From a virus (taxonomy: Duplodnaviria > Heunggongvirae > Uroviricota > Caudoviricetes), in the IMG/VR virus record IMGVR_UViG_3300042445_002023: a stretch of DNA of 64,000 nucleotides. The stretch is one strand, 5' to 3'. The notes under the pieces are model-generated. The model was given only the letters and a program-made list of their open reading frames with translations, ran no database searches and was not told the origin of the DNA. This document shows positions 1 to 64,000 of this stretch, in pieces. The position numbers were made by a program, and so were the translations under genes. How positions within the stretch are numbered: position 1 is the first letter of the stretch; each line of letters begins with the position of its first letter.

Positions 1-350
1 ATACTGCAACAATAGTATTATCATCCGCTCAAAGTGGATACGCAGTAGTTGCTAAAGGTGGACATATAGTAAGTGGTTCTACATCTTGGAATAACTTAGC
101 AGGAACGCCAAGTGGGTTGGTGAGTGGGTCTTCACAAATAACTGCATTAACAACCTATAAGGAAACAGTTAGTGGTAATTCAACCTATTCAATCACTCAT
201 AGTTTGGGTGAAGAATATCCAATAGTTCAAGCATGGAATACTACTAATAAAAGACAAGAAGTTCCCTCAATTATAGAATCAACCTCAGTTAATGCGTTAA
301 CTATAACTTTTGCTGGATTATTTTCTGGACTAATTATAATTAAAAAATAA
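1..350 (+). CDS. C-terminal fragment of a tail fibre-like structural protein; the ORF is open to the window start
   Basis: Frame is open from position 3 with no upstream stop; Ser/Thr/Gly-rich like the adjacent fibre-like genes. Confidence 0.45.
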   Translation, partial: TATIVLSSAQSGYAVVAKGGHIVSGSTSWNNLAGTPSGLVSGSSQITALTTYKETVSGNSTYSITHSLGEEYPIVQAWNTTNKRQEVPSIIESTSVNALTITFAGLFSGLIIIKK

Positions 351-355
351 TATAA

Positions 356-1354
356 ATGGTTTACGATGTTTATTATACCACAGGTGGTGGACCGTGGGTC
401 AATGCAGGTTCTGATATTTGGGTAAATCTTTGGATAGAATTAATAGCACCTAAATTAGATATTAAACCAATTCTACTAATTCATAGAAACAAACCCAAAG
501 GACACGAAGATTACGAATTCCCAATAGAAACTTACTGGCATGGTGAAGATATTCAAAAATTTGAAGAACTATGTAAAGGTGCACGAAGAATTAATATCCT
601 ACATGGACATTATACTCCAATGAAACCAATCGTAGATAATAAAGATAAAATCCATTCAAATATATTACACAATTCAATAGACCACATCCTAAAATCTCAA
701 TTTGGAAGTGATTTACCAATAGGACATCATCCTTATATGAGTTCAGAATGGGAACAAGAGGTTACTGATTGGTGTGAAACTAATATATGGGTAGGATTAT
801 ACGAAATACTTTATAAAAATACTAATATACCAAATTTTTACGAATTTAAATGGAATTTACCACTATCCGAATCTAATAGGTTAGGATTTGCAGCAAGAAG
901 TGAAGGTAGAAAAAATCCACACTATTTAGATAAAATTCCTAGTCTTATTTTTACTAACTCTCAAGAATTTAATGTACTTTGGAAAAATGGGGTAAAAGTA
1001 GATATTTCAAAATCAAAATTATATCATTATACTCCAGATTTTAAAGATACATTTTATGATATGGATTGGGGTATATCACACTCTGCGTTTATATCAGAAC
1101 CCTTTGGATATTCAATATTTGAAGCGGTTGATAAAGGTAAATTACCAATACTACATTCGAGTTGGTGTAAAGATTTAGAATATCCATACCGAGCATCGTC
1201 TAAAACTGAATTTTTTGATATTTATACAAAGATTACTACATTATCTTATTCTGAAAAATTATATTGGTTTAATATTATAAAAAATTATATGATTAAAAAA
1301 TATACAGATAAGAATAAGTGGATTGATTCATTATTAGATATTTATAATAAATAG
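356..1354 (+). CDS. hypothetical protein (332 aa), possible tail fibre-associated protein
   Basis: Long ORF packed tightly between structural genes; no recognisable motif. Confidence 0.5.
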   Translation: MVYDVYYTTGGGPWVNAGSDIWVNLWIELIAPKLDIKPILLIHRNKPKGHEDYEFPIETYWHGEDIQKFEELCKGARRINILHGHYTPMKPIVDNKDKIHSNILHNSIDHILKSQFGSDLPIGHHPYMSSEWEQEVTDWCETNIWVGLYEILYKNTNIPNFYEFKWNLPLSESNRLGFAARSEGRKNPHYLDKIPSLIFTNSQEFNVLWKNGVKVDISKSKLYHYTPDFKDTFYDMDWGISHSAFISEPFGYSIFEAVDKGKLPILHSSWCKDLEYPYRASSKTEFFDIYTKITTLSYSEKLYWFNIIKNYMIKKYTDKNKWIDSLLDIYNK

Positions 1355-1365
1355 GAAACACATAA

Positions 1366-2643
1366 ATGGCAACATTAACATCAGGACAAACCAAAAGTTT
1401 AAATTCATTAGGTGCAGCAACAGGTGTTGCAGCAGGACCAAGAGCATTATCAGCAGCAAAGGGAAATTCAACCGGTCCTATTTCAATGTCATCATTTGCA
1501 ATTGATTCGGTAGGTTCAGTAACTGGTTATACATACGGAGTTGAATCTACAAGTGAAACTTATACATTAGGGTTTAGTGGTGCTGGTGCAAATTTTGATA
1601 GAATTAGTAGTAGAGCAGCAAACTTCACATGGAGTGTTCCTGCTGGGTCATTCATAACATTAGGAACAAATAGTGGTACAACCGCTAGTTTTAGTATATC
1701 ATCAATGAACCCACAAGGGGTAGGTGCACAGACTGTACTACAAACAATTCAAACTCATACTATTAGAGCAATATTTGCAGATGGATATAATACACACGCA
1801 ACTGGGTATAATACTTCTAGAGATAAGACGGTTTATTCCGTAGATTCTTATGATGGTAACTCCGTTGCATTATGTTTAACATCTGATTCACCAATAACAA
1901 TGGCTGATGGTTCTATTAAGGAAGTTGGCCAAATTGAAGAAGGTGATAAATTAAAAGGATTTTCTTTAAGTGGATTATCAATCGATTCAGATGGCACATT
2001 CTATGATTGGTCTACATCTGAATTAAATAAAACTGAAAAAGAAGTAACAGTTGTGAATGTAATATATTCATTTACTGGTAAATATTACAATGTTAATAAT
2101 GGTGAAATCACTGCTACATCAGAACATCCATTATTAGTTAAAGATTCTACTGATAATTTATATAGATTTAAACAAATGTTTAATTTAAATCTTAATGATA
2201 AATTAATTAAATTTGAAAATGGTAATACACAAGAAATAGATATAACATCAATAACAATTGATGAAGAAACATCTGAAATCGTATCATTAGATGTGGAAGC
2301 AGAAGATACCTATTTAGTAAATGGATATATTACCCATAATAAAGGTGGTAACGCATTTACGGATTTAGGAGCTCCTGGTGCACCAACCTCATTAGCATAT
2401 GCATCTCCAAGTTTAAGTTGGGTAGCACCTACTGCAGTTGGAACAGCTGGTATTACTGCATATGATATACAAATATCATCTGGAAATACATTTGCTACAA
2501 ATATAGTAGATAATACGGAATGGAGTACTACAACTATTGAAGTTAATACCCTATTAACTGCAGGTACGTGGTATGCTAGAGTTAGAGCAATTGACCAAGG
2601 TCTTAAAGGTGCTTGGACATCTGCTTATTCATTTGTTAGATAA
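1366..2643 (+). CDS. structural, fibre-like protein with an internal Hint (intein-like) domain and a C-terminal fibronectin type III domain
   Basis: Intein blocks present: CLTSDSPITMADGSIKEVGQIEEGDKL, TSEHPLLV, and VSLDVEAEDTYLVNGYITHN ending in HN. Downstream FN3-like segment ends WYARVRAID. N-terminal part is G/S/T-rich. Confidence 0.65.
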   Translation: MATLTSGQTKSLNSLGAATGVAAGPRALSAAKGNSTGPISMSSFAIDSVGSVTGYTYGVESTSETYTLGFSGAGANFDRISSRAANFTWSVPAGSFITLGTNSGTTASFSISSMNPQGVGAQTVLQTIQTHTIRAIFADGYNTHATGYNTSRDKTVYSVDSYDGNSVALCLTSDSPITMADGSIKEVGQIEEGDKLKGFSLSGLSIDSDGTFYDWSTSELNKTEKEVTVVNVIYSFTGKYYNVNNGEITATSEHPLLVKDSTDNLYRFKQMFNLNLNDKLIKFENGNTQEIDITSITIDEETSEIVSLDVEAEDTYLVNGYITHNKGGNAFTDLGAPGAPTSLAYASPSLSWVAPTAVGTAGITAYDIQISSGNTFATNIVDNTEWSTTTIEVNTLLTAGTWYARVRAIDQGLKGAWTSAYSFVR

Positions 2644-2712
2644 TTTTTTTATCGTTTGGTGAAAATCTATATATTTATATATATAACTAATTAATAAACA
2701 AAATATATCAAA

Positions 2713-2982
2713 ATGGCAGAAAAAATTAAGTTTACGGAAGACGAAGTCGCACAAATTAACAAATTACGAATTGATGTTGGGGCTGTTTTTACTGAATTAG
2801 GACAAATTCATATTGAAAAAAGAAGAAGATTGTCAGAATTAGAAGAAAGAGAAGCAGAATTAACTAAACAACATTCGGATTTAGTTATAACGGAAGAAAC
2901 CTTATTTAAAGGATTAAATGAAAAATACGGAGATGGTGATTACAACCCTACAACGGGAGAATTCACACCAATCGCAGAATAA
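2713..2982 (+). CDS. hypothetical coiled-coil protein (89 aa)
   Basis: Preceded by the late-type motif at 2667-2690; charged heptad-like sequence. Confidence 0.45.
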   Translation: MAEKIKFTEDEVAQINKLRIDVGAVFTELGQIHIEKRRRLSELEEREAELTKQHSDLVITEETLFKGLNEKYGDGDYNPTTGEFTPIAE

Positions 2983-3074
2983 TACTACGTTACGCATATA
3001 TAAAATAATATTTTAGAAAAAGTATCTAATACTTATATGTGTATCATTACACAAACTTAATAGGAGTAAATAAA

Positions 3075-5474
3075 ATGGCAGAAAAAATTGTATCACCTGG
3101 TGTATTCACAAGAGAGAATGATTTATCATTTTTATCACAGGGTATCGGAGAAATTGGAGCAGCAATAGTAGGACCTTTTAGTAAAGGACCAGCATTCTTA
3201 CCAACTATCGTAAATACACAATCAGAATTTGAAGAAATATTCGGTACACCTGATGGAACATACTATACAGGGTACGCAGTACAAAACTATCTAAGAGAAG
3301 CAGGAACAGTTACAATTGTTCGTGTTGGTCACTTAGGTGGTTATTCACAAGTAGCACCAATTGGTATTAAAGTAACATTAGAATCTGGTTCTGCTACAGG
3401 AACATATGCAAGTGGTAGTGAACATATCATCGGTACATTACACGCTACATTAAGTGGTAGTGAATCAACCGGATTTGCTACTGGTTCAATAGTATTTGCA
3501 AACGGGACATCAACTGATAGTTATTTTACAATTAGTGGAAGTAATATTGCATATAATGGTTCAGCATCAATTGACCCTTCAGAAGGAAATGATATTGGTG
3601 ATGTATTTGGAGAATCTCCATTTGGAACTAAAAAAGCATATGTGTATACATACTTTGAAAAAACAGCTACTGATTTAAGTGCATACTTATCTGCAGGTTC
3701 TGGTTCTATTTCATTAGTTCAATTACCAACTCAAGTATTTGGAGCTGATACTAATGGTATTACATACGCAGAAACACCAATGGTTAAATCTCAATTAATT
3801 AGCGGTCAACGCCACGATTTATTTAAATTTGAAACATTAGGTGATGGTAATCCATACAATACCGAATATAAAATAAGTATTTTTAACGTCAAAGCAGCAG
3901 GAGTATCTGGTGCAACTGATTACGCTACATTCTCAATAGTAGTTCGTGGATTTAGTGATACTGATAGAAAAAAATCAGTAAAAGAAACATATAATAACGT
4001 TAACTTAGACCCTGCATCTCCAAACTATATTGCTAAAGTAATTGGTGATAGAACATTAACAATTGATGCAAATGGTAAACAAACTGAAACTGGTGATTAC
4101 GCAAATCGTTCTAAATTAGTTAGAGTAAAAGTTGCAGCTGAAGGTTCATTCCCTATCATAGCAGCACCTTTTGGACATGGTGCATACATCAATCCAATCG
4201 ATGCAACGATAGAAACAATCGTTCCTGCAGTTATATATTCAACGGGTTCTGTTAATAATACAGCATCATCTGCATATAGATACTCTGGTATTGATTTAGA
4301 AACTACTGCAGTAAAAATAAATAATACACAATATTTAAAACCATTACCGGGAACTGAATTTAGTACTGGTAGAAATACTGATTTTACATTTGATGCAGAT
4401 ATTACTGCTATTGTAAGTGGTTCGGTTGGAACATATAATTTTGGTTATTCATTATCAACTGATGATTCGGCCGAAACAATTGCTAAAAGACAATTTACTT
4501 TAGCGTTTCAAGGTGGATTTGATGGTACAACGCCAGCAAAAACAATTAACAAAGGTGTGGATATATCAGCAGGTAATTCACAAGGATTTAACTTAGCAAC
4601 ATCAATTGCAAGTGGTTCGGTTGCATATGTAAAAGCAATCAACGCAGTATCTAACCCTGATGATTTTGATATCAACTTAATCGCAGCACCAGGTATAGTT
4701 CGTAGACATCACTCATATGTATTTGATTACATAAGTGAAATGTGTGAGAATCGTGAAGATGTATTCTTCATTGGTGATGTAGTTGGTTGTGATGGTGGTA
4801 ATGATACAATTGATGAAGCAGTTGCACAAGGTGCAGCAGTAGATTCTAACTATGTAGGTACTTATTACCCGTGGGTTAAGACAATCGATAGAAACACTAA
4901 CAAATTAACTGCAGTACCACCATCAGTATTGATGCCAGGTATTTACGCAGCAAATGATGCGGTTGCAGCAGAATGGTTCGCACCAGCTGGTTTAAATCGT
5001 GGTGGAATCGTAGGAGCAGTTTCAGTATTGAATAGATTAACACACGCAGAGAGAGATACATTATACGAAGGAAAAATAAATCCTATCGCATCTTTCCCTG
5101 GCGAGGGTATCGTGGCATTTGGACAGAAAACATTACAAGAAAAATCATCAGCGTTAGATAGAATCAATGTTAGAAGATTACTTATCAAAGTTAAGAAGTA
5201 TATCGCTTCTACATCAAGATACTTAGTATTCGAACAAAATACTTCTACCACTCGTTCAAGATTCTTAAATACAGTTAATCCTTATTTAGAAGCAATTCAA
5301 CAAAGACAAGGTTTATATGCATTTAGAGTAGTAATGGATGAGAGTAATAACACTCCTGATGTAATTGATAGAAATATATTGGCTGGACAGATTTTCTTAC
5401 AACCAACAAAAACCGCTGAATTCATCGTGTTAGATTTCAACATCTTACCGACTGGAGCATCGTTCTCAGCATAA
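3075..5474 (+). CDS. tail sheath protein
   Basis: C-terminal sheath signature: INPIASFPGEGIVAFGQKTLQ ... SALDRINVRRLLIKVKKYI. AGGAG ribosome-binding site at 3063. Start taken at 3075 rather than the track's 3039. Confidence 0.75.
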   Translation: MAEKIVSPGVFTRENDLSFLSQGIGEIGAAIVGPFSKGPAFLPTIVNTQSEFEEIFGTPDGTYYTGYAVQNYLREAGTVTIVRVGHLGGYSQVAPIGIKVTLESGSATGTYASGSEHIIGTLHATLSGSESTGFATGSIVFANGTSTDSYFTISGSNIAYNGSASIDPSEGNDIGDVFGESPFGTKKAYVYTYFEKTATDLSAYLSAGSGSISLVQLPTQVFGADTNGITYAETPMVKSQLISGQRHDLFKFETLGDGNPYNTEYKISIFNVKAAGVSGATDYATFSIVVRGFSDTDRKKSVKETYNNVNLDPASPNYIAKVIGDRTLTIDANGKQTETGDYANRSKLVRVKVAAEGSFPIIAAPFGHGAYINPIDATIETIVPAVIYSTGSVNNTASSAYRYSGIDLETTAVKINNTQYLKPLPGTEFSTGRNTDFTFDADITAIVSGSVGTYNFGYSLSTDDSAETIAKRQFTLAFQGGFDGTTPAKTINKGVDISAGNSQGFNLATSIASGSVAYVKAINAVSNPDDFDINLIAAPGIVRRHHSYVFDYISEMCENREDVFFIGDVVGCDGGNDTIDEAVAQGAAVDSNYVGTYYPWVKTIDRNTNKLTAVPPSVLMPGIYAANDAVAAEWFAPAGLNRGGIVGAVSVLNRLTHAERDTLYEGKINPIASFPGEGIVAFGQKTLQEKSSALDRINVRRLLIKVKKYIASTSRYLVFEQNTSTTRSRFLNTVNPYLEAIQQRQGLYAFRVVMDESNNTPDVIDRNILAGQIFLQPTKTAEFIVLDFNILPTGASFSA

Positions 5475-5528
5475 ATTTTAAAAAAAAGAGAAACCTTATA
5501 TTTATTAATATAATAGGAGAAAATAAAA

Positions 5529-6017
5529 ATGGCAGAAATATTAGAGTTTAACGAAATGTTCTATACCAACTTTGAACCAAAGATGAAAAATCGTTTCATC
5601 ATGGAAATCGCTGGTATCCCTTCATATCTTATCAAAGCAGGTAACAGACCAAACATTCAGTTTGAAGCTGTAACATTAGAACACATCAACTTAAAAAGAA
5701 AGTTGAAAGGTAAAGGTGAATGGCAAGATTTAGAAATCACATTATATGACCCAATCGTACCATCAGGTGCACAGGCAGTAATGGAGTGGGTTAGAACTTC
5801 ACATGAATCCCTAACAGGACGTGATGGATATGCAGATTTCTACAAAAAAGATATTGATATCTATATGTTAGGACCAGTAGGTGATAAAATTGAAAACTGG
5901 AAACTTAAAGGTGCATTTATCTTAAACGCACAATTTGGTGAATTAGATTGGACATCAAATGACCCTGCAGAGATTACATTAACGTTAGCTTACGATTATG
6001 CAATACTTGAATTCTAA
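5529..6017 (+). CDS. tail tube protein (putative)
   Basis: 162 aa ORF directly after the sheath gene with an AGGAG site; size and position are typical of a tube protein; strong terminator follows. Confidence 0.55.
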   Translation: MAEILEFNEMFYTNFEPKMKNRFIMEIAGIPSYLIKAGNRPNIQFEAVTLEHINLKRKLKGKGEWQDLEITLYDPIVPSGAQAVMEWVRTSHESLTGRDGYADFYKKDIDIYMLGPVGDKIENWKLKGAFILNAQFGELDWTSNDPAEITLTLAYDYAILEF

Positions 6018-6042
6018 TAGAATTAAAATATAAAATTAAGAA

Positions 6043-6069
6043 AGGAGATAGAAATATCTCCTTTTTTTT
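6043..6069 (+). terminator. rho-independent terminator: AGGAGATA-gaaa-TATCTCCT followed by T8
   Basis: Perfect 8-bp stem, 4-nt loop and a T-run, seen directly in the sequence. Confidence 0.75.
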
Positions 6070-6082
6070 CAATTTTTTTTTT

Positions 6083-6110
6083 ATTTATATATTTATATAC
6101 AATAACAAAA
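6083..6110 (+). promoter_or_regulatory. late-type promoter-like motif: TATATATTTATATACAATAACAAAA
   Basis: Conserved copies at 2667-2690, 15859-15885 and 55628-55660; each lies 20-30 nt upstream of an ATG. Confidence 0.5.
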
Positions 6111-6122
6111 TAAAGGTAAAAT

Positions 6123-6878
6123 ATGTCACAATACGAATTCTCAACGGAAATAGTTGGATTACCATCTCAAGGTAAATGCTATCCAGAAACAAATCCATTA
6201 TCAAGTGGTAACATCGAATTAAAATATATGACGGCAAGAGAGGAAGAAATTCTTTCATCTCAAAGTTTGATTAAAAAAGGTGTAGTATTAGATAAATTAT
6301 TCGAAGCAATTATAGTAGATAAGAAAGTAAATCCAGATGATATTCTTTTGGGTGATAAAAACGCTATTATGTTAGCAACTCGTATCTTAGGATATGGACC
6401 AGAATATAAGATTGAAATATTAGATGATAATGATACCAAACAACAAATTACTGTTGATTTAGGTAAAGTTCAAACAAAAGATATTGATTATTCAAAGTTA
6501 AATACTGAAAATCGTTATCAATTTACAACATCAACTGGAAATGTATTAGTTTTTAAACTATTAACACATGGTGATGAAAAACGAATTGATGCTGATGTTA
6601 ACGCTTTAAAAAGATTGAACAAAGATTCAATGGGGAGTGAATTAACCACCCGTTATCGTTATATGATACAATCGGTAGATGGTAAAGAAGACACCAAATC
6701 TATAACTGATTTTATTAATAATAAATTCCTTGCTAGAGATACTAAAGGATTTAGAGAACATGTAAAAAATTTACAACCGGATATCAAAATGGAATTTGAT
6801 TACGAAAACCCTGAAACAGGAGAAATGGAGGTAAGACCTATTACAATGGGTGTTAGCTTTTTTTGGCCTACCGAGTAA
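6123..6878 (+). CDS. hypothetical protein, possible tail assembly chaperone (first ORF of a candidate frameshift pair)
   Basis: Sits between the tube and tape-measure genes; ends at a T7 run; the next ORF overlaps it in the +1 frame. Confidence 0.5.
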   Translation: MSQYEFSTEIVGLPSQGKCYPETNPLSSGNIELKYMTAREEEILSSQSLIKKGVVLDKLFEAIIVDKKVNPDDILLGDKNAIMLATRILGYGPEYKIEILDDNDTKQQITVDLGKVQTKDIDYSKLNTENRYQFTTSTGNVLVFKLLTHGDEKRIDADVNALKRLNKDSMGSELTTRYRYMIQSVDGKEDTKSITDFINNKFLARDTKGFREHVKNLQPDIKMEFDYENPETGEMEVRPITMGVSFFWPTE

Positions 6879-7089
6879 TTATTCTATCCTATTACATAGA
6901 CAAATTTTTGAATTATGTTATCATGGAAATGGGTTCATTCAATCGGATGTATATAGATTACCAGTTCATTTAAGAAATTTTTATTACAAAGAATTGGTAG
7001 ATACAAAGAAACGAGAAAGTGATAATGCAAATAAAGCACAAAAAAATAACCAACCATCAAAAGGACCAGGTGTAAGAGTGAGGAAATAA
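6850..7089 (+). CDS. candidate +1 frameshift extension of the 6123 ORF; basic C-terminus
   Basis: Overlaps the upstream stop; the only start is a GTG with no ribosome-binding site; a terminator hairpin lies exactly at its stop; without it there would be a 265-nt gap in an otherwise compact genome. Confidence 0.3.
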   Translation: MLAFFGLPSNYSILLHRQIFELCYHGNGFIQSDVYRLPVHLRNFYYKELVDTKKRESDNANKAQKNNQPSKGPGVRVRK

Positions 7090-7105
7090 ATTCCTCACTT
7101 TTTTT
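7078..7105 (+). terminator. rho-independent terminator: GTGAGGAA-ataaa-TTCCTCAC followed by T7
   Basis: Perfect 8-bp stem and T-run, seen in the sequence. Confidence 0.7.
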
Positions 7106-7142
7106 ATGTCTTATATTTATAGGAGTATAATAGGAGAACCTT

Positions 7143-7409
7143 ATGAAATTAACAAAAGAAGATAGACAACTTTTTAAAGAAATTTATACTAAACATAAAT
7201 TGAAAGAAGGATTTATTAGTAATTTATTTTTATCTATATTAAGTCGTAATTTAAAAAGTGATAAAAATATAGCTAAAGCAATAAAAGATGCAGACGAATC
7301 AATCGAAACTGCTCGTGAAACTATTGAAAAACGATTCGGTGGCGATAAAGAAGCAGTTAAAAAGGCAATACCTCAATCAGTTAGAAAATATTTAGGATTT
7401 GATTACTAA
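7143..7409 (+). CDS. hypothetical protein (88 aa)
   Basis: AGGAG site at 7130; lies between the chaperone-like gene and the tape measure. Confidence 0.5.
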   Translation: MKLTKEDRQLFKEIYTKHKLKEGFISNLFLSILSRNLKSDKNIAKAIKDADESIETARETIEKRFGGDKEAVKKAIPQSVRKYLGFDY

Positions 7410-7411
7410 TT

Positions 7412-9970
7412 ATGGCAAAAAATAAAACAGCAGAAGAAAAAGAATATCAAGATGCAGTCAAATATACCTCATCTATCATAGGTGATATGAAGAGGGCTAT
7501 TGAAGAAACTGCTGAAGCTTCTGATTTGCGCAATAAAAAAATATTTGAAGAAATAAGTTTAACTAAAAAAGTGTTAAACTCATTAAAGGATGAAAAATCC
7601 TACGAAGAGGCTCTAATTAAATTATCGGCCCAAAAAGGACAAGTCCTACAATCAAATTTTGGTGTTAATGAAAAAATGAAATCAACGTATCTAGCACAAT
7701 TAGATGCAGCAGATGCTATTGTAAAAAAGGAATTAGCTAGATTAAAAATAATAAATGAAACCCAACGAATTGCAGATAATTTACAAAATAAATTTGTAAA
7801 ATCATTAGATTCCATTGGTGAAAAAATAAAAGGTATACCCATAATAGGGGAAACACTATTTAATAGATTTTGGACACCCTTCTCAGATAAAGCAAAAGGA
7901 AGTATAGATGCAGTAAAAAAACGTTTTATGACTCAGTTCAAAACGGGATTTACTCAAGCAACTAATAAGGGTTCTAATATGATGGAATCATTTACTTCCG
8001 GATTAAGTAGAGGATTTGGTTCTGCTAAAAATATGATAATGGGATTGTTAGGACCTCAAGGGATAGCAATATTATCCGTTGTCGCAGTAGTTGCAGCAGT
8101 TGCATTAATTGCATATGCTTTATACAAAGCATTTGAAGTAGGGTTGGAGAGATTTAAAGAAATAGAAGCAGCAGCAAAATCTTTTAGAGAGGAAACCGGA
8201 TTATTAAATTCTCAAACTAGAACTTTACAAGGTAACATAAAAGCAGTATCAACTGAATTCGCAGGATTAGGTGTAAGTGCAGAAGATGTAGGTAAATCTG
8301 CAACCGCGTTTACACAAACATTTGGCGGGCTAGAGCAACCTTCAAGAGAAGTGTTGGGTTCTATGGTTATGTTGAATAAAAACTTTGGTGTTGGGGTAGA
8401 ACAAGGTGCCGAATTAAATAAAGTATTTCAAAATATAGGTGGATTAACTGCCGCACAATCACAAGCACTAATCGGTCAAACTGCTGAAATGGCAAAGATG
8501 GCTGGGGTTGCACCTTCAAAGGTAATAGCAGATATGGCGGAGAGTTCTGAATATGCATATCGTTATTTTAATGGTTCTCCAAAAGAATTAGCTAAAGCAG
8601 CAGTTCAAGCAGCAAAATTAGGAACATCGATTAAAGAAGCAGGTGCAGTTGCAGATAATCTTTTGGATTTTGAAAGTAGTATTACCTCAGAATTAGAAGC
8701 AAGTGCAATATTAGGAACAAACCTAAATCTTTCTCAAGCAAGATATCTAGCAGCTAATAATGACATATTGGGTGCACAACAGGCTGTATTAGACCAAGTA
8801 TCGAGTTTAGGTGATTTAACAAAATTAAATAAATTTGAACAAGATGCTCTTACTAAAGCAACTGGTATGCAAATGGGTGATTTAATAAATCAACAAAGAA
8901 TTAGAGAACAATTTGGTAAATTAAATTCAGAACAATTAGCATCGGCAATGTCCTTAATGGATTCTGGTAGAGATATCACTTCATTATCAAAAGAGGATTT
9001 AGATTTACAAACTAAACGATTATCATCTCAAAAGGATATGCAAGGAGTAATGGATAACCTTGCAAATAGTTCATCTGCTCTTAAAACTGGATTTAGTGAT
9101 ATGTTCGAACCAATAGCAGCATTTGTAATGCCAGTATTAAATGATTTATTTACAATATTAAACGCAGTTCTATTACCGATATTTAGAGTTATAGGATTGG
9201 CGTTTAAAATGGTATTCAAACCACTTAAAGCAGTTTATGATGTTATATCTGCAATTGTCATGCCATTAGTAGCAATCGGTTCTGCAATAACAAATGCATT
9301 ACTTACTCCATTTGAAGCTGCGTTTGATGCATTAGAACCATTGTTTTTAAAAATAGGTGAATTCAAAGAAGTAATGATGAAATTTGCACAACCAATAATT
9401 GGAGTTATTAGTAGTATTGGTAAAATATTTGGTTCATTAGTAGGTGGAGCAATTGGATTTTTTGTAGATTTCTTAGTAAAAGGATTTGGATTGATATATG
9501 ATGTAATTAGTTTTATAGGAGATACAATTTCTAAATATATAGTAGACCCGATTATGTGGGCAGTAAACGGAATAGGGAGTGTATTTAGTTCGATAGGTTC
9601 ATTCTTAGGAATAAGTGATGAAGCAAAAACTGATGGAAGTACCGCAACAACTTCAAGTATTAACGATGGTGTGGTTCAAGATGGTAAAGTAATAGGAACA
9701 AATCCAGCGGATGTTTTATTAGCAACTAAAGACCCTGCTAGTTTATTGGAAACAATTGCTACAGGCTTAGGAACTGGTATTGGTGGATTATTGGGTGGTA
9801 TGATGGGTGGAGGACAAGATAACACTGCAGTTGTTGCTAAATTAGATGAATTAATCTCAGCGGTATATTCTAATAGAGATGTCTATATGGATAAAGAAAA
9901 AGTTTCATCAGCAGTAGTGAAAACAAACGAAAAAAGTGGTGAAAACCGATTTGGATTAATGGGAGCTTAA
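7412..9970 (+). CDS. tail tape measure protein
   Basis: 852 aa with an N-terminal coiled coil, hydrophobic segments (IAILSVVAVVAAVALIAYALY and LPIFRVIGLAFKMVF) and a G-rich C-terminus; position is between the tail chaperones and the baseplate. Confidence 0.65.
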   Translation: MAKNKTAEEKEYQDAVKYTSSIIGDMKRAIEETAEASDLRNKKIFEEISLTKKVLNSLKDEKSYEEALIKLSAQKGQVLQSNFGVNEKMKSTYLAQLDAADAIVKKELARLKIINETQRIADNLQNKFVKSLDSIGEKIKGIPIIGETLFNRFWTPFSDKAKGSIDAVKKRFMTQFKTGFTQATNKGSNMMESFTSGLSRGFGSAKNMIMGLLGPQGIAILSVVAVVAAVALIAYALYKAFEVGLERFKEIEAAAKSFREETGLLNSQTRTLQGNIKAVSTEFAGLGVSAEDVGKSATAFTQTFGGLEQPSREVLGSMVMLNKNFGVGVEQGAELNKVFQNIGGLTAAQSQALIGQTAEMAKMAGVAPSKVIADMAESSEYAYRYFNGSPKELAKAAVQAAKLGTSIKEAGAVADNLLDFESSITSELEASAILGTNLNLSQARYLAANNDILGAQQAVLDQVSSLGDLTKLNKFEQDALTKATGMQMGDLINQQRIREQFGKLNSEQLASAMSLMDSGRDITSLSKEDLDLQTKRLSSQKDMQGVMDNLANSSSALKTGFSDMFEPIAAFVMPVLNDLFTILNAVLLPIFRVIGLAFKMVFKPLKAVYDVISAIVMPLVAIGSAITNALLTPFEAAFDALEPLFLKIGEFKEVMMKFAQPIIGVISSIGKIFGSLVGGAIGFFVDFLVKGFGLIYDVISFIGDTISKYIVDPIMWAVNGIGSVFSSIGSFLGISDEAKTDGSTATTSSINDGVVQDGKVIGTNPADVLLATKDPASLLETIATGLGTGIGGLLGGMMGGGQDNTAVVAKLDELISAVYSNRDVYMDKEKVSSAVVKTNEKSGENRFGLMGA

Positions 9971-9972
9971 TT

Positions 9973-12582
9973 ATGCCAACAATATTAGAATTATTTAAAG
10001 GTTCGAATAAAGATATAACTCCAAAAATATTGGACTTAACTCCCGTGCAAGAATTATTTGCAGGTTCTACACAAGAAAAAAGTGTAAAACCAGATAAACT
10101 AACTTTAATAGAACAAGAACTTAGTGGTATTCGTATAAAAACTAAGGTAGAATTAAATAATCCATTAATATATGGTAACGAAGCAATTCGTATAGCAACT
10201 CGTAGTACATCATCGGTTGAGAAAATGAAACAGGCAACGGGTGGAAGTGCAGGAGATGGTGGATTGATTGGTAAAGGATTAGGTGCAATTACCGGTGGTA
10301 AGTTTGGTAAATTTGTTTTTGGTGGTAAAGTAACATCCCTAAACCAAGCAAGAGATGGTATAAATTCTCGTTTAGGTATTCCACAAAATGTGATACCAAC
10401 TTATGTAAATAATACAGGAGAATTACAAGCAGGATTAGAGCCAGATACAATGATTACTCTTTCAAAAATCAAAAATGATGCAAAGGGTACAATCGTTGGT
10501 AGATTCTTAAAGAATACTGGTGGTGGTAATCCAAAAACAATTGGCAAACAAATAATAGGACAAGGTATCTCATTAGTAAAAGATAAATTGAGAACTACCC
10601 TATTTGGTAATCCAAACTCATTAGGTACTAATACTGCAGGTGCAACTGATAAATACGAATATAGTTCAAAACTACCATATTCAAAACAAATTGATAATGT
10701 TAAATTTAATTCAAAATCAGTAAGTAAAGTAGATAAAGCTGCAACTGATATTACCAAAAAAGTAACTCAATTACAACTTGATGCTAAGAAAAAATTAGGA
10801 GAGGCATCTGCAAATGCAACTGCATCTCTAAAACAAAAATTAAAAAAGACTGCAGACCCATCTGCACTTGACAAACTTATAGAGGAAAAAGCTAAAGAAA
10901 GAGCTGATAATTCTAGACCATATAATGAAAAATATAGTTCATATATAACATCAAATAGTACAGAAACTAATTTAAGAATGCCAACTGCTGAATCTACCGA
11001 TACTGCAGTAAAAGATTCTGCAGAAATTGGTAAGGCTAAAGAAAAGTTAGGAAAAAGTGCTACATCAATAAAAGATAAATTAAAAGGTACTGAATCAAAA
11101 CCAGAAATAGATAAAGCAGTTGAAGCAAAAACTAAAACAACTACTGCAACTCCAACCACTTATAGTGGAAAATTAGGTGATTATACAAACGAAAAAGTAA
11201 GTGAACGTATTGATTTGAAATTAGTATCACCGGTATATGGAATTGATAGAAGAGGTACAAATGGTGTATTTGGTACATCACCCTATGCATTTAAAGATAT
11301 AAAAAATAATACTGGTGCTGTTATGCCTAATGACCCAACTAATACATATAGTGGAGTAGCAGGAGGCCAAAAAATTACTACAATAGAAACGCAATATGGA
11401 ATTACAAGTAATAATGGTGATTTAATTAATAGTTCGTATGGAGTAAGTGGTATTGGTAATGGCGATGATAAAGATTTGGTAACATTTTCAATAGCAGGTG
11501 TAAGTGATTCTAAAAAAGTATATTTTAGAACCCTAATAACAAGTTTAAGTGAAACTGTTTCACCAACTTGGGATTCTGCTAAATTTGTCGGTAATCCATA
11601 TAGTTACTACACATATGGTGGAGTAGAAAGAACCTTATCATTGCAATTAAAAATGTATTGTATGAATTCTAATGAATTATCAACAATGTGGCAACGAATT
11701 CAATTTTTAACAGGTAAAGCATATCCAACTATTGATAAGAGTAATTTAGTAAATCCACCATTTATTGAATTTACATTGGGTAATATGTATCAACGAAAAA
11801 CTGCATTTATAAACTCTCTTTCGTACACATTCCCTGATGATGGTACATGGGAAACTGTAAATGGTAATCAATTACCAAAAATAGTTGAAGTCCAAATGGA
11901 ATTTAAATTTGTTGAAAATGTTGGTTCAGAACTTAAACTTTATGGAACTCCAATTTCTAAAGAGGCGGTTAAAGTAATTAATAAGAGAAAGGCTGAACAA
12001 TCTGGTAATACAAATACTGTAAGTCAAGAACCAAAAACCGGTGGTACTTCAGTAATTACAAAAACAAATACAATCCAAGTAGTTCAACCAACAACACCAC
12101 CACCGCCAATTAATAGTGTGGGGGTAGCACAAACTGAACCACCAAAGACAGAATCAACAAGTGGCGGTATGTTAGGGATGGATTCAACTCCAAAATCATT
12201 AGATACAGGACAGCCGGCAGAAACACCAAAAGAAAGTATTGACCCTGCTTTATTGGCTGCAATTATTAAAAAATCGGAAACCAGGGCAGAAGAACTTCGA
12301 AAAGAGGCGTATACAAACTATAAAGATGAACTTGGTATACCAGATTTGATAGCTGCTAGAATGGCCGATGAGATAGCATTAGGTAGTAAAATTAGTGATG
12401 GTAGTATTGAAAAAGCAACTGAAACTGCATATTACGCACCGGTAACCTATAAAGGACAAACATCAAGTAGAGATATGTGTTTCTTTATAAATAAAGCCGG
12501 AGTTGCCGTAGCAATGAGATACAATACGTGGTTCAGAATGGTTAATAACGGAGTTAACCCACTTAAAGAGCAAGGAATCTAA
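9973..12582 (+). CDS. tail or baseplate structural protein (869 aa), possibly hub-like
   Basis: Large ORF next to the tape measure; K-rich low-complexity centre; no catalytic motif recognised. Confidence 0.45.
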   Translation: MPTILELFKGSNKDITPKILDLTPVQELFAGSTQEKSVKPDKLTLIEQELSGIRIKTKVELNNPLIYGNEAIRIATRSTSSVEKMKQATGGSAGDGGLIGKGLGAITGGKFGKFVFGGKVTSLNQARDGINSRLGIPQNVIPTYVNNTGELQAGLEPDTMITLSKIKNDAKGTIVGRFLKNTGGGNPKTIGKQIIGQGISLVKDKLRTTLFGNPNSLGTNTAGATDKYEYSSKLPYSKQIDNVKFNSKSVSKVDKAATDITKKVTQLQLDAKKKLGEASANATASLKQKLKKTADPSALDKLIEEKAKERADNSRPYNEKYSSYITSNSTETNLRMPTAESTDTAVKDSAEIGKAKEKLGKSATSIKDKLKGTESKPEIDKAVEAKTKTTTATPTTYSGKLGDYTNEKVSERIDLKLVSPVYGIDRRGTNGVFGTSPYAFKDIKNNTGAVMPNDPTNTYSGVAGGQKITTIETQYGITSNNGDLINSSYGVSGIGNGDDKDLVTFSIAGVSDSKKVYFRTLITSLSETVSPTWDSAKFVGNPYSYYTYGGVERTLSLQLKMYCMNSNELSTMWQRIQFLTGKAYPTIDKSNLVNPPFIEFTLGNMYQRKTAFINSLSYTFPDDGTWETVNGNQLPKIVEVQMEFKFVENVGSELKLYGTPISKEAVKVINKRKAEQSGNTNTVSQEPKTGGTSVITKTNTIQVVQPTTPPPPINSVGVAQTEPPKTESTSGGMLGMDSTPKSLDTGQPAETPKESIDPALLAAIIKKSETRAEELRKEAYTNYKDELGIPDLIAARMADEIALGSKISDGSIEKATETAYYAPVTYKGQTSSRDMCFFINKAGVAVAMRYNTWFRMVNNGVNPLKEQGI

Positions 12583-12627
12583 CCCACCTTAATATAGTAA
12601 ACTATCCGGTGAAAAATAAATTAAATT

Positions 12628-12915
12628 ATGTCAAGATATACAAATAATAAAATACAAAAACTCAAAGATGGTAGGGAAGTCTTCAGAACAAAGATATATC
12701 CAAATATACCATTACGAGATACTGATATTTACGCAGTGACCCAGACGGGTGACCGATTGGATACACTTGCACATCAGTTTTACGGAGATGCATCCTTATG
12801 GTGGATTATAGCAACTGCTAACAATATCCACGATGCACCATTCGCAGTAAACGATGGAACAATACTAAGAATACCAGAAAATTATTTAGAAATTTCAAAT
12901 AGTTTTTCAAAATAA
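12628..12915 (+). CDS. LysM-like baseplate protein, resembling tail protein X
   Basis: LysM-like segment GDRLDTLAHQFYGDASLWWIIATANNI...NDGTILRIP. Confidence 0.5.
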   Translation: MSRYTNNKIQKLKDGREVFRTKIYPNIPLRDTDIYAVTQTGDRLDTLAHQFYGDASLWWIIATANNIHDAPFAVNDGTILRIPENYLEISNSFSK

Positions 12916-12922
12916 ATAAATT

Positions 12923-15430
12923 ATGCCAGGTTCATTTCCAAATTTATCAAATATATATCCTGAATTAGAAACTACTCTAAAAAATAGAGCAGGTAACAAT
13001 AACCCGTGGAATGTAAAAGCAAATCCCGGTGTTAGTGGTCTATCTACTTGGATTAGATTATTAGCTGGGGTGGCACCAAATGGGTGTATATTAGAATCAA
13101 TAAATCCAAACGCTACTGATTTCACATCGGTATATGGTTCAAATGGTGGTTCTTACATCGGCCCTGGTGCTATCGGTAGAAATTTTAGTGGTGATGAAAT
13201 ATGGATACCATCTGGTAGAAGTAGAGCACTTAGACCACCACCTATTATAACATCTATGACTATGGATGAAAAAGCTGAAGGTGGTAGTCGATTAGCAACT
13301 ATTAAAATTCGTGCATTTACAAAAGAACAATCTGATTTATTAGCCGGATATTTTTTAGAACCGGGATTTCATGCCTTATGTGAGTGGGGTTGGAATACTC
13401 AAAAATCAAATGCACAAAAAGTTGGAGGCGGTGGAAAGGTAACAAATTGTGATTTAGTTGCATACGACCAATGGTCTACAATTAAAGAAAAAAGAATTAA
13501 ATCTGATTTTACTTATGATGCATTTTTAGGTATTGTAACTGGCGGTGGAATTTCATTTGGAGATAATGAAAGTTATGAATTGGAAGTAAAATTAACATCA
13601 GTTGGTAATGTAGCTGAATATATGCAAACGCATAGAGATGCTAATAACACAAATGAAAATAAAAAAGATAGTGGAAAGACTTTTTCACCACAACAAATTG
13701 AAACACAGGTAGGTGATAAAAAAATAGGTGCCGCACTTTTTATGCAAATGTTTAATCAACTTCCTGGACAAAAAAGGACACCTAAAGTTTATAATTTATG
13801 GAACAATCCACAATGGTCAGATACTGCTAATTTTGTAAACATAGATAAAGTAGTTGGGGAAACTTTAAAAGATGCATTATCAGAGGCAGGTGAATTAAAA
13901 TCATCTTCTGGCGCAGAAGTGGCTATACCCAAAGATTTACCGCTATTATCAGAAGAAAAATTTATTAGATTTGAATTGGCATGTGAAATAATGAATAGTT
14001 ATGTATATGATTTAAAAAGTAAACCAAGTTCATGTGGTAGTTATAAAACTCGTAGTAAACTAATTAATATTAAAAATACTTATATTAGTGGATTTCCACA
14101 TATGTTTTCGACTGACCCTACAAAATTATTTATACCAAATCCAACTACTCCAAATTTTAAATTTTTAGATGCACTATCCGCGGATAAAGAAATAAAAACT
14201 TATTTTGAGTTTGATGCGTTAGATGATTCCAAAAATTTTTCAAATATACACCCTTTAGCAGAACTAACATCATACCCCTGGCTACAACACGTAGATTCAA
14301 GAATAGACCCATCAGATGGTAAGAGTAGGTTAGTTCCATATGCATTTCCAAATACAAGGGGAATAAGTGCAAAATCTCAAGCAGATTCTACATTTATAGC
14401 AGTACAAGAAAAAGCTAGATTTTGGGGATACTTAAAAGATTTATATATAAATTTTAATTTTTTCGTAGAATGTATAAGTAAACCAAATTTTGTAGTTAGA
14501 GATGTTTTTTATGAAATGTTAAATGGTATGTCATCTGCATGTAATTCAATTTGGAAATTTCAAATACAAGAAGTACCTGAACCAACTCCAGATGGTAAAT
14601 ATGAATTAGCAGTAGTTGATTTAAATTTTTTAGGTGATATCTCAAATAATAGTGGTATTGTAACATTTCAATCTAGAGGAGTTAAATCGCCATTTATTAG
14701 TTGTGATTTTTCAGTAGAAGTTCCTGCCGCAATGATGTCATCGGTTGTGAATAATAAATTAAAAGATGATAAGGGTCATACATATGACCATAGTCCTGAA
14801 TTAAATCCCCGTCCGGCTTTAGGAACTGTATTTTCTAGAAGACAAGATTTTGTTGGTACTATCCTAGCAGGAATACAACAAGCAGAAAAGGAAGAAGAAG
14901 AAGGACCACCTGATACATCAAATAACCCACCAAAACGAAAAAGTGCAGATGAATTAGAATTAGAGGCTAAGGTAGCAAATTTTGAATTTTTTGTAAAAAC
15001 AGGTGCAGTATATCCTAAAATTCAAGATAGAGAGGCAAAACTAGATATAACTAAAACCTTTTTTGATAGTGCAGCTAACGATAACACAATTGAAAATGTA
15101 TTAATGGTAGGTTCATGGAATGACACATCAGCCCTAAGACAATGTTTTTTAGTTGATAAGGGTTTAGCCGTTAGTCAAACTTTACAAACGAAAGCTGCTA
15201 ATAATACACAAAATCCACCATTTGGTGTTGCTGATTTTGATTTCAAAGTACATGGTGTAAGTGGATTTAAAGTGGGCGACCAATTTCAAGTAGATGGATT
15301 ACCTGATAAATTCGGTCAACCAAATGTATTTCAAGTAGTGAAAGTAGACCACACATTAGATGGTATGACATGGACAACGGATGTTAAATCTAAATTAAGA
15401 ATAGTAGGTAAAGAAAGTAAACCTAAATAA
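12923..15430 (+). CDS. baseplate or tail structural protein (835 aa)
   Basis: Large ORF in the tail module; no specific motif. Confidence 0.45.
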   Translation: MPGSFPNLSNIYPELETTLKNRAGNNNPWNVKANPGVSGLSTWIRLLAGVAPNGCILESINPNATDFTSVYGSNGGSYIGPGAIGRNFSGDEIWIPSGRSRALRPPPIITSMTMDEKAEGGSRLATIKIRAFTKEQSDLLAGYFLEPGFHALCEWGWNTQKSNAQKVGGGGKVTNCDLVAYDQWSTIKEKRIKSDFTYDAFLGIVTGGGISFGDNESYELEVKLTSVGNVAEYMQTHRDANNTNENKKDSGKTFSPQQIETQVGDKKIGAALFMQMFNQLPGQKRTPKVYNLWNNPQWSDTANFVNIDKVVGETLKDALSEAGELKSSSGAEVAIPKDLPLLSEEKFIRFELACEIMNSYVYDLKSKPSSCGSYKTRSKLINIKNTYISGFPHMFSTDPTKLFIPNPTTPNFKFLDALSADKEIKTYFEFDALDDSKNFSNIHPLAELTSYPWLQHVDSRIDPSDGKSRLVPYAFPNTRGISAKSQADSTFIAVQEKARFWGYLKDLYINFNFFVECISKPNFVVRDVFYEMLNGMSSACNSIWKFQIQEVPEPTPDGKYELAVVDLNFLGDISNNSGIVTFQSRGVKSPFISCDFSVEVPAAMMSSVVNNKLKDDKGHTYDHSPELNPRPALGTVFSRRQDFVGTILAGIQQAEKEEEEGPPDTSNNPPKRKSADELELEAKVANFEFFVKTGAVYPKIQDREAKLDITKTFFDSAANDNTIENVLMVGSWNDTSALRQCFLVDKGLAVSQTLQTKAANNTQNPPFGVADFDFKVHGVSGFKVGDQFQVDGLPDKFGQPNVFQVVKVDHTLDGMTWTTDVKSKLRIVGKESKPK

Positions 15431-15432
15431 CA

Positions 15433-15822
15433 ATGAGTATATTAGATTCATATAATAAGTTGATAAACCCAACAACATCATTACCAAATGATTCATTTGA
15501 TACCTATATTCCTACGCCATCTAAATTAGATTATACTCGTGGATATATCAGTAGATATTTTATAAAAAAAGTAAATGATGTGAATTCACCTATATTTGAA
15601 ATCAATGGAAAAACATATTTAAGATTTCAAACAAACCCCTTATTCAGTCGTTGTTCTTTGAAATGGAGAATATCTGGCCCAAAGGAAACTCAATATAGAG
15701 AAAATGGTGATGTATTTGATGTAAGTGTAAGTGAATCAAATAGAAGGGCAATAAAATTGGTATATGAAAAAATACCTACCTTAAAATTATACCTACCAAA
15801 TTTATTACAATTTTATAAGTGA
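15433..15822 (+). CDS. hypothetical protein (129 aa), probably structural
   Basis: Tightly coupled to the upstream baseplate gene. Confidence 0.45.
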   Translation: MSILDSYNKLINPTTSLPNDSFDTYIPTPSKLDYTRGYISRYFIKKVNDVNSPIFEINGKTYLRFQTNPLFSRCSLKWRISGPKETQYRENGDVFDVSVSESNRRAIKLVYEKIPTLKLYLPNLLQFYK

Positions 15823-15858
15823 TAACAATCATAAAAAAATAATTATCGTTTTTACAAA

Positions 15859-15885
15859 TTATATATATTTATATAAAACACAAAA
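15859..15885 (+). promoter_or_regulatory. late-type promoter-like motif: TTATATATATTTATATAAAACACAAAA
   Basis: Same family; precedes the PhyH-like dioxygenase gene. Confidence 0.45.
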
Positions 15886-15888
15886 GTT

Positions 15889-16665
15889 ATGCAAAAATAC
15901 AAACACCTTACAACGGAAGAACTTCAACAAATGTCATTTGATTGGAGATACCGAGGCTTCACAGTTTTGGAATTATTAACCGAAGCAGAAGTAGATGAAA
16001 TCAACGAAGAATTAGACCGTTTACGTGTAGAACGTAATGAAAAAGAACCAGGAAAATGGCAAGAGTTCGAACCCATTATGTATCCACATAGAGAATCAGA
16101 AAAAATAGCTAAATTATTTTCACATCCAAAAATTTTAGAAGCAGCAGAATTCCTAATGGAAGGTGGAGTTGTTGGATTACAAACTTGGGGTTATTACAAA
16201 CCAAAGGGCGAATTGGGTAGAGACCAACATCAAAATGCATTCTATACTGGTTGTGGACACAATGAAATTATCAACACTGCATTGGCATTAGATAATCACG
16301 ACCCTGAAAATGGTGCAGTATGGAACTATGAAGGTTCACATAGATTACCGGTTTTACCAATCGAAGATAACGAAGAAAGAAAAGCAACAAATACCGATAA
16401 CTGGAGAAGTGAGAGAGGTAAAAGTTGTGTAATGCCAGAAGGGCATGATTTCCGTAAGATAGAAGGGTATTTGAAAAAAGGACAAGTTGCACTTTTACAC
16501 TCACATGTAGTACATGGGTCAGAACCAAATAAAGACCCTAATAGAATGAGAAGAAATTTCTTAGGTGGTTATCTTAAAGAAGGTGCATATTTTCATGCTG
16601 GAAATCAAATGAAAAGAGAGGCAATTGATATGTACGAATTAAGACAAAAGTATTGGGGTGAATAA
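15889..16665 (+). CDS. 2-oxoglutarate/Fe(II)-dependent dioxygenase, PhyH-like
   Basis: HxD motif (DNHDPENGAVWNYEGSH) and a distal His (HSHVVHGSEPN) are consistent with the phytanoyl-CoA dioxygenase fold; late-type motif lies upstream. Confidence 0.5.
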   Translation: MQKYKHLTTEELQQMSFDWRYRGFTVLELLTEAEVDEINEELDRLRVERNEKEPGKWQEFEPIMYPHRESEKIAKLFSHPKILEAAEFLMEGGVVGLQTWGYYKPKGELGRDQHQNAFYTGCGHNEIINTALALDNHDPENGAVWNYEGSHRLPVLPIEDNEERKATNTDNWRSERGKSCVMPEGHDFRKIEGYLKKGQVALLHSHVVHGSEPNKDPNRMRRNFLGGYLKEGAYFHAGNQMKREAIDMYELRQKYWGE

Positions 16666-17389
16666 ATACAAACATTTATATATTTTTGGGTGTTCTCATT
16701 CGTTAAATACCAATTCTATTGACCCTAATTGCAAATCATATGTAGATTTGTTAGCGGATAAGTTAAATATATCAGCTAAAAATGTATACAACTATTCAAT
16801 AAATGGTAGTTCAAACATTGAAAATTTATATTATTTAAATTGTATAAATTCTAAATTAGAATTTCCGCATCCTAATAATGATAAGCAAATAGAACTATAT
16901 GGAGATAGATTACCTCGTGAAATATATGATGATTCACTAATAATTTTTCAATTAACCTATTGGAATAGAATAGCATTTCAGCATTCAATTTTAAAAAAAA
17001 ATGACCTGAATTCAATTGTTCCGTTTTCACCTCATAGAAACTTTAATGAAGAATATCCATATTACGATGCGGAGTTAACTACCTTTTGTAATATATTCAA
17101 TAAAAAATTATCAAATGAAATATTTTTACAACGAAATTCTATTTTATCAACATACTATACTTTAAAAGGTATTGATGATAAAAAAAATAATATATCAACA
17201 TTATTATTATCATGGGATAAATTAATGGGTGATAATATTAGGAAATATATTGAACCGGCTTTAACAAATTTACGAGAATTAACCATAAATAAAGGGTGGA
17301 CTTGTGATTCTGAATTAAATAATGGAGATTGGCATCTTTCACCCAATGGAAATAAGGAGTTTTCAGAGTATATATACCTACAAATATAA
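16658..17389 (+). CDS. hypothetical protein, possibly an SGNH/GDSL-like hydrolase
   Basis: N-terminal IFGCSHS resembles GDSL block I; the assignment is weak. Confidence 0.35.
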   Translation: MNKYKHLYIFGCSHSLNTNSIDPNCKSYVDLLADKLNISAKNVYNYSINGSSNIENLYYLNCINSKLEFPHPNNDKQIELYGDRLPREIYDDSLIIFQLTYWNRIAFQHSILKKNDLNSIVPFSPHRNFNEEYPYYDAELTTFCNIFNKKLSNEIFLQRNSILSTYYTLKGIDDKKNNISTLLLSWDKLMGDNIRKYIEPALTNLRELTINKGWTCDSELNNGDWHLSPNGNKEFSEYIYLQI

Positions 17390-17412
17390 CCAATTGATTA
17401 CCAACATATTAT

Positions 17413-17442
17413 AACTCATTGAAAATCAATGAGTTATTTTTT
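17413..17442 (+). terminator. rho-independent terminator: AACTCATTG-aaaat-CAATGAGTT followed by ATTTTTTG
   Basis: 9-bp perfect stem plus T-run, seen in the sequence; closes the structural module. Confidence 0.7.
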
Positions 17443-17518
17443 GTCTAAAAATAAATGAAAAATAAGCGGTAAAATATTTGGAAATGTGGAAAATAATGTG
17501 TAGTTTAGCTGTATAAGA

Positions 17519-17911
17519 TTGAGAGATAATAAACCTTTAAAATATAAAATTATGAGCCTACCATTTAACCTTAATTCCGTTCTCGCTACCGCCTCCTTAA
17601 TCGAAGGGTTCGATGTAGTTAGAAACGCTTTCCCTGTTGAGGGTCGTTTTACTAAAAGAGTAATTACTTACTCCGATGCAGTGTATGAAGCCCTAAATGA
17701 TGTGGCTGAAGATTATCAAGATTGGCCGGAAGACCAGGGGTTTGGTTCATCTGATATGACTTATGTTCGTAAATCATTCGTTGATTCAATGATTGATATG
17801 GCTAACCTTAGAGGTTATTACGAAACAAAGTTTCAACCCTACCTTAAAGTGGCAGAGTATTCAGAGATTGAAAAGGAAGAGTACGATTTGCGTAGAGAAC
17901 AAGGATTGTAA
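17519..17911 (+). CDS. hypothetical protein
   Basis: ORF only; the true start may be the internal Met at about 17552. Confidence 0.4.
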   Translation: MRDNKPLKYKIMSLPFNLNSVLATASLIEGFDVVRNAFPVEGRFTKRVITYSDAVYEALNDVAEDYQDWPEDQGFGSSDMTYVRKSFVDSMIDMANLRGYYETKFQPYLKVAEYSEIEKEEYDLRREQGL

Positions 17912-17939
17912 TATTATTAAAATTTAAAATATAAACGTT

Positions 17940-18161
17940 ATGATGAATAGAATTGATATTAATGTATTAAAGAAAATTGAAGAGGTGTTTGGTTATTTTG
18001 ATATTGACCAGGCTTTTGGTTCAAATGAGGTGTATCTTCGATTTGGATATTGGAATAGAGTTGATGTGAAAAAGTTACAGGAAATAGTAGGTCAATCGGT
18101 TGAAGAAAAGGATGATTATGATGAGGATTGTGGATATCAATTTTGTTATTCATTAAAATAA
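17940..18161 (+). CDS. hypothetical protein (73 aa)
   Basis: ORF only. Confidence 0.35.
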   Translation: MMNRIDINVLKKIEEVFGYFDIDQAFGSNEVYLRFGYWNRVDVKKLQEIVGQSVEEKDDYDEDCGYQFCYSLK

Positions 18162-18225
18162 ATTTGGAAATCTCAGCTATTCTTCGTATATTAGCTTTGT
18201 AATAAATGATTAAACTATAAACAAT

Positions 18226-18597
18226 ATGAACTCTTCTATTTTTGACAACACCCCCGCTGGTCAATTTATTGATGTGACCGTTTCCCTTAATGGTAAGGTT
18301 AAGACCCGAAATCTTAAATTATGTAAGGTTAAATCCCGCTCAGTTCTCTTTATTTTAGTTGATAAAGAAAATAGGGTAAATACCTTCTTTAAGGTAAAAT
18401 ATGGTGATATAAAGGATTTTTTACCGGCAGTTCATTTACTTCGAATGAAGGATGGTACATTACCTGATAAATGGGAATCGCCGTGGGATACTATCGGTCA
18501 ACCATCTAATTCAGTTCAAAGTTTGGGTAGATTTGCTCAAGCATCAAAACCCTTTCGTTCAACAACAAATTCCGTAGCTGGATTTTCAATGGTATAA
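18226..18597 (+). CDS. hypothetical protein (123 aa)
   Basis: ORF only. Confidence 0.4.
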   Translation: MNSSIFDNTPAGQFIDVTVSLNGKVKTRNLKLCKVKSRSVLFILVDKENRVNTFFKVKYGDIKDFLPAVHLLRMKDGTLPDKWESPWDTIGQPSNSVQSLGRFAQASKPFRSTTNSVAGFSMV

Positions 18598-18599
18598 TT

Positions 18600-18947
18600 A
18601 TGAAAATAGAATCACTTTTACCACCAGTATCGTTTCAATCTATTATATCAGGTCAATGGTATATTGTAACGACTGACCCGAAATTGGGTTGGGTGGAGGT
18701 AGATAGAAAATATGAATGGAGTGAGTTAGAAAAGATGTGGACTAAACGACAGTTTACAAATGATATAAAATCAGTAGTAATACTACCAAAAATAGTAAAA
18801 AAACAAACTTTCTCAGTTGAAGGTAGTAAAGGTAAGATTTATGAGGTGGTAAGTGAGAATGGTAGATGGACATGTAGTTGTCCGGCACATGGATTTGGTA
18901 GAGGTAAGGATTGTAAACATATAATAAATTTAAAACTTAAAAATTAA
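18600..18947 (+). CDS. SWIM zinc-finger protein
   Basis: CxCx(n)CxH motif: WTCSCPAHGFGRGKDCKHI. Confidence 0.5.
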   Translation: MKIESLLPPVSFQSIISGQWYIVTTDPKLGWVEVDRKYEWSELEKMWTKRQFTNDIKSVVILPKIVKKQTFSVEGSKGKIYEVVSENGRWTCSCPAHGFGRGKDCKHIINLKLKN

Positions 18948-18951
18948 AACA

Positions 18952-19167
18952 ATGATAAAAAGTAAAAAAGAAAACAAAGGTATTGAGATTGACCTTACAG
19001 GTCCACAAGGTAATGTATTTTTCTTAATCGGAACTGCCGGTAATCTAGCCAAACAATTGGGATTAGATGCTGCAGCAATCAAAAAAGAAATGATGAGTAG
19101 TGATTATGAAAACGCAGTAAATGTGTTTGATAAAAACTTCGGTTCGTTTGTAACATTATATAGATAA
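18952..19167 (+). CDS. hypothetical protein (71 aa)
   Basis: ORF only. Confidence 0.35.
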   Translation: MIKSKKENKGIEIDLTGPQGNVFFLIGTAGNLAKQLGLDAAAIKKEMMSSDYENAVNVFDKNFGSFVTLYR

Positions 19168-19185
19168 AATTTAAAATATAAAATT

Positions 19186-19671
19186 ATGGGAGTAGATGTA
19201 TCGGGCAGAAAGCCCAAAATAGAAACAGGTGATTATTTCGGTGCTAATTGGTGGGGATGGAGACCAATCCAAGCACTTTCTGAAACTGCAATCGAATTAA
19301 AGGGATTGGGGTTTGATACCACAAATTGGGGTTCAAATGATGGTAAAGGTTTAAAGAATCAACGTGAGTGTAATAAGTTAGCAGATGCAATAGAATTATT
19401 GATATCTGAAAAATATGGTGAACATCTTACGGAAGATGAAGACCGATTATATGTTTGTATGGGTATGTGGTGTGAAGCAGGTACGGGTAAATTTATACCA
19501 AACGAAGTTACCGAAGGATTGGATGACCAATACGAATATGGTGATATTCTATTTACCTCAGTTGTAGCATTAGATGGGTCATTAGTTGAACCATCACATA
19601 GTGTATCGTTAGGTAGATTAAAAGAATGGATTAACTTTCTTCGCAATTGTGGAGGATTTCAAATATGGTAA
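19186..19671 (+). CDS. hypothetical protein (161 aa)
   Basis: ORF only. Confidence 0.4.
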   Translation: MGVDVSGRKPKIETGDYFGANWWGWRPIQALSETAIELKGLGFDTTNWGSNDGKGLKNQRECNKLADAIELLISEKYGEHLTEDEDRLYVCMGMWCEAGTGKFIPNEVTEGLDDQYEYGDILFTSVVALDGSLVEPSHSVSLGRLKEWINFLRNCGGFQIW

Positions 19672-19684
19672 ATAAATAAAATAA

Positions 19685-19945
19685 ATGGATAAAATTAAAA
19701 AGTACAAAAAACAAATCTTCACTTTCATAACAATATGGTTGTTATTACAATTTGGAGTGTATCCTAGTCTAACAATGGCAGATACTTTCGCTAATATAGT
19801 AGGTGGTATTGCCCTTTTACTATTACTTATTTGGGGTGGTTTAGCATTATATGATTGGGTTTGGAGTCCTGATGAATCAGTAGACGAAGTTAAACCAATT
19901 GAACCTACAAATGTAAAACCAAAACGTAAACCTAAAACAAAATAA
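19685..19945 (+). CDS. small membrane protein, possible NfeD-like partner of the SPFH protein
   Basis: Two hydrophobic helices (FTFITIWLLLQFGVY and IVGGIALLLLLIWGGLALY); stop overlaps the start of the SPFH gene. Confidence 0.4.
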   Translation: MDKIKKYKKQIFTFITIWLLLQFGVYPSLTMADTFANIVGGIALLLLLIWGGLALYDWVWSPDESVDEVKPIEPTNVKPKRKPKTK

Positions 19946-19946
19946 T

Positions 19947-20858
19947 ATGGCAGTATATGATACGGATTATCAAGCTCTAAGACAAAAAGAGATTGAAGAA
20001 TATAAATTAAACAAACAATTAAAAATCAAAAAAATGATTAAAGCAATTAGTGCAGGTGTATTAGGATTTATCCTATTAGTAGTATTATTCAATTCATGTG
20101 AAAGAATTGATGCAGGATATGTTGGTGTTAAAGTAAACCAATATGGTGATAACAAAGGGGTGGATGATGTAGTAGCAGTTACCGGTATGGTATTCTATAA
20201 TCCAATTACAACTAAGATTTATGAGTTCCCTACATTCATTCAACATAAGGAATACAAAGGTGAAAATTCATTCATTGTAAATAGTAAGGATGGTTCTGAA
20301 TTTAACGTATCTCCGATTATGAACTATTCAGTTCAGAGGGATAAAGTTCCGGCAATATTTTCTAAGTATCGTAGACCTTTGGAAGATATTGAGGAAGGCT
20401 TTTTAAAAACAGCAGTGTATGATGCATTCAGATTAGCAACTAACAAATATACCGCAGATGAGTTAATCTCAAATAGAGCAATATTTGAAATTGAAGTTCG
20501 TAGGTTATTAGATGGACAATTATTAAAAGAGGGATTTACAATTAATCAGTTCACATCGAATTTGATTTATCCAGAAACATTCAAACGTTCAATCGAAGCT
20601 AAGAACAACGCAGTTCAAGCAGCATTAAGAGCAGAGAACGAAGTGAAAACTGCTGAAGCACAAGCGAAGATTAAAGTAGCAACTGCGGAAGGTAATGCAC
20701 AGGCAATGTTAACCTCTGCAAAGGCAGAAGCGGAATCAAATCGAATGAAGCAAGTAACTCTAACACCATTGTTGTTACAATTGGAATATATTAACAAATG
20801 GGATGGTAAATTACCGGTCTATGGGCAAGTTCCACAAATGTTTAAAAATATCCAATAA
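19947..20858 (+). CDS. SPFH/band-7 (prohibitin or HflK/C-like) membrane protein
   Basis: N-terminal transmembrane segment (ISAGVLGFILLVVLF) then a band-7-like body and an Ala/Glu-rich coiled coil (AEAQAKIKVATAEGNAQAMLTSAKAEAESNRMKQ). Confidence 0.55.
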   Translation: MAVYDTDYQALRQKEIEEYKLNKQLKIKKMIKAISAGVLGFILLVVLFNSCERIDAGYVGVKVNQYGDNKGVDDVVAVTGMVFYNPITTKIYEFPTFIQHKEYKGENSFIVNSKDGSEFNVSPIMNYSVQRDKVPAIFSKYRRPLEDIEEGFLKTAVYDAFRLATNKYTADELISNRAIFEIEVRRLLDGQLLKEGFTINQFTSNLIYPETFKRSIEAKNNAVQAALRAENEVKTAEAQAKIKVATAEGNAQAMLTSAKAEAESNRMKQVTLTPLLLQLEYINKWDGKLPVYGQVPQMFKNIQ

Positions 20859-20987
20859 AATTAGATATGAAAATAATCTATATGGAACAAACCATTATGT
20901 TATTGGTACAACAAAATCCAAAAATGGTAGATAAATTAATCCAAACAGGTATAATCAAAGAACATAAGGATAAGAAATATTTGGTCA

Positions 20988-21314
20988 TTGAAGAAAAAAC
21001 AGAAACAAGTGAGTAGTAACGAAAAGAAAAGTGAATTTTATATTGGAGATGCGAGTTATCTGACAATGAAAACGAGCACCATTATTGAAATGAGAGACCA
21101 TTTGAGGTTAATAGTTGGTGATGATGACCGTATATCATTAGATGTATCAATCAAAGCAGATTTTGAAGGAATACCACCTGAATATCATCAAATCTTTTGT
21201 CAAATGATGAGTGTAAGGTATGGGGGTATAGTAAATGTTTGGGATAACACCCAACCATTTGCAAAACCGGATGTAAAAAATAAAAAATGGTATCAATTTT
21301 GGAAATCTAACTAA
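20988..21314 (+). CDS. hypothetical protein
   Basis: ORF only; start uncertain; a 49-aa ORF at 20867-21015 is an alternative. Confidence 0.3.
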   Translation: MKKKQKQVSSNEKKSEFYIGDASYLTMKTSTIIEMRDHLRLIVGDDDRISLDVSIKADFEGIPPEYHQIFCQMMSVRYGGIVNVWDNTQPFAKPDVKNKKWYQFWKSN

Positions 21315-21333
21315 TTTTTCGTATCTTTGTAAA

Positions 21334-22596
21334 ATGATTATAGTAGAAACCGAACAAGAAGTTCAAGAGTTTTTAAACTATTGGGGTAATCATACCTCAA
21401 TAGTTTTTCCTATATGGGCTGATTTGGAAAAGCATCCAATGAATACCTATATATCGTTTCTCTATGTCCGATTCGAAACAAAGGGAGAATGGGTAATTCC
21501 ATTTGACCATACCGATTGTGAACCGATTACAATTGACCTTAGTGAATCTACACAACCTAAAAAAGTGTGGAATAAGAAGGGATTGCTACAAACGAATTTG
21601 GGTATTCAATCCCTATATGATTTGGAAACTGAATCCTTTTTCCTCCATAATAAAACAATCCCATATAACACCCTTTTAGAACCTGCCCTGAACTTTTATA
21701 CTCGTTTGGGTATAAGAGATGATTTGGGTAAAAGTTTCCCTATAATGAAGTGGGTAGAGGTATTAAACCTTATTAGTAAAGATATCCCTTATACAACAAA
21801 CGATTTGTGGATTGATGATACGATGATTCCTATCCTTTCAGATATTGAACGAATGGGACTCCACGTCGACTACAAAAAATTTATTGATAGATGGCCTTCC
21901 AATACTAAACACCTCCATAATGAAATCATTTGGACAGAATACAATCCCTATACCCTAACCTCCCGTCCCTCCAATCGACATGGTGGCATCAATTTCGGTG
22001 CATTGAATAAGAAGGATGGTTCGAGAGAAGTTTTTATTCCCCGTGATGGAACGATGTTTTTAGGGATGGATTACGATGCGTATCACGTTCGAATTATTGG
22101 CAAGTTGATTGGGTATGACCTTCCAACCACTTCCGTCCACCAATGGTTGGCAGACCAATATGGTTGTTCCTATGAGGACTCAAAGGCTCGAACCTTTAGG
22201 ATTCTTTATGGTGGAGTGAGTGAGGAGGATAGGAGTATCCCATTTTTCCAAAAGGTTGATGAGTTCATTCAAAAACTCCATATCGGTTCATTGGAGAGAG
22301 GATGGATACAAACCGGAAAGGGGCGTAAAATCCCTATCGAATGGATTGAAGGGCTAACCCCACAAAAGGCATTCAATTATCTCCTTCAAGCAACCGAAAC
22401 GGAATTTAATATGGAAGTCATCCACAAATTAAAAGCATCCGACCTTCCACTACCGGTTCTATATCTCTATGATTCATTCCTCTTTGAGTATCCTCTGAAT
22501 TGGGGGATGGAGTCTGCAAAGGGGATTAAAATCGTGCTCGAAAGTTTTGGCTTCCCAATTAAGGCGAGTTGGGGCATGGATTACTCTAAAATTTAA
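21334..22596 (+). CDS. hypothetical protein (420 aa)
   Basis: Long ORF immediately after a TTTTCGTATCTTTG promoter-like motif; no motif recognised. Confidence 0.5.
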   Translation: MIIVETEQEVQEFLNYWGNHTSIVFPIWADLEKHPMNTYISFLYVRFETKGEWVIPFDHTDCEPITIDLSESTQPKKVWNKKGLLQTNLGIQSLYDLETESFFLHNKTIPYNTLLEPALNFYTRLGIRDDLGKSFPIMKWVEVLNLISKDIPYTTNDLWIDDTMIPILSDIERMGLHVDYKKFIDRWPSNTKHLHNEIIWTEYNPYTLTSRPSNRHGGINFGALNKKDGSREVFIPRDGTMFLGMDYDAYHVRIIGKLIGYDLPTTSVHQWLADQYGCSYEDSKARTFRILYGGVSEEDRSIPFFQKVDEFIQKLHIGSLERGWIQTGKGRKIPIEWIEGLTPQKAFNYLLQATETEFNMEVIHKLKASDLPLPVLYLYDSFLFEYPLNWGMESAKGIKIVLESFGFPIKASWGMDYSKI

Positions 22597-22627
22597 TATT
22601 TATATACTAAACGAGAAAAGTTAGTAT

Positions 22628-23293
22628 ATGAGAAAAAATTTAGGAACAATAGTGGGGATTACGTTAATGACGTTGATGCTATCATTCGTTACAATTGTAA
22701 CATTCGCACAAGATGTAGTGGTTTTAAAACACACAAATTACACCTCACACTTTAGTAAATCAAAAAGATATCCTGTCTTAGTAGAATGGTGGGAAACCAA
22801 AGCAAAAATTGGTTGTCCAAATCCAATTCCACGTAAAGATAATTTTAAACCCGACCCCCTTTTACCAAACGAAACCAATATTGGAAACGATTATGTAGGA
22901 AGTGGATTTGATAGAGGTCATCTAATGCCGGCAAAATCAAATCAATGTCAAACTCCGGCGATACAAGATGAAAGTTTCTATTATTCAAATATGGTAGCAC
23001 AATACCATAGATTAAATGCGGGAGATTGGAAATCCTTAGAAACCCTAACAAGAGATGTTGCTCTAATATCAGATTCCGTTCATGTGTGGGCAGGAAATGT
23101 GGGTGAGTTAAAAAAGATAGGAAAGATTTCCGTACCGACACAATGTTGGAAAGTTTTTTATGTAGTTAGAAATAAAGAATGGTTTGCGTTTTTATTTGAG
23201 AACGACTTATCTAAACCAGATGGTATAAATAATAATAAAGTAGAGGTTTCGGATATTGAAAAACTAACAGGGTTTAAATTCAAACAAAAATAA
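22628..23293 (+). CDS. secreted non-specific DNA/RNA endonuclease of the Serratia-nuclease (DRGH) family
   Basis: N-terminal signal peptide (LGTIVGITLMTLMLSFVTIVTFAQD) and the active-site motif GSGFDRGHLMPAKSN. Confidence 0.6.
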   Translation: MRKNLGTIVGITLMTLMLSFVTIVTFAQDVVVLKHTNYTSHFSKSKRYPVLVEWWETKAKIGCPNPIPRKDNFKPDPLLPNETNIGNDYVGSGFDRGHLMPAKSNQCQTPAIQDESFYYSNMVAQYHRLNAGDWKSLETLTRDVALISDSVHVWAGNVGELKKIGKISVPTQCWKVFYVVRNKEWFAFLFENDLSKPDGINNNKVEVSDIEKLTGFKFKQK

Positions 23294-23304
23294 GGAAAAA
23301 CAAA

Positions 23305-23922
23305 ATGGCAATAGTATTAACAAACGGAATAATAACTGAATTAAAAACATCTACAAGTGGTAAGAATTTAGCATTTGGTGATTTTGTTGGTAAAGCAATT
23401 ATATCAGGTTCGGTAGTATCATCACCAACTACAACACAATTATTAACCAATTCTGACTTTAGTTCCGGAACAACGGGATGGACAGCAAGTGGTGGATTTG
23501 GAACATGGGATTTTTATTCATCAAATCAAGCTGCAGTTTTAAATGGAGTATTGTACTTCACATATGTAAGTAGAACAGTTAGTCAATCTGTAAATGTTAG
23601 TAGTTATGTTTCTACTGCAAATTCTTTTACTGGAATTGTTAATATTAAACGTGAGAACAACGGCCCAAATAATAATGATACTTATAATTTTACATTATTA
23701 TTTAAAAACTCCGGTGGAACAACCCTTGTAACAAAAACAACAAATCAAAGTATCGCTCCTTTGAACTATACCGATGTAACATTGACTTTAGATAGAAGTG
23801 AAATTCCGGCAACATTTGATACAATAGCATCCGTAGAAGTTCGAATAACCGGACAAGATGTAGGAAACTGGAATGGTAATCACGGCCCATGGGTTGATTA
23901 TGTACAACTAAATGTATCTTAA
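23305..23922 (+). CDS. hypothetical S/T-rich protein (205 aa)
   Basis: ORF with AGGA site; rich in predicted beta structure. Confidence 0.4.
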   Translation: MAIVLTNGIITELKTSTSGKNLAFGDFVGKAIISGSVVSSPTTTQLLTNSDFSSGTTGWTASGGFGTWDFYSSNQAAVLNGVLYFTYVSRTVSQSVNVSSYVSTANSFTGIVNIKRENNGPNNNDTYNFTLLFKNSGGTTLVTKTTNQSIAPLNYTDVTLTLDRSEIPATFDTIASVEVRITGQDVGNWNGNHGPWVDYVQLNVS

Positions 23923-24039
23923 CATAAAAACAACTTACGGGATATAATTCGGAATATGGATATTTATATAAATAAGCAAAGATAAATTAGGAAAACCGAA
24001 ATATTTTTTGTATATTTGTAATGGGTAAAAAAAATAAAA

Positions 24040-26283
24040 ATGACTTCAAATCAATTTTTCAATAAATTATTACGTGAACTTTCTTATAGGAGTACCGAAG
24101 GGTATCCTATACTCGCTAAAAAAGAACATCAAGACCTAATATCAGATATTCTATCAGAATGGGGTTTGAGTTCAATGGAATCGGAACTAATCCAAAATTT
24201 AACCGAAGGTGGAGAAGAAGATGCTCAATACAAACACGTTGGACAGGGATTCTATGTAAAAGTAAGTGATGAAGGTAAAGAAGGTGCACAGAAATTTAAA
24301 AAAGATGATAATGGAAAATATTCACCGGTAAGTGATGATGAATATGAAAAACAAAAAAATAAAGCTGGTGAAGAGGGCGGACCAACTAACAATCCAAACG
24401 CTAAACCACAGGAAAAAGGTAACGGGGAAGAAGGTCAAGCGGTAGGGGGTGAACAACCACCTGCAGAACCGGAAAAGGGAACTTCATTACAAGACCCTCA
24501 ATCTCAAGAACGATTTAAGAAAGAGAAAGAAGCATCGGAGAAAGCAGCTAGAGAATCCAATCGAAAATATTCTAAAAAAGACCAATCTGCTATAAATGAT
24601 TTTCAAAGAAGAATTGGTGAAAATACCCAATTTCTAAATGCACAACAACAGGAATTAGTAAATGAAGCATTAAGTAGAATTGAAAATCTTTATGATGAGA
24701 ATTCATCAGATGAATTAAAAAAAGAGAGTGCACAATGGTTAGTGGATAATATGAAATTCTCTACCAATGATAACGGAACTAAAGCATATTTTAATGCATT
24801 GGGTGGAAATCGAAAAATCATTTCAGGAAAAGCAGGAACTGCATCAGCAGCAGAATTAGTTAATAGAGTAAAACAACACGCGGAAGTAAGAGAACATAAT
24901 CAAAAGGGTATTAAGGATAAATTATCATCCGCAGCTAAACCGGATTTAGGTAAAGAAAACGAAGCAAATCCAAAAAAATATAAACAAGTAAAGGAATTTT
25001 TCCAAAGTAATCCAATTTTAAGTAGAGTAAATGAATCATTATGGGGATTCTTTTCAGTTATGGATGAGAGTGGAAATCCTAAAATGCCGAGTAATAAATA
25101 CTCAAAAGAATATTTGGAACAAAGTTTTAAAAATCCGGCATTAGATAGAACAATTCAAGTCGCAACTGACATGTCTAAGAATGGTGAAATTGATGAAAAA
25201 TTTGTTTCTGCGTTACAAAATCATAAAAATAGATTACAAAGTCTATTAGATAAATACGAATCACCATCTGAAGAATTAGCTACAGCAATTGATGAGTCTT
25301 ATAATCAAATGATGGTTGATTTACACGAGGCAGATGCAGATGCTGCTTCTGCGGTAATGAAACAATTAGCTGAAAATCGTTTATATGAAACCCTATTGGC
25401 AAGAGGAGAAGAAGTGTACTTACCATCTAAGGGTAATTTCCCAGCAGGAGATGTTATTATGAAAGATGGTAGTGGTATGGTTTCATTGATTAGTTGTAAG
25501 TTTGGTAAATCAGGTAGAACGTATGGTTGCCCTGCAAATGCAAAAGCTATTCAATCGGTACATCCAGACCCAAACAAAAGAGAAATGACTGGTCAGTATT
25601 TAGGAGAAGGTGGTCATTTATTAGTATTAAATGATGAACTATATAGAGGAGATACTAAAGAGGAAACTATCGATAAAACTAAAAAATTCGTAATAAATTC
25701 ATTAGGTGAAATTGGATTAACAGGGGTATTCGATGAAAAAGAATTAAATGAATATGCTACTATTATAGCAGAATACACATCTGAAATTGAAAAAATAAAA
25801 CAGGAAATGGCATCAACTTCATTTCCTAGTAAAGATAAATATTGGGAAGAGTTTGGTAAAAGGTTGGCTGGAATCGATAAGGAATATGCGACTAGGATGG
25901 GTAAAATAATGACCGAAGAAAAAATTGAAAAATTAATAGGTAAAAATAATGTAGGTAATGCTCGTAATAAAAAAGGAGAAGTACCTGTTGAAGTTGCACT
26001 TTGTATGATTAACGATGCGAATAGTATTAGAACTTCAGATGGATACGGATTAGAACATAATAAACAATATTATGATGATAATGGTGAACCACATTTTGTA
26101 ACTGATAAAGGTACAAATGAACCTAATGATTATTCGATTACATATAGAACTAGAAGAACTGCAGGTAGAGCAGGAGGTGGGCCACAATATTCATTCACAG
26201 GTGATGGGAAAGTTCCAGATACAATGGTAGATAATGAAAATACTGCATACGATACCGAAAGTGGTGATGATTTAGATGACTAG
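24040..26283 (+). CDS. large acidic hypothetical protein (747 aa)
   Basis: Long ORF with low-complexity K/E/D-rich segments; no motif. Confidence 0.5.
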   Translation: MTSNQFFNKLLRELSYRSTEGYPILAKKEHQDLISDILSEWGLSSMESELIQNLTEGGEEDAQYKHVGQGFYVKVSDEGKEGAQKFKKDDNGKYSPVSDDEYEKQKNKAGEEGGPTNNPNAKPQEKGNGEEGQAVGGEQPPAEPEKGTSLQDPQSQERFKKEKEASEKAARESNRKYSKKDQSAINDFQRRIGENTQFLNAQQQELVNEALSRIENLYDENSSDELKKESAQWLVDNMKFSTNDNGTKAYFNALGGNRKIISGKAGTASAAELVNRVKQHAEVREHNQKGIKDKLSSAAKPDLGKENEANPKKYKQVKEFFQSNPILSRVNESLWGFFSVMDESGNPKMPSNKYSKEYLEQSFKNPALDRTIQVATDMSKNGEIDEKFVSALQNHKNRLQSLLDKYESPSEELATAIDESYNQMMVDLHEADADAASAVMKQLAENRLYETLLARGEEVYLPSKGNFPAGDVIMKDGSGMVSLISCKFGKSGRTYGCPANAKAIQSVHPDPNKREMTGQYLGEGGHLLVLNDELYRGDTKEETIDKTKKFVINSLGEIGLTGVFDEKELNEYATIIAEYTSEIEKIKQEMASTSFPSKDKYWEEFGKRLAGIDKEYATRMGKIMTEEKIEKLIGKNNVGNARNKKGEVPVEVALCMINDANSIRTSDGYGLEHNKQYYDDNGEPHFVTDKGTNEPNDYSITYRTRRTAGRAGGGPQYSFTGDGKVPDTMVDNENTAYDTESGDDLDD

Positions 26284-26356
26284 TATCAGTAAATAAGTCT
26301 TTCGATTTCGTTTTTTATACTTATTGTAGAGAGTATAAAAAAATAGGAGAGAATCG

Positions 26357-26767
26357 ATGCAAACACAATTATTGTGTACCTTTACAAAAAGAGATGAGTT
26401 ACAAACCATACTAGAAAAAATTAGACAAACATATACAATTGTTTATAATTACATATACGTGCTTCAGAATAAATCTAACTTAGATGAATTATATATTACA
26501 TACAATATAGATACTCAATATAAACCATCTACTCCACTAAAAGATACTATTTTAGTACATAGAAAAAAACAATCTAATACCTTATATACAATCAACGCCC
26601 TAAATGAATTAGTTAAAGAGGAAAATGGTGGTAAATTAGATAAGAGTTTTGAGATAGATTGGGAAAAATTTAGAAACACTATTATAGTGACAAATACCGA
26701 AGGAACTAAGAAACTTAGTACAAGAATTTTTGAAGTGATAGAAACTTCTGAAAATACTCCTCAATAA
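26357..26767 (+). CDS. hypothetical protein (136 aa)
   Basis: AGGAG site upstream. Confidence 0.45.
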   Translation: MQTQLLCTFTKRDELQTILEKIRQTYTIVYNYIYVLQNKSNLDELYITYNIDTQYKPSTPLKDTILVHRKKQSNTLYTINALNELVKEENGGKLDKSFEIDWEKFRNTIIVTNTEGTKKLSTRIFEVIETSENTPQ

Positions 26768-26770
26768 ATT

Positions 26771-26800
26771 TGGTAATACGAAATATTATTCGTATCTTTG
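26771..26800 (+). promoter_or_regulatory. early/middle promoter-like motif: TGGTAATACGAAATATTATTCGTATCTTTG
   Basis: TATCTTTG matches the Bacteroidetes sigA -7 consensus TAnnTTTG. An upstream TACGAA-N6-TTCGTA palindrome is present. The motif family recurs at 21316-21329, 27324-27342, 29011-29043, 38528-38556, 47746-47780, 53393-53440 and 54703-54733. Confidence 0.55.
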
Positions 26801-26827
26801 AATTAATAAAAATAAATAAAGGTTATA

Positions 26828-27298
26828 ATGGCAAAAAACACACCCCCACAATCAAGTGGCCCTAAGATTATAGGCCAACAGGTGAAGAATCAACTTCAAA
26901 TGAACATCGCTCCTAAATTGGAGACTAAAGATGATGAGGTTGCATTTATCAAATATGATAATCCCAAAATCATAGAACAGGTCGAAAAAGAATATCCAGA
27001 AATGACGGATGAGTTTAAACGACTTATGTTTACTCAATACGAATTGTTTTGTCTAAAACAATCAAACTACGGCCCAAACAATATTTCGGTTGGTACTAAA
27101 TTAGAAACTGCTGAGGATAAGAAATTATCACTAACGGGATTATGGTTTAGAATGAACGATAAAATCCAAAGATTAAAACAATTGGTAGTCCTAAGTAAAG
27201 AGGATTCAGTTGGGGAATCAATAGAAGATACCTTTCAAGACCTATCAGTATATGGAATTATTGCACAAATAGTTTCTAATGGTAAATGGGCAAAATAA
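26828..27298 (+). CDS. hypothetical protein (156 aa)
   Basis: Preceded by the full early motif at 26771-26800. Confidence 0.45.
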   Translation: MAKNTPPQSSGPKIIGQQVKNQLQMNIAPKLETKDDEVAFIKYDNPKIIEQVEKEYPEMTDEFKRLMFTQYELFCLKQSNYGPNNISVGTKLETAEDKKLSLTGLWFRMNDKIQRLKQLVVLSKEDSVGESIEDTFQDLSVYGIIAQIVSNGKWAK

Positions 27299-27369
27299 AC
27301 GATAGAATATTTGGATATATCAGATAATAATCGTATCTTAGCTTAATAATAAAACATAAAACTTAAAAT

Positions 27370-28992
27370 ATGAAGTATAGTAAAAAAGAATATTGTGAAA
27401 ATTGTAACGCTATATTAGGTTATGAATGTACCTATACCTTACCAATTGATAACAATTCAAAAGGTATTTTAACAATTGAACACTGGGATGGTAATCCTAA
27501 TAATAATTTATCAGATAATCTTTTAACATTATGTGGTAATTGTGCACAATACAAGACAAATTTATATCAAGATTGGCAGACACCGGGTAGAAACTTAAAA
27601 AAAGTAGAAGGTAGTAGTTGGATAGACCCTATCGATTTTATATGGAAAGATTGGATTGCATATTGTAATTCACCTCTATTTCCAAAAATAACAAATAATA
27701 TTGGTATTATTGTTGGTAAAACTGGTCAAGGTAAAACATTTACGATTACTAAATATATGATACCAGAATGGTCAAAACCAAAACATAATCTTCAATTAGT
27801 GATAGTATCGGCACCACAATGTGGTATTTTAGATGAAATTGATTTTTTATTATGTGCACAAACAAATAAATGGTTTTTTTCAGATAACCCTCAACGTACA
27901 CTTGAACTTTTAGAAGATGGTCATCGTGTAATCCATATTTCAACTCACAAAGGATTGGTAAGTAAGAATGGAAAGAATCTTATAAAATATTGTAAGAAAA
28001 GTAACGTAAAACATGCGATAATTATCGATGAGGCCCACACGTGGTTATGTACTAATCCAGAAGTTTATAAAAAGGTAGTAGGTTGGAATACCGATGGTTA
28101 TTCTGCATGCCTCTATAATTTATTATCTGAAATTACACGTTACAATCCATATGTATTTGGTTTAACCGCAACACCAAATGGTGAACAAACTGGAAAAGTA
28201 GCAATCAATAATTCAAAAACTACTTTTCAAATTATAAATAAAAGTTGTCCTGTGCAACTTTTACTACCAAAACAGGCATGGATTAAAGAACATGGATATT
28301 TGAATTTAGAAAAGGTAGAAGAAACATTTGATAAAGTAAAAGAAAGAATTATTGAAATTGAAAACTCAAAATTAATTACAGGAGTTAAGAAAACACTTTT
28401 GTTATCATGTGCTATTAGTGGATATGATAATCCATATGAAGTAGATTCCGTATTGGAAAGGGTAAATCAAATTTATTTAGATTTGGGAATGGAAGGTGAT
28501 TTTAAAACATGTGTTATGACAAGTGGTAGAAATGAATCTTACTCTCCCGATGGAAGTATTGAACAAGAAAATGAAACTTCATTAAAACGAAAATTAAATA
28601 ATAACGAAGACCCTTTATCCGTAATTCTTGTCGTTCATAAAGGAACTATGGGAATGAATATTCCTACTATGAGTGGAGTAATGGTTTTAAAGAGAACTGA
28701 TAAAGATGATGGTGACGGGCTATCACTTACTGAATTCGCAAGACAATTAATAGGTCGGTTGGTTCGAATAAATGTACTTAATCAGAAATCGTTGAAAGAG
28801 CAATATAATTATGATTTTTCTGAATACTATCAAACATTATCGGATGAAGAAAAGATAAATGCAATTGAAGCTAATTCATTCTTTGTAGATATTCCGGCTA
28901 ATAATGAAATGTGGGAATTAGCTATACAAGAATTCAGACAAACATATGTTAATAACGTTGAATTTGCAATTGAATCGTTGAATAAATTATAA
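27370..28992 (+). CDS. DEAH-box superfamily-2 helicase or ATPase with an N-terminal Cys4 zinc finger
   Basis: Walker A (IGIIVGKTGQGKTFT), DEAH motif (IIDEAHTW), and an N-terminal CENCN...CGNC cluster. Confidence 0.6.
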   Translation: MKYSKKEYCENCNAILGYECTYTLPIDNNSKGILTIEHWDGNPNNNLSDNLLTLCGNCAQYKTNLYQDWQTPGRNLKKVEGSSWIDPIDFIWKDWIAYCNSPLFPKITNNIGIIVGKTGQGKTFTITKYMIPEWSKPKHNLQLVIVSAPQCGILDEIDFLLCAQTNKWFFSDNPQRTLELLEDGHRVIHISTHKGLVSKNGKNLIKYCKKSNVKHAIIIDEAHTWLCTNPEVYKKVVGWNTDGYSACLYNLLSEITRYNPYVFGLTATPNGEQTGKVAINNSKTTFQIINKSCPVQLLLPKQAWIKEHGYLNLEKVEETFDKVKERIIEIENSKLITGVKKTLLLSCAISGYDNPYEVDSVLERVNQIYLDLGMEGDFKTCVMTSGRNESYSPDGSIEQENETSLKRKLNNNEDPLSVILVVHKGTMGMNIPTMSGVMVLKRTDKDDGDGLSLTEFARQLIGRLVRINVLNQKSLKEQYNYDFSEYYQTLSDEEKINAIEANSFFVDIPANNEMWELAIQEFRQTYVNNVEFAIESLNKL

Positions 28993-29119
28993 AAATTCTT
29001 TGATTAATTATATACGAAAATCGGAAATTCGTATATTTATATACACACACCGCGAGTAGGAAAGACTCGTAAATAAAACCATAAAACAACTTAATTTTAA
29101 ACACTTAAACGGAGAAAAA

Positions 29120-29956
29120 ATGGCATTAGACATTAACGCAATTAGAGGTAGACTAAACAAACTACAAAACACACAAAAGAAAACGGATGCATTGTGGAAA
29201 CCAACACCTGGCAAATCCCAAGTCCGTATCGTCCCTTACAAGTTCAACAAAGATAATCCTTTTATCGAACTTTATTTTCACTACAACGTAAATAACAAAA
29301 CTTATCTATCTCCAATTTCATTTGGTAGACCTGACCCTATTGTTGAGTTTGCAGACAAACTTAAAAGAATGGGTGATAAGGAAGATTGGAAAGCAGCAAA
29401 GGCAATGGAGCCTAAGTTGAGAACCTTCGTTCCTGTTATTGTTCGCGGTCAAGAAAGTGAAGGAGTTAAATTTTGGGGATTTGGCAAGACAGTTTATCAA
29501 GAAATTTTGGGTTACATTGCTGACCCCGATTACGGAGATATTACTGACCCAAATGCCGGTAGAGATTTAACAGTTGATTACATTTCTGCGGAAGATGCAG
29601 GTACATCGTATCCTACGACTACACTGCGTGTTAAACCAAATCAAACACCATTGGCAGAAGGTGGAGACCTTCAGAAATTCTTAGATAATCAAACTGAGAT
29701 TACTGAATTGTATTCCGAACTTTCTTACGCTGAATTAAAGAATGTATTAGAAGGATGGTTAAATCCATCTGCAACATCGGAAGATGATGATACAACTTCA
29801 GTAGTAGAGGAAACCCTTTCAACCAACACTACATCTAAGGCTACACCAAGTGTATCACATGATTTAGGCGGTTCAATCGAAACTCCATCACAACCACCAG
29901 TTTCTAAAAAGACTGATGATGTAGCTGCAGCATTCGATGATTTATTTAACAATTAA
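29120..29956 (+). CDS. single-stranded DNA-binding protein (gp32-like, putative)
   Basis: Acidic C-terminal tail ending DDVAAAFDDLFNN, typical of SSB tails; lies directly upstream of the recombinase. Confidence 0.45.
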   Translation: MALDINAIRGRLNKLQNTQKKTDALWKPTPGKSQVRIVPYKFNKDNPFIELYFHYNVNNKTYLSPISFGRPDPIVEFADKLKRMGDKEDWKAAKAMEPKLRTFVPVIVRGQESEGVKFWGFGKTVYQEILGYIADPDYGDITDPNAGRDLTVDYISAEDAGTSYPTTTLRVKPNQTPLAEGGDLQKFLDNQTEITELYSELSYAELKNVLEGWLNPSATSEDDDTTSVVEETLSTNTTSKATPSVSHDLGGSIETPSQPPVSKKTDDVAAAFDDLFNN

Positions 29957-29968
29957 TAACCAAATTTT

Positions 29969-31090
29969 ATGGCAAAACAGGAATTGGATTTAGCCGATAT
30001 TCTAGCGAGTGAGCTAAATAAACAATCTAAAGACCAAAAAGTAGCATTCTTCTTAGATGATGATGCGACTCCTACAAACGTAGAGGGTTGGGTATCAACC
30101 GGATGTGCTACATTAGATGTTGCGATTTCAAATCGTCCTTATGGTGGATTGCCTGTTGGTAGAATTGTTGAGATAACAGGATTAGAACAAAGTGGAAAAT
30201 CATTAGTATCTGCACACATCCTTGCTGAAACACAAAAGCAAGGTGGTGTTGCAGTGTTAATAGATACTGAAACTGCAGTGAGTAGAGAATTTCTTGAAGC
30301 AATCGGTGTGGATGTAAAGAAATTACTTTATGTATCAGCAGACTCAGTTGAACAAATTTTTGATTTTACTGAAACTATTATTGAGAAAGTTAGACAGACA
30401 GACAAAGACAGGTTAGTAGTAATTGTAACCGATTCAGTAGCAGCAGCATCCACTAAAACGGAGTTGGCTTCTGATTATGGTAAAGATGGCTATGCAACTG
30501 ACAAAGCAATCATCATCTCAAAGGCGATGAGAAAGATTACCAATATGATTGGTAGACAAAAAATCTTATTAGTATATACAAACCAACTTCGTCAGAAAAT
30601 GAACGCAATGCCGTTCGGTGACCCGTGGACTACATCCGGTGGTAAAGCCTTAGCATTCCATGCTTCGGTTAGATTACGTTTGAAAGGAATGGGACAGATT
30701 AAGATGAAGGTAAATGGTAACGATAAAATCGTTGGTATGAAAGTAAGAGCTCAAGTCGTTAAGAATAGAATGGGCCCACCATTAAGATGTGCCGATTTTG
30801 ATATCTTCTTTGATAGAGGAATCGATAACTATGGTTCGTGGTTAGTTGTAATGAAAGATAATAAAATCGTTAAACAAGCAGGTGCTTGGTATGAATATAC
30901 TGATACTGAAAGTGGCGAAGTTATTAAATTCCAATCTAAAGATTTCATTACTTTGATGGAAAGTAGGGTTGACGTTAGAGAACAAATATATAAAAAGATT
31001 TGTGAATCTACGATATTACAATACAAATCAGATACATTAGATATCGAAAATATGGAAATCGATGAATCAGGTGCAGGAATGGATGATTAA
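29969..31090 (+). CDS. RecA/UvsX-family recombinase
   Basis: Walker A (GLEQSGKSL), a RecA-like core (VVIVTDSVAA; LVYTNQLRQKM), and a size of 373 aa. Confidence 0.65.
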   Translation: MAKQELDLADILASELNKQSKDQKVAFFLDDDATPTNVEGWVSTGCATLDVAISNRPYGGLPVGRIVEITGLEQSGKSLVSAHILAETQKQGGVAVLIDTETAVSREFLEAIGVDVKKLLYVSADSVEQIFDFTETIIEKVRQTDKDRLVVIVTDSVAAASTKTELASDYGKDGYATDKAIIISKAMRKITNMIGRQKILLVYTNQLRQKMNAMPFGDPWTTSGGKALAFHASVRLRLKGMGQIKMKVNGNDKIVGMKVRAQVVKNRMGPPLRCADFDIFFDRGIDNYGSWLVVMKDNKIVKQAGAWYEYTDTESGEVIKFQSKDFITLMESRVDVREQIYKKICESTILQYKSDTLDIENMEIDESGAGMDD

Positions 31091-31105
31091 TTTAAAAACA
31101 ACACA

Positions 31106-32149
31106 TTGAAAGCAATATACAAAAACATTTTAGAATCGGTAGAAAAAGAACACACTAGCAATTCTATTAAAACTAGAAATTCTAGAGTTCTGATAATTGA
31201 TGGATTAAATACATTCATCCGTTGCTGGTCATCCATTCCCACAATGAATGATGATGGCGACCATTTAGGTGGTGTAACGGGTGTCTTAAAATCAATAGGT
31301 TACGCAATCCGTCAGGTTCAACCGACTCGTGTTATTGTAGTTTTCGATGGTAAAGGTGGCTCCCAAAGTAGAAAAAAGAGATTTTCGGGTTATAAGGCAG
31401 ATAGAGACCCAAACAAACTTAGAGTGAATCGTCAATATGCCGGTATGATGAATATCGAGGATGAACGCGAATCAATGAAAAGACAATTTGTTTGGTTGAA
31501 CGAAATGCTAAATTATCTACCTGTAACCAACATGATATATGATGGTGTAGAGGCAGATGATGTTATGGCCTATATCACTACACAACTACTTAAAGAGGAT
31601 GAACAAGCGGTGGTTATGTCAACTGATAAGGATTTCCTTCAATTGGTTAACGAAAAAACCATCGTTTGGTCACCCACCAAAAAGAAAATCTATAATAGGA
31701 ACGTTGTTAAGGAAGAATTCGGTATCGAATCAAAGAATCTACTTTTATATAGGGTATTGGATGGTGATAAATCGGATAACATACCAGGAGTTAATGGATG
31801 TGGTGTAAAAACCCTCGTAAAGAGGTTTCCAGAACTGACTGAGGATGTTAAATTATCTGTTGATGACTTATTCCGCCTATGTGAAGAAAAGAGAGGTAAG
31901 ATTAAGATATACGATGATATCCTTTCTGCAAGAGAGCAGATTCTTATGAATAGAGAATTGATGCAATTAGATGACCCCGATATATCAGGTATTATAAAAA
32001 TGAATATATTGAGTAAATTTAACGAACCAAACGACCAATTAAATAAATTAGATTTTATGAAGGTATGTTTAAAGTATAAAGCGGTAAACAACTTTGGTGA
32101 TATCAATGATTGGTTAAAAACAACATTTGGAAATATTATTACAAAATAA
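31106..32149 (+). CDS. 5'-3' exonuclease / flap endonuclease (RNase H-like)
   Basis: Shows the conserved acidic motifs of the PolI 5'-exonuclease/FEN family: LIIDGLNTF, DGKGGSQSRKKRFSGYKADR, EADDVMAYI and STDKDFLQL. Confidence 0.7.
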   Translation: MKAIYKNILESVEKEHTSNSIKTRNSRVLIIDGLNTFIRCWSSIPTMNDDGDHLGGVTGVLKSIGYAIRQVQPTRVIVVFDGKGGSQSRKKRFSGYKADRDPNKLRVNRQYAGMMNIEDERESMKRQFVWLNEMLNYLPVTNMIYDGVEADDVMAYITTQLLKEDEQAVVMSTDKDFLQLVNEKTIVWSPTKKKIYNRNVVKEEFGIESKNLLLYRVLDGDKSDNIPGVNGCGVKTLVKRFPELTEDVKLSVDDLFRLCEEKRGKIKIYDDILSAREQILMNRELMQLDDPDISGIIKMNILSKFNEPNDQLNKLDFMKVCLKYKAVNNFGDINDWLKTTFGNIITK

Positions 32150-32171
32150 CAATTAAACATGGAGGAAAACT

Positions 32172-32402
32172 ATGAAGTGTATTAAAACAATTAAGGAAGG
32201 AAAATCCTATACGTTAGGAGAAATTAAAAGAGTGACTGATATCGAGGCAGATGAGAGAGTAAAAGGTGGGCATTGGAAATTTGTTCCAAAGAGCGAATGG
32301 AAATCATCCAAAGGAAAGAGTAAGACCGAAGTGATTACCGAAGAAGTCGAAACTCAAGTTGAAGAAATTAAAACAAAAACAAAGAAGGAAAAAAATAAAT
32401 AA
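32172..32402 (+). CDS. hypothetical lysine-rich protein (76 aa)
   Basis: GGAGG site upstream; stop overlaps the helicase start. Confidence 0.4.
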   Translation: MKCIKTIKEGKSYTLGEIKRVTDIEADERVKGGHWKFVPKSEWKSSKGKSKTEVITEEVETQVEEIKTKTKKEKNK

Positions 32403-33763
32403 TGCAAGATATAGACAACTTATCGAAATACGGACAGTCTTTCCAATCTAAAGTTGTATCTGCATTATTAACCGATAATAAATTCTTAGACCAAATATCA
32501 GAAATTGTTACACCCAAATTTTTTGAATCGGATGCGAACAAATGGATAGTTAGTGAAATTGTTAACTATCATACTGAATATAGACAAGCACCCACAATGG
32601 ATGCTTTCAAAGTAAGTTTATCGAAATTAGATAACAAAGGATTACAAACAACGATTGTAGAACAATTACGCCATATCTACACACAAGTAGGTAACGTAAC
32701 TGATTTAGCCTACATTAAAACGGAATTTACATCCTTTTGTAAAAATCAAAACTTAAAACAAGTAATTCTACAATCAGTAGATTTATTAAAGGCAGGAAGT
32801 TACGATAAAATCAAAGACCTCGTAGATAGGGCAATGAAGGTTGGAGTTGAAAACGATTTAGGACATGATTATGTTTTAGATTTTGATGCACGTTCAACTG
32901 ATGAAAAGAGAGATACCGTCCCAACTGATTGGAAACCCATTACTGATTTAATGGATGGAGGATTAGGACCAGGAGAATTAGGAGTAGTAGTTGCACCATC
33001 TGGTGTTGGTAAGACATGGATTTTAACCGCATTAGGTGCATCGGCAGTTAAAGCAGGATTAAGTGTAGTTCATTATACAATGGAGTTATCAGAACACTAT
33101 GTAGGTGCAAGATACGATACAGTCTTTACTCATATCCCATCTGCAGATTTGAGAGATAGAAAAGAGGATGTTAAAGCAAAAATCAAAGGATTAAAAGGAA
33201 AATTACTTATTAAATATTATCCACCGAAGGGGGTAAGTGTTAAGAAGTTGCAAATGCATATTGAAAAAATGATTGCAGCCGGAAACCGACCTGACCTGAT
33301 TATTGTGGATTACGCAGATTTACTTCTTTCCCATTCAAATAAAACGGATTCAACTTATGCCGAACAAGGTGGTGTTTACATTGACCTTAGAGGTATGGGT
33401 GGTGAATTGAGAATTCCAATATGGACTGCTTCTCAAACAAATCGTTCTGCGATAGATTCAGATGTAATTGAAGCAGATAAGATTGCAGATTCATATGCAA
33501 AGGTTATGAATGCGGATTTCATTATGAGTTGGAGTAGAAAATCAAAAGACAAATTGAATAACACTGCAAGGGCTCACATTATGAAAAACCGATTCGGACC
33601 AGATGGAATTACATTTCCTTGTAAGATGGATACAAACACAGGATTTATTGAAGTATATGATGCAGCTTCCGCTGATGGAATCATTGCTTCAAAGGAATCT
33701 AACAATGGACAAATGGTTCAAAAACAACTTCTGCATAAAAAGTATGTAGAAAATATGGGATAA
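32402..33763 (+). CDS. DnaB-like replicative DNA helicase
   Basis: Walker A (VVVAPSGVGKTW), Walker B (LIIVDYADLL), DnaB-like N-terminal domain. Confidence 0.65.
   Translation: MQDIDNLSKYGQSFQSKVVSALLTDNKFLDQISEIVTPKFFESDANKWIVSEIVNYHTEYRQAPTMDAFKVSLSKLDNKGLQTTIVEQLRHIYTQVGNVTDLAYIKTEFTSFCKNQNLKQVILQSVDLLKAGSYDKIKDLVDRAMKVGVENDLGHDYVLDFDARSTDEKRDTVPTDWKPITDLMDGGLGPGELGVVVAPSGVGKTWILTALGASAVKAGLSVVHYTMELSEHYVGARYDTVFTHIPSADLRDRKEDVKAKIKGLKGKLLIKYYPPKGVSVKKLQMHIEKMIAAGNRPDLIIVDYADLLLSHSNKTDSTYAEQGGVYIDLRGMGGELRIPIWTASQTNRSAIDSDVIEADKIADSYAKVMNADFIMSWSRKSKDKLNNTARAHIMKNRFGPDGITFPCKMDTNTGFIEVYDAASADGIIASKESNNGQMVQKQLLHKKYVENMG
33720..33759 (+). repeat. 40-bp direct repeat, copy 1 (the 3' end of the helicase gene)
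   Basis: AAAAACAACTTCTGCATAAAAAGTATGTAGAAAATATGGG occurs again exactly at 34873-34912. Confidence 0.9.
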
Positions 33764-33766
33764 GTT

Positions 33767-34873
33767 ATGAAATTATTACTAGGAGATTGTTTAGATAAAC
33801 TTAAAGAATTAGATGATAATTCGGTGGATAGTATTGTTACTGACCCGCCATATGGACTTGCATTTATGGGCAAACACTGGGATTATGATGTTCCATCACA
33901 GCAGATATGGGAAGAATGCCTTCGTGTTCTAAAACCAGGAGGTCATATCCTTTCATTCGCGGGTAGTAGAACTTATCACAGAATGGCTGTAAGAATTGAA
34001 GATGCAGGGTTTGAGATTAGAGACCAGATTATGTGGATATATGGTTCAGGGTTTCCTAAATCACATAACATAGGACATAAGTTAGAAGAATGGCAAGGTT
34101 GGGGAACTGCTCTTAAACCGGCACATGAACCTATTGTAATGGCAAGAAAACCTTTGAGTGAAAGCACAGTAGCAGAGAATGTTTTAGAATGGGGAACTGG
34201 TGGGATAAACATAGATGGTTGCAGGATTGAACTTAATGGTGATTATAAATCAAAAGCAAATGGTAGACCCTCATTGACAGGATTAGATGATGGTTATGAT
34301 AGTAGTAACGCTAACATAGCAGATACAATAGGCAGATTTCCAGCAAATGTAATCTTTGATGAAGAAGCAGGTAGGTTATTGGATGAACAAAGTGGAGTAT
34401 CAAAATCACCAGGAGGTAGTGGGGATAAATCAATGGGAGAATTGGGCAAAAACGGTAAATATGGAAACTATGCATTAGATGTTAAAGCTGCAAATTTAGG
34501 TGGATTGGGAGATGTTGGTGGTGCTAGTAGATTTTTCTACTGTCCTAAAACATCAAAGAGTGATAGAAACGAAGGAAGTAATAACACACACCCGACTGTC
34601 AAACCAACGGATTTGATGCTATACCTTATTCGTTTGGTTACTAAAAACGATGGAACGATATTAGACCCGTTTATGGGAAGTGGAAGTACTGGTAAAGCAG
34701 CAATTAGAGGTGGTTTTGATTTTATTGGTATTGAAAGAGAAAAAGAATACTTTGAAATTTCGAAAACAAGAATTGAATATGAAAAAAACAGACCGGTTAG
34801 CAAACCAATAAAAGGAAACCGTGTAGAAGTGAAACCGGAAGTGAAAGAAAAAATAAATCAATTTTTTGAGTAA
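33767..34873 (+). CDS. DNA N6-adenine/N4-cytosine methyltransferase, beta class
   Basis: Motif IV (IVTDPPYGLAF) lies before motif I (LDPFMGSGSTGKAA); the gene is flanked by 40-bp direct repeats. Confidence 0.7.
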   Translation: MKLLLGDCLDKLKELDDNSVDSIVTDPPYGLAFMGKHWDYDVPSQQIWEECLRVLKPGGHILSFAGSRTYHRMAVRIEDAGFEIRDQIMWIYGSGFPKSHNIGHKLEEWQGWGTALKPAHEPIVMARKPLSESTVAENVLEWGTGGINIDGCRIELNGDYKSKANGRPSLTGLDDGYDSSNANIADTIGRFPANVIFDEEAGRLLDEQSGVSKSPGGSGDKSMGELGKNGKYGNYALDVKAANLGGLGDVGGASRFFYCPKTSKSDRNEGSNNTHPTVKPTDLMLYLIRLVTKNDGTILDPFMGSGSTGKAAIRGGFDFIGIEREKEYFEISKTRIEYEKNRPVSKPIKGNRVEVKPEVKEKINQFFE

Positions 34874-34912
34874 AAAACAACTTCTGCATAAAAAGTATGT
34901 AGAAAATATGGG
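34873..34912 (+). repeat. 40-bp direct repeat, copy 2
   Basis: Identical to 33720-33759; duplicates the last 12 codons and the stop of the helicase gene. Confidence 0.9.
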
Positions 34913-34913
34913 G

Positions 34914-34946
34914 TAACCCTATTATAATAAAGGGGTTAGCTTTTTG
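34914..34946 (+). terminator. possible rho-independent terminator: TAACCCT ... AGGGGTTA followed by TTTTT
   Basis: Imperfect hairpin plus T-run immediately after the second repeat copy. Confidence 0.4.
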
Positions 34947-35079
34947 TTAGTATGGGATAATAAAAAAGAAAAAAAATATTAAAAAAAATCATTTCTTTTT
35001 TTCATATATACAATAGTTATACTCACCAACAAGATATTTTGTTGGAGTAATTTTTAACAATTTAACAAACAAACAATTT

Positions 35080-35250
35080 ATGGCAACATCAACTGAATTA
35101 TTCGAACAAATGAAGGATTTATTTACTCAATTCGAAGCAGAACACAACGGAGCAACTAAAGCATCCAAATCAAGAGCAAGAAAAGCGATTGGAGAATTAA
35201 AAAAACTTATTACAGATTATAGAAAATTATCAGTAGAAGAGAACAAATAA
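35080..35250 (+). CDS. small basic protein (56 aa), histone-H1-like or nucleoid-associated (not in the supplied track)
   Basis: ATG at 35080, in-frame TAA at 35248; sequence KASKSRARKAIGELKKLITDYRK. Confidence 0.3.
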   Translation: MATSTELFEQMKDLFTQFEAEHNGATKASKSRARKAIGELKKLITDYRKLSVEENK

Positions 35251-35263
35251 AAAAAGTTACAAA

Positions 35264-36277
35264 ATGAGCAAACTATTTACTGAAAGAATTCCATTCAAAC
35301 CTTTTGAATTTCCGATATATTATACTGAGGGATGGTTAAAACAAGCACAGGCATTTTGGTTACATACCGAAATCCCAATGCAAGGTGATATTAAGGATTG
35401 GAATGAAACTCTAACTGATTCTGAAAAGAATTTAGTAGGTAACATCCTTTTAGGATTTGCTCAGACTGAGTGTGCCGTATCTGATTATTGGACTAATATG
35501 GTTACCCAATGGTTTCCAAAACATGAAATCCGTCAGATGGCAATGATGTTTGGTTCTCAAGAAACAATTCACGCAATTGCATATTCGTATCTAAATGAAA
35601 CTTTAGGATTAGATGATTTTGAAGCATTTTTACACGAACCTGCAATTGCAGAAAAGTTTGAATTATTAACAAAAACTACTTCGGATTGGACACATGAGGA
35701 TTTGGCAACAAACCCAATTGCAAGAAAAGAAGTTGGTAGAAGTTTAGCAATATTCTCAGCATTTTCAGAGGGTGTATCCCTTTATTCATCATTTGCAGTT
35801 CTTTACTCATTCCAAATGAGAAATAAATTAAAAGGAATTGGACAACAAATGAAGTGGAGTGTAAGAGATGAATCCCTACATAGTAGAATGGGATGTCAAT
35901 TATTCAGACATATGTGTGATGAATTTCCAGAATTATTAGAAGATGCTAAAGTATCAATTTATGAAGCAGCAAAACTAATAATGGAATTAGAACATAGATT
36001 TATTGATAAGATGTTTGAACAGGGTGATTTAGAGAATATGAAAAAAGATGACCTAAAACACTTTATTATTAAACGAATTAATGAGAAACTTGCAGAGTTA
36101 GGATACAATCCAATGCCTGGCGGTGATGATTATTTTGAATTCAATAAAAAGAAAGCAGCTGAATTGGATTGGTTCTATCACCTAACTGGAGGTTTAACTC
36201 ATACGGATTTCTTCGCAATGAGACCTACTGATTATTCAAAAGCAGGTGAGGGTGAGAATTGGGATGACTTATTTTAA
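35264..36277 (+). CDS. nrdB: ribonucleotide reductase class I small subunit
   Basis: Di-iron ligand motifs: SVRDESLH and an EEAIH-like HAIAYSY region; 337 aa; lies directly upstream of the large subunit. Confidence 0.7.
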   Translation: MSKLFTERIPFKPFEFPIYYTEGWLKQAQAFWLHTEIPMQGDIKDWNETLTDSEKNLVGNILLGFAQTECAVSDYWTNMVTQWFPKHEIRQMAMMFGSQETIHAIAYSYLNETLGLDDFEAFLHEPAIAEKFELLTKTTSDWTHEDLATNPIARKEVGRSLAIFSAFSEGVSLYSSFAVLYSFQMRNKLKGIGQQMKWSVRDESLHSRMGCQLFRHMCDEFPELLEDAKVSIYEAAKLIMELEHRFIDKMFEQGDLENMKKDDLKHFIIKRINEKLAELGYNPMPGGDDYFEFNKKKAAELDWFYHLTGGLTHTDFFAMRPTDYSKAGEGENWDDLF

Positions 36278-36290
36278 ATAAAACAATATT

Positions 36291-38072
36291 ATGGCAAAAA
36301 ATCAAGGTGAAGAATTTGGATGGGAACTTGGTGTCGATTTTCCGGAGTGGGGTAATACCGAAGTATATGTTAAAACCATATCAAAGGGTTACTTGATTGA
36401 GGGAGAAACACCGAAAGATGCGTATTGGAGAGTGTCTACAAAAGTAGCACAGAGATTAGGCCAACCGCAACTAGCATCTAAATTTTTCGATTATATATGG
36501 AGAGGATGGTTATGTTTAGCTACACCGGTATTATCAAACACAGGTACTGATAGGGGATTACCTATTAGTTGTTTTGGTATAGATGTAGCAGATTCCATTT
36601 TTGATATAGGTTCAAAGAATTTAGAATTAATGCTATTAGCAAAGCATGGTGGTGGAGTTGGTATTGGTATAAACCAAATCAGACCAGCAGGTGCAAAGAT
36701 TACCGGTAATGGTACATCTGATGGAGTAGTTCCATTTGCTAAAATATATGACTCAACTATTCTTGCAACGAATCAAGGTTCGGTAAGAAGAGGTGCAGCA
36801 TCAGTAAACTTAAACATCGAACATAAAGATTTTGAAGATTGGTTGGAGATTAGAGAACCGAAGGGTGATGTTAATCGTCAATGTTTAAATCTTCATCAAT
36901 GTGCAGTTGTGGGTGATAAGTTTATGAGAAAACTACAAGATGGAGAATCTGAGGCTAGAAGAAAATGGAGTAAACTACTTCAGAAAAGAAAAGCAACAGG
37001 TGAACCTTATATCTTATTTAAGGGTAATGTTAATAAGCAAAACCCATCTATGTACAAACAAAATGGATTGAAAGTTTTTATGACTAATATCTGTTCTGAA
37101 ATTGTATTACATACCGATGAATCACATTCATTCGTTTGTTGCCTAAGTTCTTTAAACTTAGCAAAATATGATGAGTGGAAGGATACGGATTTGATTTACA
37201 CATCAACTTATTTCTTAGATGGAGTTCTTTCAGAATTCATACAAAAGGCTAAGAATATGAAAGGATTTGAAAATGCAGTTCGTTCAGCAGAAAAAGGTAG
37301 AGCATTGGGGTTAGGTGTATTAGGATGGCATACTTACCTACAACAAAGAGGAATTCCATTTGAAGGAATGCCTGCTCAATTTGAAACTCGTAAGATATTT
37401 TCTCAAATGAAAATTGAATCTGAAAGAGCAAGTAGAGATATGGCATCTGAATATGGTGAACCACTTTGGTGTAGAGATAGTGGTTTCCGTAATACTCACT
37501 TACGTGCAATCGCACCAACAGTTTCTAACTCTAAATTGAGTGGAGATGTAAGTTCTGGTATTGAGCCGTGGGCAGCAAATGTATTTACGGAACAAACTTC
37601 AAAAGGAACATTCATTCGTAGAAATTCTGAATTAGAAAAACTACTTAAAAAAGTGGGAATCAATACCAAAGAAATTTGGGATAAGATTTTAGAAGATGGT
37701 GGTTCTATTCAAGATATAGCAGAATTAGATAATTGGTGTTTTGTAAATGGTAAAGCAATTCTTTGTGAAGAGGTATTACCTGAAGACAAACATAAAACAT
37801 TTAATGTTAAGGATGTATTTAAAACATTCAAAGAAATTAACCAATTAGATTTAGTAAGACAGGCGGGTATTAGACAACAATATATAGACCAATCAGTTTC
37901 ACTAAACTTAGCATTCCCTGCAATTGCAGAACCTAAATGGATTAATCAGGTAACAATGGAGGCTTGGAAACAAGGAGTTAAGACATTGTACTACATGAGA
38001 ACGGAATCCGTATTAAGAGGCGATATTGCTACAAAGGCAATGGACCCTGAATGTGTAAGTTGTGAAGGATAA
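36291..38072 (+). CDS. nrdA: ribonucleotide reductase class I large subunit, lacking the ATP cone
   Basis: Active-site NICSEI motif and a C-terminal redox Cys pair (ECVSCEG). Confidence 0.7.
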   Translation: MAKNQGEEFGWELGVDFPEWGNTEVYVKTISKGYLIEGETPKDAYWRVSTKVAQRLGQPQLASKFFDYIWRGWLCLATPVLSNTGTDRGLPISCFGIDVADSIFDIGSKNLELMLLAKHGGGVGIGINQIRPAGAKITGNGTSDGVVPFAKIYDSTILATNQGSVRRGAASVNLNIEHKDFEDWLEIREPKGDVNRQCLNLHQCAVVGDKFMRKLQDGESEARRKWSKLLQKRKATGEPYILFKGNVNKQNPSMYKQNGLKVFMTNICSEIVLHTDESHSFVCCLSSLNLAKYDEWKDTDLIYTSTYFLDGVLSEFIQKAKNMKGFENAVRSAEKGRALGLGVLGWHTYLQQRGIPFEGMPAQFETRKIFSQMKIESERASRDMASEYGEPLWCRDSGFRNTHLRAIAPTVSNSKLSGDVSSGIEPWAANVFTEQTSKGTFIRRNSELEKLLKKVGINTKEIWDKILEDGGSIQDIAELDNWCFVNGKAILCEEVLPEDKHKTFNVKDVFKTFKEINQLDLVRQAGIRQQYIDQSVSLNLAFPAIAEPKWINQVTMEAWKQGVKTLYYMRTESVLRGDIATKAMDPECVSCEG

Positions 38073-38091
38073 ACAAAAAGGAAAAAACAAA

Positions 38092-38355
38092 ATGGTAACA
38101 GTTAAGAAATTTTCAGCAGTGTGGTGTGGCCCTTGTAGAGCATTAGCTCCGGTTATTAATGAAATAAAAAATCAATTTTCAAATGTTAAATTTGAAGATT
38201 ACGATGTAGATATCGCATATGATGAGGCAACAAAGTACGGAATTCGTTCAGTACCGACCGTAATCATTGAAAAAGATGGTAAAGAAATAAATCGCTTTAC
38301 TGGAATGTCTTCGAAGATGGCATATATAAACGCAATAAATGAATGTATCCAATAA
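38092..38355 (+). CDS. thioredoxin
   Basis: WCGPC active site; start taken at the ATG at 38092 rather than the track's GTG at 38062. Confidence 0.7.
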   Translation: MVTVKKFSAVWCGPCRALAPVINEIKNQFSNVKFEDYDVDIAYDEATKYGIRSVPTVIIEKDGKEINRFTGMSSKMAYINAINECIQ

Positions 38356-38524
38356 TAGACGAGGGGAAAATCATCCTAAGGCTAAACTAACAAACGAGCA
38401 AGTTATATCAATAAGAGACCTTTTTAAGAAAGGGTTTTCAGTTAATGTTATAGCAAGAAACTTTAAAGTTAGTAAGTGGAATATTTCAGAAATTGTAAAA
38501 CGTCAAACGTGGACACACATTTGA
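38339..38524 (+). CDS. small helix-turn-helix-like protein (61 aa); possible remnant of a homing-endonuclease DNA-binding module
   Basis: The segment NHPKAKLTNEQVISIRDLFKKGFSVNVIARNFKVSKWNISEIVKR resembles the helix-turn-helix modules of free-standing endonucleases; sits in the RNR/thioredoxin neighbourhood. Confidence 0.3.
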   Translation: MNVSNNRRGENHPKAKLTNEQVISIRDLFKKGFSVNVIARNFKVSKWNISEIVKRQTWTHI

Positions 38525-38527
38525 TTT

Positions 38528-38556
38528 GGAAATACGGAATATTTTTCGTATCTTTG
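38528..38556 (+). promoter_or_regulatory. early/middle promoter-like motif: GGAAATACGGAATATTTTTCGTATCTTTG
   Basis: Same motif family; 35 nt upstream of methyltransferase paralog 1. Confidence 0.5.
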
Positions 38557-38590
38557 ATAAAATATAAACTGAATAAAATAATAAAAGGTT

Positions 38591-39823
38591 ATGTATATAG
38601 AGTATTTTGATAAATTTTATGGTATGACACCATATCTTTATATCGGTAAGGAAGAGTGGTCTCACATTAAAAAAACATACCAAAGAGAAGACGTTAAGGA
38701 ATCTCTTGCCAAAGTATGTATGACATATGAATTACCATATGCAGATATTTCTGAAGAGGATGCAAGAAAAGAGTATCTTAAATTAAAAGGAACTCGTTAT
38801 CACGAACTTCTAACCGAAGGTGAGTGGTTTCCTCGTAAGGCATCTGAAACCCGTTATCCATTAGGATTTCAAGGTAAACAACAATATGTAAGAAGGCTGA
38901 ATACTGGTAATGGGGCATCGAATCATTTTCAACAAGCAAATAGATGGAGCGTAGATGGGACAGTATCGCCTGGCCCATTCCGTACTTGGAATAACCCTGA
39001 TTTTATGTTTTCACTAATCGGTGGAATGTATACCCTAAAATTTGATGAGGTTAGTAAAAATACCCTAAGAACTTGTCTATCTTTAAGAAAGTATATTTGT
39101 TCTCAGTTCAAACCAAACGTAGCAAAGGCACTTTATGATTTCGTTCAAGCAAAGAATGTATTAGATATTTCTGCTGGATGGGGTGATAGATTATGTGGAT
39201 TTTTCGCATCAGAATATGGTGAGCATTATGTAGGTATTGACCCGCGTAAAGAAAATCATCCAATATACGAAAAACAAGCCGAATTCTATAAAAAGAATAA
39301 TGGTTTTTTTGAAACTGATAAGAGGGCAACCTTTCATTGTTCTCCCGCAGAGGATATGGATTATAGTGAGTATACCGATTACTTTGATATTGTATTCAGT
39401 TCGCCACCATATTTCAACGTAGAGAGATATTCATATGATGATACTCAAAGTTGGATTCGATATAAAAATATTGATGCATGGAATAAATTATTCTTACATG
39501 CAACGATTGAAAAAGTATGGCCTACTATCCGTAAGGGTGGGTATCTAGCAGTTAATATCGCAGATGTATATGCATCCTCAAAGGGTGATGGCAAAGGTCA
39601 ACAGGAAATCACTAACCCAATGAACGATTTTATTTCCACATTAGAAGGTGCAGAGTATCAAGGATGTTTAGGTATGGAAATGGCTAAGAGGCCAGGTTCA
39701 ATTGGAGCAGGTGCAATGATTGAGGGAGATGAAGACCGATATTCCGAAGAAGAAAAGCAAAAGGCAATTGAAAATGCCGGTAAAACTTTCTGCGAACCGG
39801 TATGGGTATTTAGGAAAATGTAA
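38591..39823 (+). CDS. SPPY-motif methyltransferase-like protein, paralog 1 (putative DNA amino-methyltransferase with an unrecognised N-terminal domain)
   Basis: Motif I-like DISAGWGDRLCGFFAS...HYVGIDP, then motif IV FSSPPYFN about 75 aa later; paralogous to 39828 and 48533. Confidence 0.5.
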   Translation: MYIEYFDKFYGMTPYLYIGKEEWSHIKKTYQREDVKESLAKVCMTYELPYADISEEDARKEYLKLKGTRYHELLTEGEWFPRKASETRYPLGFQGKQQYVRRLNTGNGASNHFQQANRWSVDGTVSPGPFRTWNNPDFMFSLIGGMYTLKFDEVSKNTLRTCLSLRKYICSQFKPNVAKALYDFVQAKNVLDISAGWGDRLCGFFASEYGEHYVGIDPRKENHPIYEKQAEFYKKNNGFFETDKRATFHCSPAEDMDYSEYTDYFDIVFSSPPYFNVERYSYDDTQSWIRYKNIDAWNKLFLHATIEKVWPTIRKGGYLAVNIADVYASSKGDGKGQQEITNPMNDFISTLEGAEYQGCLGMEMAKRPGSIGAGAMIEGDEDRYSEEEKQKAIENAGKTFCEPVWVFRKM

Positions 39824-39827
39824 TTTA

Positions 39828-41048
39828 ATGATAAAAGAATATTTCAAAAAGTTTTATGGAATGACCCCCTATATCAATATTGATAAGGAGGAGTGGAAAC
39901 ATATACTAAATACATTTGAAAAGGAAGAGATAGTAGAAACATTATCAGAAGTATTACATACTTATCCACCACCTATTCCTATTATTACAGAACAAGAAAC
40001 GATTGATGCATATAAAAAGTTAAAGGGTACTTGGTGGCCGGATATTTTAGTGGAGGGAGAATGGTTTCCGCGTAATGAAAGGGAATCTGCATATCCACTT
40101 ACATTTGATAGTAGTAATTATTACTTTAAAAGAACGAATGTTGGTAATAACGCATCCAACCCATTCCATATAGAAAATCGATGGAAGGTAGATTGGTCAA
40201 GAACACCATCAGGTTGGAAGACATGGCAGACAGTTAATGGTATAAAAACCATAGTTCGGGCATTCTTCACATTAGAACAAGTCCTAACTGATGTAAATAA
40301 GGAAACACTAAAGATGGCAACTACATTACGAAAGTATGTGGCATCACAATTCAAACCTGTAATTGCTAAAGCATTTTATGATAGATTCCAAAGTGAGAAT
40401 ATATTAGATTTTTCAGCAGGTTGGGGAGATAGATTATGTGGATTCTTTGCAAGTGAAACGGGTAAACATTATGTTGGTATAGACCCTAATTTAGATAATC
40501 ACCCAAATTATGAAAACCAAATAGAATTTTATCAGAAACACAAAACGTTTTTTGAGAATCCTAAAACTGTGGAACTGATAAAGTTACCGGCAGAAGATGT
40601 GGATTATTCCAAATATGAAAACTTTTTTGATACAATCTTCACTTCACCTCCATACTTCAATACTGAAAAGTATTCCACACATGATACTCAAAGTTATTTA
40701 CGCTATAAAAAGATAGATGATTGGAATACCAATTTCCTACATAAAACAATTAAAAAAATAATCCCTACCTTAAAGAAGGGTGGGTTATTAGCAGTTAATA
40801 TTGCAGATGTATTTTCAGCACCAGATAAGGGGTATGTTGATATTGTAAATGCTATGAATGACTTTATTAAATCAGAGGGATTAGAATATATGGGTTGTAT
40901 TGGAATGGAAATGACAAAAAGGTTTAATTCCGGCGGTGCAGGAAATGCTAAATCTGAATATTTTGCAGAAGAACTCAAAGAAAAAACAGAACTCAATAAA
41001 AATAATGCATTTGGTGAACCCATTTGGATTTGGAAAAAAATAAAATAA
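39828..41048 (+). CDS. SPPY-motif methyltransferase-like protein, paralog 2
   Basis: DFSAGWGDRLCGFFAS...HYVGIDP and FTSPPYFN; start placed at the ATG at 39828, directly after the paralog 1 stop, to match the paralog 1 N-terminus (MIKEYFKKFYGMTPY against MYIEYFDKFYGMTPY). Confidence 0.5.
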   Translation: MIKEYFKKFYGMTPYINIDKEEWKHILNTFEKEEIVETLSEVLHTYPPPIPIITEQETIDAYKKLKGTWWPDILVEGEWFPRNERESAYPLTFDSSNYYFKRTNVGNNASNPFHIENRWKVDWSRTPSGWKTWQTVNGIKTIVRAFFTLEQVLTDVNKETLKMATTLRKYVASQFKPVIAKAFYDRFQSENILDFSAGWGDRLCGFFASETGKHYVGIDPNLDNHPNYENQIEFYQKHKTFFENPKTVELIKLPAEDVDYSKYENFFDTIFTSPPYFNTEKYSTHDTQSYLRYKKIDDWNTNFLHKTIKKIIPTLKKGGLLAVNIADVFSAPDKGYVDIVNAMNDFIKSEGLEYMGCIGMEMTKRFNSGGAGNAKSEYFAEELKEKTELNKNNAFGEPIWIWKKIK

Positions 41049-41054
41049 AATAAT

Positions 41055-41753
41055 ATGACAGTTATAGAAGCAACATCTCCGGGAGATGCATGGGTAAAGG
41101 TATCTAAACACCTTATTGCCAATGGCGTAAAGGTAGGCGATTTAACCGAAGAGTTAAACGTAATGACAGAAATCACCGAATTTAAATCTGATGAATGGTT
41201 CGACCCACATTTTAGAGAAATTATGGGAGATGATAGAATTGATTACGCAAAGACCGTAACCTTCTTAGAACCACAACCAAAGGTATCGGATAACCCATTC
41301 TTTGTAGCCGAAGAGGGATTGGAATACAAATTCATTAAAGACCACTGGCATGATTCATATTGGGGTAGAATGATTGCATGGCAAGGAACATTTAATCAAG
41401 TAGAAAATGTAATTAAAATCCTTAAAACTGGTAAAGCAGTTAAGAGATGTGAATTGATTATCTTTGACCCGAGCAGAGATGCTAGGAATCCATACTCACA
41501 ACCTTGTATGTTAGGGATTGATATTAAACCTCGTGGTGGTAAAATCTACCTAACATCAATCATTCGTTCAAATAGAGTATCCAAATCAGGTTACGCAGAT
41601 TACACTGCATTGGTTGAGATGGGTAAGTTCTTAGCGAGAGAAAGTGGTATGGAGTTAGGGAAAGTTTCAGTTTTAGCTTGTTCTTGTCATATCGGTAAAA
41701 TGAATGATGAAACGAAAAAGACTCATAAGTTATTAGAAGTATTAAATAAATAA
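41055..41753 (+). CDS. thymidylate-synthase-fold enzyme (232 aa); could be a dUMP/dCMP hydroxymethylase or a TS-like pyrimidine-modifying enzyme
   Basis: A candidate nucleophile segment, SQPCMLGIDIKPRGGKIYLTSIIRSNRVS, is similar to the ThyA active site PCH...YQRSxD; shorter than a canonical ThyA. Confidence 0.45.
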   Translation: MTVIEATSPGDAWVKVSKHLIANGVKVGDLTEELNVMTEITEFKSDEWFDPHFREIMGDDRIDYAKTVTFLEPQPKVSDNPFFVAEEGLEYKFIKDHWHDSYWGRMIAWQGTFNQVENVIKILKTGKAVKRCELIIFDPSRDARNPYSQPCMLGIDIKPRGGKIYLTSIIRSNRVSKSGYADYTALVEMGKFLARESGMELGKVSVLACSCHIGKMNDETKKTHKLLEVLNK

Positions 41754-41754
41754 T

Positions 41755-42177
41755 ATGAAAAAAGAACAACAAGAGTTCGTAGCATTTGAACCACAAAAAG
41801 TAAATAGATTTTTAATTGAATTTAATTCCCCATTTGTTATCCCAACATATGCGGTCCATAAAATGAGTGAATTAAAAGTAGTTTGTGTTTATGATGATGG
41901 GTGGGTAAATTGGGGTGATTTAACAATTGAGATGTATGAAACTTCAGAAATTCCAATTGCTTCAATTATTTGCAAGGGATTAGCAGAAAATAAATCTAAA
42001 CAAACTAATACAATTTCGTTTCAATTATTAGAATTAAATGTAGTAGGAGATATTATTCAACGTTGGGAAATCAATGCAAAGATAAAGGATATAGCATTTG
42101 GAAAATATGATTGGTTAAATGATGAGTTGAAAATGATAGAAATGAATTTAAAAGACGTAGAAGCTGATATAAAATAA
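41755..42177 (+). CDS. hypothetical protein (140 aa)
   Basis: Tightly coupled ORF inside the candidate modification cluster. Confidence 0.45.
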   Translation: MKKEQQEFVAFEPQKVNRFLIEFNSPFVIPTYAVHKMSELKVVCVYDDGWVNWGDLTIEMYETSEIPIASIICKGLAENKSKQTNTISFQLLELNVVGDIIQRWEINAKIKDIAFGKYDWLNDELKMIEMNLKDVEADIK

Positions 42178-42182
42178 ATAAT

Positions 42183-43688
42183 ATGTGTGGAATTGTAGCA
42201 ACGATTGGATATAAAAGAGATGATGTGAATGTAATGCTCGAAGCAATTGAGCATCGTGGTAGAGATAATCGTGGTATTAAAGAATTCCAATATAACGATA
42301 AACATATTATCTTAGGACATAACCGATTATCAATCAACGATACTTCACCATTGGGTAATCAACCTATGGAATGGGATGGAGTTGAATTGGTAGTCAATGG
42401 TGAGATTTGGAACTATCCTCAATTGCGTAAAGAATACGAAGGAAGGGGGTATCACTTTAAATCTAATTCAGATTCAGAAATTATTCTATATCTTTACAAG
42501 GAAGGTGAATTAAAGAGATTAGAGGGTATGTTCTCATTCATTATATACGATAATGATAAGTTGATACTATCGAGGGACTGGGTGGGTAAATTGCCCCTTT
42601 ATATTCACAATACAAACAACTATATCATCGCTAGTGAATTGAAATCCATTACAACACAGGTAAAGAGTTCAGATATTAAGTTTGTACCTAAGAATTCATT
42701 GGTAGAAATTGATTTAAATACTGATACGATTGTAGTTCATAAAGATTATTATTTTCAATTCTCAAACGAACCTACTATACCGGCATCACATGAAGAAGTT
42801 GGTGAAACTACATTTAAGTTATTAGAAACTGCAGTAGATAAAAGATTATTATCAGATGTACCAATTGCTACATCACTAAGTGGTGGGATTGATTCTGCAA
42901 TCATTACCTACCTACTATCACAACGTATACCAAACCTAAAAGCATACACAATTGCATTTGATGAAACCTCAAAGGATTTACAAAAGGCAAGAGTATGTGC
43001 GGAGTATTTAGGAGTGGAGTTAGTTGAAGTATTTGTTCCTAAAGATGAAGAAATAATTAAACAAAGATTTTTAGATTCAATTAGAGTAATCGAATATCCA
43101 TCGACCGTTCAAATGGAAGTGGGTATCCTACAATCCTTTATTGCAGAACAAATGGCAAGAGATGGTATTAAGGTAGCATTTAGTGGTGAGGGTTCTGATG
43201 AATCCTATGGTTCGTATGGTACATTCCGTATGTTCAGTAAGAAACCAGATTGGAGTGATGTTCGTAAAAAGTTATTTGAAAAACAATACTATGGTAACCT
43301 ATTAAGAGGTAATACTATCTTTATGAATTATGGAACAATCGAATTAAGATGCCCATTCTTTGATACCGAATTTTTAAACTATACTACTAATTTAACCGAT
43401 GAATACTTATCTAAAGGAGGTCAATGGAAATTACCACTTGCTAATGCATTCAGAGGTAAACTGCCTGATGAGATTTTAGACCAGGAAAAAAGAGCATTTC
43501 AAAAAGGAACAAATTTTAAACAATACATCGAAGAAATCATTTTAAAAGATGAATCTATTAATTTTAAGAAAAGAAAAAATATGATTCATGTCATTGGTGA
43601 TAACTTTGAAAAAATACACGGGTTCTCTCATAGAAAAATGAAAGGAGAATTAACGTCAAACTCAGGAGGAATATATCAATGGATTTAA
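42183..43688 (+). CDS. asparagine-synthetase-like enzyme: class II glutamine amidotransferase fused to a PP-loop ATP pyrophosphatase
   Basis: N-terminal Met-Cys-Gly (MCGIV) nucleophile and PP-loop motif SLSGGIDSA; 501 aa. Confidence 0.65.
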   Translation: MCGIVATIGYKRDDVNVMLEAIEHRGRDNRGIKEFQYNDKHIILGHNRLSINDTSPLGNQPMEWDGVELVVNGEIWNYPQLRKEYEGRGYHFKSNSDSEIILYLYKEGELKRLEGMFSFIIYDNDKLILSRDWVGKLPLYIHNTNNYIIASELKSITTQVKSSDIKFVPKNSLVEIDLNTDTIVVHKDYYFQFSNEPTIPASHEEVGETTFKLLETAVDKRLLSDVPIATSLSGGIDSAIITYLLSQRIPNLKAYTIAFDETSKDLQKARVCAEYLGVELVEVFVPKDEEIIKQRFLDSIRVIEYPSTVQMEVGILQSFIAEQMARDGIKVAFSGEGSDESYGSYGTFRMFSKKPDWSDVRKKLFEKQYYGNLLRGNTIFMNYGTIELRCPFFDTEFLNYTTNLTDEYLSKGGQWKLPLANAFRGKLPDEILDQEKRAFQKGTNFKQYIEEIILKDESINFKKRKNMIHVIGDNFEKIHGFSHRKMKGELTSNSGGIYQWI

Positions 43689-44518
43689 AACTAAAAGGAT
43701 TAACCGAAGATACCCCATTAGAACTTTATCACATTAAGGGTAGAGAAGTATGGGTAAAGAGGGATGACTTGATGGGCGATGGTATGATATTACCGCCGTG
43801 GGGTAAATTAGCAGCATTATTTGAATTGGTTAAAAAATATATTGATAAATCAAAACCACTGGTTCACCTTTCCGTAGATGGTAGTTGGACAGCATGGGCA
43901 TTGAGTGCAATATGTGAGGAATTGGGAATTGAATTTTATGCAGCACACCCTGATTCTAAAAAGATATCACAGGAATATTTGAGAATGATTAAGGAAATGC
44001 ATCCTAAAACAAACCTATATCCAATTAGACCTAATATGATGCAGATTATGTATAATTCGTTAAAGAAAGATGCAAGAGAAAGGGGATGGCAAATGTTACC
44101 TTACGCTTTTGACCACGATTTCTATAAAGATTATCTTGCAGATAGAATTCAACCCCTTGCCCATTTTGATAATTTAGTAGTATCATCTGGTAGTGGTGTA
44201 ACTCTTGCAGGATTAGCAAGAGGATATTATAGAGAGGAACTTAAAGAGTTTTTTCCACAAGTTAAAAAGAAGATTTGGACAACATGTGTATCATCGGTTA
44301 GTTCAATCAATAAAACACTTAAAAAGAGTGGGATTCCAATTCCCCTAAATATACGAAAATCAGAGTATCTATTTGAGAATAGATTAGATGGTTACGAAAC
44401 CCCATTCCCTTGCAACCAATTTTGGGATGTAAAGCAATGGAAGTGGTTAGAAGAAAACATAGACCAAATCGAAGGAACTATTCTATTCTGGAATATTGGT
44501 GGAATTTACAAATTTTAA
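43679..44518 (+). CDS. PLP-dependent fold-type II enzyme of the ACC deaminase / D-cysteine desulfhydrase family
   Basis: Collinear matches to the D-cysteine desulfhydrase family: TPLELYHIKGREVWVKRDDL (family: TPLEYL...REIFIKRDDV), VVSSGSGVTLAGLA, and LFWNIGG; overlaps the upstream stop by 10 nt. Confidence 0.55.
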   Translation: MDLKLKGLTEDTPLELYHIKGREVWVKRDDLMGDGMILPPWGKLAALFELVKKYIDKSKPLVHLSVDGSWTAWALSAICEELGIEFYAAHPDSKKISQEYLRMIKEMHPKTNLYPIRPNMMQIMYNSLKKDARERGWQMLPYAFDHDFYKDYLADRIQPLAHFDNLVVSSGSGVTLAGLARGYYREELKEFFPQVKKKIWTTCVSSVSSINKTLKKSGIPIPLNIRKSEYLFENRLDGYETPFPCNQFWDVKQWKWLEENIDQIEGTILFWNIGGIYKF

Positions 44519-44530
44519 AAAAATAAAATA

Positions 44531-44773
44531 ATGGCAGGTGATATAAAAAAGAAGAGTTCATTTAAACCACATAAGATATCTTTACCAAAAGAAGGTAGTT
44601 TAAAAGCTGAAAAATGGTTCAATCGTAGAGAGGAAGAACTGCGTAAAAAACAAATAAAACAAGAGTTACTTAATCAAGGAATTGATATAAATAAAAAACC
44701 ACCATTTGTAATTAAAGATGGGATACCTCATAAAATAGTTGATGGTAAATTAGTTCCATTAAAAAAACTATAA
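44531..44773 (+). CDS. hypothetical basic protein (80 aa)
   Basis: ORF only. Confidence 0.4.
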   Translation: MAGDIKKKSSFKPHKISLPKEGSLKAEKWFNRREEELRKKQIKQELLNQGIDINKKPPFVIKDGIPHKIVDGKLVPLKKL

Positions 44774-44840
44774 TTAAAACAAAAATGTAAAATTGGGTGT
44801 TAAATCCAATTTATTTTATATTTATAAACAAATAACAAGG

Positions 44841-45206
44841 ATGTCCAATATGATAAAGTTAAAGAATCTAATTACCGAATTCGGCGGAAAACAATTTAAA
44901 GGAGCTGAAGGAATCCCTGCTAATAAATCTTTGGAAAAAATTAGTAAGACTGAAAAGTTAAATATAATCAAAGGTAAAGGTAATATTATTGATTTTATCG
45001 TTCCTGATGAATATAAAGGTAAAAGAAACTTTTGGCAAGTAATATCTACCGGTAGTATTAAAAAATCCTCATCTGGTAAGATTGTTATGTTAATGGGTGG
45101 TGGTCTGATAAATTCTCCATCATTTGATACCATTGATGATTTGATTGATGGTGTGAATTGGAAATCAATGGAAGAGAGAAGAAGATTTAATGAATCAATA
45201 AAATAA
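44841..45206 (+). CDS. hypothetical protein (121 aa)
   Basis: Start taken at the ATG at 44841 after AAGGA; the track began at 44793. Confidence 0.4.
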   Translation: MSNMIKLKNLITEFGGKQFKGAEGIPANKSLEKISKTEKLNIIKGKGNIIDFIVPDEYKGKRNFWQVISTGSIKKSSSGKIVMLMGGGLINSPSFDTIDDLIDGVNWKSMEERRRFNESIK

Positions 45207-45233
45207 TAAAATTACACATAAAAAGTTACAGAT

Positions 45234-47741
45234 TTGTACAAAAACATATATTATCAAAGGGAACGAAATCTCATTCACCTTTGGGATTCTCATTTAGGTT
45301 ACCGAACCTTCCCATACACCAGATACGCATACGAAAGAGCAGAGAGAGGTGAAGCCCGTTCTATTTATGGTGATAAATTAACTAAGATTTATAAATTCAA
45401 AGGGGATGACCCAAATTTATTTGAATCGGATGTACCCGAAACAACACGTGTTTTAGTCGATACTTATACCGATTCCGATATTCCATCAGATACCATCGTA
45501 ACAATGACATTTGATATTGAGGTGGAAATGGAAAGTGGATTACCTGATACCGAAAAAGCTGAAAACGAACTTACCGCTATTGGTCTACAAGATAATATCA
45601 CCAATCAATATTGGGTATTGATTATGGATAAGAAAGGTAAGATGGTGGAACGAAAAACCGATAAGGCAATCATTCTACCATTCAGAGATGAAAGGGATAT
45701 GTGTATGAAGTTCTTAGAACTTTATGAAGGTATTGCACCGGATATTTTAACTGGTTGGAACATTGATAATTTTGATATTCCGTATCTATTCAACCGAATG
45801 AAACGCATCTTAGGTGAATCTCAAGCAAAGAGGTTATCACCTATTGGTCAAGCATTTTATTCTCCATATCGTCAAAGATGGTTCTTTGCAGGAGTAAGTT
45901 GTTTGGATTACCTATCACTCTATAAGAAATTTAACTACAACGAATTACCTAACTATCGATTAGATACCATTGGTACGATTGAATTAGGTAAGGGTAAGAT
46001 TGAATATCAAGGTTCATTGGATGATTTATTTAATGAAGACATTGAAAAGTTCATTGAGTATAACTTAGTCGATGTTGAGATTGTTGTGGAGTTGGATAAG
46101 AAATTACAATTCATTGATTTATGTAGAGGTATCTGCCACGCAGGACACGTTCCCTATGAGGACTTCGTTTATTCATCTAAGTATTTAGAGGGTGCATTGT
46201 TATGTTTCCTTAAACGTAAGGGATTAGTTGCTCCGAATAAACCATCAGACCGTAAGGAAATGATGCAGGCATTGAGAGATAATGAACAAGAAAAGTTTAT
46301 CGGTGCGTATGTAAAAGACCCGATTGTGGGTAAGTATGATTGGGTATATGATTTGGATTTAACATCTCTATATCCATCAATCATCATGACAATCAACATT
46401 TCTCCTGAAACCAAAGTTGCTAAAATTGCAGATTGGGATGTTCAGAAATATATGAAGAGGGAGGTTGATTACTATCAAATGGGTGATAATAAAATCTCAC
46501 GTGATAATTTAGAAAAGTATATTAAAGAGGCAGATTTAACAATATCATCAAATGGTGTGTTATATCGTAAAGATAAAATAGGATGTATTCCTGAAATTTT
46601 AGATATTTGGTTCAATGAAAGGGTGGAGTTTAGAAAGTTGGAAAAGAAGTACGGCCAGGAGGGTAATAAAGAAAAATATGCCTTTTACGGCAAAAGACAG
46701 TTGGTTCAAAAAATTCTACTTAACTCTCTTTATGGTGTGCTTGGTCTTCCTGCCTTTCGGTTTTATGATGTTGATAATGCGGAGGCAGTTACGACTACGG
46801 GTCAGACGGTTATTAAGAACTCTGCGAATATGGGAAACATCAAATACAATAAAGAGTTAGGTACTACTGATGTGGATTCTAACATTTACATTGATACGGA
46901 TTCAGTATTTTTTTCTGCAGTACCACTTTTAGATTTCCGTCATCCAAATTGGAAGGAAATGCCAGATAGTGAAGTTGCAGTATTGGTAGATGGAATCGCA
47001 GGTGAAATGCAAGATTATCTAAATAAGTTTTATGATATTCTTTCAGATAAGTTTTTCAATGTTCAAAATCACCGATTAGAAATTAAAAAGGAATACGTTG
47101 CTAGGGCAGGTATTTGGATTGCAAAAAAGAGATACGCACAATGGATTATTTCAAACAATGGTGTTGCCGTAGATAGATTGGATGTAAAGGGATTGGATGT
47201 TAGAAGGTCATCATTCCCTAAGGCGTTTCAAGATTGTATGGGGACGGTTCTAATAGATATCTTAAAAGGTAAAACTGAAGAGGAATTAACAGCATTTGTT
47301 CTTGCGTTTAAAAAGAGTATGGTAAGTAGACCGATACATGAAATTGCAAAGAACTCAGCAGTTAAAAACCTTTCAAAATATTCACCAAAGAAAAGACAAT
47401 TATTCCATATGGAAAAAGGTGCACCTGCTCACGTTAAAGCAGCAATTCTATATAATGATTGTTTAACCCACTTTAAAGCCCCATTCAAATATTCACCAAT
47501 GAAAGATGGTGATAAAATCAAATGGGTCTATCTTAAAAATAATCCATTAGGAATTGATGGATTGGGATTCACAGGATATGATGACCCACAAGAAATAGTT
47601 GATTTCATTACAACTTATACCGACCATAATCGAATCTTCGAAGCGGAATTAAAAGGTAAGTTACAAGATTTCTATAACGCCTTAGGTTGGGGTGAAGTAA
47701 TGAGTGAACAAAAAAATGCAGAAAAATTCTTTTCTTTTTAA
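45234..47741 (+). CDS. family B DNA polymerase
   Basis: Exo I (FDIEV), motif A (DLTSLYPSII) and motif C (YIDTDSVFF). Confidence 0.8.
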   Translation: MYKNIYYQRERNLIHLWDSHLGYRTFPYTRYAYERAERGEARSIYGDKLTKIYKFKGDDPNLFESDVPETTRVLVDTYTDSDIPSDTIVTMTFDIEVEMESGLPDTEKAENELTAIGLQDNITNQYWVLIMDKKGKMVERKTDKAIILPFRDERDMCMKFLELYEGIAPDILTGWNIDNFDIPYLFNRMKRILGESQAKRLSPIGQAFYSPYRQRWFFAGVSCLDYLSLYKKFNYNELPNYRLDTIGTIELGKGKIEYQGSLDDLFNEDIEKFIEYNLVDVEIVVELDKKLQFIDLCRGICHAGHVPYEDFVYSSKYLEGALLCFLKRKGLVAPNKPSDRKEMMQALRDNEQEKFIGAYVKDPIVGKYDWVYDLDLTSLYPSIIMTINISPETKVAKIADWDVQKYMKREVDYYQMGDNKISRDNLEKYIKEADLTISSNGVLYRKDKIGCIPEILDIWFNERVEFRKLEKKYGQEGNKEKYAFYGKRQLVQKILLNSLYGVLGLPAFRFYDVDNAEAVTTTGQTVIKNSANMGNIKYNKELGTTDVDSNIYIDTDSVFFSAVPLLDFRHPNWKEMPDSEVAVLVDGIAGEMQDYLNKFYDILSDKFFNVQNHRLEIKKEYVARAGIWIAKKRYAQWIISNNGVAVDRLDVKGLDVRRSSFPKAFQDCMGTVLIDILKGKTEEELTAFVLAFKKSMVSRPIHEIAKNSAVKNLSKYSPKKRQLFHMEKGAPAHVKAAILYNDCLTHFKAPFKYSPMKDGDKIKWVYLKNNPLGIDGLGFTGYDDPQEIVDFITTYTDHNRIFEAELKGKLQDFYNALGWGEVMSEQKNAEKFFSF

Positions 47742-47815
47742 AATAAATTTGGATAATTCAAAAATTATTCGTATCTTTACACTTACAATAAATTAAAACA
47801 ATAAAAAAAAACAAC

Positions 47816-48529
47816 ATGGAAAAAGGTAAATTAGGTCGTTTCGTACAAAAGTACAATCTTGCAGGTTTAGTAGAATCTGTAAAGTGGGAAACAAAAGACA
47901 ACTCATTAACAACTGCATTCATTTCTGATGACAAATCAGTATTGGGTAAAGTAACAATGACAGATTTTGGTTATAGTGATACAACATTTGGTGTATATGA
48001 TACATCTAAGTTGACTAAAATGTTATCAGTATTAGGAGAATCAATTGATTTTGAAATTTCTGATGTAGATGGTAAAGCGGTATCATTAAAGTTTAAAGAT
48101 GGTTCAACTTCAATCAATTATATGTTGGCTGACCTTTCGGTTATCCCAAATGTACCTGATTTGAAACAATTACCAACTTTCAACATTAAAATTAAGTTAG
48201 ACGAAAACTTTATTACAAAGTTCATCCGTGCTAAATCGGCGTTGACAGATGAGAACAATTTCACATTTGTTGCAAAAGATGGTAAGTGTCAAATTATCTT
48301 AGGTCATTCAAACATTAACACTAATAGAATTTCTATTGATGTTGATTGTGAGTGTGAAGGTAGTATTAACCCAATCTCATTCTCAGCAACTTACTTAAAG
48401 GAAATCTTAGTTGCAAACAAAGAAGCTAAAGATGCTATCTTAGAAATTTCATCACAAGGATTATCTCACATTCATTTTGAAGTAGATGCCTATACATCCG
48501 ATTACTATTTAGTGGAAATCGCTAACTAA
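47816..48529 (+). CDS. sliding clamp (gp45-like, putative)
   Basis: 237 aa ORF between the polymerase and clamp-loader genes, preceded by the early motif; no strong motif, assigned from size and context. Confidence 0.35.
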   Translation: MEKGKLGRFVQKYNLAGLVESVKWETKDNSLTTAFISDDKSVLGKVTMTDFGYSDTTFGVYDTSKLTKMLSVLGESIDFEISDVDGKAVSLKFKDGSTSINYMLADLSVIPNVPDLKQLPTFNIKIKLDENFITKFIRAKSALTDENNFTFVAKDGKCQIILGHSNINTNRISIDVDCECEGSINPISFSATYLKEILVANKEAKDAILEISSQGLSHIHFEVDAYTSDYYLVEIAN

Positions 48530-48532
48530 GAT

Positions 48533-50167
48533 ATGAGTAAACACTATTACGAAAGGTCTAAATTTTCTGAATTCCAATCCAATACAACTTATCATCGGTT
48601 ATTAGAAATGACTGATGATGAGTTTATTAGTTGGGCAAAGTTACTACGCATAGAAGTAACTAAACAATGGGATACCGATGGTGTTCCTCCTGTTATCGGA
48701 AAAGATAAGAATGATATAATCGATTCATTCAAAAAGTTAAAAACAAATGATTGTGATTTCCTTCAAAAAGATTTGACGGGAGATGATAACTCATTGGGTA
48801 TTTTACAAAACTTCAATAAAGATGCATCAGCCGTAAATCAATTCTTTCCAACTATGTTGAAAACCAAAATATCAATCGGTAAATCAGCAGAAGGTGGATT
48901 ATCTATTTATGACCATTTCTCAGACCCGAAATTAGAAGATACCTTCGTTCATATAATGAAGAGGGCGGTTAAGAAAGATTCTATGTATTCGTGGTCACGT
49001 TCTATTGTGAATAAGAAAGATGAGAATGAATTTTGGGATGGTGAAACTGGAATTGAATTTATACAAAAAGTACATGAAGGTAAAGTGTTCGTTGGTAAGT
49101 ACGAAAACATAGGTATTGTTCTTGCGAAAGTAAAGGAGGATACCTTAGATAATTATGGTACTATCAATGAACAATATATTGGATTTGGTAATCTATACCT
49201 AACTGCTGAACAAGTACAAGAATGTAAGGATAAGGGATGGTTATCACATACTCAATTATCTAATATTAAAACGATTGAACCATCTACCACTTTAAAAGAT
49301 GGGACGGTTAAAAAGTTTTTCTATCTGATTCGTTGGTATGATAAGACAATTGGTATCTTTCCAAAGATATTACAAGTGTTTCGTTTAAGTTGTGGTCAAC
49401 CTGCAGTGAATTTCCCTGCACTAACTGCTAAGTGGTTATACGAACATTACACTTCACATATTGAACAATCAGACCCCCTACACATTTATGATTCATCAAG
49501 TGGATGGGGTGGCAGAATATTAGGTGCAATGAGTTCTCGTAAGAAAACCCATTACATTGGAACTGACCCGAACCCTGATAACTTTATACCGGAATTAGGT
49601 ATTTCACGTTATGAGTATGTGGCTGATTTCTATAACAAAAATTGTGTAGATGATTACTCAGAAACATTTGGTAAGTTCTTTGAGGTTCAAAAACAATCAA
49701 ACACTTATGAGTTATTTCAAGATGGCTCGGAGTTGATTCAACATAATCCTAAGTTTCAAAAGTATGCAGGTAAATTGGATTTAGCATTCACATCACCCCC
49801 ATATTTTAATAGAGAACAATATTCACAAGATGAGAATCAATCATTCAAAGCATATGGTGAATATGAGGATTGGAGACAAAACTTCTTACGTCCTACTCTA
49901 ACTACCATTTATGATTATCTTAAAAATGATAGATACATTCTATGGAACATAGCCGATATTAAAATTGGTAAGGATACCTATTATGCATTGGAACAAGATT
50001 CTATTGATATTCTAACCGGATTAGGTTGTGAGTATAAAGGTAGATTGAAGATGTTAATGACCCGAATGGTAGGATTAGACCCATCTAAAACCGGTATTAA
50101 AAACGCAGTTAAACACGATGGTAAAGCGTATAAGTTTGAACCCATTTTTGTATTTTACAAACCATAA
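48533..50167 (+). CDS. SPPY-motif methyltransferase-like protein, paralog 3, with an extra N-terminal extension of about 300 aa
   Basis: SSSGWGGRILGAM...HYIGTDP and AFTSPPYFN; C-terminal block YILWNIADI aligns with LAVNIADV in paralogs 1 and 2. Confidence 0.5.
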   Translation: MSKHYYERSKFSEFQSNTTYHRLLEMTDDEFISWAKLLRIEVTKQWDTDGVPPVIGKDKNDIIDSFKKLKTNDCDFLQKDLTGDDNSLGILQNFNKDASAVNQFFPTMLKTKISIGKSAEGGLSIYDHFSDPKLEDTFVHIMKRAVKKDSMYSWSRSIVNKKDENEFWDGETGIEFIQKVHEGKVFVGKYENIGIVLAKVKEDTLDNYGTINEQYIGFGNLYLTAEQVQECKDKGWLSHTQLSNIKTIEPSTTLKDGTVKKFFYLIRWYDKTIGIFPKILQVFRLSCGQPAVNFPALTAKWLYEHYTSHIEQSDPLHIYDSSSGWGGRILGAMSSRKKTHYIGTDPNPDNFIPELGISRYEYVADFYNKNCVDDYSETFGKFFEVQKQSNTYELFQDGSELIQHNPKFQKYAGKLDLAFTSPPYFNREQYSQDENQSFKAYGEYEDWRQNFLRPTLTTIYDYLKNDRYILWNIADIKIGKDTYYALEQDSIDILTGLGCEYKGRLKMLMTRMVGLDPSKTGIKNAVKHDGKAYKFEPIFVFYKP

Positions 50168-50169
50168 TT

Positions 50170-51522
50170 ATGATTAATATAGTATCAAGAGAACCTCAAT
50201 TATTTTCCTTATTCGGTAAATCTAAATTTAAACAATTAGAACTAACACCGGAGTATAAAGTACTCAATCTTACGCATGAAGGTGAGGAATTTCAGATTAA
50301 GTTATTTAGTGATTTCGATGAAAATAATATTGTGTGGATGACACGCGATGATAGAGGTCAGGAAATTACAAATCATAATTTCTTTGCTACTAATCAAGAT
50401 TCCATTTTTATTAACCCACCTGAAAATGCAACTTTCATTTTAGATAGATGGCAATTTGTAGGGGTATGGGTTAAACTATTTAGAGTGTTTGGTATTGGGT
50501 TTGTAAAACAACTTGAAAAAGTATATAAGGAACGTAATTGTAGAATAGCGTTTGGATTATCATATTTTGAACCTTGTGATTATGAAGCAGACCACTATGT
50601 GGGATGTATTAATGATTACGATTTTGATTATATCAAAATGGCTGATTATCCATTATTTGAAGGATTGAAAAATACTAAGGTAAATACATTCAATTCACTT
50701 TGGAATTACATTTATGATATTCTTGCATTTGAGGTATCACCAAATAACTGGCAACAAATCCTAAATGGTGAAGAAACGTTTTACGATTGGTTACATAGAT
50801 TGGTAGAACCAATTAAAGATAGGGAAAAAGTATTTGGAATGTTGGGTGGTAAACCACGTTATCATAGATTATATTTTATTAATAACATTATAGAAAATGG
50901 GTTGATTGATAAGGGATATGTAACTATGAATAAGTTCTTTTTCAAAGAATATTCAGAAATGGTAAGAACTAAAAATCCAAATACTGATGGAACTAATTTA
51001 ATCAAATCCGAAGTATACAAGTATTGGAATAGTGATTTTTATAAACCAATATCACACTACGATAAGATTTACGACCCATTAGGAGAGCATAAACGATTTG
51101 AATATTCAACTGAAAATATTGTCAATAAAGATTACAACAAAAGTTATATTGAAGTGGTGGGTGAAACTCATATACTATTTAATAAATTATTTGATTTTTG
51201 GTCTGAAAAAACATATCATGGATTATTCTTTGAAAAATTATATATTTCAGTAGGTTCAAATAAATTTTATAGAGAATTTGAGAAATTGGGAGGCCATACC
51301 TTTATAAAAGAATTGGGAATCAATCCTTTATTTTTAGAAACTGAAGACCCGATTAAACAAATGGATTATGTAATTGAAGCATTAGGGAATATATCACTGG
51401 AAGATGCTAAAAGAATTTATTTAGAAAATTTACCTAAAATTAAACATAATAAGAAATTAATTTTAGATTGGATTTATAATGAAATGAATTATTTTAGAGA
51501 GTTTATCCTTATTAAGAAATAA
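50170..51522 (+). CDS. hypothetical protein (450 aa)
   Basis: Starts 3 nt after the paralog 3 stop; no motif. Confidence 0.45.
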   Translation: MINIVSREPQLFSLFGKSKFKQLELTPEYKVLNLTHEGEEFQIKLFSDFDENNIVWMTRDDRGQEITNHNFFATNQDSIFINPPENATFILDRWQFVGVWVKLFRVFGIGFVKQLEKVYKERNCRIAFGLSYFEPCDYEADHYVGCINDYDFDYIKMADYPLFEGLKNTKVNTFNSLWNYIYDILAFEVSPNNWQQILNGEETFYDWLHRLVEPIKDREKVFGMLGGKPRYHRLYFINNIIENGLIDKGYVTMNKFFFKEYSEMVRTKNPNTDGTNLIKSEVYKYWNSDFYKPISHYDKIYDPLGEHKRFEYSTENIVNKDYNKSYIEVVGETHILFNKLFDFWSEKTYHGLFFEKLYISVGSNKFYREFEKLGGHTFIKELGINPLFLETEDPIKQMDYVIEALGNISLEDAKRIYLENLPKIKHNKKLILDWIYNEMNYFREFILIKK

Positions 51523-51543
51523 AACAAATAATATTTATACATA

Positions 51544-52131
51544 ATGACATCGAAAGAATACGTTATATGGCTTAAAGGTTTTGTAGAAGCCTGCCACGAA
51601 TACGCACCAACTCCAAAACAATGGGATGCGTTAAAAGATAAATTGGTAGAGGTTAAGGATGAAGAACCAATAGGATTTCCGTTTGGAGTTCCTAATACTG
51701 CACCAATACAAACATTACCATTTATCCAACCATATAACCCATATAACCCATATCAAATAAATTGTGGTAGTGGTTCATCTGGAACAATAACAACAACACC
51801 TGGTCAAAGTTCTATTACATACGCAACACCACAATTTGTAACATCAACTCCATCAGCAACTGCATATGGGTATCCAAGTGGGAGTACAATGAGTTATACT
51901 AATTCAACATGGAAACCGGAACACGGCCCAAATTCTCCAACTATACAAAATATAAACAAATCATTAGGCGAATCATTAGAGGAATTAGAAAATGATTTCT
52001 TTGGTGCAATTGATGATGGTGGTTGGACACCTGAATTGGAGCAACAATTTTGGTCTGAACAACCTCCTGAACCATTTGCAACACCTGAGGAATTAGCAAA
52101 ATATAATACGGATACAACACAAAATAAATAA
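51544..52131 (+). CDS. hypothetical protein (195 aa) with an acidic C-terminus; possible clamp-loader small subunit
   Basis: Lies directly upstream of the clamp loader; low-complexity PYNPYNPYQ segment; assignment is speculative. Confidence 0.3.
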   Translation: MTSKEYVIWLKGFVEACHEYAPTPKQWDALKDKLVEVKDEEPIGFPFGVPNTAPIQTLPFIQPYNPYNPYQINCGSGSSGTITTTPGQSSITYATPQFVTSTPSATAYGYPSGSTMSYTNSTWKPEHGPNSPTIQNINKSLGESLEELENDFFGAIDDGGWTPELEQQFWSEQPPEPFATPEELAKYNTDTTQNK

Positions 52132-52132
52132 T

Positions 52133-53080
52133 ATGGCATTTTTCGAAGAAAATATAAAAGAAGAAACCCCCAACACACTTTGGGTTGAAAAATATCGTCC
52201 TAAGAAATTAGAGGATTATGTTGGCAATGACCATTTAAAACAAAAGATTCGCGATTATATTGAAAGTGGAGATGTCCCACATTTACTTTTATTTGGTAAA
52301 GCGGGAACAGGTAAAACCACTCTTGCAAAGTTGATTGTTAATTCAATCAATTGTGATTTTATGATACTAAACGCATCTGATGAAAACAATGTGGATACTG
52401 TCCGTAATAAAGTAAAATCATTTGCATCTACAATTGGGTTTAAAGATATAAAAATTGTTATCTTAGATGAGTTTGATTATATGACTCCTCAGGCTCAAGC
52501 AATCCTTAGAAATCTAATGGAAACATTTAGTAAACATTGTCGATTCATTTTGACTTGTAACTATGTGGAGAAAATCATTGACCCGATACAAAGTAGATGC
52601 CAAACCTTTCAGATTATACCACCCACTAAAAAAGATGTGGCAGTACAAATTAGTAAAATATTAACAGAGGAACGAATCCAATTTGAATTAAAAGAATTAG
52701 TTCCAATAGTAGATTCATCATATCCAGATATTCGTAAAATTATTAATACCTGTCAACTTAATTCCTCAAAGGGAATATTAAAAATTGATAGTAGTAGTAT
52801 ATCTGATGCAGATGTTAGAGTAAAAATTATAGATATTCTTAAATCAAAGGATGATAAGAGAAATCGTTATGTAAATCTAAGACAAGCAGTTGCAGATTCT
52901 CGTATACAAGATTTTACTGAATTATACACCCATCTTTACGAAAAGGTAAACGATTATGCAGTGGGTAATACTTCTGCCGTAATTATGATTCTCGCACAAG
53001 GACAATACAAAGATGCTATGATTGTAGATAAGGAGATTTGTTTTATGGCAACTCTTATCGAAATAAACGATGTGATATGA
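52133..53080 (+). CDS. clamp loader AAA+ ATPase subunit (gp44/RFC-like)
   Basis: Walker A (LLFGKAGTGKTTLAKL), Walker B (VILDEFD), SRC-like motif (QSRCQTF). Confidence 0.7.
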   Translation: MAFFEENIKEETPNTLWVEKYRPKKLEDYVGNDHLKQKIRDYIESGDVPHLLLFGKAGTGKTTLAKLIVNSINCDFMILNASDENNVDTVRNKVKSFASTIGFKDIKIVILDEFDYMTPQAQAILRNLMETFSKHCRFILTCNYVEKIIDPIQSRCQTFQIIPPTKKDVAVQISKILTEERIQFELKELVPIVDSSYPDIRKIINTCQLNSSKGILKIDSSSISDADVRVKIIDILKSKDDKRNRYVNLRQAVADSRIQDFTELYTHLYEKVNDYAVGNTSAVIMILAQGQYKDAMIVDKEICFMATLIEINDVI

Positions 53081-53391
53081 TAGAGTTGGTTAATGATAAT
53101 CTTAAAGAAATTATTAATAACCATTCTAAGGTATTCATAATGTTCTACGCAGATTGGTGTCCTGATTGTGCAAAGATAAAACCTCACTTTGAAAGATTAT
53201 CTACATATTATGAAAATATATCATTTGTGTATATCAATGCAGATGAATCACCAAAGAGTAGGAGCATTATCAATTTAACGAATATACCTACGTTTCTAGG
53301 AGTCTTTGAGGGAAATATAGTAGAAACACCCCTAATAGGAAGTAAACCTGAAAAAATCGAAGAATACCTTCAAAAAATAGTATCCTTATAA
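53077..53391 (+). CDS. thioredoxin-fold protein
   Basis: WCPDC CxxC motif; start taken at the ATG that overlaps the upstream stop (ATGA). Confidence 0.55.
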   Translation: MIELVNDNLKEIINNHSKVFIMFYADWCPDCAKIKPHFERLSTYYENISFVYINADESPKSRSIINLTNIPTFLGVFEGNIVETPLIGSKPEKIEEYLQKIVSL

Positions 53392-53441
53392 TTTGGTAAT
53401 ACGGATATATTTTCGTATATTTAAGGATAAATACGGATATA

Positions 53442-53651
53442 ATGATAACATACGACCCTAAAAACCCACTAACTGACGATGATTTAAAGAAATTATCAGA
53501 GGATGATTTTTTCTCTTATTTAGACCAACTAGCCTTACATAAGCGTAAAGATAAAAAAGTAGTAGGTGAGTGGAAAAAGAAAGGCCACGAAGTTCTTAGA
53601 AAAAGTGGTGTAACTAAGTTAAAGACCAATAGAGGACAATGGTTCGATTAA
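53442..53651 (+). CDS. hypothetical protein (69 aa)
   Basis: Preceded by a long early motif with an internal direct repeat. Confidence 0.4.
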   Translation: MITYDPKNPLTDDDLKKLSEDDFFSYLDQLALHKRKDKKVVGEWKKKGHEVLRKSGVTKLKTNRGQWFD

Positions 53652-53671
53652 TAAATTAAACAAAAAAAAAT

Positions 53672-53980
53672 ATGTCAACAGAAGTACAATTAGCAAAACC
53701 ATTAGGAGATAGAGTCCTAATTAAAGTAGAGTCAGGAGAAAAAAAGATTGGTGGAATCATCATACCAGACACTGTTCAAGATGGTGATAACAAATTTGGT
53801 ATAATTGTTTCAGTAGGGAATGGTATTTATACCCAAAATGGAGCTAAAATTCCAATGGAAGTATCAGTAGGTGATAAAGTATTATTACCGCATGGTGGAA
53901 TGAATATTCAAAAAATTAAATTAGATGATACTGAATATTTCTTATGTAGAGAAATGGATTTATTAATGGTTATAAAATAA
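53672..53980 (+). CDS. groES: co-chaperonin GroES (Cpn10) homolog
   Basis: LAKPLGDRVLIKVESGEKKIGGIIIPDTVQD...GIIVSVGNG matches the GroES consensus along its length. Confidence 0.7.
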   Translation: MSTEVQLAKPLGDRVLIKVESGEKKIGGIIIPDTVQDGDNKFGIIVSVGNGIYTQNGAKIPMEVSVGDKVLLPHGGMNIQKIKLDDTEYFLCREMDLLMVIK

Positions 53981-53986
53981 AATAAT

Positions 53987-54253
53987 ATGGCACAAATTTT
54001 AGGAGCAGGTGGTCAACCAATTGGTGGACAAAATGATGAAGTTGAAATCCCATTAGAAAAAACAACATCAATCGCATGTAACAAATGTGGTGGTGAAGTT
54101 TTTGTACAAGGATTTGGATTTAGAAAAATATCTAAGTTATTAACAGGTAAACCAAAGGATGAAGTTCTACCAGTAGAATTATTTCTATGTGGTGAATGTG
54201 GCGAGGTACTTAATGAAGTACTACCTCCTGGTTTAAAAGTAGAACAAGAATAA
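53987..54253 (+). CDS. zinc-ribbon protein (88 aa)
   Basis: CNKCGG ... CGECG. Confidence 0.45.
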   Translation: MAQILGAGGQPIGGQNDEVEIPLEKTTSIACNKCGGEVFVQGFGFRKISKLLTGKPKDEVLPVELFLCGECGEVLNEVLPPGLKVEQE

Positions 54254-54702
54254 TGGCGAAATCACTATTCGACCATATAAAGGCAATTACAACCGAACAA
54301 GACCCAAAATATTGGGATAAGTTGGATGATGCTGATAAAAAGACTTGGTCTAATTATATGGTACATCGTTTCATCTCAATGAATCCAGATTGGATATCTG
54401 TTATTTCAGAGATACAACCTTATACTGAAATATTAGAACCCAAACAATTATATCTAGCACTAATTGGTATTATCCCAAAAGGGAAATATTACCTTAGATA
54501 TGTAAAAGGTAAGAAAGAAGATACCTACGAAAAATGGTTAGTTGAATTGGTTGCAAAGGATTATCAATGTTCTACAAAACAGGCTGAAGAGTATTTAGAA
54601 ATCTTATATTCAACAAAAGAAGGTAGGGAACATATTAAGTATACCTGTGAGAGATATGCAATCGAACCAAAAGAAATTACAAAATTAAAATTAAAAATAT
54701 AG
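54253..54702 (+). CDS. hypothetical protein (149 aa)
   Basis: ORF only. Confidence 0.4.
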   Translation: MAKSLFDHIKAITTEQDPKYWDKLDDADKKTWSNYMVHRFISMNPDWISVISEIQPYTEILEPKQLYLALIGIIPKGKYYLRYVKGKKEDTYEKWLVELVAKDYQCSTKQAEEYLEILYSTKEGREHIKYTCERYAIEPKEITKLKLKI

Positions 54703-54733
54703 TTGGTAATATCGAATAATTTTCGTATCTTTA
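54703..54733 (+). promoter_or_regulatory. early/middle promoter-like motif: TTGGTAATATCGAATAATTTTCGTATCTTTA
   Basis: Same motif family; upstream of the PD-(D/E)XK nuclease. Confidence 0.45.
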
Positions 54734-54752
54734 TAGTATAAAAAAACAAATA

Positions 54753-55610
54753 ATGGCAAGAGTAAGTTATAGTCAATATGGAATGTGGACAAGTTGTCAA
54801 CAACAATTCAAACTAAGTTATATAGATAAATTAGGTGAATCATCTGCAAACATCCATACAATCTTTGGTTCGGCAATGCACGAAACCATTCAACATTTTC
54901 TTTCCGTTATGTATGGGGTATCCAAAAAACAGGCACTTCTATTAGATGTAGAGGGTATGTTAAAGGAAAAGTTAGTAGAACATTTTACTACTGAAAAGGC
55001 TAAAATGACTGAAGGTACTCCATGTACTCAAATTGAATTAGAGGAATTCTTTGGCGATGGTAGACAAATTCTACATTATTTTAAAACTAAGTTAGATAAA
55101 CTTTATACTAAAAGTGGGTTTGAATTAGTTTCAATTGAGTTACCCCTAAACGCAGAAGTAAGACCGGGGGTTAATTTTGTTGGGTTTATTGATATTGTAT
55201 TGAAGGAAGTATCAAGTGGTAAAATTATTATCATTGATTTAAAAACATCAACACGAGGTTGGAATCAATATCAAAAAGCAGATAAGGTTAAAACATCTCA
55301 GATGCTTCTATATAAGAAGTTTTATTCAGAAAAGTATAATGTTCCATTAGATAAGATTGAGGTTGAATACCAAATCCTAAAAAGAAAGGTATCAGATACG
55401 ACTGAATTCACAATACCACGTATATCTAAGTTTGTTCCAGCCAATGGAAAACCCTCAGTCAATGCAGCTTGGAAAGGATTTATGGAGTTTGTTGACTCCG
55501 TATATAATGAAGAAGGTGTAGTAAAACAAGTTGATTTCCCTACCAATAAATCAAAATCTTGTGATTGGTGTGAATTCAAAACCCGAAAAATTTGTCCTAT
55601 TTGGTCATAA
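54753..55610 (+). CDS. PD-(D/E)XK nuclease, Cas4/RecB-like, with a C-terminal Cys cluster
   Basis: FVGFIDIVL...IIIDLKTS core and the C-terminal cluster CDWCEFKTRKICP. Confidence 0.55.
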   Translation: MARVSYSQYGMWTSCQQQFKLSYIDKLGESSANIHTIFGSAMHETIQHFLSVMYGVSKKQALLLDVEGMLKEKLVEHFTTEKAKMTEGTPCTQIELEEFFGDGRQILHYFKTKLDKLYTKSGFELVSIELPLNAEVRPGVNFVGFIDIVLKEVSSGKIIIIDLKTSTRGWNQYQKADKVKTSQMLLYKKFYSEKYNVPLDKIEVEYQILKRKVSDTTEFTIPRISKFVPANGKPSVNAAWKGFMEFVDSVYNEEGVVKQVDFPTNKSKSCDWCEFKTRKICPIWS

Positions 55611-55627
55611 ATTTTATCTTTTTTATA

Positions 55628-55660
55628 TTTGTATATATTTATATACATAACAAAAAAAAG
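55628..55660 (+). promoter_or_regulatory. late-type promoter-like motif: TTTGTATATATTTATATACATAACAAAAAAAAG
   Basis: Same family as 6083; precedes the glycosyltransferase cluster. Confidence 0.5.
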
Positions 55661-55667
55661 GAGAGTT

Positions 55668-55862
55668 ATGACAAATACAAAACTGACTACGGTCAAAATC
55701 GTAAAAGATGTTTATTCAAAATTCAAACAATTATCGTTTGAATCAAACATCACACTACAAAAATTAGTTAATCGTTCTTTAAACAAATACATTGAAGACG
55801 AAACATTTAGAACTCAGATTAATGAGTATTCAGAATTACACGCAAGTGGTTCACAATTTTAA
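55668..55862 (+). CDS. hypothetical small protein (64 aa)
   Basis: AAGGAG site; preceded by the late-type motif. Confidence 0.4.
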   Translation: MTNTKLTTVKIVKDVYSKFKQLSFESNITLQKLVNRSLNKYIEDETFRTQINEYSELHASGSQF

Positions 55863-55879
55863 TTTTTAATTTTAAGTAA

Positions 55880-57274
55880 ATGACAGAAGTAAGAAAGAAA
55901 AAGAAAATTCTTTTATTATCCGATGATTTCAGAATGTCCTCTGGTATAGCAACTGTATCAAAAGAATTAATTTTTGGTACATTGGATAAGTACGATTGGA
56001 TACAATTAGGTGCAGCAGTAGAACATCCTGAAAAAGGTAGAGAAATTGATTTAGGTGATGATGCTAGAAAAATTAGTGGTGTATTTGATGCTTCAGTTAA
56101 AATCGTTCCGTGGAGTGGTTATGGTGATGCTGATATTTTACGCGAGTTAATAATGAGACATCAACCTGATGCAATCCTACACTTTACCGACCCTCGTTAT
56201 TGGAGATGGTTGTATGATATGGAAGCAGAATTACGTGAAAACGTACCTATTTTCTTTTATCATATTTGGGATGATTTACCAGACCCTCAATATAATAGAG
56301 ATTATTATGAGAGTTGTGATTGGTTAGGATGTATTTCTAAACAAACATATGGTATTGTACGAAGAGTAGGACAAAGAACTGATTCACCAACATTCAAACC
56401 CCTTGAAGATTGGCAAGTATCATATGTACCGCATGGTATTAACTCAAATACCTTCAAACCTGCTGAAGTACCTGATGAATTCCGTAAAAGAGTATTAGGT
56501 GATAAAGATTATAAATTTGTCCTATTTTGGATGAATCGTAATATCAAACGAAAACAACCATCCGATGTCATTTGGGCATATAAACGCTTTGTAGATTCTT
56601 TACCAATTGAAGATAGAGATAAGACTTGCCTAATTATGCATACCCAAGCGGTTGACCAAAACGGAACGGATTTGTTTAAAGTAAAGGAAACCATTTGTCC
56701 TGATTACGAAGTTAAGTTCTCAGAAACTAGAATTTCACAAGAGGAATTAAATTGGTATTATAACTTATCAGATGTTACTATTAACATTGCAGGTAACGAA
56801 GGATTTGGATTAACAACTGCAGAATCAGTAATGGCCGGAACTCCTATTATTGTAAACGTTACGGGTGGATTACAAGACCAATGTGCATTTACATTAGATG
56901 GTAAAGAATTAACGGCAGAAGATTATGTGAAAATCGGTTCGGTACATGATTGGAGAGTATGGGCAGATAAGTTAGGACATGGAGAATGGGTTAACCCAGT
57001 ATTCAGTAAAGTTCAAACACTTGTAGGTTCAGTTCCAACGCCATATATTATTGATGATAAGGTTGATATTTACGAAGTTGCTGATGCAATGAAGTATTGG
57101 TATGATATTCCTAAGAAAGACCGTAAAAAGAGAGGTTTAGCGGGCAGGGAATGGATGTTAAACGAAGGTGGATTAAATCATACAAATATGTGTAAAACTC
57201 TTTCTGATGGTATGGAAACAGCTTTCCAAAATTGGAGACCTAAAGATAGATTTGGATTATATAAATTAAAATAA
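55880..57274 (+). CDS. glycosyltransferase, GT-B fold, family 4-like
   Basis: E-x7-E region NEGFGLTTAESVMAGTPIIV. Confidence 0.6.
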   Translation: MTEVRKKKKILLLSDDFRMSSGIATVSKELIFGTLDKYDWIQLGAAVEHPEKGREIDLGDDARKISGVFDASVKIVPWSGYGDADILRELIMRHQPDAILHFTDPRYWRWLYDMEAELRENVPIFFYHIWDDLPDPQYNRDYYESCDWLGCISKQTYGIVRRVGQRTDSPTFKPLEDWQVSYVPHGINSNTFKPAEVPDEFRKRVLGDKDYKFVLFWMNRNIKRKQPSDVIWAYKRFVDSLPIEDRDKTCLIMHTQAVDQNGTDLFKVKETICPDYEVKFSETRISQEELNWYYNLSDVTINIAGNEGFGLTTAESVMAGTPIIVNVTGGLQDQCAFTLDGKELTAEDYVKIGSVHDWRVWADKLGHGEWVNPVFSKVQTLVGSVPTPYIIDDKVDIYEVADAMKYWYDIPKKDRKKRGLAGREWMLNEGGLNHTNMCKTLSDGMETAFQNWRPKDRFGLYKLK

Positions 57275-57275
57275 T

Positions 57276-57701
57276 ATGAAAGTTAATATAAAAAGGTTAC
57301 AAGAAAATGCAATACTCCCATTTTACGCAAAAGAAAGTGATGCGGGCATGGATTTGGTAGCAACATCAATTAAAGAGAATACTACATTTCAAATAACATA
57401 CGGATTGGGTATAGCATTAGAAATACCAGATGGGTTTATGGGTTTAATTTTCCCGCGTTCATCTATTAGAAATACGGAACTTATTTTAAGCAATTCAGTT
57501 GGAGTAGTTGATGCTGGATATAGAGGAGAACTTCAAGCAACATTCGTTAAATCTAATGGACTTGATTCCCTAGCATATAAAGTGGGAGATAGAGTGTGTC
57601 AACTTATAATCATACCACACCCAATCGTAGAATGGACAGAAGTAAATGAATTAAATAATACCGAAAGAGGAGCCGGAGGTTTCGGTTCAACAGGAAAATA
57701 A
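57276..57701 (+). CDS. dut: dUTP pyrophosphatase (dUTPase)
   Basis: Contains the five conserved dUTPase sequence blocks (AGMDLVA, PRSSI, GVVDAGYRGE, RGAGGFGSTGK). Confidence 0.75.
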   Translation: MKVNIKRLQENAILPFYAKESDAGMDLVATSIKENTTFQITYGLGIALEIPDGFMGLIFPRSSIRNTELILSNSVGVVDAGYRGELQATFVKSNGLDSLAYKVGDRVCQLIIIPHPIVEWTEVNELNNTERGAGGFGSTGK

Positions 57702-57711
57702 AAAATAAAAT

Positions 57712-58998
57712 ATGAGCAAACCATTATTAGTATTTCAAGCACCAGTTTTTACAAGGAGTGGATATGGTGACCATAGTAGAGATTTACTTCAGAGTTTATT
57801 TGATTTAGATAAATATGATGTGAAAGTAGTACCAACTCGTTGGGGTTCTACACCACAAAATCAACTCGATGGTGTGAGTGAATTTAGTAAAAAAGTATTG
57901 AGTAGTGTCATTACAACGTTAGATAGAGAACCGGATGTATATATTCAGGTTACAGTTGCTAATGAATTTAAAAAAATGGGTAAATACAATATTGGTATTA
58001 CCGCAGGAGTTGAAACTACTTTAGCACCAAAGGATTTTATTGATGGTTGTAATAGAATGGATTTAGTTTTAGTACCATCTAACTTTACAAAAGAGGTATT
58101 ACAAAAAACTTCGTTTTCTGAAGTGGATAAAGCATCAGGTCAAAAAATTAGAGATATAAGTGTTCAAACTCCAATTGAAGTTCTTTTCGAAGGAGTTGAT
58201 TTAGATATTTTTTTAAATAGAACTAATCAAGAAACTGATGTTCTTATTAATACTGAAAAATTAGATAAAAAAATTGAAACTGATTTTAATTTCTTATTTG
58301 TAGGTCATTGGTTGAGTGGAGATTTAGGACAAGACAGAAAAGATGTAGGAATGTTAATTAAAACATTTTGTACTATTTTTAAATCCGTTCCAAAAAATAA
58401 ACAACCCGGTTTGATATTAAAAACATCTATGGCTGGATTTAGTATTATCGATAGAGAAGAGATTAGTGAAAAAATTAAAACCATAACAAAAGAATATGGT
58501 GAAAACTGTCCACCTATTTATTTATTATTTGGAGATATGAAATCAAGCGAAATAGCAAATTTATATCATCATCCAAAAGTAAAGGCTATGTTATCATTTA
58601 CTAAGGGTGAAGGGTATGGTAGACCACTTGCAGAGTTTGCTACAACGGGTAAACCTATTATAGTTTCAAAATGGAGTGGATTGACTGATTTTTTACCTGA
58701 AACTAATACTATTTATTTGGATGGAGAATTAACAAATGTCCACCCATCAGCAGCAAACCAATTCTTAATGGCGGAATCACAATGGTTCTCCGTAAATTAT
58801 TCAACTGCAGCACAAAAAATAATGGATGTATTTAAAAATTATAATAAATATTTAGATAGTTCAAAGGGATTACAATCAAATATTAAAAATAATTTTTCAT
58901 TAACAAAAATGACAGAAGTATTTGGCAATTTACTTAACAAATATGTTAAAGTTACAACTCGTGTTGAATTAAAATTACCTAAACTAAACAAATTATAA
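57712..58998 (+). CDS. glycosyltransferase, GT-B fold, family 4-like
   Basis: GEGYGRPLAEFATTGKPIIVS. Confidence 0.6.
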   Translation: MSKPLLVFQAPVFTRSGYGDHSRDLLQSLFDLDKYDVKVVPTRWGSTPQNQLDGVSEFSKKVLSSVITTLDREPDVYIQVTVANEFKKMGKYNIGITAGVETTLAPKDFIDGCNRMDLVLVPSNFTKEVLQKTSFSEVDKASGQKIRDISVQTPIEVLFEGVDLDIFLNRTNQETDVLINTEKLDKKIETDFNFLFVGHWLSGDLGQDRKDVGMLIKTFCTIFKSVPKNKQPGLILKTSMAGFSIIDREEISEKIKTITKEYGENCPPIYLLFGDMKSSEIANLYHHPKVKAMLSFTKGEGYGRPLAEFATTGKPIIVSKWSGLTDFLPETNTIYLDGELTNVHPSAANQFLMAESQWFSVNYSTAAQKIMDVFKNYNKYLDSSKGLQSNIKNNFSLTKMTEVFGNLLNKYVKVTTRVELKLPKLNKL

Positions 58999-58999
58999 A

Positions 59000-59521
59000 A
59001 TGCAATTCTATACTAATCAGTATAAAGAAATATTAAAACCGGAACGAAGAATTAGTAAATCACTAATTTTACCTAGAAACGTTTATCGTATTTCTACATA
59101 TGTTGATGGTGTACCACCAACAAAAGTTGGGATGGAAAGTAGATATGTATTTGTAATTGGTAAAATTGATAACAAAATTCATTGTCTTTTATTGAATCAC
59201 GTCTTGCCTGCTAATTTTATTACATTTTTAAATAAACTTAGAGATAAAACAAAACCAATTGAAAAAGACCAACCCTTAAGCGAATTACTTAAACTAATGG
59301 CTAAAGATGGACAACAATTATTTGAAACACATGTAAAAAGAAATAGAACAATCTATTCACATAAATTAGACAATTATAGAACTTACTTTTTAGATAAAAT
59401 TCAAAATGTTTGGGAAATTAGATTTGAAGATGGATTTTTACAAGAAATATTTAAAGAAGGAAATACTGCTTCAGATAGACGAGAAGTTATTAAAAAAGAA
59501 ATAAACGAAAAAGATGGCTAG
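59000..59521 (+). CDS. hypothetical protein (173 aa)
   Basis: ORF inside the glycosylation cluster. Confidence 0.4.
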   Translation: MQFYTNQYKEILKPERRISKSLILPRNVYRISTYVDGVPPTKVGMESRYVFVIGKIDNKIHCLLLNHVLPANFITFLNKLRDKTKPIEKDQPLSELLKLMAKDGQQLFETHVKRNRTIYSHKLDNYRTYFLDKIQNVWEIRFEDGFLQEIFKEGNTASDRREVIKKEINEKDG

Positions 59522-60140
59522 TATAAGTTACGCAGTTACAGTTTGTAATGAAATTGATGAGTTGACACAACTTCTTAATTTTTTACAATTACATATTAGA
59601 GAAGAAGATGAAATTGTTATTCAATATGATGAAGCATCGGTTACTAAAGATGTAACGGATTATCTTAATTTAATCAATGTAATACATTCCAATCACAAAG
59701 TGGTTGGATTTTCATTAAATAACGATTTTGCATCATTCAAAAATAATCTTAAATCACATTGTTCAAAGGATTATATTTTTCAAATAGATGCTGATGAGAT
59801 TCCACATGAATATCTAATAGAAATATTAGGGGAAGTGTTGGATAGTAATAATGTAGATATTGTATTTGTCCCGCGAATCAATACGGTCGAAGGTTTAACT
59901 CAATCTCATATTCAAAAGTGGGGTTGGAATGTAAACGAAACCCAATGGGTAAACTTTCCTGATTATCAGACAAGAATATATAAGAATACGGATGATGTTA
60001 CATGGATGGGGAAAGTACATGAAAGAATTACTGGATACAATACATTCTCAAATTTTCCAGCAGAAGAACAATTTTGTTTATATCATCATAAACAAATAGA
60101 AAGACAGGAAAAACAAAACTCTTTCTATGCAACCATCTAA
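59514..60140 (+). CDS. GT-A (family 2-like) glycosyltransferase
   Basis: DxD-type motif QIDADEIP; N-terminal Rossmann-like beta strand (YAVTVCNE). Confidence 0.45.
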   Translation: MASISYAVTVCNEIDELTQLLNFLQLHIREEDEIVIQYDEASVTKDVTDYLNLINVIHSNHKVVGFSLNNDFASFKNNLKSHCSKDYIFQIDADEIPHEYLIEILGEVLDSNNVDIVFVPRINTVEGLTQSHIQKWGWNVNETQWVNFPDYQTRIYKNTDDVTWMGKVHERITGYNTFSNFPAEEQFCLYHHKQIERQEKQNSFYATI

Positions 60141-61014
60141 AATAACATTCGTATATAACCACGCTCCAAATGAAACGTGGTCAACTCCTTTATCATTATT
60201 AAATGAATTCCAAAAGAGAGGATGGGAAACTGAAATAGTTTCAATAACTGCAACTGATGATTCTCAATTACAATTATGGATTCAACAAGATATTCCAACT
60301 GATATTGTATTATTTATGGATTGGGGTAGAATTGATTCTAAGTGGTTAGATAAATCATTAAAACCAAATACATTTTGGATACAAGAAAGTGGAGATGACC
60401 CACAAAACTTTGTAAGAAACTATCCAAAAGCAAGTAGGTTTCATTATACAATAACACCGGATAAAGTATCGGCAGAAGAATATAGAAAAAGAGGTATAAC
60501 TGCTGATTGGGTTTCCCATTGGGCAGATACGGCAGTTCAATTTCCAATGAATGAAAGACCTCAATATGTTGCGGTTACAAGTAGAGGAAGAGGTGGTTCT
60601 GAATTTTTAGATTACCTTACGGAATGGGGTGAGGGTCTAATTGGAAACCGAAACGGAATGAATGCAATAGAACATACTGAATTTTTGAATAGTGGTTTAA
60701 TGGTTATTCAGAATAGTAGATGGGGAGAAATAACTCGTAGATTATTTGAAGGAATGGCATGTGGTAAGATGGTTATAACTGATAGATTAAGAGAATCAAC
60801 TGGTCTTTCTGAAATGTTTATAGAGGGTGAAGAAATAGTTTATTATGATAATATGTTAGATTGTATTGAAAAGATAAATTATTATAATGAAAATAGAGAT
60901 GAACTTAATCGTATTGCCTTAAACGGAATGAATAAGGTTTTAAATAACCATACTCAAATACAACGAGTAGATAAGTTAATAACGGAATTTAATAATTTTA
61001 AAAAAATTAAATAA
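60127..61014 (+). CDS. glycosyltransferase with a GT-B C-terminal domain
   Basis: RLFEGMACGKMVITD resembles the GT1/GT4 C-terminal motif. Confidence 0.4.
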   Translation: MQPSKITFVYNHAPNETWSTPLSLLNEFQKRGWETEIVSITATDDSQLQLWIQQDIPTDIVLFMDWGRIDSKWLDKSLKPNTFWIQESGDDPQNFVRNYPKASRFHYTITPDKVSAEEYRKRGITADWVSHWADTAVQFPMNERPQYVAVTSRGRGGSEFLDYLTEWGEGLIGNRNGMNAIEHTEFLNSGLMVIQNSRWGEITRRLFEGMACGKMVITDRLRESTGLSEMFIEGEEIVYYDNMLDCIEKINYYNENRDELNRIALNGMNKVLNNHTQIQRVDKLITEFNNFKKIK

Positions 61015-61238
61015 TGGCATTATTAAAATTAGATTGTCAATCAAGCGTTAAAGCACAAGGAAAATTTGTCACTCAAATAATACATTTTGTAGGTGGAGAA
61101 AAACGAACTTTTGAAAATATAGAATCAGATTATATTAAGCAAGGTCAGTTTACTAAACTTATGACAAGTGATGGTAGAATGATTTTAGTAAACGATAAGA
61201 ACGTATTATGTATAGAAGTATTCCAACAACCAGAATAA
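61014..61238 (+). CDS. hypothetical protein (74 aa)
   Basis: ORF only. Confidence 0.35.
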   Translation: MALLKLDCQSSVKAQGKFVTQIIHFVGGEKRTFENIESDYIKQGQFTKLMTSDGRMILVNDKNVLCIEVFQQPE

Positions 61239-61242
61239 AAAT

Positions 61243-61833
61243 ATGAATTATTTAAATAGATGGGATATTATTAATATCTTAATTAAAAAAAACAATTATA
61301 AATCTTATTTAGAAGTTGGAACACAAGACCCCAATTCAAATTTCAATAAAATAGAAATTGAAAATAAAGTATCGGTAGACCCATTTCCAAAAGGAGAAGT
61401 AACATTTGTTGGTACATCTGATGAATACTTTCAATCAATATTAGAAGATGTAAAATTTGATATTATTTTTATAGATGGATTACATCACGATGACCAAGTA
61501 TTAAGAGATATTGAAAACTCTTTAACTCATTTATCGGATAGTGGAATTATTGTATGTCATGATTGTTTACCAACAACCGAACATATGCAAGAAAGAAACG
61601 ACCATGGCGGTATATGGTTGGGTGATGTTTGGAAAGCAATTGCAGAATTGAGAGTTGAAAGAATTGATTTAGACATTAAAGTAATTGATTCCGATTTGGG
61701 GTGTGGATTGATTAAACCAGGAACAAACATACCATATATGACTAATGAAAATTATTTAACATATAGTTATTATAATTTACACAAATGGCAACTTATGAAT
61801 ATAATATCAGTAGAGGATTTCTTAAAATTATAA
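61243..61833 (+). CDS. class I SAM-dependent methyltransferase, TylF/MycF-like (sugar O-methyltransferase family)
   Basis: IIFIDGLHHDDQVLRDIEN ... GIIVCHDC, matching the Methyltransf_24-like signature. Confidence 0.5.
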   Translation: MNYLNRWDIINILIKKNNYKSYLEVGTQDPNSNFNKIEIENKVSVDPFPKGEVTFVGTSDEYFQSILEDVKFDIIFIDGLHHDDQVLRDIENSLTHLSDSGIIVCHDCLPTTEHMQERNDHGGIWLGDVWKAIAELRVERIDLDIKVIDSDLGCGLIKPGTNIPYMTNENYLTYSYYNLHKWQLMNIISVEDFLKL

Positions 61834-61836
61834 TAT

Positions 61837-62832
61837 ATGAAAGTTTTAATTACAGGAGTAGCAGGATTATTGGGTAGTAGATTAGCAGATTGGTTAGTAG
61901 AAACTCATCCAGAAATAGAAGTAGTAGGTATCGATGATTTGAGTGGTGGTTATAGAGAAAACATAAACGAAAAAGTTGAATTTTGGCAAATGAATTTGGT
62001 AACACATCCAATTGAAAATTGCTTTGAAGTTCATAAATTTGATTATGTATTTCATTTTGCAGCATATGCAGCAGAAGGGTTATCGCCATTCATTAGACAA
62101 TACAATTATGAAAATAATTTAGTAGCAACTGCAAGAATAGTTAATCAATGTATTAAGCACGATGTTAAAAGATTGGTATTTACCTCAACTCTTGCAGTAT
62201 ACGGACATGGTTATGGTGGAATATTTGATGAAAACCAAATACCAAAACCAATCGACCCATATGGAGTTGCAAAGTATGGTTGTGAAATGGATATACAAAT
62301 TGCAGGTGAACAACATGGATTAGATTGGTGTATTATCAGACCTCATAATGTATATGGTATTAAACAAAATATTTGGGACAAATATCGTAATGTATTGGGG
62401 ATTTGGATGTACCAACATTTGAATGGAGAACCAATGACTATATTTGGAGATGGTGAACAAACTAGAGCATTTAGTTATATAGATGATATCGTTGAACCAC
62501 TATGGAACTCAGCAATAAGACCAGAAGCATCCAAAGAAATCATTAATTTGGGTGGAATTGAAGAGTGGAGTATCAACGATGCAAATAAAATTTTGAAAAA
62601 AATAATTGGTGGTGGGGAAGTGGTTTATAAAGAGGGTAGACATGAAGTTAAACATTCTATACCTACGTTTCAAAAATCAATTGATATCTTAGGATTTGAA
62701 CATAAAACTCAGTTTGAAAATGGATTGAATGATATGTGGAAATGGGCAAAAGAACAACCTAAAAGAGAAAGATTTGTCTGGTCGTCCTATGAGTTAGATA
62801 ATGGAATTTATTCCTTTTGGAAAACAAAATAA
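61837..62832 (+). CDS. NAD-dependent sugar-nucleotide epimerase/dehydratase (SDR family)
   Basis: Rossmann motif VLITGVAGLLGSRL and catalytic YxxxK (YGVAKYGCE). Confidence 0.65.
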   Translation: MKVLITGVAGLLGSRLADWLVETHPEIEVVGIDDLSGGYRENINEKVEFWQMNLVTHPIENCFEVHKFDYVFHFAAYAAEGLSPFIRQYNYENNLVATARIVNQCIKHDVKRLVFTSTLAVYGHGYGGIFDENQIPKPIDPYGVAKYGCEMDIQIAGEQHGLDWCIIRPHNVYGIKQNIWDKYRNVLGIWMYQHLNGEPMTIFGDGEQTRAFSYIDDIVEPLWNSAIRPEASKEIINLGGIEEWSINDANKILKKIIGGGEVVYKEGRHEVKHSIPTFQKSIDILGFEHKTQFENGLNDMWKWAKEQPKRERFVWSSYELDNGIYSFWKTK

Positions 62833-62850
62833 TAAATAAAAAACCCAATT

Positions 62851-63495
62851 ATGAAATATACTGCAGTTATACCAACAATGTTAAAATCACCGAGATTGAA
62901 AAAATTGGTTGAGGATTTACAAACTCATGAGTTAGTAGATGAAATCATAATTATCGATAATTCTGGAAATTTAGAACCTAGTTTAGAACCACATCCAAAA
63001 CAAAAATATATTTGTGAAGGTAAAAATATCGGATGTAATCCGGCATGGAATAAGGGTGTAAAGTTAGCTTCAAATGAGTTGATTGCTATTTGTAATGATG
63101 ATATAAATTTTAATCCAATTATTTTAGAAGTATTGGATAATGAAATATTGGATACACATGGTATCATCGGTATGGGAGAAGGAAATTTTAATGAAAATTT
63201 TAACTATGATGGGAATCCATATTTAGAAGAATGGTATTCCGGTGTAAATGATAGTGGATGGGGTAGTTTGATGTTTTTAAAGAAATCAATGTGGGTGCAT
63301 ATACCTGATGATTTAATAGTATGGTATGGTGATAACTTTATAAAAGAAATAAATCCTGTAAAAAAATCAATTTTAAGAGGATTTAGAGTAGAAACCGAAA
63401 TGAGTACTACTTGTGATTTACCAGAACTAAGTGAATTGAAAAAACAAGACGGAATAAATTGGATTAATCATTTGTCAGCAAAATTCGGAAATTAA
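62851..63495 (+). CDS. GT-A (family 2-like) glycosyltransferase
   Basis: IIIIDNSGN ... CNDDINF, a DxD-like motif. Confidence 0.45.
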   Translation: MKYTAVIPTMLKSPRLKKLVEDLQTHELVDEIIIIDNSGNLEPSLEPHPKQKYICEGKNIGCNPAWNKGVKLASNELIAICNDDINFNPIILEVLDNEILDTHGIIGMGEGNFNENFNYDGNPYLEEWYSGVNDSGWGSLMFLKKSMWVHIPDDLIVWYGDNFIKEINPVKKSILRGFRVETEMSTTCDLPELSELKKQDGINWINHLSAKFGN

Positions 63496-63506
63496 AAATA
63501 TAAGTT

Positions 63507-64000
63507 ATGAAAAAATTACCAATTAGTATAGGGATATTAGCCTGGAATAGTGGGCAAGTCCTTGTAGATACACTAACTACCTATTACGAAAATGGGCTAT
63601 TCGATATGGTAAACGATGTTACGATTCTATTTCAAGAAGTAACTCCACAAGATATTGAAATTGCAACTCATTTTGGTTTAGATTTTATAGGTTTACAAAA
63701 GAATATAGGAATTGGTCAAGCGTTTATTAGATTGACAGAATCTGCTCAAAGTGATAATATTTTGGTATTAGAACACGATTGGAATCTGATAGAGAATAAA
63801 GAAACTACCTATGAAAGATTAGAATCTGGACTAGAATTATTAGGTGGTAGTGTTGATGTTGTAAGATATAGACATAGAGCACAACCAGGCAATCCACATT
63901 TTTCATTTAGAAATATAGGAAAAGAATTAACTTATTATGATGATGAAATTGAATGTACATCACCACATCTTTTAGATTCATTACATTGGTTAGACCCTAA
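63507..64000 (+). CDS. partial ORF (N-terminus) of a probable glycosyltransferase; continues past the window
   Basis: ISIGILAWNSGQVLVDTL resembles a GT-A N-terminus; the ORF is still open at the window end. Confidence 0.35.
   Translation, partial: MKKLPISIGILAWNSGQVLVDTLTTYYENGLFDMVNDVTILFQEVTPQDIEIATHFGLDFIGLQKNIGIGQAFIRLTESAQSDNILVLEHDWNLIENKETTYERLESGLELLGGSVDVVRYRHRAQPGNPHFSFRNIGKELTYYDDEIECTSPHLLDSLHWLDP

Follow-up and report, generated by a model that had tools for sequence, protein, structure and literature searches.

A thymidylate-synthase-like protein of aquatic phages as a candidate cytosine-C5-modifying enzyme in a conserved gene module

A 232 aa protein encoded in a 64,000-nt stretch of Caudoviricetes DNA (IMG/VR record IMGVR_UViG_3300042445_002023, below the window) has a thymidylate synthase (TS) fold with a conserved cysteine nucleophile, an aspartate at position 177 and an active-site signature of its own clade, and its gene belongs to a conserved module. 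As judged from residues and gene neighbourhood, the chance is roughly even (about 0.5) that this TS-like protein represents a new clade of cytosine-C5-modifying enzymes standing at the start of a cytosine hypermodification pathway not yet described. We infer that it acts on dCMP before replication, and we likewise infer the order of the subsequent steps and the roles of the partner enzymes. The genes concerned are as follows:

38591..39823, plus strand: methyltransferase-like (MT-like) paralog 1, a class-I SAM-dependent transferase with SPPY at residue 271 and a novel N-terminal domain of ~170 aa
39828..41048, plus strand: MT-like paralog 2 with SPPY at residue 273, directly upstream of the TS-like gene (6-nt gap)
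41055..41753, plus strand: TS-fold enzyme, 232 aa
41755..42177, plus strand: intervening 140-aa ORF in the same tight gene string, zero family matches
42183..43688, plus strand: AsnB-type glutamine-dependent and ATP-dependent amidotransferase with an Ntn glutaminase domain and a PP-loop synthetase domain
43679..44518, plus strand: PLP enzyme of fold type II, homologous to the decarboxylase gp52 of phage M6
48533..50167, plus strand: MT-like paralog 3, 544 aa, which has the C-terminal SPPY transferase domain in common with the other two (SPPY at residue 421)

The program-made ORF list gives the TS-like frame from ATG to TAA. Because 228 proteins match at E<=1e-3 (mostly 232 aa, 67-99% identity), relatives are encoded at 77 IMG/VR loci and the family alignment contains blocks of invariant residues, it is confirmed as a real gene and no chance reading frame. 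An initial annotation made from the sequence alone had described a TS-fold protein with a QPCMLG candidate nucleophile and a downstream RSN block. Both were found again: QPCMLG comprises residues 149-154 with Cys151 at nt 41505-41507, RSN residues 171-173 (nt 41565-41573). The same annotation pointed out that the protein is shorter than canonical ThyA. Short it is, but this is no oddity per se, as AfhB has 234-238 aa and methanogen-type TS models ~200 aa. The family comprises hundreds of sequences in aquatic metagenomes, on contigs of up to 376 kb; one example is IMGVR_UViG_3300012347_000377 with 288 kb. Outside viruses, 185,579 species genomes yielded a single match, which sits on an integrative element of a bacterium. 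The clade is essentially phage-restricted and previously uncharacterised. A near-identity DNA search of cultured phages with the 9.8-kb region returned zero matches, leaving no isolate of known DNA chemistry as a reference. A tblastn search of cultured phages with the TS-like ORF yielded only 22-32% identical 'thymidylate synthase' genes from Lactobacillus, Enterococcus, Gordonia and Acinetobacter phages, which are functionally uninformative.

The TS alpha/beta fold, the Pro-Cys nucleophile and the equivalents of Arg166/Ser167 are all present, and JGI annotates the orthologs as 'thymidylate synthase'. As stated in the initial annotation, the window encodes a ribonucleotide reductase (subunits at 35264-38072) and, within the glycosyltransferase cluster, a dUTPase (57276-57701); a six-frame scan of the window revealed no second TS-fold gene. 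All this would suit an ordinary thymidylate synthase for dTMP supply. However, the protein scores below the family cutoffs: 19.5 bits with Pfam PF00303 (gathering cutoff 24.3) and, as the only NCBIfam match, 64.8 with TIGR03283 (cutoff 174.55). Furthermore, Asn177 is replaced by Asp and Asp169 by Arg, and His147, Tyr94 and Tyr209 are not conserved. An ordinary TS is extremely improbable.

The active site was mapped by profile-to-PDB alignment, MAFFT and hmmalign against E. coli ThyA, T4 gp42, RB69 gp48, M6 gp58, MilA and AfhB. Position numbers 94, 126, 143, 146, 166-169, 177, 207 and 209 refer to E. coli ThyA. Three codons are central to the argument:

41505..41507, plus strand: Cys151, candidate nucleophile corresponding to ThyA Cys146; Pro-Cys is invariant in the family, and its Cys lines up with Cys146 in all references
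41574..41576, plus strand: Arg174, corresponding to the pterin-anchoring Asp169 of ThyA (Asn in 5-hydroxy-dCMP synthases); Arg or Ala in 78/78 members
41598..41600, plus strand: Asp182, corresponding to ThyA Asn177, the cytosine-specificity determinant; Asp in 78/78 members

In addition, ThyA Arg166/Ser167 correspond to Arg171/Ser172, Arg126/Arg127 to Lys130/Arg131, Leu143 to Ser148, Tyr94 to Trp103 and Tyr209 to Gly214. All 78 family members carry the signature W/F94-K126-C146-(M/L)147-R166-S167-x-(R/A)169-D177-H207; none of 66 more distant short TS-fold proteins has it, and Asp169 is retained in 54 of the 66. Position 143, Ser148 in the window protein, is G/S/K/R/D/L across the family. The hydrophobic folate wall of ThyA (170-176) is replaced by an invariant polar S-K-S/A-G-Y. 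After His212/Gly214 (equivalent to His207/Tyr209) only 18 residues follow, compared to 55 after Tyr209 in E. coli ThyA. His147 and Tyr94 of ThyA are not conserved, position 209 and the second phosphate-binding Arg (127) vary within the family, and an equivalent of ThyA Arg21 is not evident. Since alignment with the references is reliable only in the C-terminal half (about residues 100-215) and the structure model has low confidence at residues 101-109 and 146-148, the equivalences at 146, 166-169 and 177 are better founded than those at 94 and 143.

According to the initial annotation, dUMP and dCMP could not be told apart from the sequence. This has to be revised: the base is readable because Asp182 replaces Asn177. 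Position 177 is the established determinant of cytosine versus uracil, and diagnostic TS-fold residues were validated experimentally in the same two studies (PMC13326640; PMC8670742). Asp is also found here in T4 gp42, MilA, RB69 gp48 and AfhB, and Asn in ThyA and M6 gp58. A C5-methylase that converts dCMP to 5-methyl-dCMP with CH2-THF as carbon and hydride donor would agree with this residue and with the lack of an acid at 143; indeed, N177D ThyA methylates dCMP (cited in PMC8670742). Yet the protein has lost Asp169, Tyr94, the hydrophobic folate wall and the closing C-terminal segment on which ordered hydride transfer depends, in line with the suspicion of the initial annotation that this is not an ordinary ThyA. 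Moreover, a plain methyl group would give the AsnB and PLP partners no substrate. Such a methylase is very unlikely.

By its aligned residues at positions 143/169/177, the TS-like protein fits no characterised product class: ThyA has L/D/N, the hydroxymethylases D/D/N or D/D/D, the 5-hydroxy-dCMP synthases E/N/D and the TS-like protein S/R/D. Compared to ThyA, it lacks Asn177, Asp169, a hydrophobic residue at 143 and the C-terminal folate-closing segment. With the hydroxymethylases T4 gp42 (dCMP) and MilA (CMP) it shares the TS fold, the Cys, Asp177, Asn168 and the hairpin Arg ('IRD'). Both catalyse the first, handle-installing step of a hypermodification, as is proposed here for the TS-like protein, which in contrast lacks Asp/Glu143, Asp169, Tyr94 and Tyr209. 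In the initial annotation, 5-hydroxymethyl pyrimidines were considered the usual product of such phage paralogs, and alignment with ThyA and T4 gp42 was recommended. This alignment recovered the Cys, the Arg/Ser pair and Asp177; the residues diagnostic of hydroxymethylases at 143 and 169 were not found, and Ser148 and Arg174 (versus Asp143 and Asp169 in T4 gp42, MilA and M6 gp58) speak against the suggested product.

A folate-dependent dCMP 5-hydroxymethylase with a divergent folate site still has several features in its favour. In addition to Asp177 and the Cys nucleophile, MilA ranks second among the structural matches and first among the single-sequence PDB matches, a small Ser/Gly at 143 would admit water, and the pathways from which the PLP partner is known decorate a 5-CH2-X handle. 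The 5hm-dCMP would be decorated after replication by the neighbours, perhaps by the glycosyltransferase cluster (55880-61014, including GT4 'conflict-system' types). However, the four characterised hydroxymethylases/hydroxylases in our comparison all have Asp or Glu at 143, and the folate-dependent references all carry Asp169, Tyr94 and Tyr209, where the family has Arg/Ala, Trp/Phe and variable residues. Some ThyA Asp169 mutants retain activity, so that loss of Asp169 alone does not settle the matter against folate. The polar SKSGY in place of the hydrophobic wall and the insignificant profile match with T4 gp42 (4.7% probability) are further arguments against this reaction. No homolog that could activate a hydroxymethyl group was detected either: M6 gp51 (5-hm-base kinase) and gp54 (aGPT-Pplase) had no BLAST match among the window ORFs or the compared related-locus proteins. 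Altogether, we consider a hydroxymethylase unlikely.

The best structural and profile match is provided by the flavin-dependent 5-hydroxy-dCMP synthases (phage HY126 AfhB, PDB 9iqc/9iqu; RB69 gp48; DLP3 gp80). They have in common with the TS-like protein the TS fold, a length of about 232-238 aa without C-terminal folate-closing segment, the Cys nucleophile, Arg166/Ser167, Asp177 and the loss of Asp169. Since a flavin hydroxylase is the closest relative with a solved structure, an AfhB-like reaction is quite possible: a variant flavin- and O2-dependent enzyme would synthesize 5-hydroxy-dCMP, whose 5-OH would be alkylated, acylated or glycosylated. D169N is consistently conserved among 5hodCMP-producing subfamilies and was proposed by the authors as diagnostic (PMC13326640). 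The TS-like family has Arg or Ala instead in 78/78 members, no conserved Glu143, and Trp/Phe for Tyr94; the CAVVMQL segment of AfhB is replaced by SKSGYAD, i.e. the 169-177 segment is polar and not hydrophobic, and identity amounts to ~18-24%, in the C-terminal half only. Arg at 169 could suit flavin, too. The partners also differ: known 5hoC pathways of the AfhB class comprise arabinose or hexose activation and glycosyltransferases, whereas the TS-like protein is accompanied by AsnB, PLP or radical-SAM (rSAM) enzymes and SPPY transferases, with glycosyltransferases outside the conserved module. On balance, we rate the AfhB-like reaction as rather doubtful, about on a par with the hydroxymethylase. 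Because of Arg/Ala169, the lack of an acid at 143 and the polar S-K-S/A-G-Y wall, we think that the electrophile is probably delivered in a manner unlike that of ThyA, T4 gp42 or MilA and that the protein is not a typical D169N flavin hydroxylase.

The second line of evidence is the gene neighbourhood. From MT-like paralog 1 to the PLP gene, the gaps in the window are 4, 6, 1, 5 and -10 nt, and the catalytic motifs of all partner enzymes are intact. The two adjoining MT-like paralogs noticed in the initial annotation are 51% identical and lie immediately upstream of the TS-like gene. Its placement of this gene between paralog 2 and the AsnB/PLP pair is correct in order, but passed over the non-conserved 140-aa ORF in front of AsnB. 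This ORF shows weak similarity to the tail-tube-like ORF of the window (5529-6017) and was rejected as a module member: it is absent there in other lineages, where the Asn-synthetase gene begins 0-21 nt after the TS-like gene. MT-like paralog 2 most likely starts at ATG 39828 and not at TTG 39720, which would overlap paralog 1. Paralog 1 has weak Pfam matches to N6_N4_Mtase and Methyltransf families and matches PHROG 12517. A PDB sequence search with paralog 2 returned zero matches. As its AF2 model resembles only generic class-I Rossmann methyltransferases (TM about 0.3; CmoB among many), neither the transferred group nor the acceptor can be assigned. Paralog 3 shares 29-34% identity with paralogs 1 and 2 and 33% with the MT-like genes at two distant loci (L008, L001). 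The AsnB-like protein matches Pfam Asn_synthase (1.8e-42) and GATase_7 as well as NCBIfam TIGR01536 (282.6, above the cutoff of 267.1); Cys2 and SGGIDS are intact. The PLP protein aligns with M6 gp52 over 281 aa (blastp E 2e-21, 25% identity), and the PLP lysine (M6 K36) is conserved. In cultured phages it has 64 matches, all near full length, most of them from M6-like phages of Pseudomonas and from Bordetella phages. None of the TS-like, AsnB and PLP proteins was recognised by PADLOC.

Across the family, 60 of 61 informative loci have an Asn-synthetase-like gene no more than 1.5 kb away from the TS-like gene; 57 of the 61 have a PLP gene and five an rSAM gene. An MT-like gene is found within 10 kb at all 32 loci with full flanks, and homologs of MT-like paralog 2 adjoin the TS-like gene at distant loci. 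The same partners surround TS-like relatives of only 35-49% identity. A natural fusion of TS-like and radical-SAM protein exists (P0160), and at L008 the TS-like and MT-like genes are translationally coupled or overlap. The conserved module comprises SPPY transferase paralogs, an Asn-synthetase-type amidotransferase and a PLP or radical-SAM enzyme, which bears out the linkage to DNA hypermodification genes expected by the initial annotation. This constant set of partners suggests that the TS-like enzyme starts an undescribed cytosine decoration of viral DNA. Literature searches found no description of this combination of TS-like, AsnB, PLP or rSAM, and SPPY genes. The rSAM partner has weak matches to B12-binding radical-SAM models and no similarity to the M6 gp53 isomerase. 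Arg versus Ala at 169 was considered as a correlate of the PLP or rSAM type of module and discarded (Ala with PLP in the L085-type cluster, Arg with rSAM in L008 and L017). Glycosyltransferases were called near none of eight distant loci (among them L001, L005, L008, L012, L013 and L014), so that the glycosyltransferase cluster of the window is probably independent of the module.

Genes for nucleotide supply bear on the timing of the reaction. As the initial annotation had stated, no obvious dCMP deaminase or dCTPase is present among the scanned window ORFs. A dNMP kinase or dCTPase was not found in the 64-kb window, outside of which part of the phage genome lies, and the P-loop ORFs of the window are only helicase, RecA and clamp loader. 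This counts against the proposed pathway, since a T4-style pre-replicative route requires such enzymes. It would accord with a substrate other than a free deoxynucleotide, i.e. CMP, another cytidine derivative or cytosine in a polynucleotide, possibly in complex with an SPPY transferase. Tyr209, which in ThyA contacts the 3'-OH of the sugar, has no conserved counterpart, no equivalent of Arg21 is apparent and Arg127 is variable; the coupling with the MT-like gene at L008 and the presence of the cassette on a bacterial integrative element point in the same direction. On the other hand, Arg171, Ser172 and Lys130 are kept, to our knowledge all TS-fold enzymes characterised so far use a mononucleotide substrate, and the radical-SAM fusion suggests a common small-molecule substrate. 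We assign such substrates only a small probability and prefer dCMP.

Two groups of described pathways resemble the module. In the M6/ViI/PaMx11 thymidine pathway, a dUMP hydroxymethylase is followed by a 5-hmdU DNA kinase, an aGPT-Pplase and then a PLP decarboxylase or rSAM isomerase. A TS-fold enzyme for the C5 handle, a homologous PLP enzyme and PLP/radical-SAM tailoring are common to both. In contrast, the base predicted here is cytosine (Asp177) and not uracil, homologs of the kinase, the aGPT-Pplase and the M6 rSAM isomerase are lacking, the Asn-synthetase-type enzyme and the SPPY transferases are additional, and the rSAM protein is unlike the SPL-like M6 gp53. For M6 gp52, decarboxylation of amino-acid:base conjugates in DNA has been shown; the 25% identical homolog in the module may catalyse something else. 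CmoA/CmoX/CmoY of Synechococcus phage S-B43 (5-carboxymethylcytosine) also combine a cytosine C5 handle with an ATP-dependent enzyme, and CmoY, an Asn-synthetase homolog, was shown to be an amide ligase on modified cytosine in DNA; the likeness to the AsnB-type enzyme is at the family level. Both systems include a SAM-family transferase and occur in aquatic phages. However, CmoX, a C5-methyltransferase homolog, puts the handle on DNA using carboxy-SAM, whereas the module described here has a TS-fold enzyme, and the transferase of the TS-like module has an SPPY motif of the amino-methyltransferase type. No C5-methyltransferase or CmoA family matches were obtained in a family-level scan of the ORFs.

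Taken together, the preferred reading is as follows. Cys151 would attack a cytosine mononucleotide, most probably dCMP, at C6, with Asp182 recognising the base and Arg171, Ser172, Lys130 and Arg131 gripping the phosphate. The C5 enamine would capture an electrophile, yielding a substituent ('handle') on C5, and the modified nucleotide would then be built into phage DNA. The co-inherited enzymes would turn the handle into a hypermodified cytosine: the Asn-synthetase-type enzyme by ATP-driven amidation or ligation of a carboxylate, the M6-gp52-type PLP enzyme, replaced in other lineages by the radical-SAM enzyme, by decarboxylation of an amino-acid moiety, and the SPPY SAM-dependent transferases by alkylation of a nitrogen. 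The latter could also be plain DNA N4/N6 methyltransferases that just happen to lie nearby. It is hard to reconcile an amidotransferase plus a decarboxylase with a single-carboxylate side chain, which makes the order of the pathway speculative. More tentatively, and with odds clearly below even, the protein might represent a new reaction class of the TS superfamily. Cys-C6 catalysis would join C5 of dCMP to a non-folate, non-flavin, probably anionic co-substrate bound in a clade-specific pocket of Arg174, Lys177 and Tyr180. The resulting carboxylate- or amino-acid-bearing handle would pass to the AsnB-type enzyme for amidation, to the gp52-type PLP enzyme for decarboxylation or to the radical-SAM enzyme for rearrangement/alkylation, and to the SPPY paralogs for N-alkylation, giving a hypermodified cytosine new to science in the DNA of abundant uncultured large aquatic phages.

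Most known pyrimidine hypermodifications of phage DNA begin with a TS-fold enzyme. Until 2025, the fold was believed to be limited to folate-dependent one-carbon transfer; then, the flavin hydroxylases revealed that cofactors can be switched. The TS-like clade displays a third active-site signature (Arg/Ala169, Asp177 and the polar SKSGY wall) together with a partner set that no described pathway has. Should the product be new, this would mean a new cytosine modification chemistry and a sequence signature for the prediction of modification in viromes. It would also provide enzymes for DNA labelling, restriction or CRISPR resistance, and could help to explain sequencing and cloning biases of these phages.

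The TS-like gene (41055-41753, + strand) is an ATG-to-TAA ORF encoding 232 aa in a window whose genes all lie on the + strand and whose G+C content is ~0.32. The translation contains both motifs quoted in the initial annotation, QPCMLG (residues 149-154) and RSN (171-173). By sequence comparison, the ORF did not arise as a chance reading frame: it has 228 protein matches at E<=1e-3, mostly 232 aa long and 67-99% identical, which come from the JGI, ENA, Logan and Tara collections on contigs of up to 288 kb. A scan of IMG/VR yielded 77 loci with relatives on contigs up to 376 kb, in one case with 100% identity. Among 1.84 billion 50%-identity cluster representatives, only 14 clusters score below 1e-30, and 185,579 cellular species-representative genomes contain a single match. 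No close DNA-level relative of the region was found among cultured phages, and JGI labels the orthologs merely as 'thymidylate synthase'.

At the sequence level, the protein resembles thymidylate synthase (TS) only weakly. Pfam PF00303 scores 19.5 bits (cutoff 24.3), the NCBIfam methanogen-type TS 64.8 (cutoff 174.55), and the PHROG 'thymidylate synthase' families reach 1e-9 to 1e-8. The top PDB sequence match is the CMP hydroxymethylase MilA (E 5e-4), and Foldseek returns its matches in the same order. The family profile aligns with RB69 gp48 at 96%, with E. coli ThyA at 79% and with T4 gp42 at 5% probability, all three alignments covering only residues ~111-214; the N-terminal half is unalignable to the references. 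The protein has a TS fold, a conserved Cys nucleophile with Arg/Ser, and Asp where the base is discriminated.

Numbered as in E. coli ThyA, the nucleophile is Cys146; replacement of Asn177 by Asp shifts specificity to cytosine, Asp/Glu in place of Leu143 accompanies hydroxymethyl products, and Asn in place of Asp169 marks flavin-dependent 5-hydroxy-dCMP synthases (PMC13326640; PMC8670742). For the alignment with the window protein, E. coli ThyA, T4 gp42, RB69 gp48 and M6 gp58 were taken from annotated genomes, MilA and AfhB as segments from HMMER output.

Residues at positions 143/169/177 (E. coli ThyA numbering)
ThyA: L/D/N
M6 gp58 (dUMP hydroxymethylase): D/D/N
T4 gp42, MilA: D/D/D
RB69 gp48, AfhB: E/N/D
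Window protein: S/R/D

This scheme sorts each characterised enzyme correctly and places the window protein outside all classes. Further changes from ThyA are Tyr94 to Trp103, His147 to Met152, Tyr209 to Gly214 and Arg126 to Lys130, the structure model being uncertain in the loops that bear positions 94 and 143. Between 169 and 177, the hydrophobic folate wall of ThyA (VFLGLPF) reads V-S-K-S-G-Y-A, and Lys177, Gly179 and Tyr180 (window-protein numbering) are invariant throughout the family. Arg/Ala169, Asp177, Trp/Phe94 and Lys126 occur in 13/13 family clusters of the representative library and in 78/78 loci, while of 66 more distantly related short TS-fold proteins, 54 keep Asp169. These residues form a clade-specific signature. 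The initial annotation had held that dUMP and dCMP could not be told apart from sequence; Asp at 177 reads as cytosine. From the residue table and the clade signature, cytosine is the predicted substrate base, and the enzyme is predicted to differ from ordinary TS, from textbook hydroxymethylases and from D169N hydroxylases. An AfhB-like flavin hydroxylase would agree with the best profile match, RB69 gp48 being a 5-hydroxy-dCMP synthase identical to AfhB across the aligned fragment; with Arg instead of Asn at 169, this reading, one of the two main alternatives, is unlikely.

In the clade-specific pocket on the cofactor side, the pterin anchor and the hydrophobic wall are gone, and invariant residues of cationic and polar character have been acquired. 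This favours a co-substrate or binding mode unlike those of the three known classes, to which we give close to an even chance. Some ThyA Asp169 mutants keep activity, so folate could still be used; a divergent folate-dependent hydroxymethylase, the other main alternative, is with this pocket equally unlikely. In the mechanism that we propose, Cys151 would add to C6 of dCMP, Asp182 would stabilise the cytosine enamine, and C5 would attack an electrophile, yielding a handle for the partner enzymes.

These partners are encoded next to the TS-like gene:
38591-39823, + strand: MT1, SAM-dependent transferase, 51% identity to MT2
39828-41048, + strand: MT2, paralog of MT1
41055-41753, + strand: TS-like gene
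42183-43688, + strand: AsnB-like gene
43679-44518, + strand: PLP enzyme gene
48533-50167, + strand: MT3, third paralog, C-terminal domain in common with MT1 and MT2

From MT1 to the PLP gene, with the 140-aa ORF at 41755-42177 counted in, the gaps are 4, 6, 1, 5 and -10 nt. All three paralogs have an SPPY motif downstream of the Rossmann SAM-binding motif; SPPY is typical of methyltransferases acting on exocyclic amino groups. The MT2 model resembles generic class-I methyltransferases only, and its N-terminal 170 residues found no match in the model comparison. The mechanical MT2 ORF begins at TTG 39720 and overlaps MT1 by 104 nt. As MT1 and MT2 both open with M-x-I-x-Y-F-x-K-F-Y-G-M-T-P-Y, the real start is most likely ATG 39828, 4 nt past the MT1 stop. 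The AsnB-like protein scores above the NCBIfam asparagine-synthase cutoff and has intact Cys2 and SGGIDS PP-loop. The PLP protein has 64 near-full-length matches in cultured phages, chiefly relatives of Pseudomonas phage M6 and Bordetella phages; its M6 counterpart is gp52 (blastp E 2e-21, catalytic Lys36 conserved), for which decarboxylation of an amino-acid:thymine conjugate in DNA was demonstrated experimentally (PMC8989533).

Wedged between the TS-like and AsnB-like genes, a 140-aa ORF (41755-42177) has no family matches and weakly resembles the T4 gp19-like tail-tube ORF at 5529-6017 (23% identity, E 1e-4). Other lineages lack it here, so it may be a moron or a fragment of a structural gene that was displaced. 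Several junctions (41048-41057, 41751-41757, 42175-42185, 52129-52135) share a string of TAA stop, ATAAT and ATG (e.g. AAATAAATAAT-ATG). None has a Shine-Dalgarno-like purine run, which points to SD-independent initiation in the host and perhaps to translational coupling.

The partner genes recur around distant relatives with only 35-49% identity to the window protein (BLAST). Usually, an MT-like gene lies directly upstream, in locus L008 overlapping the TS-like start. Directly downstream follows an Asn-synthetase-like gene (full AsnB or a lone ~290-aa PP-loop domain), then a PLP or radical-SAM (rSAM) enzyme. Among the IMG/VR loci and one cellular locus, 61 have 3.5 kb or more of downstream sequence; of these, 60 carry the Asn-synthetase-like gene within 1.5 kb, 57 a PLP gene within 3.5 kb and 5 an rSAM gene (one has both). 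An MT-like gene occurs within 10 kb in all 32 loci whose flanks reach 9 kb or more on both sides. After de-replication at 70% identity, the Asn-like gene is found in seven of eight informative clusters and PLP or rSAM in all eight. The gene partnership is obligate. In P0160 (L001 7088-9118), TS-like residues 1-217 are naturally fused to a ~450-aa radical-SAM enzyme (CPRKCSYC). Its homologs in L008 and L014 are stand-alone rSAM genes, which weakly match B12-binding rSAM families in NCBIfam.

The rSAM-type cassette (L017 5613-11610; L008 6448-12931) comprises a 389-405-aa unknown protein, MT-like, TS-like, PP-loop and rSAM genes, with 54-76% protein identity between the Ignavibacteria MAG (L017) and the related metagenomic L008. 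The MAG is the sole cellular occurrence. Its cassette adjoins genes for an excisionase-like HTH protein and a Prim-Pol and is flanked by housekeeping genes, which indicates an integrative element; the L008 cassette lies beside an integrase.

Single lineages carry additional genes. L014 (6766-9361) has an IS605-type OrfB/TnpB gene between the MT-like and TS-like genes, and, directly behind the latter, a 178-aa ORF matching DUF723 and, weakly, the N-domain of PvuRts1I, a modified-cytosine-dependent restriction enzyme; its RecA is apparently split by inteins. In L005 (308-6259), the module is preceded, at a distance of a few kb, by five tandem paralogs with the ADP-ribosylating toxin domain ADPrib_exo_Tox. 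L012 encodes a pyridoxamine-5'-phosphate-oxidase-like (FMN-binding) protein directly after the PLP enzyme (10402-11013), which could serve PLP salvage or a flavin-related role.

Elsewhere in the window, a 156-aa ORF (26828-27298) scores 27 bits against Pfam DUF1599 ('Nucleotide modification associated domain 1') and gives a second hint of nucleotide modification, at a distance from the main cluster. The cluster at 55880-63495 encodes two GT4-type glycosyltransferases ('GT4 in conflict systems' family) with a dUTPase (57276-57701) between them, two GT2s, a Glyco_trans_1_2 protein, a Methyltransf_24 protein and an NAD-dependent sugar epimerase/dehydratase; it could glycosylate either a surface glycan or DNA. 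In the distant loci whose gene lists were read, the neighbours of the TS-like gene include no called glycosyltransferase. A PhyH-family 2-oxoglutarate/Fe(II) dioxygenase (15889-16665, amid tail and baseplate genes), an SPFH/Band-7 protein (19947-20858), a GroES-like Cpn10 (53672-53980) and two thioredoxins (38062-38355, 53038-53391) are also encoded. Neither a dNMP kinase nor a dCTPase was found within the 64 kb.

With thymidine pathways, the module has only the PLP step in common; no counterparts of the M6 kinase, amino-acid transferase or rSAM isomerase were found here. A precedent for the Asn-synthetase homolog is CmoY, an amide ligase on modified cytosine in DNA (PMC12783734). By homology, the later steps would be amidation or ligation, decarboxylation or radical chemistry, and N-alkylation. 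An amidotransferase and a decarboxylase are hard to reconcile on a single-carboxylate side chain, so any scheme drawn now probably understates the complexity of the actual chemistry. The literature searched contains no description of this clade or its gene combination. The window protein would be a TS-superfamily installer of pyrimidine-C5 handles with a new active-site signature and partner set, and we put the probability that it is a cytosine-C5-modifying enzyme at the start of a hypermodification pathway at about 80%.

What the first reader, a model, noticed from the sequence alone, without database searches (positions are those of the whole stretch)
42183..44518. AsnB-like amidotransferase translationally coupled to an ACC-deaminase-family PLP enzyme
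The PLP enzyme's ATG at 43679 lies 10 nt inside the AsnB-like ORF, whose stop is at 43686-43688. This implies coupled translation and a functional pair. The PLP protein aligns collinearly with D-cysteine desulfhydrase / ACC deaminase over TPLE...KRDDL, VVSSGSG and LFWNIGG, but is shorter at 279 aa. It has WGK where the family has GGNK around the PLP lysine. An AsnB-like PP-loop enzyme could adenylate a carboxylate on a nucleotide or amino acid and amidate it. A fold-type II PLP enzyme could carry out beta- or gamma-elimination or replacement. As a phage-encoded pair this is unusual.
Basis: partly seen in the sequence, partly recalled or inferred. Interest (0 to 1): 0.65.

Follow-up and report, generated by a model that had tools for sequence, protein, structure and literature searches.

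The report
Phage DNA-hypermodification enzyme pair, new module
Two overlapping jumbo-phage genes, an asparagine-synthetase-like amidotransferase and a vitamin-B6 enzyme related to a known DNA-side-chain decarboxylase, belong to a widespread, uncharacterised gene module that most likely decorates the phage's own DNA bases.

Summary
A 501-aa AsnB-like ORF (42183-43688) overlaps by 10 nt a 279-aa fold-type II PLP enzyme (43679-44518), whose Schiff-base lysine is present (K43).

The interpretation needs sharpening. The PLP protein is only ACC-deaminase-like at fold level. Its real family is small and phage-borne, and includes Pseudomonas phage M6 gp52, a proven PLP-dependent decarboxylase of an amino acid tethered to a DNA base. 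The best isolate-phage relative of the AsnB-like protein lies in a CmoA/CmoX cluster, where AsnB-family ligases act on a carboxylate carried by DNA.

Across 80 related viral loci the PLP gene is almost always joined, usually by a 1-10 nt overlap, to a PP-loop enzyme, a 2-hydroxyacid-dehydrogenase-like gene or an 'SPPY' methyltransferase-like gene. The window holds three such paralogs. Fusion proteins MT-like+PLP and PP-loop+PLP exist. No 5-HMUDK, aGPT-Pplase, CmoA or CmoX was found, and no cellular orthologs.

Best reading: an undescribed DNA base hypermodification module. I infer, without proof, that SAM-dependent MT-like enzymes install an amino-acid handle, perhaps 3-amino-3-carboxypropyl. 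The PLP enzyme would decarboxylate it and AsnB would amidate a carboxylate. The exact chemistry is unresolved.

The parts
42183..43688 (+). AsnB-like glutamine-dependent amidotransferase (501 aa): N-terminal class II GATase domain (Cys2 codon 42186-88) plus PP-loop synthetase domain (S233-GGIDS-238 at 42879-42896)
   Evidence: Pfam GATase_7/GATase_6/Asn_synthase. TIGR01536 282.6 bits against a cut-off of 267.1. PDB 1ct9 E. coli AsnB, E 5e-39. 32% identity over 90% of its length to Streptomyces phage TurkishDelight gp124.
43679..44518 (+). Fold-type II PLP enzyme of the M6 gp52 family (279 aa). Predicted Schiff-base Lys43 is encoded at 43805-43807; the glycine-rich phosphate loop is SSGSGVT (residues 169-175).
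   Evidence: PHROG 7093, E 1e-23, full length. tblastn to M6 gp52, E 4e-16, 96% coverage. K43 aligns with gp52 K36 and is invariant in 37 diverse family members. AF2 model pLDDT 83; Foldseek top hits are D-Cys desulfhydrase and ACC deaminase homologs.
43665..43688 (+). Coupling junction: GGAGG (43665-69), PLP ATG (43679-81), AsnB TAA (43686-88); 10-nt overlap
   Evidence: Read directly from the sequence. The -10 overlap is conserved in most related loci, including those where the upstream gene is a dehydrogenase or a GATase-less PP-loop protein.
41055..41753 (+). Short thymidylate-synthase-like enzyme (232 aa). Catalytic Cys151 is at 41505-07. Asp182 (41598-41600) sits at the pyrimidine-discriminating position. 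Probable dCMP C5-hydroxymethylase or methylase.
   Evidence: TIGR03283, E 7e-18. Pfam TS, E 6e-4. In alignment A7, D182 aligns with T4 gp42 D179, while M6 gp58 has Asn there. The gene lies immediately upstream of AsnB in about 40 related loci.
38591..39823 (+). SPPY methyltransferase-like protein, paralog 1 (410 aa)
   Evidence: Weak Pfam N6_N4_Mtase and PHROG 12517 matches. Homologous to the MT domain of the MT+PLP fusion P0324 (E 3e-26). An MT-like gene lies within 6 kb of the PLP gene in most loci.
39828..41048 (+). SPPY methyltransferase-like protein, paralog 2. The ORF is listed from TTG 39720; the probable start is ATG 39828. 51% identical to paralog 1.
48533..50167 (+). SPPY methyltransferase-like protein, paralog 3 (544 aa), with a large novel N-terminal domain and a class I SAM-binding fold C-terminal domain
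   Evidence: Full-length homology to the N-terminal 500 aa of the MT+PLP fusion P0339 (E 6e-40). AF2 model pLDDT 86; Foldseek finds only generic class I SAM methyltransferases.
41755..42177 (+). 140-aa ORF of unknown function inserted between the TS-like gene and AsnB. It is a variable insert, not a conserved module member.
   Evidence: Present only in the window and L004. In other relatives TS-like and AsnB are 4 nt apart or overlap. No Pfam or PHROG match.

Best explanation
The pair is the tailoring core of a phage-encoded nucleobase (DNA) hypermodification module.

Shown:
- The PLP protein belongs to the small phage family of M6 gp52 and has the catalytic lysine.
- The AsnB-like protein has an intact glutaminase site and an intact adenylating PP-loop site.
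- Both genes are tied by conserved synteny, overlap and fusion proteins to each other, to SPPY SAM-fold transferase-like genes and to a TS-like gene.

Inferred mechanism:
1. The TS-like enzyme, which has Asp at the cytosine-discriminating position, supplies a C5-modified dCMP.
2. After replication, one or more SPPY MT-like enzymes attach an alpha-amino-acid-bearing side chain to a base. [quoted passage not shown]
3. The PLP enzyme forms an aldimine with the free alpha-amine of that side chain and decarboxylates it to a primary amine, as gp52 does.
4. The AsnB-like enzyme adenylates a base-tethered carboxylate and amidates it with glutamine-derived ammonia, as proposed for the GATase-bearing CmoY relatives.

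I could not resolve whether decarboxylation and amidation are alternative fates of one handle, act at different sites, or act on different carboxylates. The biological purpose would be protection of phage DNA from host nucleases.
For: PLP protein:
- tblastn finds only M6/YuA-type phages (64 records, about 25% identity, 96% coverage).
- M6 gp52 is the experimentally shown PLP decarboxylase that converts C-alpha-glycinylthymidine in DNA to 5-NedU, with K36 proposed as the aldimine lysine (PMC8989533).
- K43 aligns with K36, and the motifs PFPCNxFWDxKxWxWL and FWNIG are shared.
- K27, R28, D30 and K43 are invariant in 37 family members.
- The family is small: 344 clusters among 1.84 billion representatives.

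Fusion proteins:
- P0312, P0339 and P0324 combine an N6_N4_Mtase-like domain with this PLP domain. Their MT parts are homologous to the window's MT544 and MT410.
- P0291 combines a PP-loop domain with the PLP domain.

Synteny in 80 viral loci:
- Observed orders are TS>AsnB>PLP, TS>PP-loop(308 aa)>PLP, AsnB2>DH>PLP and MT>PLP>DH>MT>AsnB2.
- These include lineages whose PolB is only 34% identical to the window's.
- Start/stop overlaps are conserved.

AsnB-like protein:
- Its best isolate-phage homolog, TurkishDelight gp124, lies between a CmoX homolog (37% identity) and a CmoA homolog.
- CmoY is an AsnB-family ligase shown to act on 5-carboxymethylcytosine in DNA, and its GATase-bearing relatives are predicted to amidate (PMC12783734).
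- The 308-aa GATase-less variant hits S-B43 CmoY.

Other support:
- A class I SAM-fold acp transferase followed by a PLP decarboxylase is a known pairing: MccD/MccE in microcin C (PMC11350588).
- The module lies inside the replication and nucleotide-metabolism block, between RNR and PolB.
Against: - No chemistry was tested.
- A decarboxylase and a carboxylate amidase compete for the same carboxylate if the handle is a mono-carboxylic amino acid.
- The PLP protein is only about 25% identical to gp52, so its reaction type could differ.
- The MT-like proteins score only at or below the Pfam gathering threshold and give generic SAM-methyltransferase fold hits. Nothing shows that they transfer acp rather than methyl, or that they act on DNA.
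- Some loci (for example L066) carry only DH>PLP, with no MT-like or AsnB gene within 7 kb.
- The fusion P0339 is a singleton on one contig and could be a gene-calling artefact.
- Only 64 kb of a genome of about 286 kb was seen, so installer genes of known types could lie elsewhere.
Confidence: 0.55

Rival explanations
1. Same module, but the PLP enzyme installs the amino acid rather than trimming it. As a typical fold-type II enzyme, it would form an aminoacrylate from serine, O-acetylserine or O-phosphoserine and add it to a nucleophile on the base, for example the hydroxyl of 5-hydroxymethylcytosine made by the TS-like enzyme. AsnB would then amidate the new alpha-carboxylate.
For: The TS>AsnB>PLP triad is tightly linked and needs no kinase or aGPT-Pplase. 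Structural neighbours include O-acetylserine sulfhydrylases. This reading removes the conflict between a decarboxylase and an amidase.
Against: The only characterised family member (M6 gp52) is a decarboxylase. Family-wide invariant residues suggest conserved chemistry. This reading does not explain the MT+PLP fusions or the DH variants.
Confidence: 0.15
2. The enzymes act on free nucleotides before replication. They would build a modified dCMP or dNTP that the phage polymerase incorporates.
For: The TS-like enzyme is adjacent and works on nucleotide monophosphates. RNR, thioredoxin and dUTPase genes are nearby.
Against: M6 gp52 and CmoY both act on polymerised DNA. The linked MT-like proteins carry the SPPY motif typical of nucleic-acid amino-methyltransferases. 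No nucleotide kinase specific for a bulky dNMP was seen in the window.
Confidence: 0.12
3. AsnB is an ordinary asparagine synthetase and the PLP enzyme an amino-acid lyase. They would be auxiliary metabolic genes that rewire host amino-acid or nitrogen metabolism.
For: AsnB passes the TIGR01536 equivalog cut-off. It keeps E348, D351, Y357, K376, R387 and K449 equivalents in the alignment to E. coli AsnB. JGI annotates its relatives as asparagine synthase.
Against: It fails the AsnB model NF006949 (252 bits against 499). D384 is replaced by Asn. In sister phages it is replaced by a divergent AsnB2 or by a GATase-less 308-aa PP-loop protein at the same position. The PP-loop+PLP and MT+PLP fusions, the membership of the PLP protein in the gp52 family and the absence of cellular orthologs of the PLP protein also argue against it.
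Confidence: 0.06
4. The pair modifies a glycan or another non-nucleic-acid molecule, for example amidation of a uronic acid on glycosylated DNA or on a surface polysaccharide.
For: Several glycosyltransferase genes and a sugar epimerase/dehydratase gene lie 12-20 kb downstream. From my own knowledge, AsnB homologs amidate uronic acids in some O-antigen pathways.
Against: The glycosyltransferase genes are not syntenic with the pair in related loci. Sugar-modifying PLP enzymes are fold type I, not type II. The closest relatives of both proteins are in DNA base-modification clusters.
Confidence: 0.05

Closest known systems
Pseudomonas phage M6 gp52 (and, more distantly, Salmonella phage ViI gp226): PLP-dependent decarboxylases of amino-acid:nucleobase conjugates in DNA (Lee et al., NAR 2021, PMC8989533)
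   Same: Full-length homology (PHROG 7093; about 25% identity). Same length. The aldimine lysine is aligned (K43/K36). The C-terminal motifs are shared. It is phage-encoded and lies beside replication genes.
   Different: No 5-hmdU DNA kinase, aGPT-Pplase or radical-SAM isomerase accompanies it. Instead it is coupled to an AsnB-like enzyme and to SPPY MT-like genes. The adjacent TS-like enzyme looks cytosine-specific rather than uracil-specific. ViI gp226 was not retrieved at E<=1e-3.
CmoA/CmoX/CmoY system of Synechococcus phage S-B43 and the GATase-bearing 'ligase' cluster (Yang et al., Nat Commun 2025, PMC12783734)
   Same: An AsnB-family PP-loop enzyme acts, or is predicted to act, on a carboxylate handle carried by a DNA base. 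The window's AsnB is 32% identical to the GATase-bearing member in the TurkishDelight CmoX/CmoA cluster.
   Different: No CmoA (Cx-SAM synthase) and no SPPC C5-cytosine methyltransferase (CmoX) in the window. Similarity to SpCmoY itself is marginal (25% over 129 aa). A PLP enzyme is not part of the Cmo system.
MccD/MccE-NTD aminopropylation of microcin C (PMC11350588)
   Same: The logic is the same: a class I SAM-fold enzyme transfers 3-amino-3-carboxypropyl, then a PLP enzyme decarboxylates it to aminopropyl. Here MT-like and PLP genes are adjacent or fused.
   Different: MccE-NTD is a different PLP fold (a group IV decarboxylase). The substrate there is a peptidyl-nucleotide, not DNA. No homology was shown. 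This is an analogy only.
ACC deaminase / D-cysteine desulfhydrase (PDB 1j0a, 4d8t)
   Same: Fold type II. Best structural neighbours in the PDB (TM about 0.65). The KRDDL...K and SGSG motifs are collinear.
   Different: Far below the family score cut-offs. About 45 residues shorter. It has its own conserved C-terminal motif. No cellular orthologs were found.
Diphthamide synthesis (Dph2 acp transfer, Dph6 PP-loop amidation); own knowledge
   Same: An acp group from SAM whose carboxylate is then amidated by an ATP-dependent PP-loop enzyme.
   Different: It is a protein substrate, a radical-SAM acp transferase and has no PLP step. This is an analogy only.

Membership tests
M6 gp52-type PLP decarboxylase family (PHROG 7093) | Full-length sequence homology to gp52 | tested here: met
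   PHROG 7093, E 1e-23, residues 10-274 against profile positions 4-278 of 279. tblastn to M6, E 4e-16, 96% coverage.
M6 gp52-type PLP decarboxylase family (PHROG 7093) | Lysine equivalent to gp52 K36 (internal aldimine) | tested here: met
   K43 aligns with K36 and is invariant in 37 diverse members. In the AF2 model it sits at the N-terminus of helix 44-54.
M6 gp52-type PLP decarboxylase family (PHROG 7093) | Genomic association with 5-hmdU DNA kinase and aGPT-Pplase (thymidine hypermodification cluster) | tested here: not met
   Every + strand ORF of at least 90 aa in the window was scanned with Pfam. tblastn with M6 gp51, gp53 and gp54 found nothing in the window or in the 80 related loci. 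The rest of the genome (about 286 kb in total) was not seen.
M6 gp52-type PLP decarboxylase family (PHROG 7093) | Decarboxylation of a DNA-tethered alpha-amino acid | not testable with these tools
   Requires an enzymatic assay.
ACC deaminase / D-cysteine desulfhydrase family | Score above the curated family cut-off | tested here: not met
   TIGR01275: 25.9 bits against 289.4. Pfam PALP: 21.8 against 35. PDB 1j0a: E 0.008.
ACC deaminase / D-cysteine desulfhydrase family | Fold-type II PLP fold with the lysine at the family position | tested here: met
   Foldseek top hits are 4d99, 4d8t and 1j0a (E 1e-10 to 1e-8, TM 0.65). The HMMER alignment places K43 on the GGNK lysine.
Asparagine synthetase B (glutamine-hydrolysing) | N-terminal Cys nucleophile, glutamine-site residues and PP-loop SGGxDS | tested here: met
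   MCGIV..., HNRLSI, NGEIWN, SDSE, SGGIDS and SGEGSDE are present.
Asparagine synthetase B (glutamine-hydrolysing) | Curated equivalog score | tested here: inconclusive
   TIGR01536: 282.6 against 267.1 (passes). NF006949 AsnB: 252 against 499 (fails).
Asparagine synthetase B (glutamine-hydrolysing) | Aspartate-site residues and asparagine synthesis | tested here: inconclusive
   E348, D351, Y357, K376, R387 and K449 equivalents are kept and D384 is replaced by Asn (alignment). The residue roles come from my own knowledge. Activity is not testable here.
CmoY-type DNA-carboxylate amide ligases (CmoA/CmoX/CmoY system) | Homology to a cluster member | tested here: met
   32% identity, 224 bits, to TurkishDelight gp124, whose neighbours are CmoX-like (37% identity to SpCmoX) and CmoA-like. 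Similarity to SpCmoY itself is only 25% over 129 aa.
CmoY-type DNA-carboxylate amide ligases (CmoA/CmoX/CmoY system) | Co-occurrence with CmoA and an SPPC C5-cytosine carboxymethyltransferase | tested here: not met
   tblastn with SpCmoA, SpCmoX, TurkishDelight gp123 and gp125 against the window gave no significant hit. The window's MT-like genes carry SPPY, not SPPC.
SAM-dependent acp transferase plus PLP decarboxylase (MccD/MccE-like logic) | SAM-fold transferase functionally linked to the PLP enzyme | tested here: met
   MT+PLP fusions P0312, P0339 and P0324. MT>PLP adjacency with overlap in about 16 loci.
SAM-dependent acp transferase plus PLP decarboxylase (MccD/MccE-like logic) | Transfer of 3-amino-3-carboxypropyl (MTA released) rather than methyl | not testable with these tools
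   The fold search gives only generic class I SAM methyltransferases.

The most novel reading that the evidence does not exclude
A previously undescribed class of DNA hypermodification. Methyltransferase-fold 'SPPY' enzymes would transfer the 3-amino-3-carboxypropyl group of SAM onto a DNA base (an exocyclic amine of A or C, or the hydroxyl of 5hmC). A gp52-family PLP decarboxylase would then trim the handle to an aminopropyl group, and/or an AsnB-type amidotransferase would amidate it in a diphthamide-like way. This would be a kinase- and aGPT-Pplase-independent route to cationic DNA, widespread in uncultured jumbo phages.
Probability: 0.25. Interest if true: 0.9.

Novelty: new variant of a known kind. 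Interest (0 to 1): 0.7.

Why it matters
Phage DNA hypermodifications defeat restriction enzymes and CRISPR nucleases, and they supply enzymes for DNA labelling and sequencing chemistry.

The two characterised routes to amino-acid-derived side chains are 5-hmdU kinase plus aGPT-Pplase (M6, ViI) and Cx-SAM plus CmoX plus CmoY (S-B43). This module reuses one tailoring enzyme from each route, but it has neither installer. Its partners are instead SAM-fold SPPY proteins, a cytosine-type TS-like enzyme or a 2-hydroxyacid dehydrogenase.

The module is abundant in metagenomes: more than 500 protein clusters at 90% identity for the close PLP lineage, and 191 IMG/VR loci. It sits in phages of about 286 kb.

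If the handle is SAM-derived, it would be the first acp or aminopropyl modification of DNA. Yang et al. noted that they found no N6-adenine or N4-cytosine carboxymethyltransferases linked to CmoA in phages; a SAM-derived handle would bear on that gap. The candidate genes and fusion proteins listed here make the question directly testable by co-expression and nucleoside mass spectrometry.

Tried and rejected
- Megablast of the 12-kb neighbourhood against isolate phages found no match.
- Neighbourhood searches for known installers (5-HMUDK, aGPT-Pplase, rSAM isomerase, CmoA, CmoX) in the window and in 80 loci were all negative (Pfam and PHROG scans).
- The two large word-indexed protein searches were saturated by relatives of at least 70% identity and gave no distant or named homologs.
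- The search with the fusion P0339 showed it is a singleton, and its contig had no DNA held.
- Scans of the cellular genome collection gave no relative of the PLP protein. For AsnB they gave one hit at 32% identity, a Bacteroidetes MAG. Both scans depend on short exact patterns, so only fairly close relatives could be found.
- Two alignment-based locus scans failed for lack of conserved stretches.
- The structure and fold search of MT544 gave only generic class I SAM-methyltransferase neighbours, so it could not distinguish methyl from acp transfer.
- Literature searches for acp or aminopropyl DNA modifications, or for an MTase+PLP+AsnB module, found nothing. The Mom paper and the pelagiphage paper were not relevant.
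- I considered and rejected ordinary asparagine synthesis and glycan amidation as the main reading (see the rival explanations).
Full report
**1. The observation**

The window is one long + strand gene array. ORF 42183-43688 encodes 501 aa and ORF 43679-44518 encodes 279 aa. The sequence shows ATG at 43679 and the upstream TAA at 43686-88, a 10-nt overlap, with GGAGG ten bases upstream of the ATG.

The first protein matches Pfam GATase_7/GATase_6 (N-terminal) and Asn_synthase (C-terminal). It aligns with E. coli AsnB (PDB 1ct9, E 5e-39) and keeps Cys2, the glutamine-site motifs, the PP-loop SGGIDS and SGEGSDE.

The second protein gives only a sub-threshold Pfam PALP match. HMMER nevertheless aligns it collinearly with the Pyrococcus ACC-deaminase homolog 1j0a, placing K43 ('WGK') on the lysine of 'GGNK'. 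An AlphaFold model (pLDDT 83, pTM 0.83) has D-cysteine desulfhydrase, ACC deaminase, threonine deaminase and O-acetylserine sulfhydrylase as its closest solved folds (TM about 0.65).

**2. What the PLP protein really is**

- PHROGs places it full-length in family 7093 (E 1e-23).
- tblastn against 50,697 phage records hits only 64 genomes, nearly all M6/YuA-type Pseudomonas and Bordetella phages (about 25% identity, 96% coverage).
- In M6 the hit is gp52. Lee et al. showed that gp52 is a PLP-dependent decarboxylase that converts C-alpha-glycinylthymidine in DNA into 5-(2-aminoethyl)-dU, and proposed K36 as the aldimine lysine (PMC8989533).
- K43 aligns with K36, and both proteins share a C-terminal signature, PFPCNxFWDxKxWxWL...FWNIG.
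- An exhaustive HMMER scan of 1.84 billion cluster representatives finds only 344 clusters at E<=1e-3. The huge cellular ACC-deaminase family is not reached, so this is a small dedicated family.
- In 37 diverse members K27, R28, D30 and K43 are invariant.
- TIGR01275 scores 25.9 bits against a cut-off of 289.

'ACC-deaminase family' is therefore right at fold level and wrong at family level.

**3. What the AsnB-like protein resembles**

It just passes TIGR01536 (282.6 against 267.1) and fails the AsnB model NF006949. Its best isolate-phage relative is Streptomyces phage TurkishDelight gp124 (32% identity over 90%). That gene lies between a homolog of CmoX (37% identity to S-B43 CmoX, with the PPC motif) and a homolog of CmoA, next to two ParB-like genes.

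This is the architecture described by Yang et al. CmoX puts a carboxymethyl handle on cytosine C5 in DNA. CmoY, an AsnB-family ligase, amidates it with glycine. A second large cluster of 'ligases' carries the glutaminase domain and is predicted to use ammonia (PMC12783734). AsnB-family enzymes acting on a DNA-borne carboxylate are thus an established concept, and the window's protein is nearer to that group than to E. coli AsnB.

**4. The pair is part of a larger, conserved module**

I fetched 80 IMG/VR loci whose PLP protein is 43-97% identical to the window's and mapped the neighbours by tblastn.

| Gene order around PLP | Approximate number of loci |
|---|---|
| (MT)>TS-like>AsnB>PLP(>MT), the window type; includes a tight 4-gene MT544>TS>AsnB>PLP form | about 40 |
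| TS-like>308-aa PP-loop protein>PLP (the PP-loop protein has no glutaminase domain) | 6 |
| AsnB2 (35% identical, 541 aa)>D-2-hydroxyacid-dehydrogenase-like>PLP | 8 |
| MT>PLP>DH>MT>AsnB2, in phages whose PolB is only 34% identical | 16 |
| DH>PLP, or PLP>X>DH>MT, without a detectable AsnB | a few |

The 308-aa PP-loop protein weakly matches S-B43 CmoY. The variants with DH and without AsnB are documented.

A PP-loop enzyme lies within 6 kb in about 68 of the 81 loci (80 plus the window), and an SPPY MT-like gene in about 60 of 81. None of the loci, and no ORF of the window, matches 5-hmdU kinase, aGPT-Pplase, the rSAM isomerase, CmoA or CmoX (Pfam on every + strand ORF of at least 90 aa).

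The PLP start overlaps the stop of whichever gene lies upstream, by 10, 8, 4 or 1 nt, in nearly all loci. Overlaps are common in this genome, so coupling alone is weak evidence. Its persistence across 45%-identity divergence and across partner swaps is not.

**5. Fusion proteins**

Among the family representatives, several fuse the PLP domain to a partner domain:
- P0312 (712 aa), P0339 (816 aa) and P0324 (1385 aa) carry an N6_N4_Mtase-like domain followed by the PLP domain. P0324 adds an aminoacyl-tRNA-transferase-like LPG_synthase_C domain.
- The N-terminal 500 aa of P0339 are homologous over their full length to the window's 544-aa protein (E 6e-40). The MT part of P0324 is homologous to the window's 410-aa protein (E 3e-26).
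- P0291 (657 aa) fuses a PP-loop domain ('SSGKDS'; weak QueC and PP-loop matches) to the PLP domain.

The domain orders mirror the gene orders MT>PLP and AsnB>PLP. One caveat is that P0339 is a singleton and could be a miscalled gene pair.

The three window paralogs (38591-39823, about 39828-41048, 48533-50167) all carry (S/T)SPPYFN after a GxG SAM-binding motif. The AF2 model of the 544-aa protein (pLDDT 86) has a generic class I SAM-dependent methyltransferase C-terminal domain and a novel N-terminal half.

**6. The TS-like gene**

The 232-aa protein resembles the short archaeal-type thymidylate synthases (TIGR03283, E 7e-18) and short TS genes of Gram-positive phages. In an alignment with T4 gp42 and M6 gp58, the catalytic Cys is conserved. 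The residue aligned with T4 dCMP-hydroxymethylase Asp179 is Asp182, whereas the 5-hmdU-producing M6 gp58 has Asn there.

From my own knowledge, this Asp/Asn position discriminates cytosine from uracil in the TS family. This points to a cytosine C5 modification (5hmC or 5mC) rather than the thymidine pathway of M6. It is an inference from one alignment column.

**7. Mechanism**

Shown:
- Family memberships.
- Intact catalytic motifs.
- Synteny, overlaps and fusions.
- Absence of the known installer genes from the window.
- Absence of cellular orthologs of the PLP protein in 185,579 species-representative genomes, and of close AsnB orthologs. Both of these scans are pattern-limited.

Inferred: the module hypermodifies phage DNA. 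The PLP enzyme needs a free alpha-amine next to a carboxylate. The simplest way for a SAM-fold enzyme to supply this is to transfer SAM's 3-amino-3-carboxypropyl group, followed by PLP decarboxylation to aminopropyl. This is exactly the MccD/MccE logic of microcin C (PMC11350588). AsnB would amidate a tethered carboxylate, following CmoY logic or, from my own knowledge, diphthamide-like logic.

Unresolved:
- Why both a decarboxylase and an amidase are present.
- What the dehydrogenase variants do.
- Which base is targeted.

I give about 0.55 to the general DNA-hypermodification reading and about 0.25 to the specific acp chemistry.

**8. Comparison and novelty**

The PLP enzyme works like, and is a sequence member of, the gp52 family, but it fails that family's contextual feature (kinase plus aGPT-Pplase). 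AsnB is related to the GATase-bearing CmoY-like ligases but lacks CmoA and CmoX. Full-text searches found no description of an MT-like+PLP+AsnB module or of acp or aminopropyl DNA bases.

Lee et al. noted unexplained 'amidoligase and glutaminotransferase' genes in some hypermodification contigs. Yang et al. stated that they found no N6-adenine or N4-cytosine carboxymethyltransferases linked to CmoA in phages.

I rate this a new variant of a known kind: a phage DNA hypermodification pathway with a different installer and a new combination of tailoring enzymes. The lineage is abundant, with 505 clusters at 90% identity for the PLP protein and 191 viral loci. It belongs to jumbo phages of about 286 kb with a T4-like replication module.

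Noticed in passing
window 38591-39823, 39828-41048, 48533-50167: Three paralogous 'SPPY' methyltransferase-like genes with large unknown N-terminal domains. Homologs elsewhere are fused to the PLP domain. Remote relatives occur in Bacteroides, Staphylococcus/Mammaliicoccus and Vibrio phages.
   Followed up: partly
window 41598-41600 (Asp182 of the TS-like protein, 41055-41753): The TS-like enzyme has Asp where T4 dCMP hydroxymethylase has Asp179 and M6 dUMP hydroxymethylase has Asn. This suggests a cytosine-specific C5 modification.
   Followed up: partly
window 55880-57274, 57276-57701, 57712-58998: Two GT4 'conflict-system' glycosyltransferases flank a dUTPase/dCTP-deaminase-like gene. They are candidates for glycosylating a hydroxymethylated base in DNA.
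   Followed up: no
window 59514-63495: Glycan-type gene cluster: GT2, Glyco_trans_1_2, Methyltransf_24, NAD-dependent sugar epimerase/dehydratase, GT2.
   Followed up: no
window 43660-43688 and 44495-44518; related loci: The overlap junction ATGGnTTnTAA, where the upstream protein ends in Trp-Ile/Phe, is kept whether the upstream gene is AsnB, the dehydrogenase or the 308-aa PP-loop protein. The AsnB C-terminus ...SGGIYQWI resembles the PLP C-terminus ...IGGIYKF.
   Followed up: partly
window 41755-42177 and 44531-45206: Small ORFs (140, 80 and 137 aa, no family match) are inserted inside or next to the module. They are absent from most close relatives (for example L002), so they look like variable or mobile inserts.
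   Followed up: partly
L012 7201-8055; L057 11016-11894; L066 6134-6937: A D-2-hydroxyacid-dehydrogenase-like gene replaces the TS-like gene as the PLP partner in other phage lineages. In L066 the arrangement is only DH>PLP>ThyX, with no MT-like or AsnB gene nearby. Its role is unexplained.
   Followed up: partly
L049 8437-9968: Two Asp/Asn beta-hydroxylase-like (cupin/2OG) genes lie directly upstream of the PLP gene in the PLP>X327>DH>MT variant.
   Followed up: no
window 33767-34873 and 26828-27298: A bona fide N6/N4 DNA methyltransferase (Pfam E 1e-36) and a DUF1599 'nucleotide modification associated domain 1' protein lie in the same replication block.
   Followed up: no
window 15889-16665, 19947-20858, 22628-23293, 53672-53980: PhyH-type dioxygenase, SPFH/Band-7 protein, non-specific DNA/RNA endonuclease and a Cpn10 (GroES) homolog are encoded by the phage.
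   Followed up: no
P0324 residues 1086-1290 (metagenomic protein): The MT+PLP fusion protein carries an additional LPG_synthase_C-like (aminoacyl-tRNA-dependent transferase) domain. This hints that the PLP product may be further aminoacylated in some systems.
   Followed up: no

Follow-up and report, generated by a model that had tools for sequence, protein, structure and literature searches.

In giant viruses (the chlorovirus major capsid protein and the Mimivirus fibril clusters), glycosylation relies on the virus's own NDP-sugar epimerase/dehydratase, aminotransferase, N-acetyltransferase, O-methyltransferase, and soluble transferases that work without a lipid carrier, and the content of the clusters varies by lineage. 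In Maf-dependent flagellin glycosylation and in the cge/sps system of the Bacillus spore crust, soluble transferases act on a protein assembly that has yet to be exported or assembled. According to the literature, the virion glycosyltransferase genes of mycobacteriophages flank structural genes. The clusters of cyanomyophages and "moraphages" are discussed as serving host-surface, DNA, or virion modification. Phages DLP3, RB69, and RL38J1 encode NDP-sugar synthesis along with proven DNA glycosyltransferases, which are GT4-like (BshA-, MshA-, and PimA-like). Here, we analyze a cluster at 55.6–64 kb of a 64,000-nt stretch of phage DNA (the window). The region would encode a glycan pathway whose most likely acceptor, in our tentative assessment, is the structural proteins of the virion.

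Gene content and promoter-like element of the cluster

All ORFs named in an earlier sequence-only reading are present at their coordinates on the + strand, and the contiguous sugar-modification cluster that it described was borne out. It contains six glycosyltransferases (two GT4-like, two GT2, one Glyco_trans_1_2, and one GT-A-fold protein truncated by the window end), a methyltransferase, an SDR, a dUTPase, and two small proteins. A PD-(D/E)XK (Cas4/RecB-like) nuclease gene (54753..55610, + strand; PDDEXK_1, 73.8 bits) lies outside the operon. The first gene of the operon, s64 (55668..55862), encodes a basic 64-aa protein (pI 9.05) with no Pfam match, which might conceivably be a ribbon-helix-helix-like regulator. 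GT4a (55880..57274) is a predicted retaining GT-B enzyme whose Pfam scores (Glycos_transf_1, 27.8 bits; GT4-conflict, 27.9 bits) are barely over the cut-offs; PHROG gave a match for it as well. It is followed by a trimeric-type dUTPase (57276..57701; Pfam dUTPase, 77 bits) and by the second conserved GT-B enzyme, GT4b (57712..58998). GT4b matched PHROG 2170 "glycosyltransferase" over its full length (62 bits); Pfam Glycos_transf_1 scored only 20 bits, under the cut-off, and an E-x7-E motif is readable in the sequence. Next come h173 (59000..59521), a basic protein (pI 9.5) with a small β-barrel fold, and GT2a (59514..60140), a GT-A enzyme with a DAD motif (Glycos_transf_2, 31 bits). The Glyco_trans_1_2 glycosyltransferase (60127..61014; PF13524, 84.5 bits), which we take to be "CgeB-type," precedes s74 (61014..61238), a 74-aa protein with a sub-threshold Pfam match only.

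Neighboring genes abut or overlap, and neither terminator- nor sigma-70-like sites exceeded shuffle expectation within the operon. No membrane segment is present in any of the 19 proteins (no hydrophobic 19-mer above 1.6 on the Kyte–Doolittle scale), which rules out a complete surface-polysaccharide pathway. A flippase, polymerase, priming phosphoglycosyl transferase, ligase, and Gtr-type membrane protein are likewise absent from these 19.

The promoter-like element (55624..55645, + strand), a tandem TATATTTGTATA / TATATTTATATA with the latter at 55634, ends 22 nt before s64. Its core, TATTTATATA, occurs in nine copies against 1.67 expected, a number reached by 0 of 100 shuffles; eight copies are on the + strand, all of them intergenic and 23–86 nt 5′ of an ATG. 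The element precedes the s64 homologue at 84 of 84 loci with 0–1 mismatch, and Flavobacterium phage immuto carries the identical 12-mer. The motif had been called a late-type promoter. It is a real, conserved promoter-like motif that structural genes share with others: apart from the sheath and baseplate-hub-like genes, the genes behind it in the window include those for a gp32-like SSB (29120) and a nuclease (22628) and two unknown genes. Because the SSB and nuclease genes share it with structural genes, it cannot favor a virion or cell-surface target.

Conserved core and exchangeable cassette

The order PD-(D/E)XK nuclease, 64-aa protein, GT4a, GT4b, small protein, and GT2a is retained down to 31% identity, solely on phage or MAG contigs. 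The nuclease gene was found 5′ of GT4a, mostly adjoining, in nearly all related loci with sufficient upstream DNA (to 25–31% identity); in close relatives, a 1.2-kb insertion parts it from the clamp-loader gene. The s64 protein is 68–100% identical in IMG/VR relatives and 34–50% identical in immuto and 9 of 29 MAG loci. More than 8000 relatives of GT4a were found, all on phage or MAG contigs and none in an isolate bacterial genome, which makes recent borrowing of a host pathway less likely. The E307-x7-E315 motif of GT4a is invariant, Rhodothermus phage RM378 included. GT4b always lies directly 3′ of GT4a, the dUTPase slot aside, with 45% identity to immuto, 43% to Mel-JY01, and 22% over 413 aa to RM378 p014 (E 4e-4). 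GT2a shows 33–50% identity in distant loci. The hosts are probably Gram-negative and Bacteroidota-like.

The dUTPase does sit between the two GT4 genes, as had been read, but it is not an integral part of the cluster. The slot is filled only at GT4a identities of at least about 76% and is vacant in other relatives, including immuto and Mel-JY01, the latter having its dUTPase elsewhere; the gene is thus a clade-specific insertion. The h173 gene is lineage-specific, and the WYL-like or gp2-like fold of its product is known among nucleic-acid-binding proteins; it may bind nucleic acid and may stand outside the sugar pathway. The s74 protein is 60% identical to immuto gp94, which has the same relative position before a methyltransferase, and the Glyco_trans_1_2 gene is present in some relatives and absent from others.

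Nucleotide identity to relatives, about 96%, breaks off at 61232 and returns at 63494–63503. The intervening DNA (61233..63502, slot 1) is an exchangeable cassette that differs between relatives nearly identical in the flanks; it is cleanly deleted in one (L015) and replaced by other DNA in three (L011, L016, and L022). Across loci, the gap from GT2a to p246 ranges from 730 to 5138 nt. The cassette encodes a class-I SAM methyltransferase (61243..61833; Methyltransf_24, PF13578, 44 bits), which is probably a sugar O-methyltransferase; its family is labeled "DNA methyltransferase" in PHROG, and the earlier macrocin-O-methyltransferase/TylF-like label found no TylF match. Then follows an NAD-dependent SDR (61837..62832; Pfam Epimerase, 139 bits) with the motifs GVAGLLG, STLAVYG, and YGVAK. 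Since STLAVYG stands where 4,6-dehydratases have TDE or TSE, and the best NCBIfam match is GalE (104 bits, under the GalE cut-off), the enzyme, previously assigned as an epimerase/dehydratase, looks more like an epimerase than a dehydratase; it appears most like an NDP-hexose 4-epimerase. The last cassette gene, GT2b (62851..63495; Glycos_transf_2, 35 bits), is a variable GT-A glycosyltransferase missing from most relatives. Slot 1 is closed by the lineage-conserved p246, a GT-A-fold glycosyltransferase with 164 of its 246 residues (N-terminal) in the window (63507..64000).

The cluster does not end at 64000, and a contig of the same phage carries it at least 4.4 kb further, with genes for a DegT-like protein, WbqC, a second methyltransferase, an acetyltransferase matching NeuD/PglB/VioB, and a PhyH dioxygenase. 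In every lineage sampled, the variable genes are nearly all sugar-nucleotide or glycosyl-transfer enzymes. The cassette of immuto encodes WecE and a "pilin glycosylation protein." Those of other relatives encode a GT29 sialyltransferase-like protein with a CMP-sugar synthetase, FdtA, and a C-methyltransferase (L140); a CMP-sugar synthetase adjoining an MptE-like protein (L149; PF01973, the domain that the nonulosonic-acid transferases of the Maf flagellin system carry); a dehydratase similar to PseB, together with an FkbM methyltransferase (L161); and a GT9 with heptose-pathway-like genes (L165). This comparison supports and extends the claim of one unit that makes and transfers modified sugars; the deoxy-sugar product once proposed was not borne out.

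Proposed acceptor of the glycan

Based on the established gene content, operon layout, protein solubility, core conservation, and cassette variability, we propose a pathway whose sugars, acceptor, and order of enzyme action we infer. The region would form one operon, transcribed from the conserved phage promoter at 55634, and would encode a self-contained cytoplasmic pathway for which a lipid carrier is unnecessary. GT4a and GT4b, both predicted to be retaining, and GT2a would equip an acceptor made by the phage with an inner core of sugars that does not vary. Outer sugars would be made from host NDP-sugars and then added by strain-variable enzymes, namely the Glyco_trans_1_2 enzyme, GT2b, p246, one or two methyltransferases, and the epimerase-like SDR, together with the DegT-like protein, WbqC, the NeuD/PglB-type N-acetyltransferase, and the dioxygenase past the window. 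Recombination may swap cassettes and so give differing glycans to otherwise near-identical phages. Capsid or tail would acquire a variable coat of glycan, which we liken to mycobacteriophage virion, giant-virus capsid/fibril, flagellin, and spore-crust glycosylation.

We favor virion proteins over DNA bases as the acceptor. The chemistry predicted from the cassettes, in this phage and its relatives, is the sort usual in glycans of proteins or surfaces. In the papers considered here, no DNA glycan is larger than a trisaccharide, a size that six glycosyltransferases and their amino-sugar, methyl-sugar, and nonulosonic-acid chemistry would surpass. The glycosyltransferase core occurs in immuto and Mel-JY01, both without a tblastn match to the TS-fold enzyme of this phage; immuto has a canonical ThyA only (N177 and D169 kept), and evidently modifies its DNA with 7-deazaguanine, a base that has no hydroxyl handle. 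Most of the transferases are acidic (pI 4.7–5.6), and the C-terminal part of GT4b is weakly similar to an Arthrobacter phage glycosyltransferase encoded about 16 kb into a 59-kb genome. Against virion proteins, the cluster in every lineage ends the replication/nucleotide-metabolism module (PolB, clamp loader, and PD-(D/E)XK nuclease), away from capsid and tail genes. Moreover, the motif is common to SSB/nuclease and sheath/baseplate genes, and so does not establish late co-expression with structural genes, GT-B GT4-like enzymes are the exact type of the proven DNA arabinosyl- and glucosyltransferases, and the operon includes h173 with its nucleic-acid-binding type of fold.

The GT4-like enzyme type and h173 suit an alternative that we consider possible but doubtful, in which GT4a, GT4b, and the later transferases place a strain-variable oligosaccharide on a hydroxylated pyrimidine of phage DNA, the base being made via the TS-fold enzyme (41055–41753). 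The glycan would shield the genome from host nucleases, and cassette swaps would be moves in an arms race against restriction systems that depend on modification. In the TS-fold protein, the catalytic Cys is retained, Asp occupies the ThyA-N177 position (cytosine type), and the best solved-structure match is the CMP hydroxymethylase MilA (E 5e-4); the protein is 78–100% conserved in nearly all detected relatives, sharing contigs with GT4a. The replication module and PD-(D/E)XK nuclease that the operon abuts in every lineage also point this way, as does the bare GT4 pair of RM378 between an exonuclease-like gene and RNR; in published surveys, heptose is reported on DNA, and ThyS, polymerase, and clamp genes have GT-B enzymes in their vicinity. 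The heptose-type cassette and a DUF1599 "nucleotide modification associated" protein at 26828 are further points in its favor. However, the TS-fold gene is 14 kb off and has candidate tailoring genes of its own on its flanks, one for an asparagine-synthase-like amidotransferase and one with a weak PALP match. Neither a dCTPase nor a dNMP kinase was found among the scanned window ORFs of at least 100 aa (about a dozen excepted; 64 kb of at least 212 kb). The base-glycosylation route suggested earlier thus keeps its footing in the Cys, the Asp, and the co-occurrence with GT4a, and is weakened by the distance and by immuto and Mel-JY01.

A role in infected cells, remodeling either the host envelope or some other host or small-molecule acceptor, is unlikely. 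The soluble transferases would work at the inner membrane face, with glycolipids or lipid-linked LPS/capsule intermediates as substrates, or else would produce a soluble glycoside. Either host physiology would change or the cell surface would, with superinfection exclusion or altered grazing or adsorption as the outcome. In favor of this explanation, GT4 enzymes that are peripheral, as WaaG and PimA are, require no membrane segment. The NCBIfam models closest to GT4a (MshA, monoglucosyl-diacylglycerol synthase, TreT, and BshA) are small-molecule/lipid glycosyltransferases, all far under cut-offs, and similar "LPS/cell-wall" gene sets of large cyanomyophages are usually taken as envelope remodeling. 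The lack of membrane segments and of a flippase, polymerase, and priming transferase weakens the earlier proposal of host surface-polysaccharide modification, as does the restriction of GT4a to phage and MAG contigs. Phages that bin with widely differing host phyla also keep the inner core, which fits a phage-made acceptor better than varied envelopes. A mosaic of independent auxiliary genes at an insertion-tolerant site, with no single pathway, would account for the unrelated insertions (dUTPase and h173), the highly variable cassette, and the 1.2-kb insertion, but is very improbable given the retained core order, the tightly packed genes behind a single conserved promoter, and the nearly uniform sugar chemistry of the variable genes.

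Comparison with known glycosylation systems

The cluster resembles phage DNA-glycosylation clusters (T-even α/β-glucosyltransferases; arabinosyl-5-hydroxycytosine in DLP3/RB69; RL38J1; 5hmC in Pyle et al.) in its several GT-B (GT4-like) and GT-A enzymes, its phage-encoded sugar-nucleotide enzymes, its site among replication/nucleotide-metabolism genes, its variation among related phages, and the cytosine-type thymidylate-synthase homologue elsewhere in the genome. Unlike in those clusters, this homologue is not clustered with the transferases, the core also occurs in a phage with canonical ThyA, and the six transferases with their predicted amino-, methyl-, or nonulosonic-sugar chemistry go beyond trisaccharides, at most, of hexose, HexNAc, heptose, or arabinose. 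The transferases of Straboviridae showed no sequence match to those of the cluster. Virion glycosylation in mycobacteriophages (Freeman et al. 2023) and other actinobacteriophages likewise uses phage-encoded, soluble, cytoplasmic glycosyltransferases and methyltransferases on a phage-made acceptor, and the GT4b C terminus has its weak likeness to the Arthrobacter phage enzyme. However, those phages have 2–4 such genes beside capsid/tail genes, whereas here an operon of at least 15 genes follows the replication module, in phages of probably Gram-negative hosts.

Giant viruses share the same kinds of enzymes and the lineage-variable content, but the present virus is bacterial, and the likeness seen lies in generic GT-A/GT-B and SDR folds, not in specific orthology. 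The flagellin and spore-crust systems are similar at the domain level only, with unrelated acceptors. Cyanomyophages (P-SSM2, S-SCSM1, and S-SCSM2R), with their "LPS/cell-wall" clusters, and "moraphages," with four core glycosyltransferase orthogroups, are also large aquatic phages with many glycosyltransferases and NDP-sugar epimerases; the excerpts of their descriptions mention neither a nuclease/GT4a/GT4b/GT2a array nor a strain-level swappable cassette. The present locus would represent a large aquatic phage that builds its own variable glycan, combining a conserved phage-lineage core with a cassette that differs between strains.

Gene content and enzyme families of the operon

The region from 55.6 kb onward is a real and ordinary-looking phage glycosylation operon, which is unusually large and widespread and has a well-defined architecture. 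The window is low in GC (~32%), and all of its genes are on the + strand. Tail genes, including those for the sheath and a baseplate-hub-like protein, occupy 1–20 kb (+). The replication and nucleotide-metabolism module at 27–55.6 kb (+) encodes a gp32-like SSB, UvsX-like recombinase, 5'-3' exonuclease, DnaB-like helicase, DNA methylase, RNR, PolB, clamp-loader subunits, thioredoxin, GroES, and a PD-(D/E)XK nuclease (54753–55610). The GroES co-chaperonin is located at 53672–53980 (82 bits), and GroEL is also encoded by two relatives, contig L139 and Flavobacterium phage immuto. An SPFH/Band-7 protein is found at 19947–20858 (78 bits). Among three genes at 33767–34873, 39720–41048, and 48533–50167, there is one clear match to N6/N4 DNA methylases (127 bits); the two big proteins of this trio (442 and 544 aa) gave marginal N6_N4_Mtase matches in their C-terminal parts only. 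The stretch at 39720–44518 is a candidate DNA-hypermodification module, which consists of the methylase-like protein (39720–41048), a divergent protein with the thymidylate synthase (TS) fold (41055–41753), a 140-aa unknown protein, a homolog of asparagine synthase/glutamine amidotransferase (42183–43688, 147 bits), and a weak PALP (PLP-enzyme) match (43679–44518). A 156-aa protein with DUF1599, "Nucleotide modification associated domain 1" (26828–27298, 27 bits), is a further hint of modified phage DNA.

From 55634, the operon genes abut or overlap in the order s64 (a basic 64-aa protein, 55668–55862), GT4a (55880–57274), dUTPase (57276–57701), GT4b (57712–58998), h173 (173 aa, 59000–59521), GT2a (59514–60140), a Glyco_trans_1_2 gene (60127–61014), s74 (74 aa, 61014–61238), a Methyltransf_24 gene (61243–61833), SDR (61837–62832), GT2b (62851–63495), and p246, whose first 164 codons are inside the window (63507–64000). 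The ORFs and their Pfam and PHROG matches thus bear out the list of cluster genes in the sequence-only reading. L004, a JGI contig from this phage, is 100% identical over the common genes and reaches 4.4 kb beyond 64000. It adds the remainder of p246, a short DegT-like protein (41 bits), a WbqC-family protein (96 bits), a second methyltransferase, a NeuD/PglB/VioB-type sugar N-acetyltransferase (156 bits), a weakly GH43-like protein, and a PhyH-type dioxygenase. The operon is therefore at least 12.7 kb long (55634 to window-equivalent 68376) with ~19 genes, and the source phage contig is at least 212 kb. No membrane helix was found in the 19 proteins of the operon and extension (19-residue Kyte–Doolittle maximum ≤ 1.53), and none of them matched a Pfam family of priming phosphoglycosyl transferase, flippase, polymerase, ligase, or GtrA/GtrB/Gtr(type). 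A complete surface-polysaccharide pathway was rejected because the 19 include no membrane proteins.

GT4a and GT4b are predicted, by domain and motif, to be GT4-type retaining GT-B glycosyltransferases. GT4a scored 27.8 bits against Glycos_transf_1 (cut-off, 26.4). GT4b scored 20.2 bits, under the cut-off, and matched PHROG 2170 over its full length (62 bits). The E-x7-E motif reads NEGFGLTTAE in GT4a, with Glu307 and Glu315 invariant in an alignment that includes the 26%-identical homolog of Rhodothermus phage RM378, and GEGYGRPLAE in GT4b. The dUTPase belongs to the trimeric family (PF00692, 77 bits, profile positions 2–129 of 129; PHROG 135, 159 bits). The methyltransferase had been taken as a TylF-like O-methyltransferase, but its sole match is Methyltransf_24 (PF13578, 44 bits, residues 55–108); it matched neither the TylF family model nor any NCBIfam model. 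In NDP-sugar 4,6-dehydratases, the catalytic acid/base pair (TDE or TSE) occurs together with Y-x3-K. The SDR reads STLAVYG and YGVAK, is missing the TDE/TSE pair, and scores best as GalE. The proposal that the cluster makes a modified deoxy-sugar is hence not supported in the window, because no 4,6-dehydratase is found there. p246 shows both the Rossmann-like GT-A fold and an acidic motif of the DxD type. Profile searches with p246 and h173 against PDB sequences returned only noise. The likeness of h173 to a DNA end protector is only a fold-level lead, as its hhalign comparison with T4 gp2 was not significant.

Promoter motif, conserved core, and swappable cassette

The motif TATATTTATATA at 55634 is a genuine, non-random element: there are nine copies of its core, TATTTATATA, against 1.67 expected, and none of 100 shuffles reached nine. 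Eight of the nine copies lie on the coding strand, all intergenic and 23–86 nt before an ATG; at 2672, 6082/6090, 15866, 22597, 23961, 29034, and 55636 (+), they head seven apparent transcription units, which contain the sheath, a baseplate-hub-like gene, the gp32-like SSB, a nuclease, two unknown genes, and the glycosyltransferase operon. Upstream of s64, TATATTTATATA is present with at most one mismatch in all 84 loci. In immuto, the same 12-mer precedes the s64 homolog, and copies of the 10-nt core are also found ahead of a block leading into baseplate genes. The motif had been described as a late-type promoter shared with the structural genes. It does precede the sheath unit and the baseplate-hub-like gene, but its use as a late or structural-gene marker was rejected because the SSB and nuclease genes are preceded by it too. 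TATATTTATATA is a putative phage promoter of mixed-function units, and its presence does not argue for a "late" virion-directed function. Inside the cluster, no sigma-70 promoter or terminator rose above the shuffle background; the simplest reading is one transcription unit from 55634.

A megablast search with the region gave no match among GenBank phages. At the protein level, GT4a is 44% identical to a glycosyltransferase of immuto, 46–49% to Microcystis phage Mel-JY01, 35% to a 484-kb uncultured phage, and 26% to RM378. It has at least 8000 relatives in public metagenomes (all with E ≤ 1e-5) and 478 loci in IMG/VR on contigs up to 288 kb. In a set of one genome per bacterial or archaeal species, GT4a was found on MAG contigs only, with inconsistent taxonomic labels, and in no isolate genome; this pattern looks like mis-binned phage DNA. 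The gene order of PD-(D/E)XK nuclease, s64, GT4a, GT4b, small protein, and GT2a is kept down to 31–35% GT4a identity, and in RM378 the GT4a–GT4b pair stands alone, flanked by an exonuclease-like gene and RNR. The dUTPase occupies the gap between GT4a and GT4b only in the clade with at least ~76% GT4a identity; it is at another position in Mel-JY01 and absent from that slot in immuto. It was rejected as a pathway member because the insertion is clade-specific. h173 and p246 are restricted to the lineage of the window, and other lineages have a non-homologous Zn-ribbon protein of ~147 aa in the h173 slot. The Glyco_trans_1_2 gene, s74, methyltransferase, SDR, and GT2b are variably present among relatives. 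In the close relatives L011, L015, L016, and L022, ~1.2 kb of additional DNA separates the clamp-loader A gene from the PD-(D/E)XK nuclease gene; it is missing from the window (54675–54709).

The stretch at 61233–63502, covering the methyltransferase, SDR, and GT2b, is a strain-specific cassette, as indicated by abrupt loss of similarity, deletion, and replacement in relatives. Nucleotide similarity to relatives of ~96% identity ends exactly at 61232 and returns at 63494–63503. In L015, s74 is joined straight to p246, and other close relatives have 1.3–2.3 kb of unrelated DNA in this place; GT2a and p246 are 730–5138 nt apart. Behind p246 lies a second variable slot. The sugar chemistry encoded by the cassettes of other lineages is quite different. 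The cassette of immuto contains WecE-type aminotransferases and a "pilin glycosylation" acetyltransferase, that of L139 Methyltransf_24 and Methyltransf_21, that of L161 a PseB-like dehydratase and an FkbM methyltransferase, and that of L165 a GT9 protein with heptose-pathway-like genes. L140 combines a GT29 sialyltransferase-like protein of 518 aa (14949–16505) with a CMP-sugar synthetase (17669–18331), FdtA, DegT, and a C-methyltransferase. In L149 (14434–15782), a CMP-sugar synthetase adjoins an MptE-like (PF01973) protein. For bacteriophages, nonulosonic-acid transfer of the kind that these two sister lineages may encode looks unusual. On the phage contig L139, a 1092-aa protein with CarboxypepD_reg and outer-membrane β-barrel (TonB-dependent-receptor-like) domains is encoded at 1002–4280.

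Candidate acceptors of the glycan

We tentatively favor virion proteins as the acceptor. The pathway is soluble and autonomous, and its sugars are of the kinds found in protein and surface glycans. The domain families include Glyco_trans_1_2, SpsA-like, and MptE-like proteins, which are those of spore-crust and flagellin glycosylation. Strain-level cassette swapping resembles the O-antigen diversification of an exposed structure, and mycobacteriophage virions and the capsids and fibrils of giant viruses provide precedents. Against this assignment, the genes are not beside structural genes: the operon comes after the genes for the clamp loader and the nuclease, and the sheath and baseplate genes are ~50 kb upstream. 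A search for published work on phage virion O-glycosylation returned nothing relevant, and no literature was found on the DNA or virion chemistry of immuto or on Mel-JY01.

DNA bases are a possible but somewhat unlikely acceptor. The operon invariably borders on the replication module and the nuclease, and the TS-fold protein, which retains the catalytic Cys and carries a cytosine-type Asp where ThyA has Asn177, finds its best solved-structure match in the CMP hydroxymethylase MilA. Its matches are weak (Pfam, 19.5 bits, under the cut-off; MilA, E 5e-4), and position 169 is Arg, in contrast to Asp and to the Asn of 5-hydroxycytosine synthases. The protein is conserved and occurs on the same contigs as GT4a within the lineage (78–100% conserved in 47 of the 49 detected loci, with two outliers at 45–47%). 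The GT4 type itself also speaks for DNA, since the proven DNA arabinosyl- and glucosyltransferases are GT4-like and accompanied by sugar-nucleotide genes (PMC13326640), and published surveys place GT-B enzymes in the neighborhood of ThyS, polymerase, and clamp genes (bioRxiv 10.1101/2023.12.21.572611). However, the TS-fold gene is 14 kb from the operon, with ~17 ORFs of at least 100 aa between them, beyond a range of ~10 genes or 10 kb, and its neighbors are instead its own candidate tailoring enzymes, an amidotransferase and a PALP-like protein. Immuto has the glycosyltransferase core but only a canonical ThyA (423 aa with large insertions), in which Asn177 and Asp169 are kept. A tblastn search for the TS-fold enzyme was negative in both immuto and Mel-JY01, and the immuto annotation names no hydroxymethylase within 0–112 kb of its 160 kb. 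The complete 7-deazaguanine DNA-modification pathway of immuto (FolE, QueD, QueE, QueC, QueF, and DpdA; L143, 18607–36971) offers no hydroxyl. Six transferases with amino, methyl, and nonulosonic chemistry also exceed any DNA glycan described in the literature consulted. In a more specific form, which we regard as rather improbable, the operon may decorate DNA rather than proteins with a strain-variable oligosaccharide of up to ~6 residues on a modified cytosine from the TS-fold enzyme. Its sugars would include amino, N-acetylated, and O-methylated ones, with nonulosonic acids in sister lineages, and the PD-(D/E)XK nuclease, which is always adjacent, could spare the modified DNA, giving a restriction/modification-like pair. 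If true, its complexity would far surpass that of every other natural DNA modification known, and it would occur widely among abundant aquatic phages.

A host or small-molecule acceptor is improbable. Host surface polysaccharide, which the sequence-only reading had offered as a target, is the weakest of the three acceptor candidates weighed (host surface, DNA, and virion): membrane machinery is lacking, the GT4a family is phage-only, and phages binned with widely differing hosts share a conserved inner core. That the genes are a mosaic without a common pathway is very improbable.

Comparison with known systems

Since GT4a has at least 8000 members, on phage and MAG contigs only, the target of the operon is a common feature of large aquatic phages, whose hosts are probably Bacteroidota and other Gram-negative bacteria. 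The acceptor question is directly testable because two carriers of the core, immuto and Mel-JY01, are cultured, and either answer, virion or DNA, would be notable. A virion acceptor would extend phage virion glycosylation beyond actinobacteriophages and reveal O-antigen-like "serotypes" of particles, which would bear on adsorption, aggregation, grazing, and the stability of the particles. A DNA acceptor would greatly widen the range of chemistry known for DNA hypermodification and affect the sequencing and cloning of such genomes.

The operon is not classed with phage DNA-glycosylation clusters because it is not clustered with a base-hydroxylating enzyme, nor with actinobacteriophage virion glycosylation because it is not adjacent to structural genes, nor with surface-polysaccharide pathways because their membrane components are missing. 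The accessible parts of the literature accounts of related systems do not mention a strain-level swappable glycan cassette or the deeply conserved nuclease–GT4a–GT4b–GT2a array. Besides the phage DNA-glycosylation clusters and actinobacteriophage virion glycosylation, the closest known kinds are the glycosylation machinery of giant viruses, the "LPS" gene sets, as yet unexplained, that large cyanomyophages carry, and the four core glycosyltransferase orthogroups of the "moraphages".
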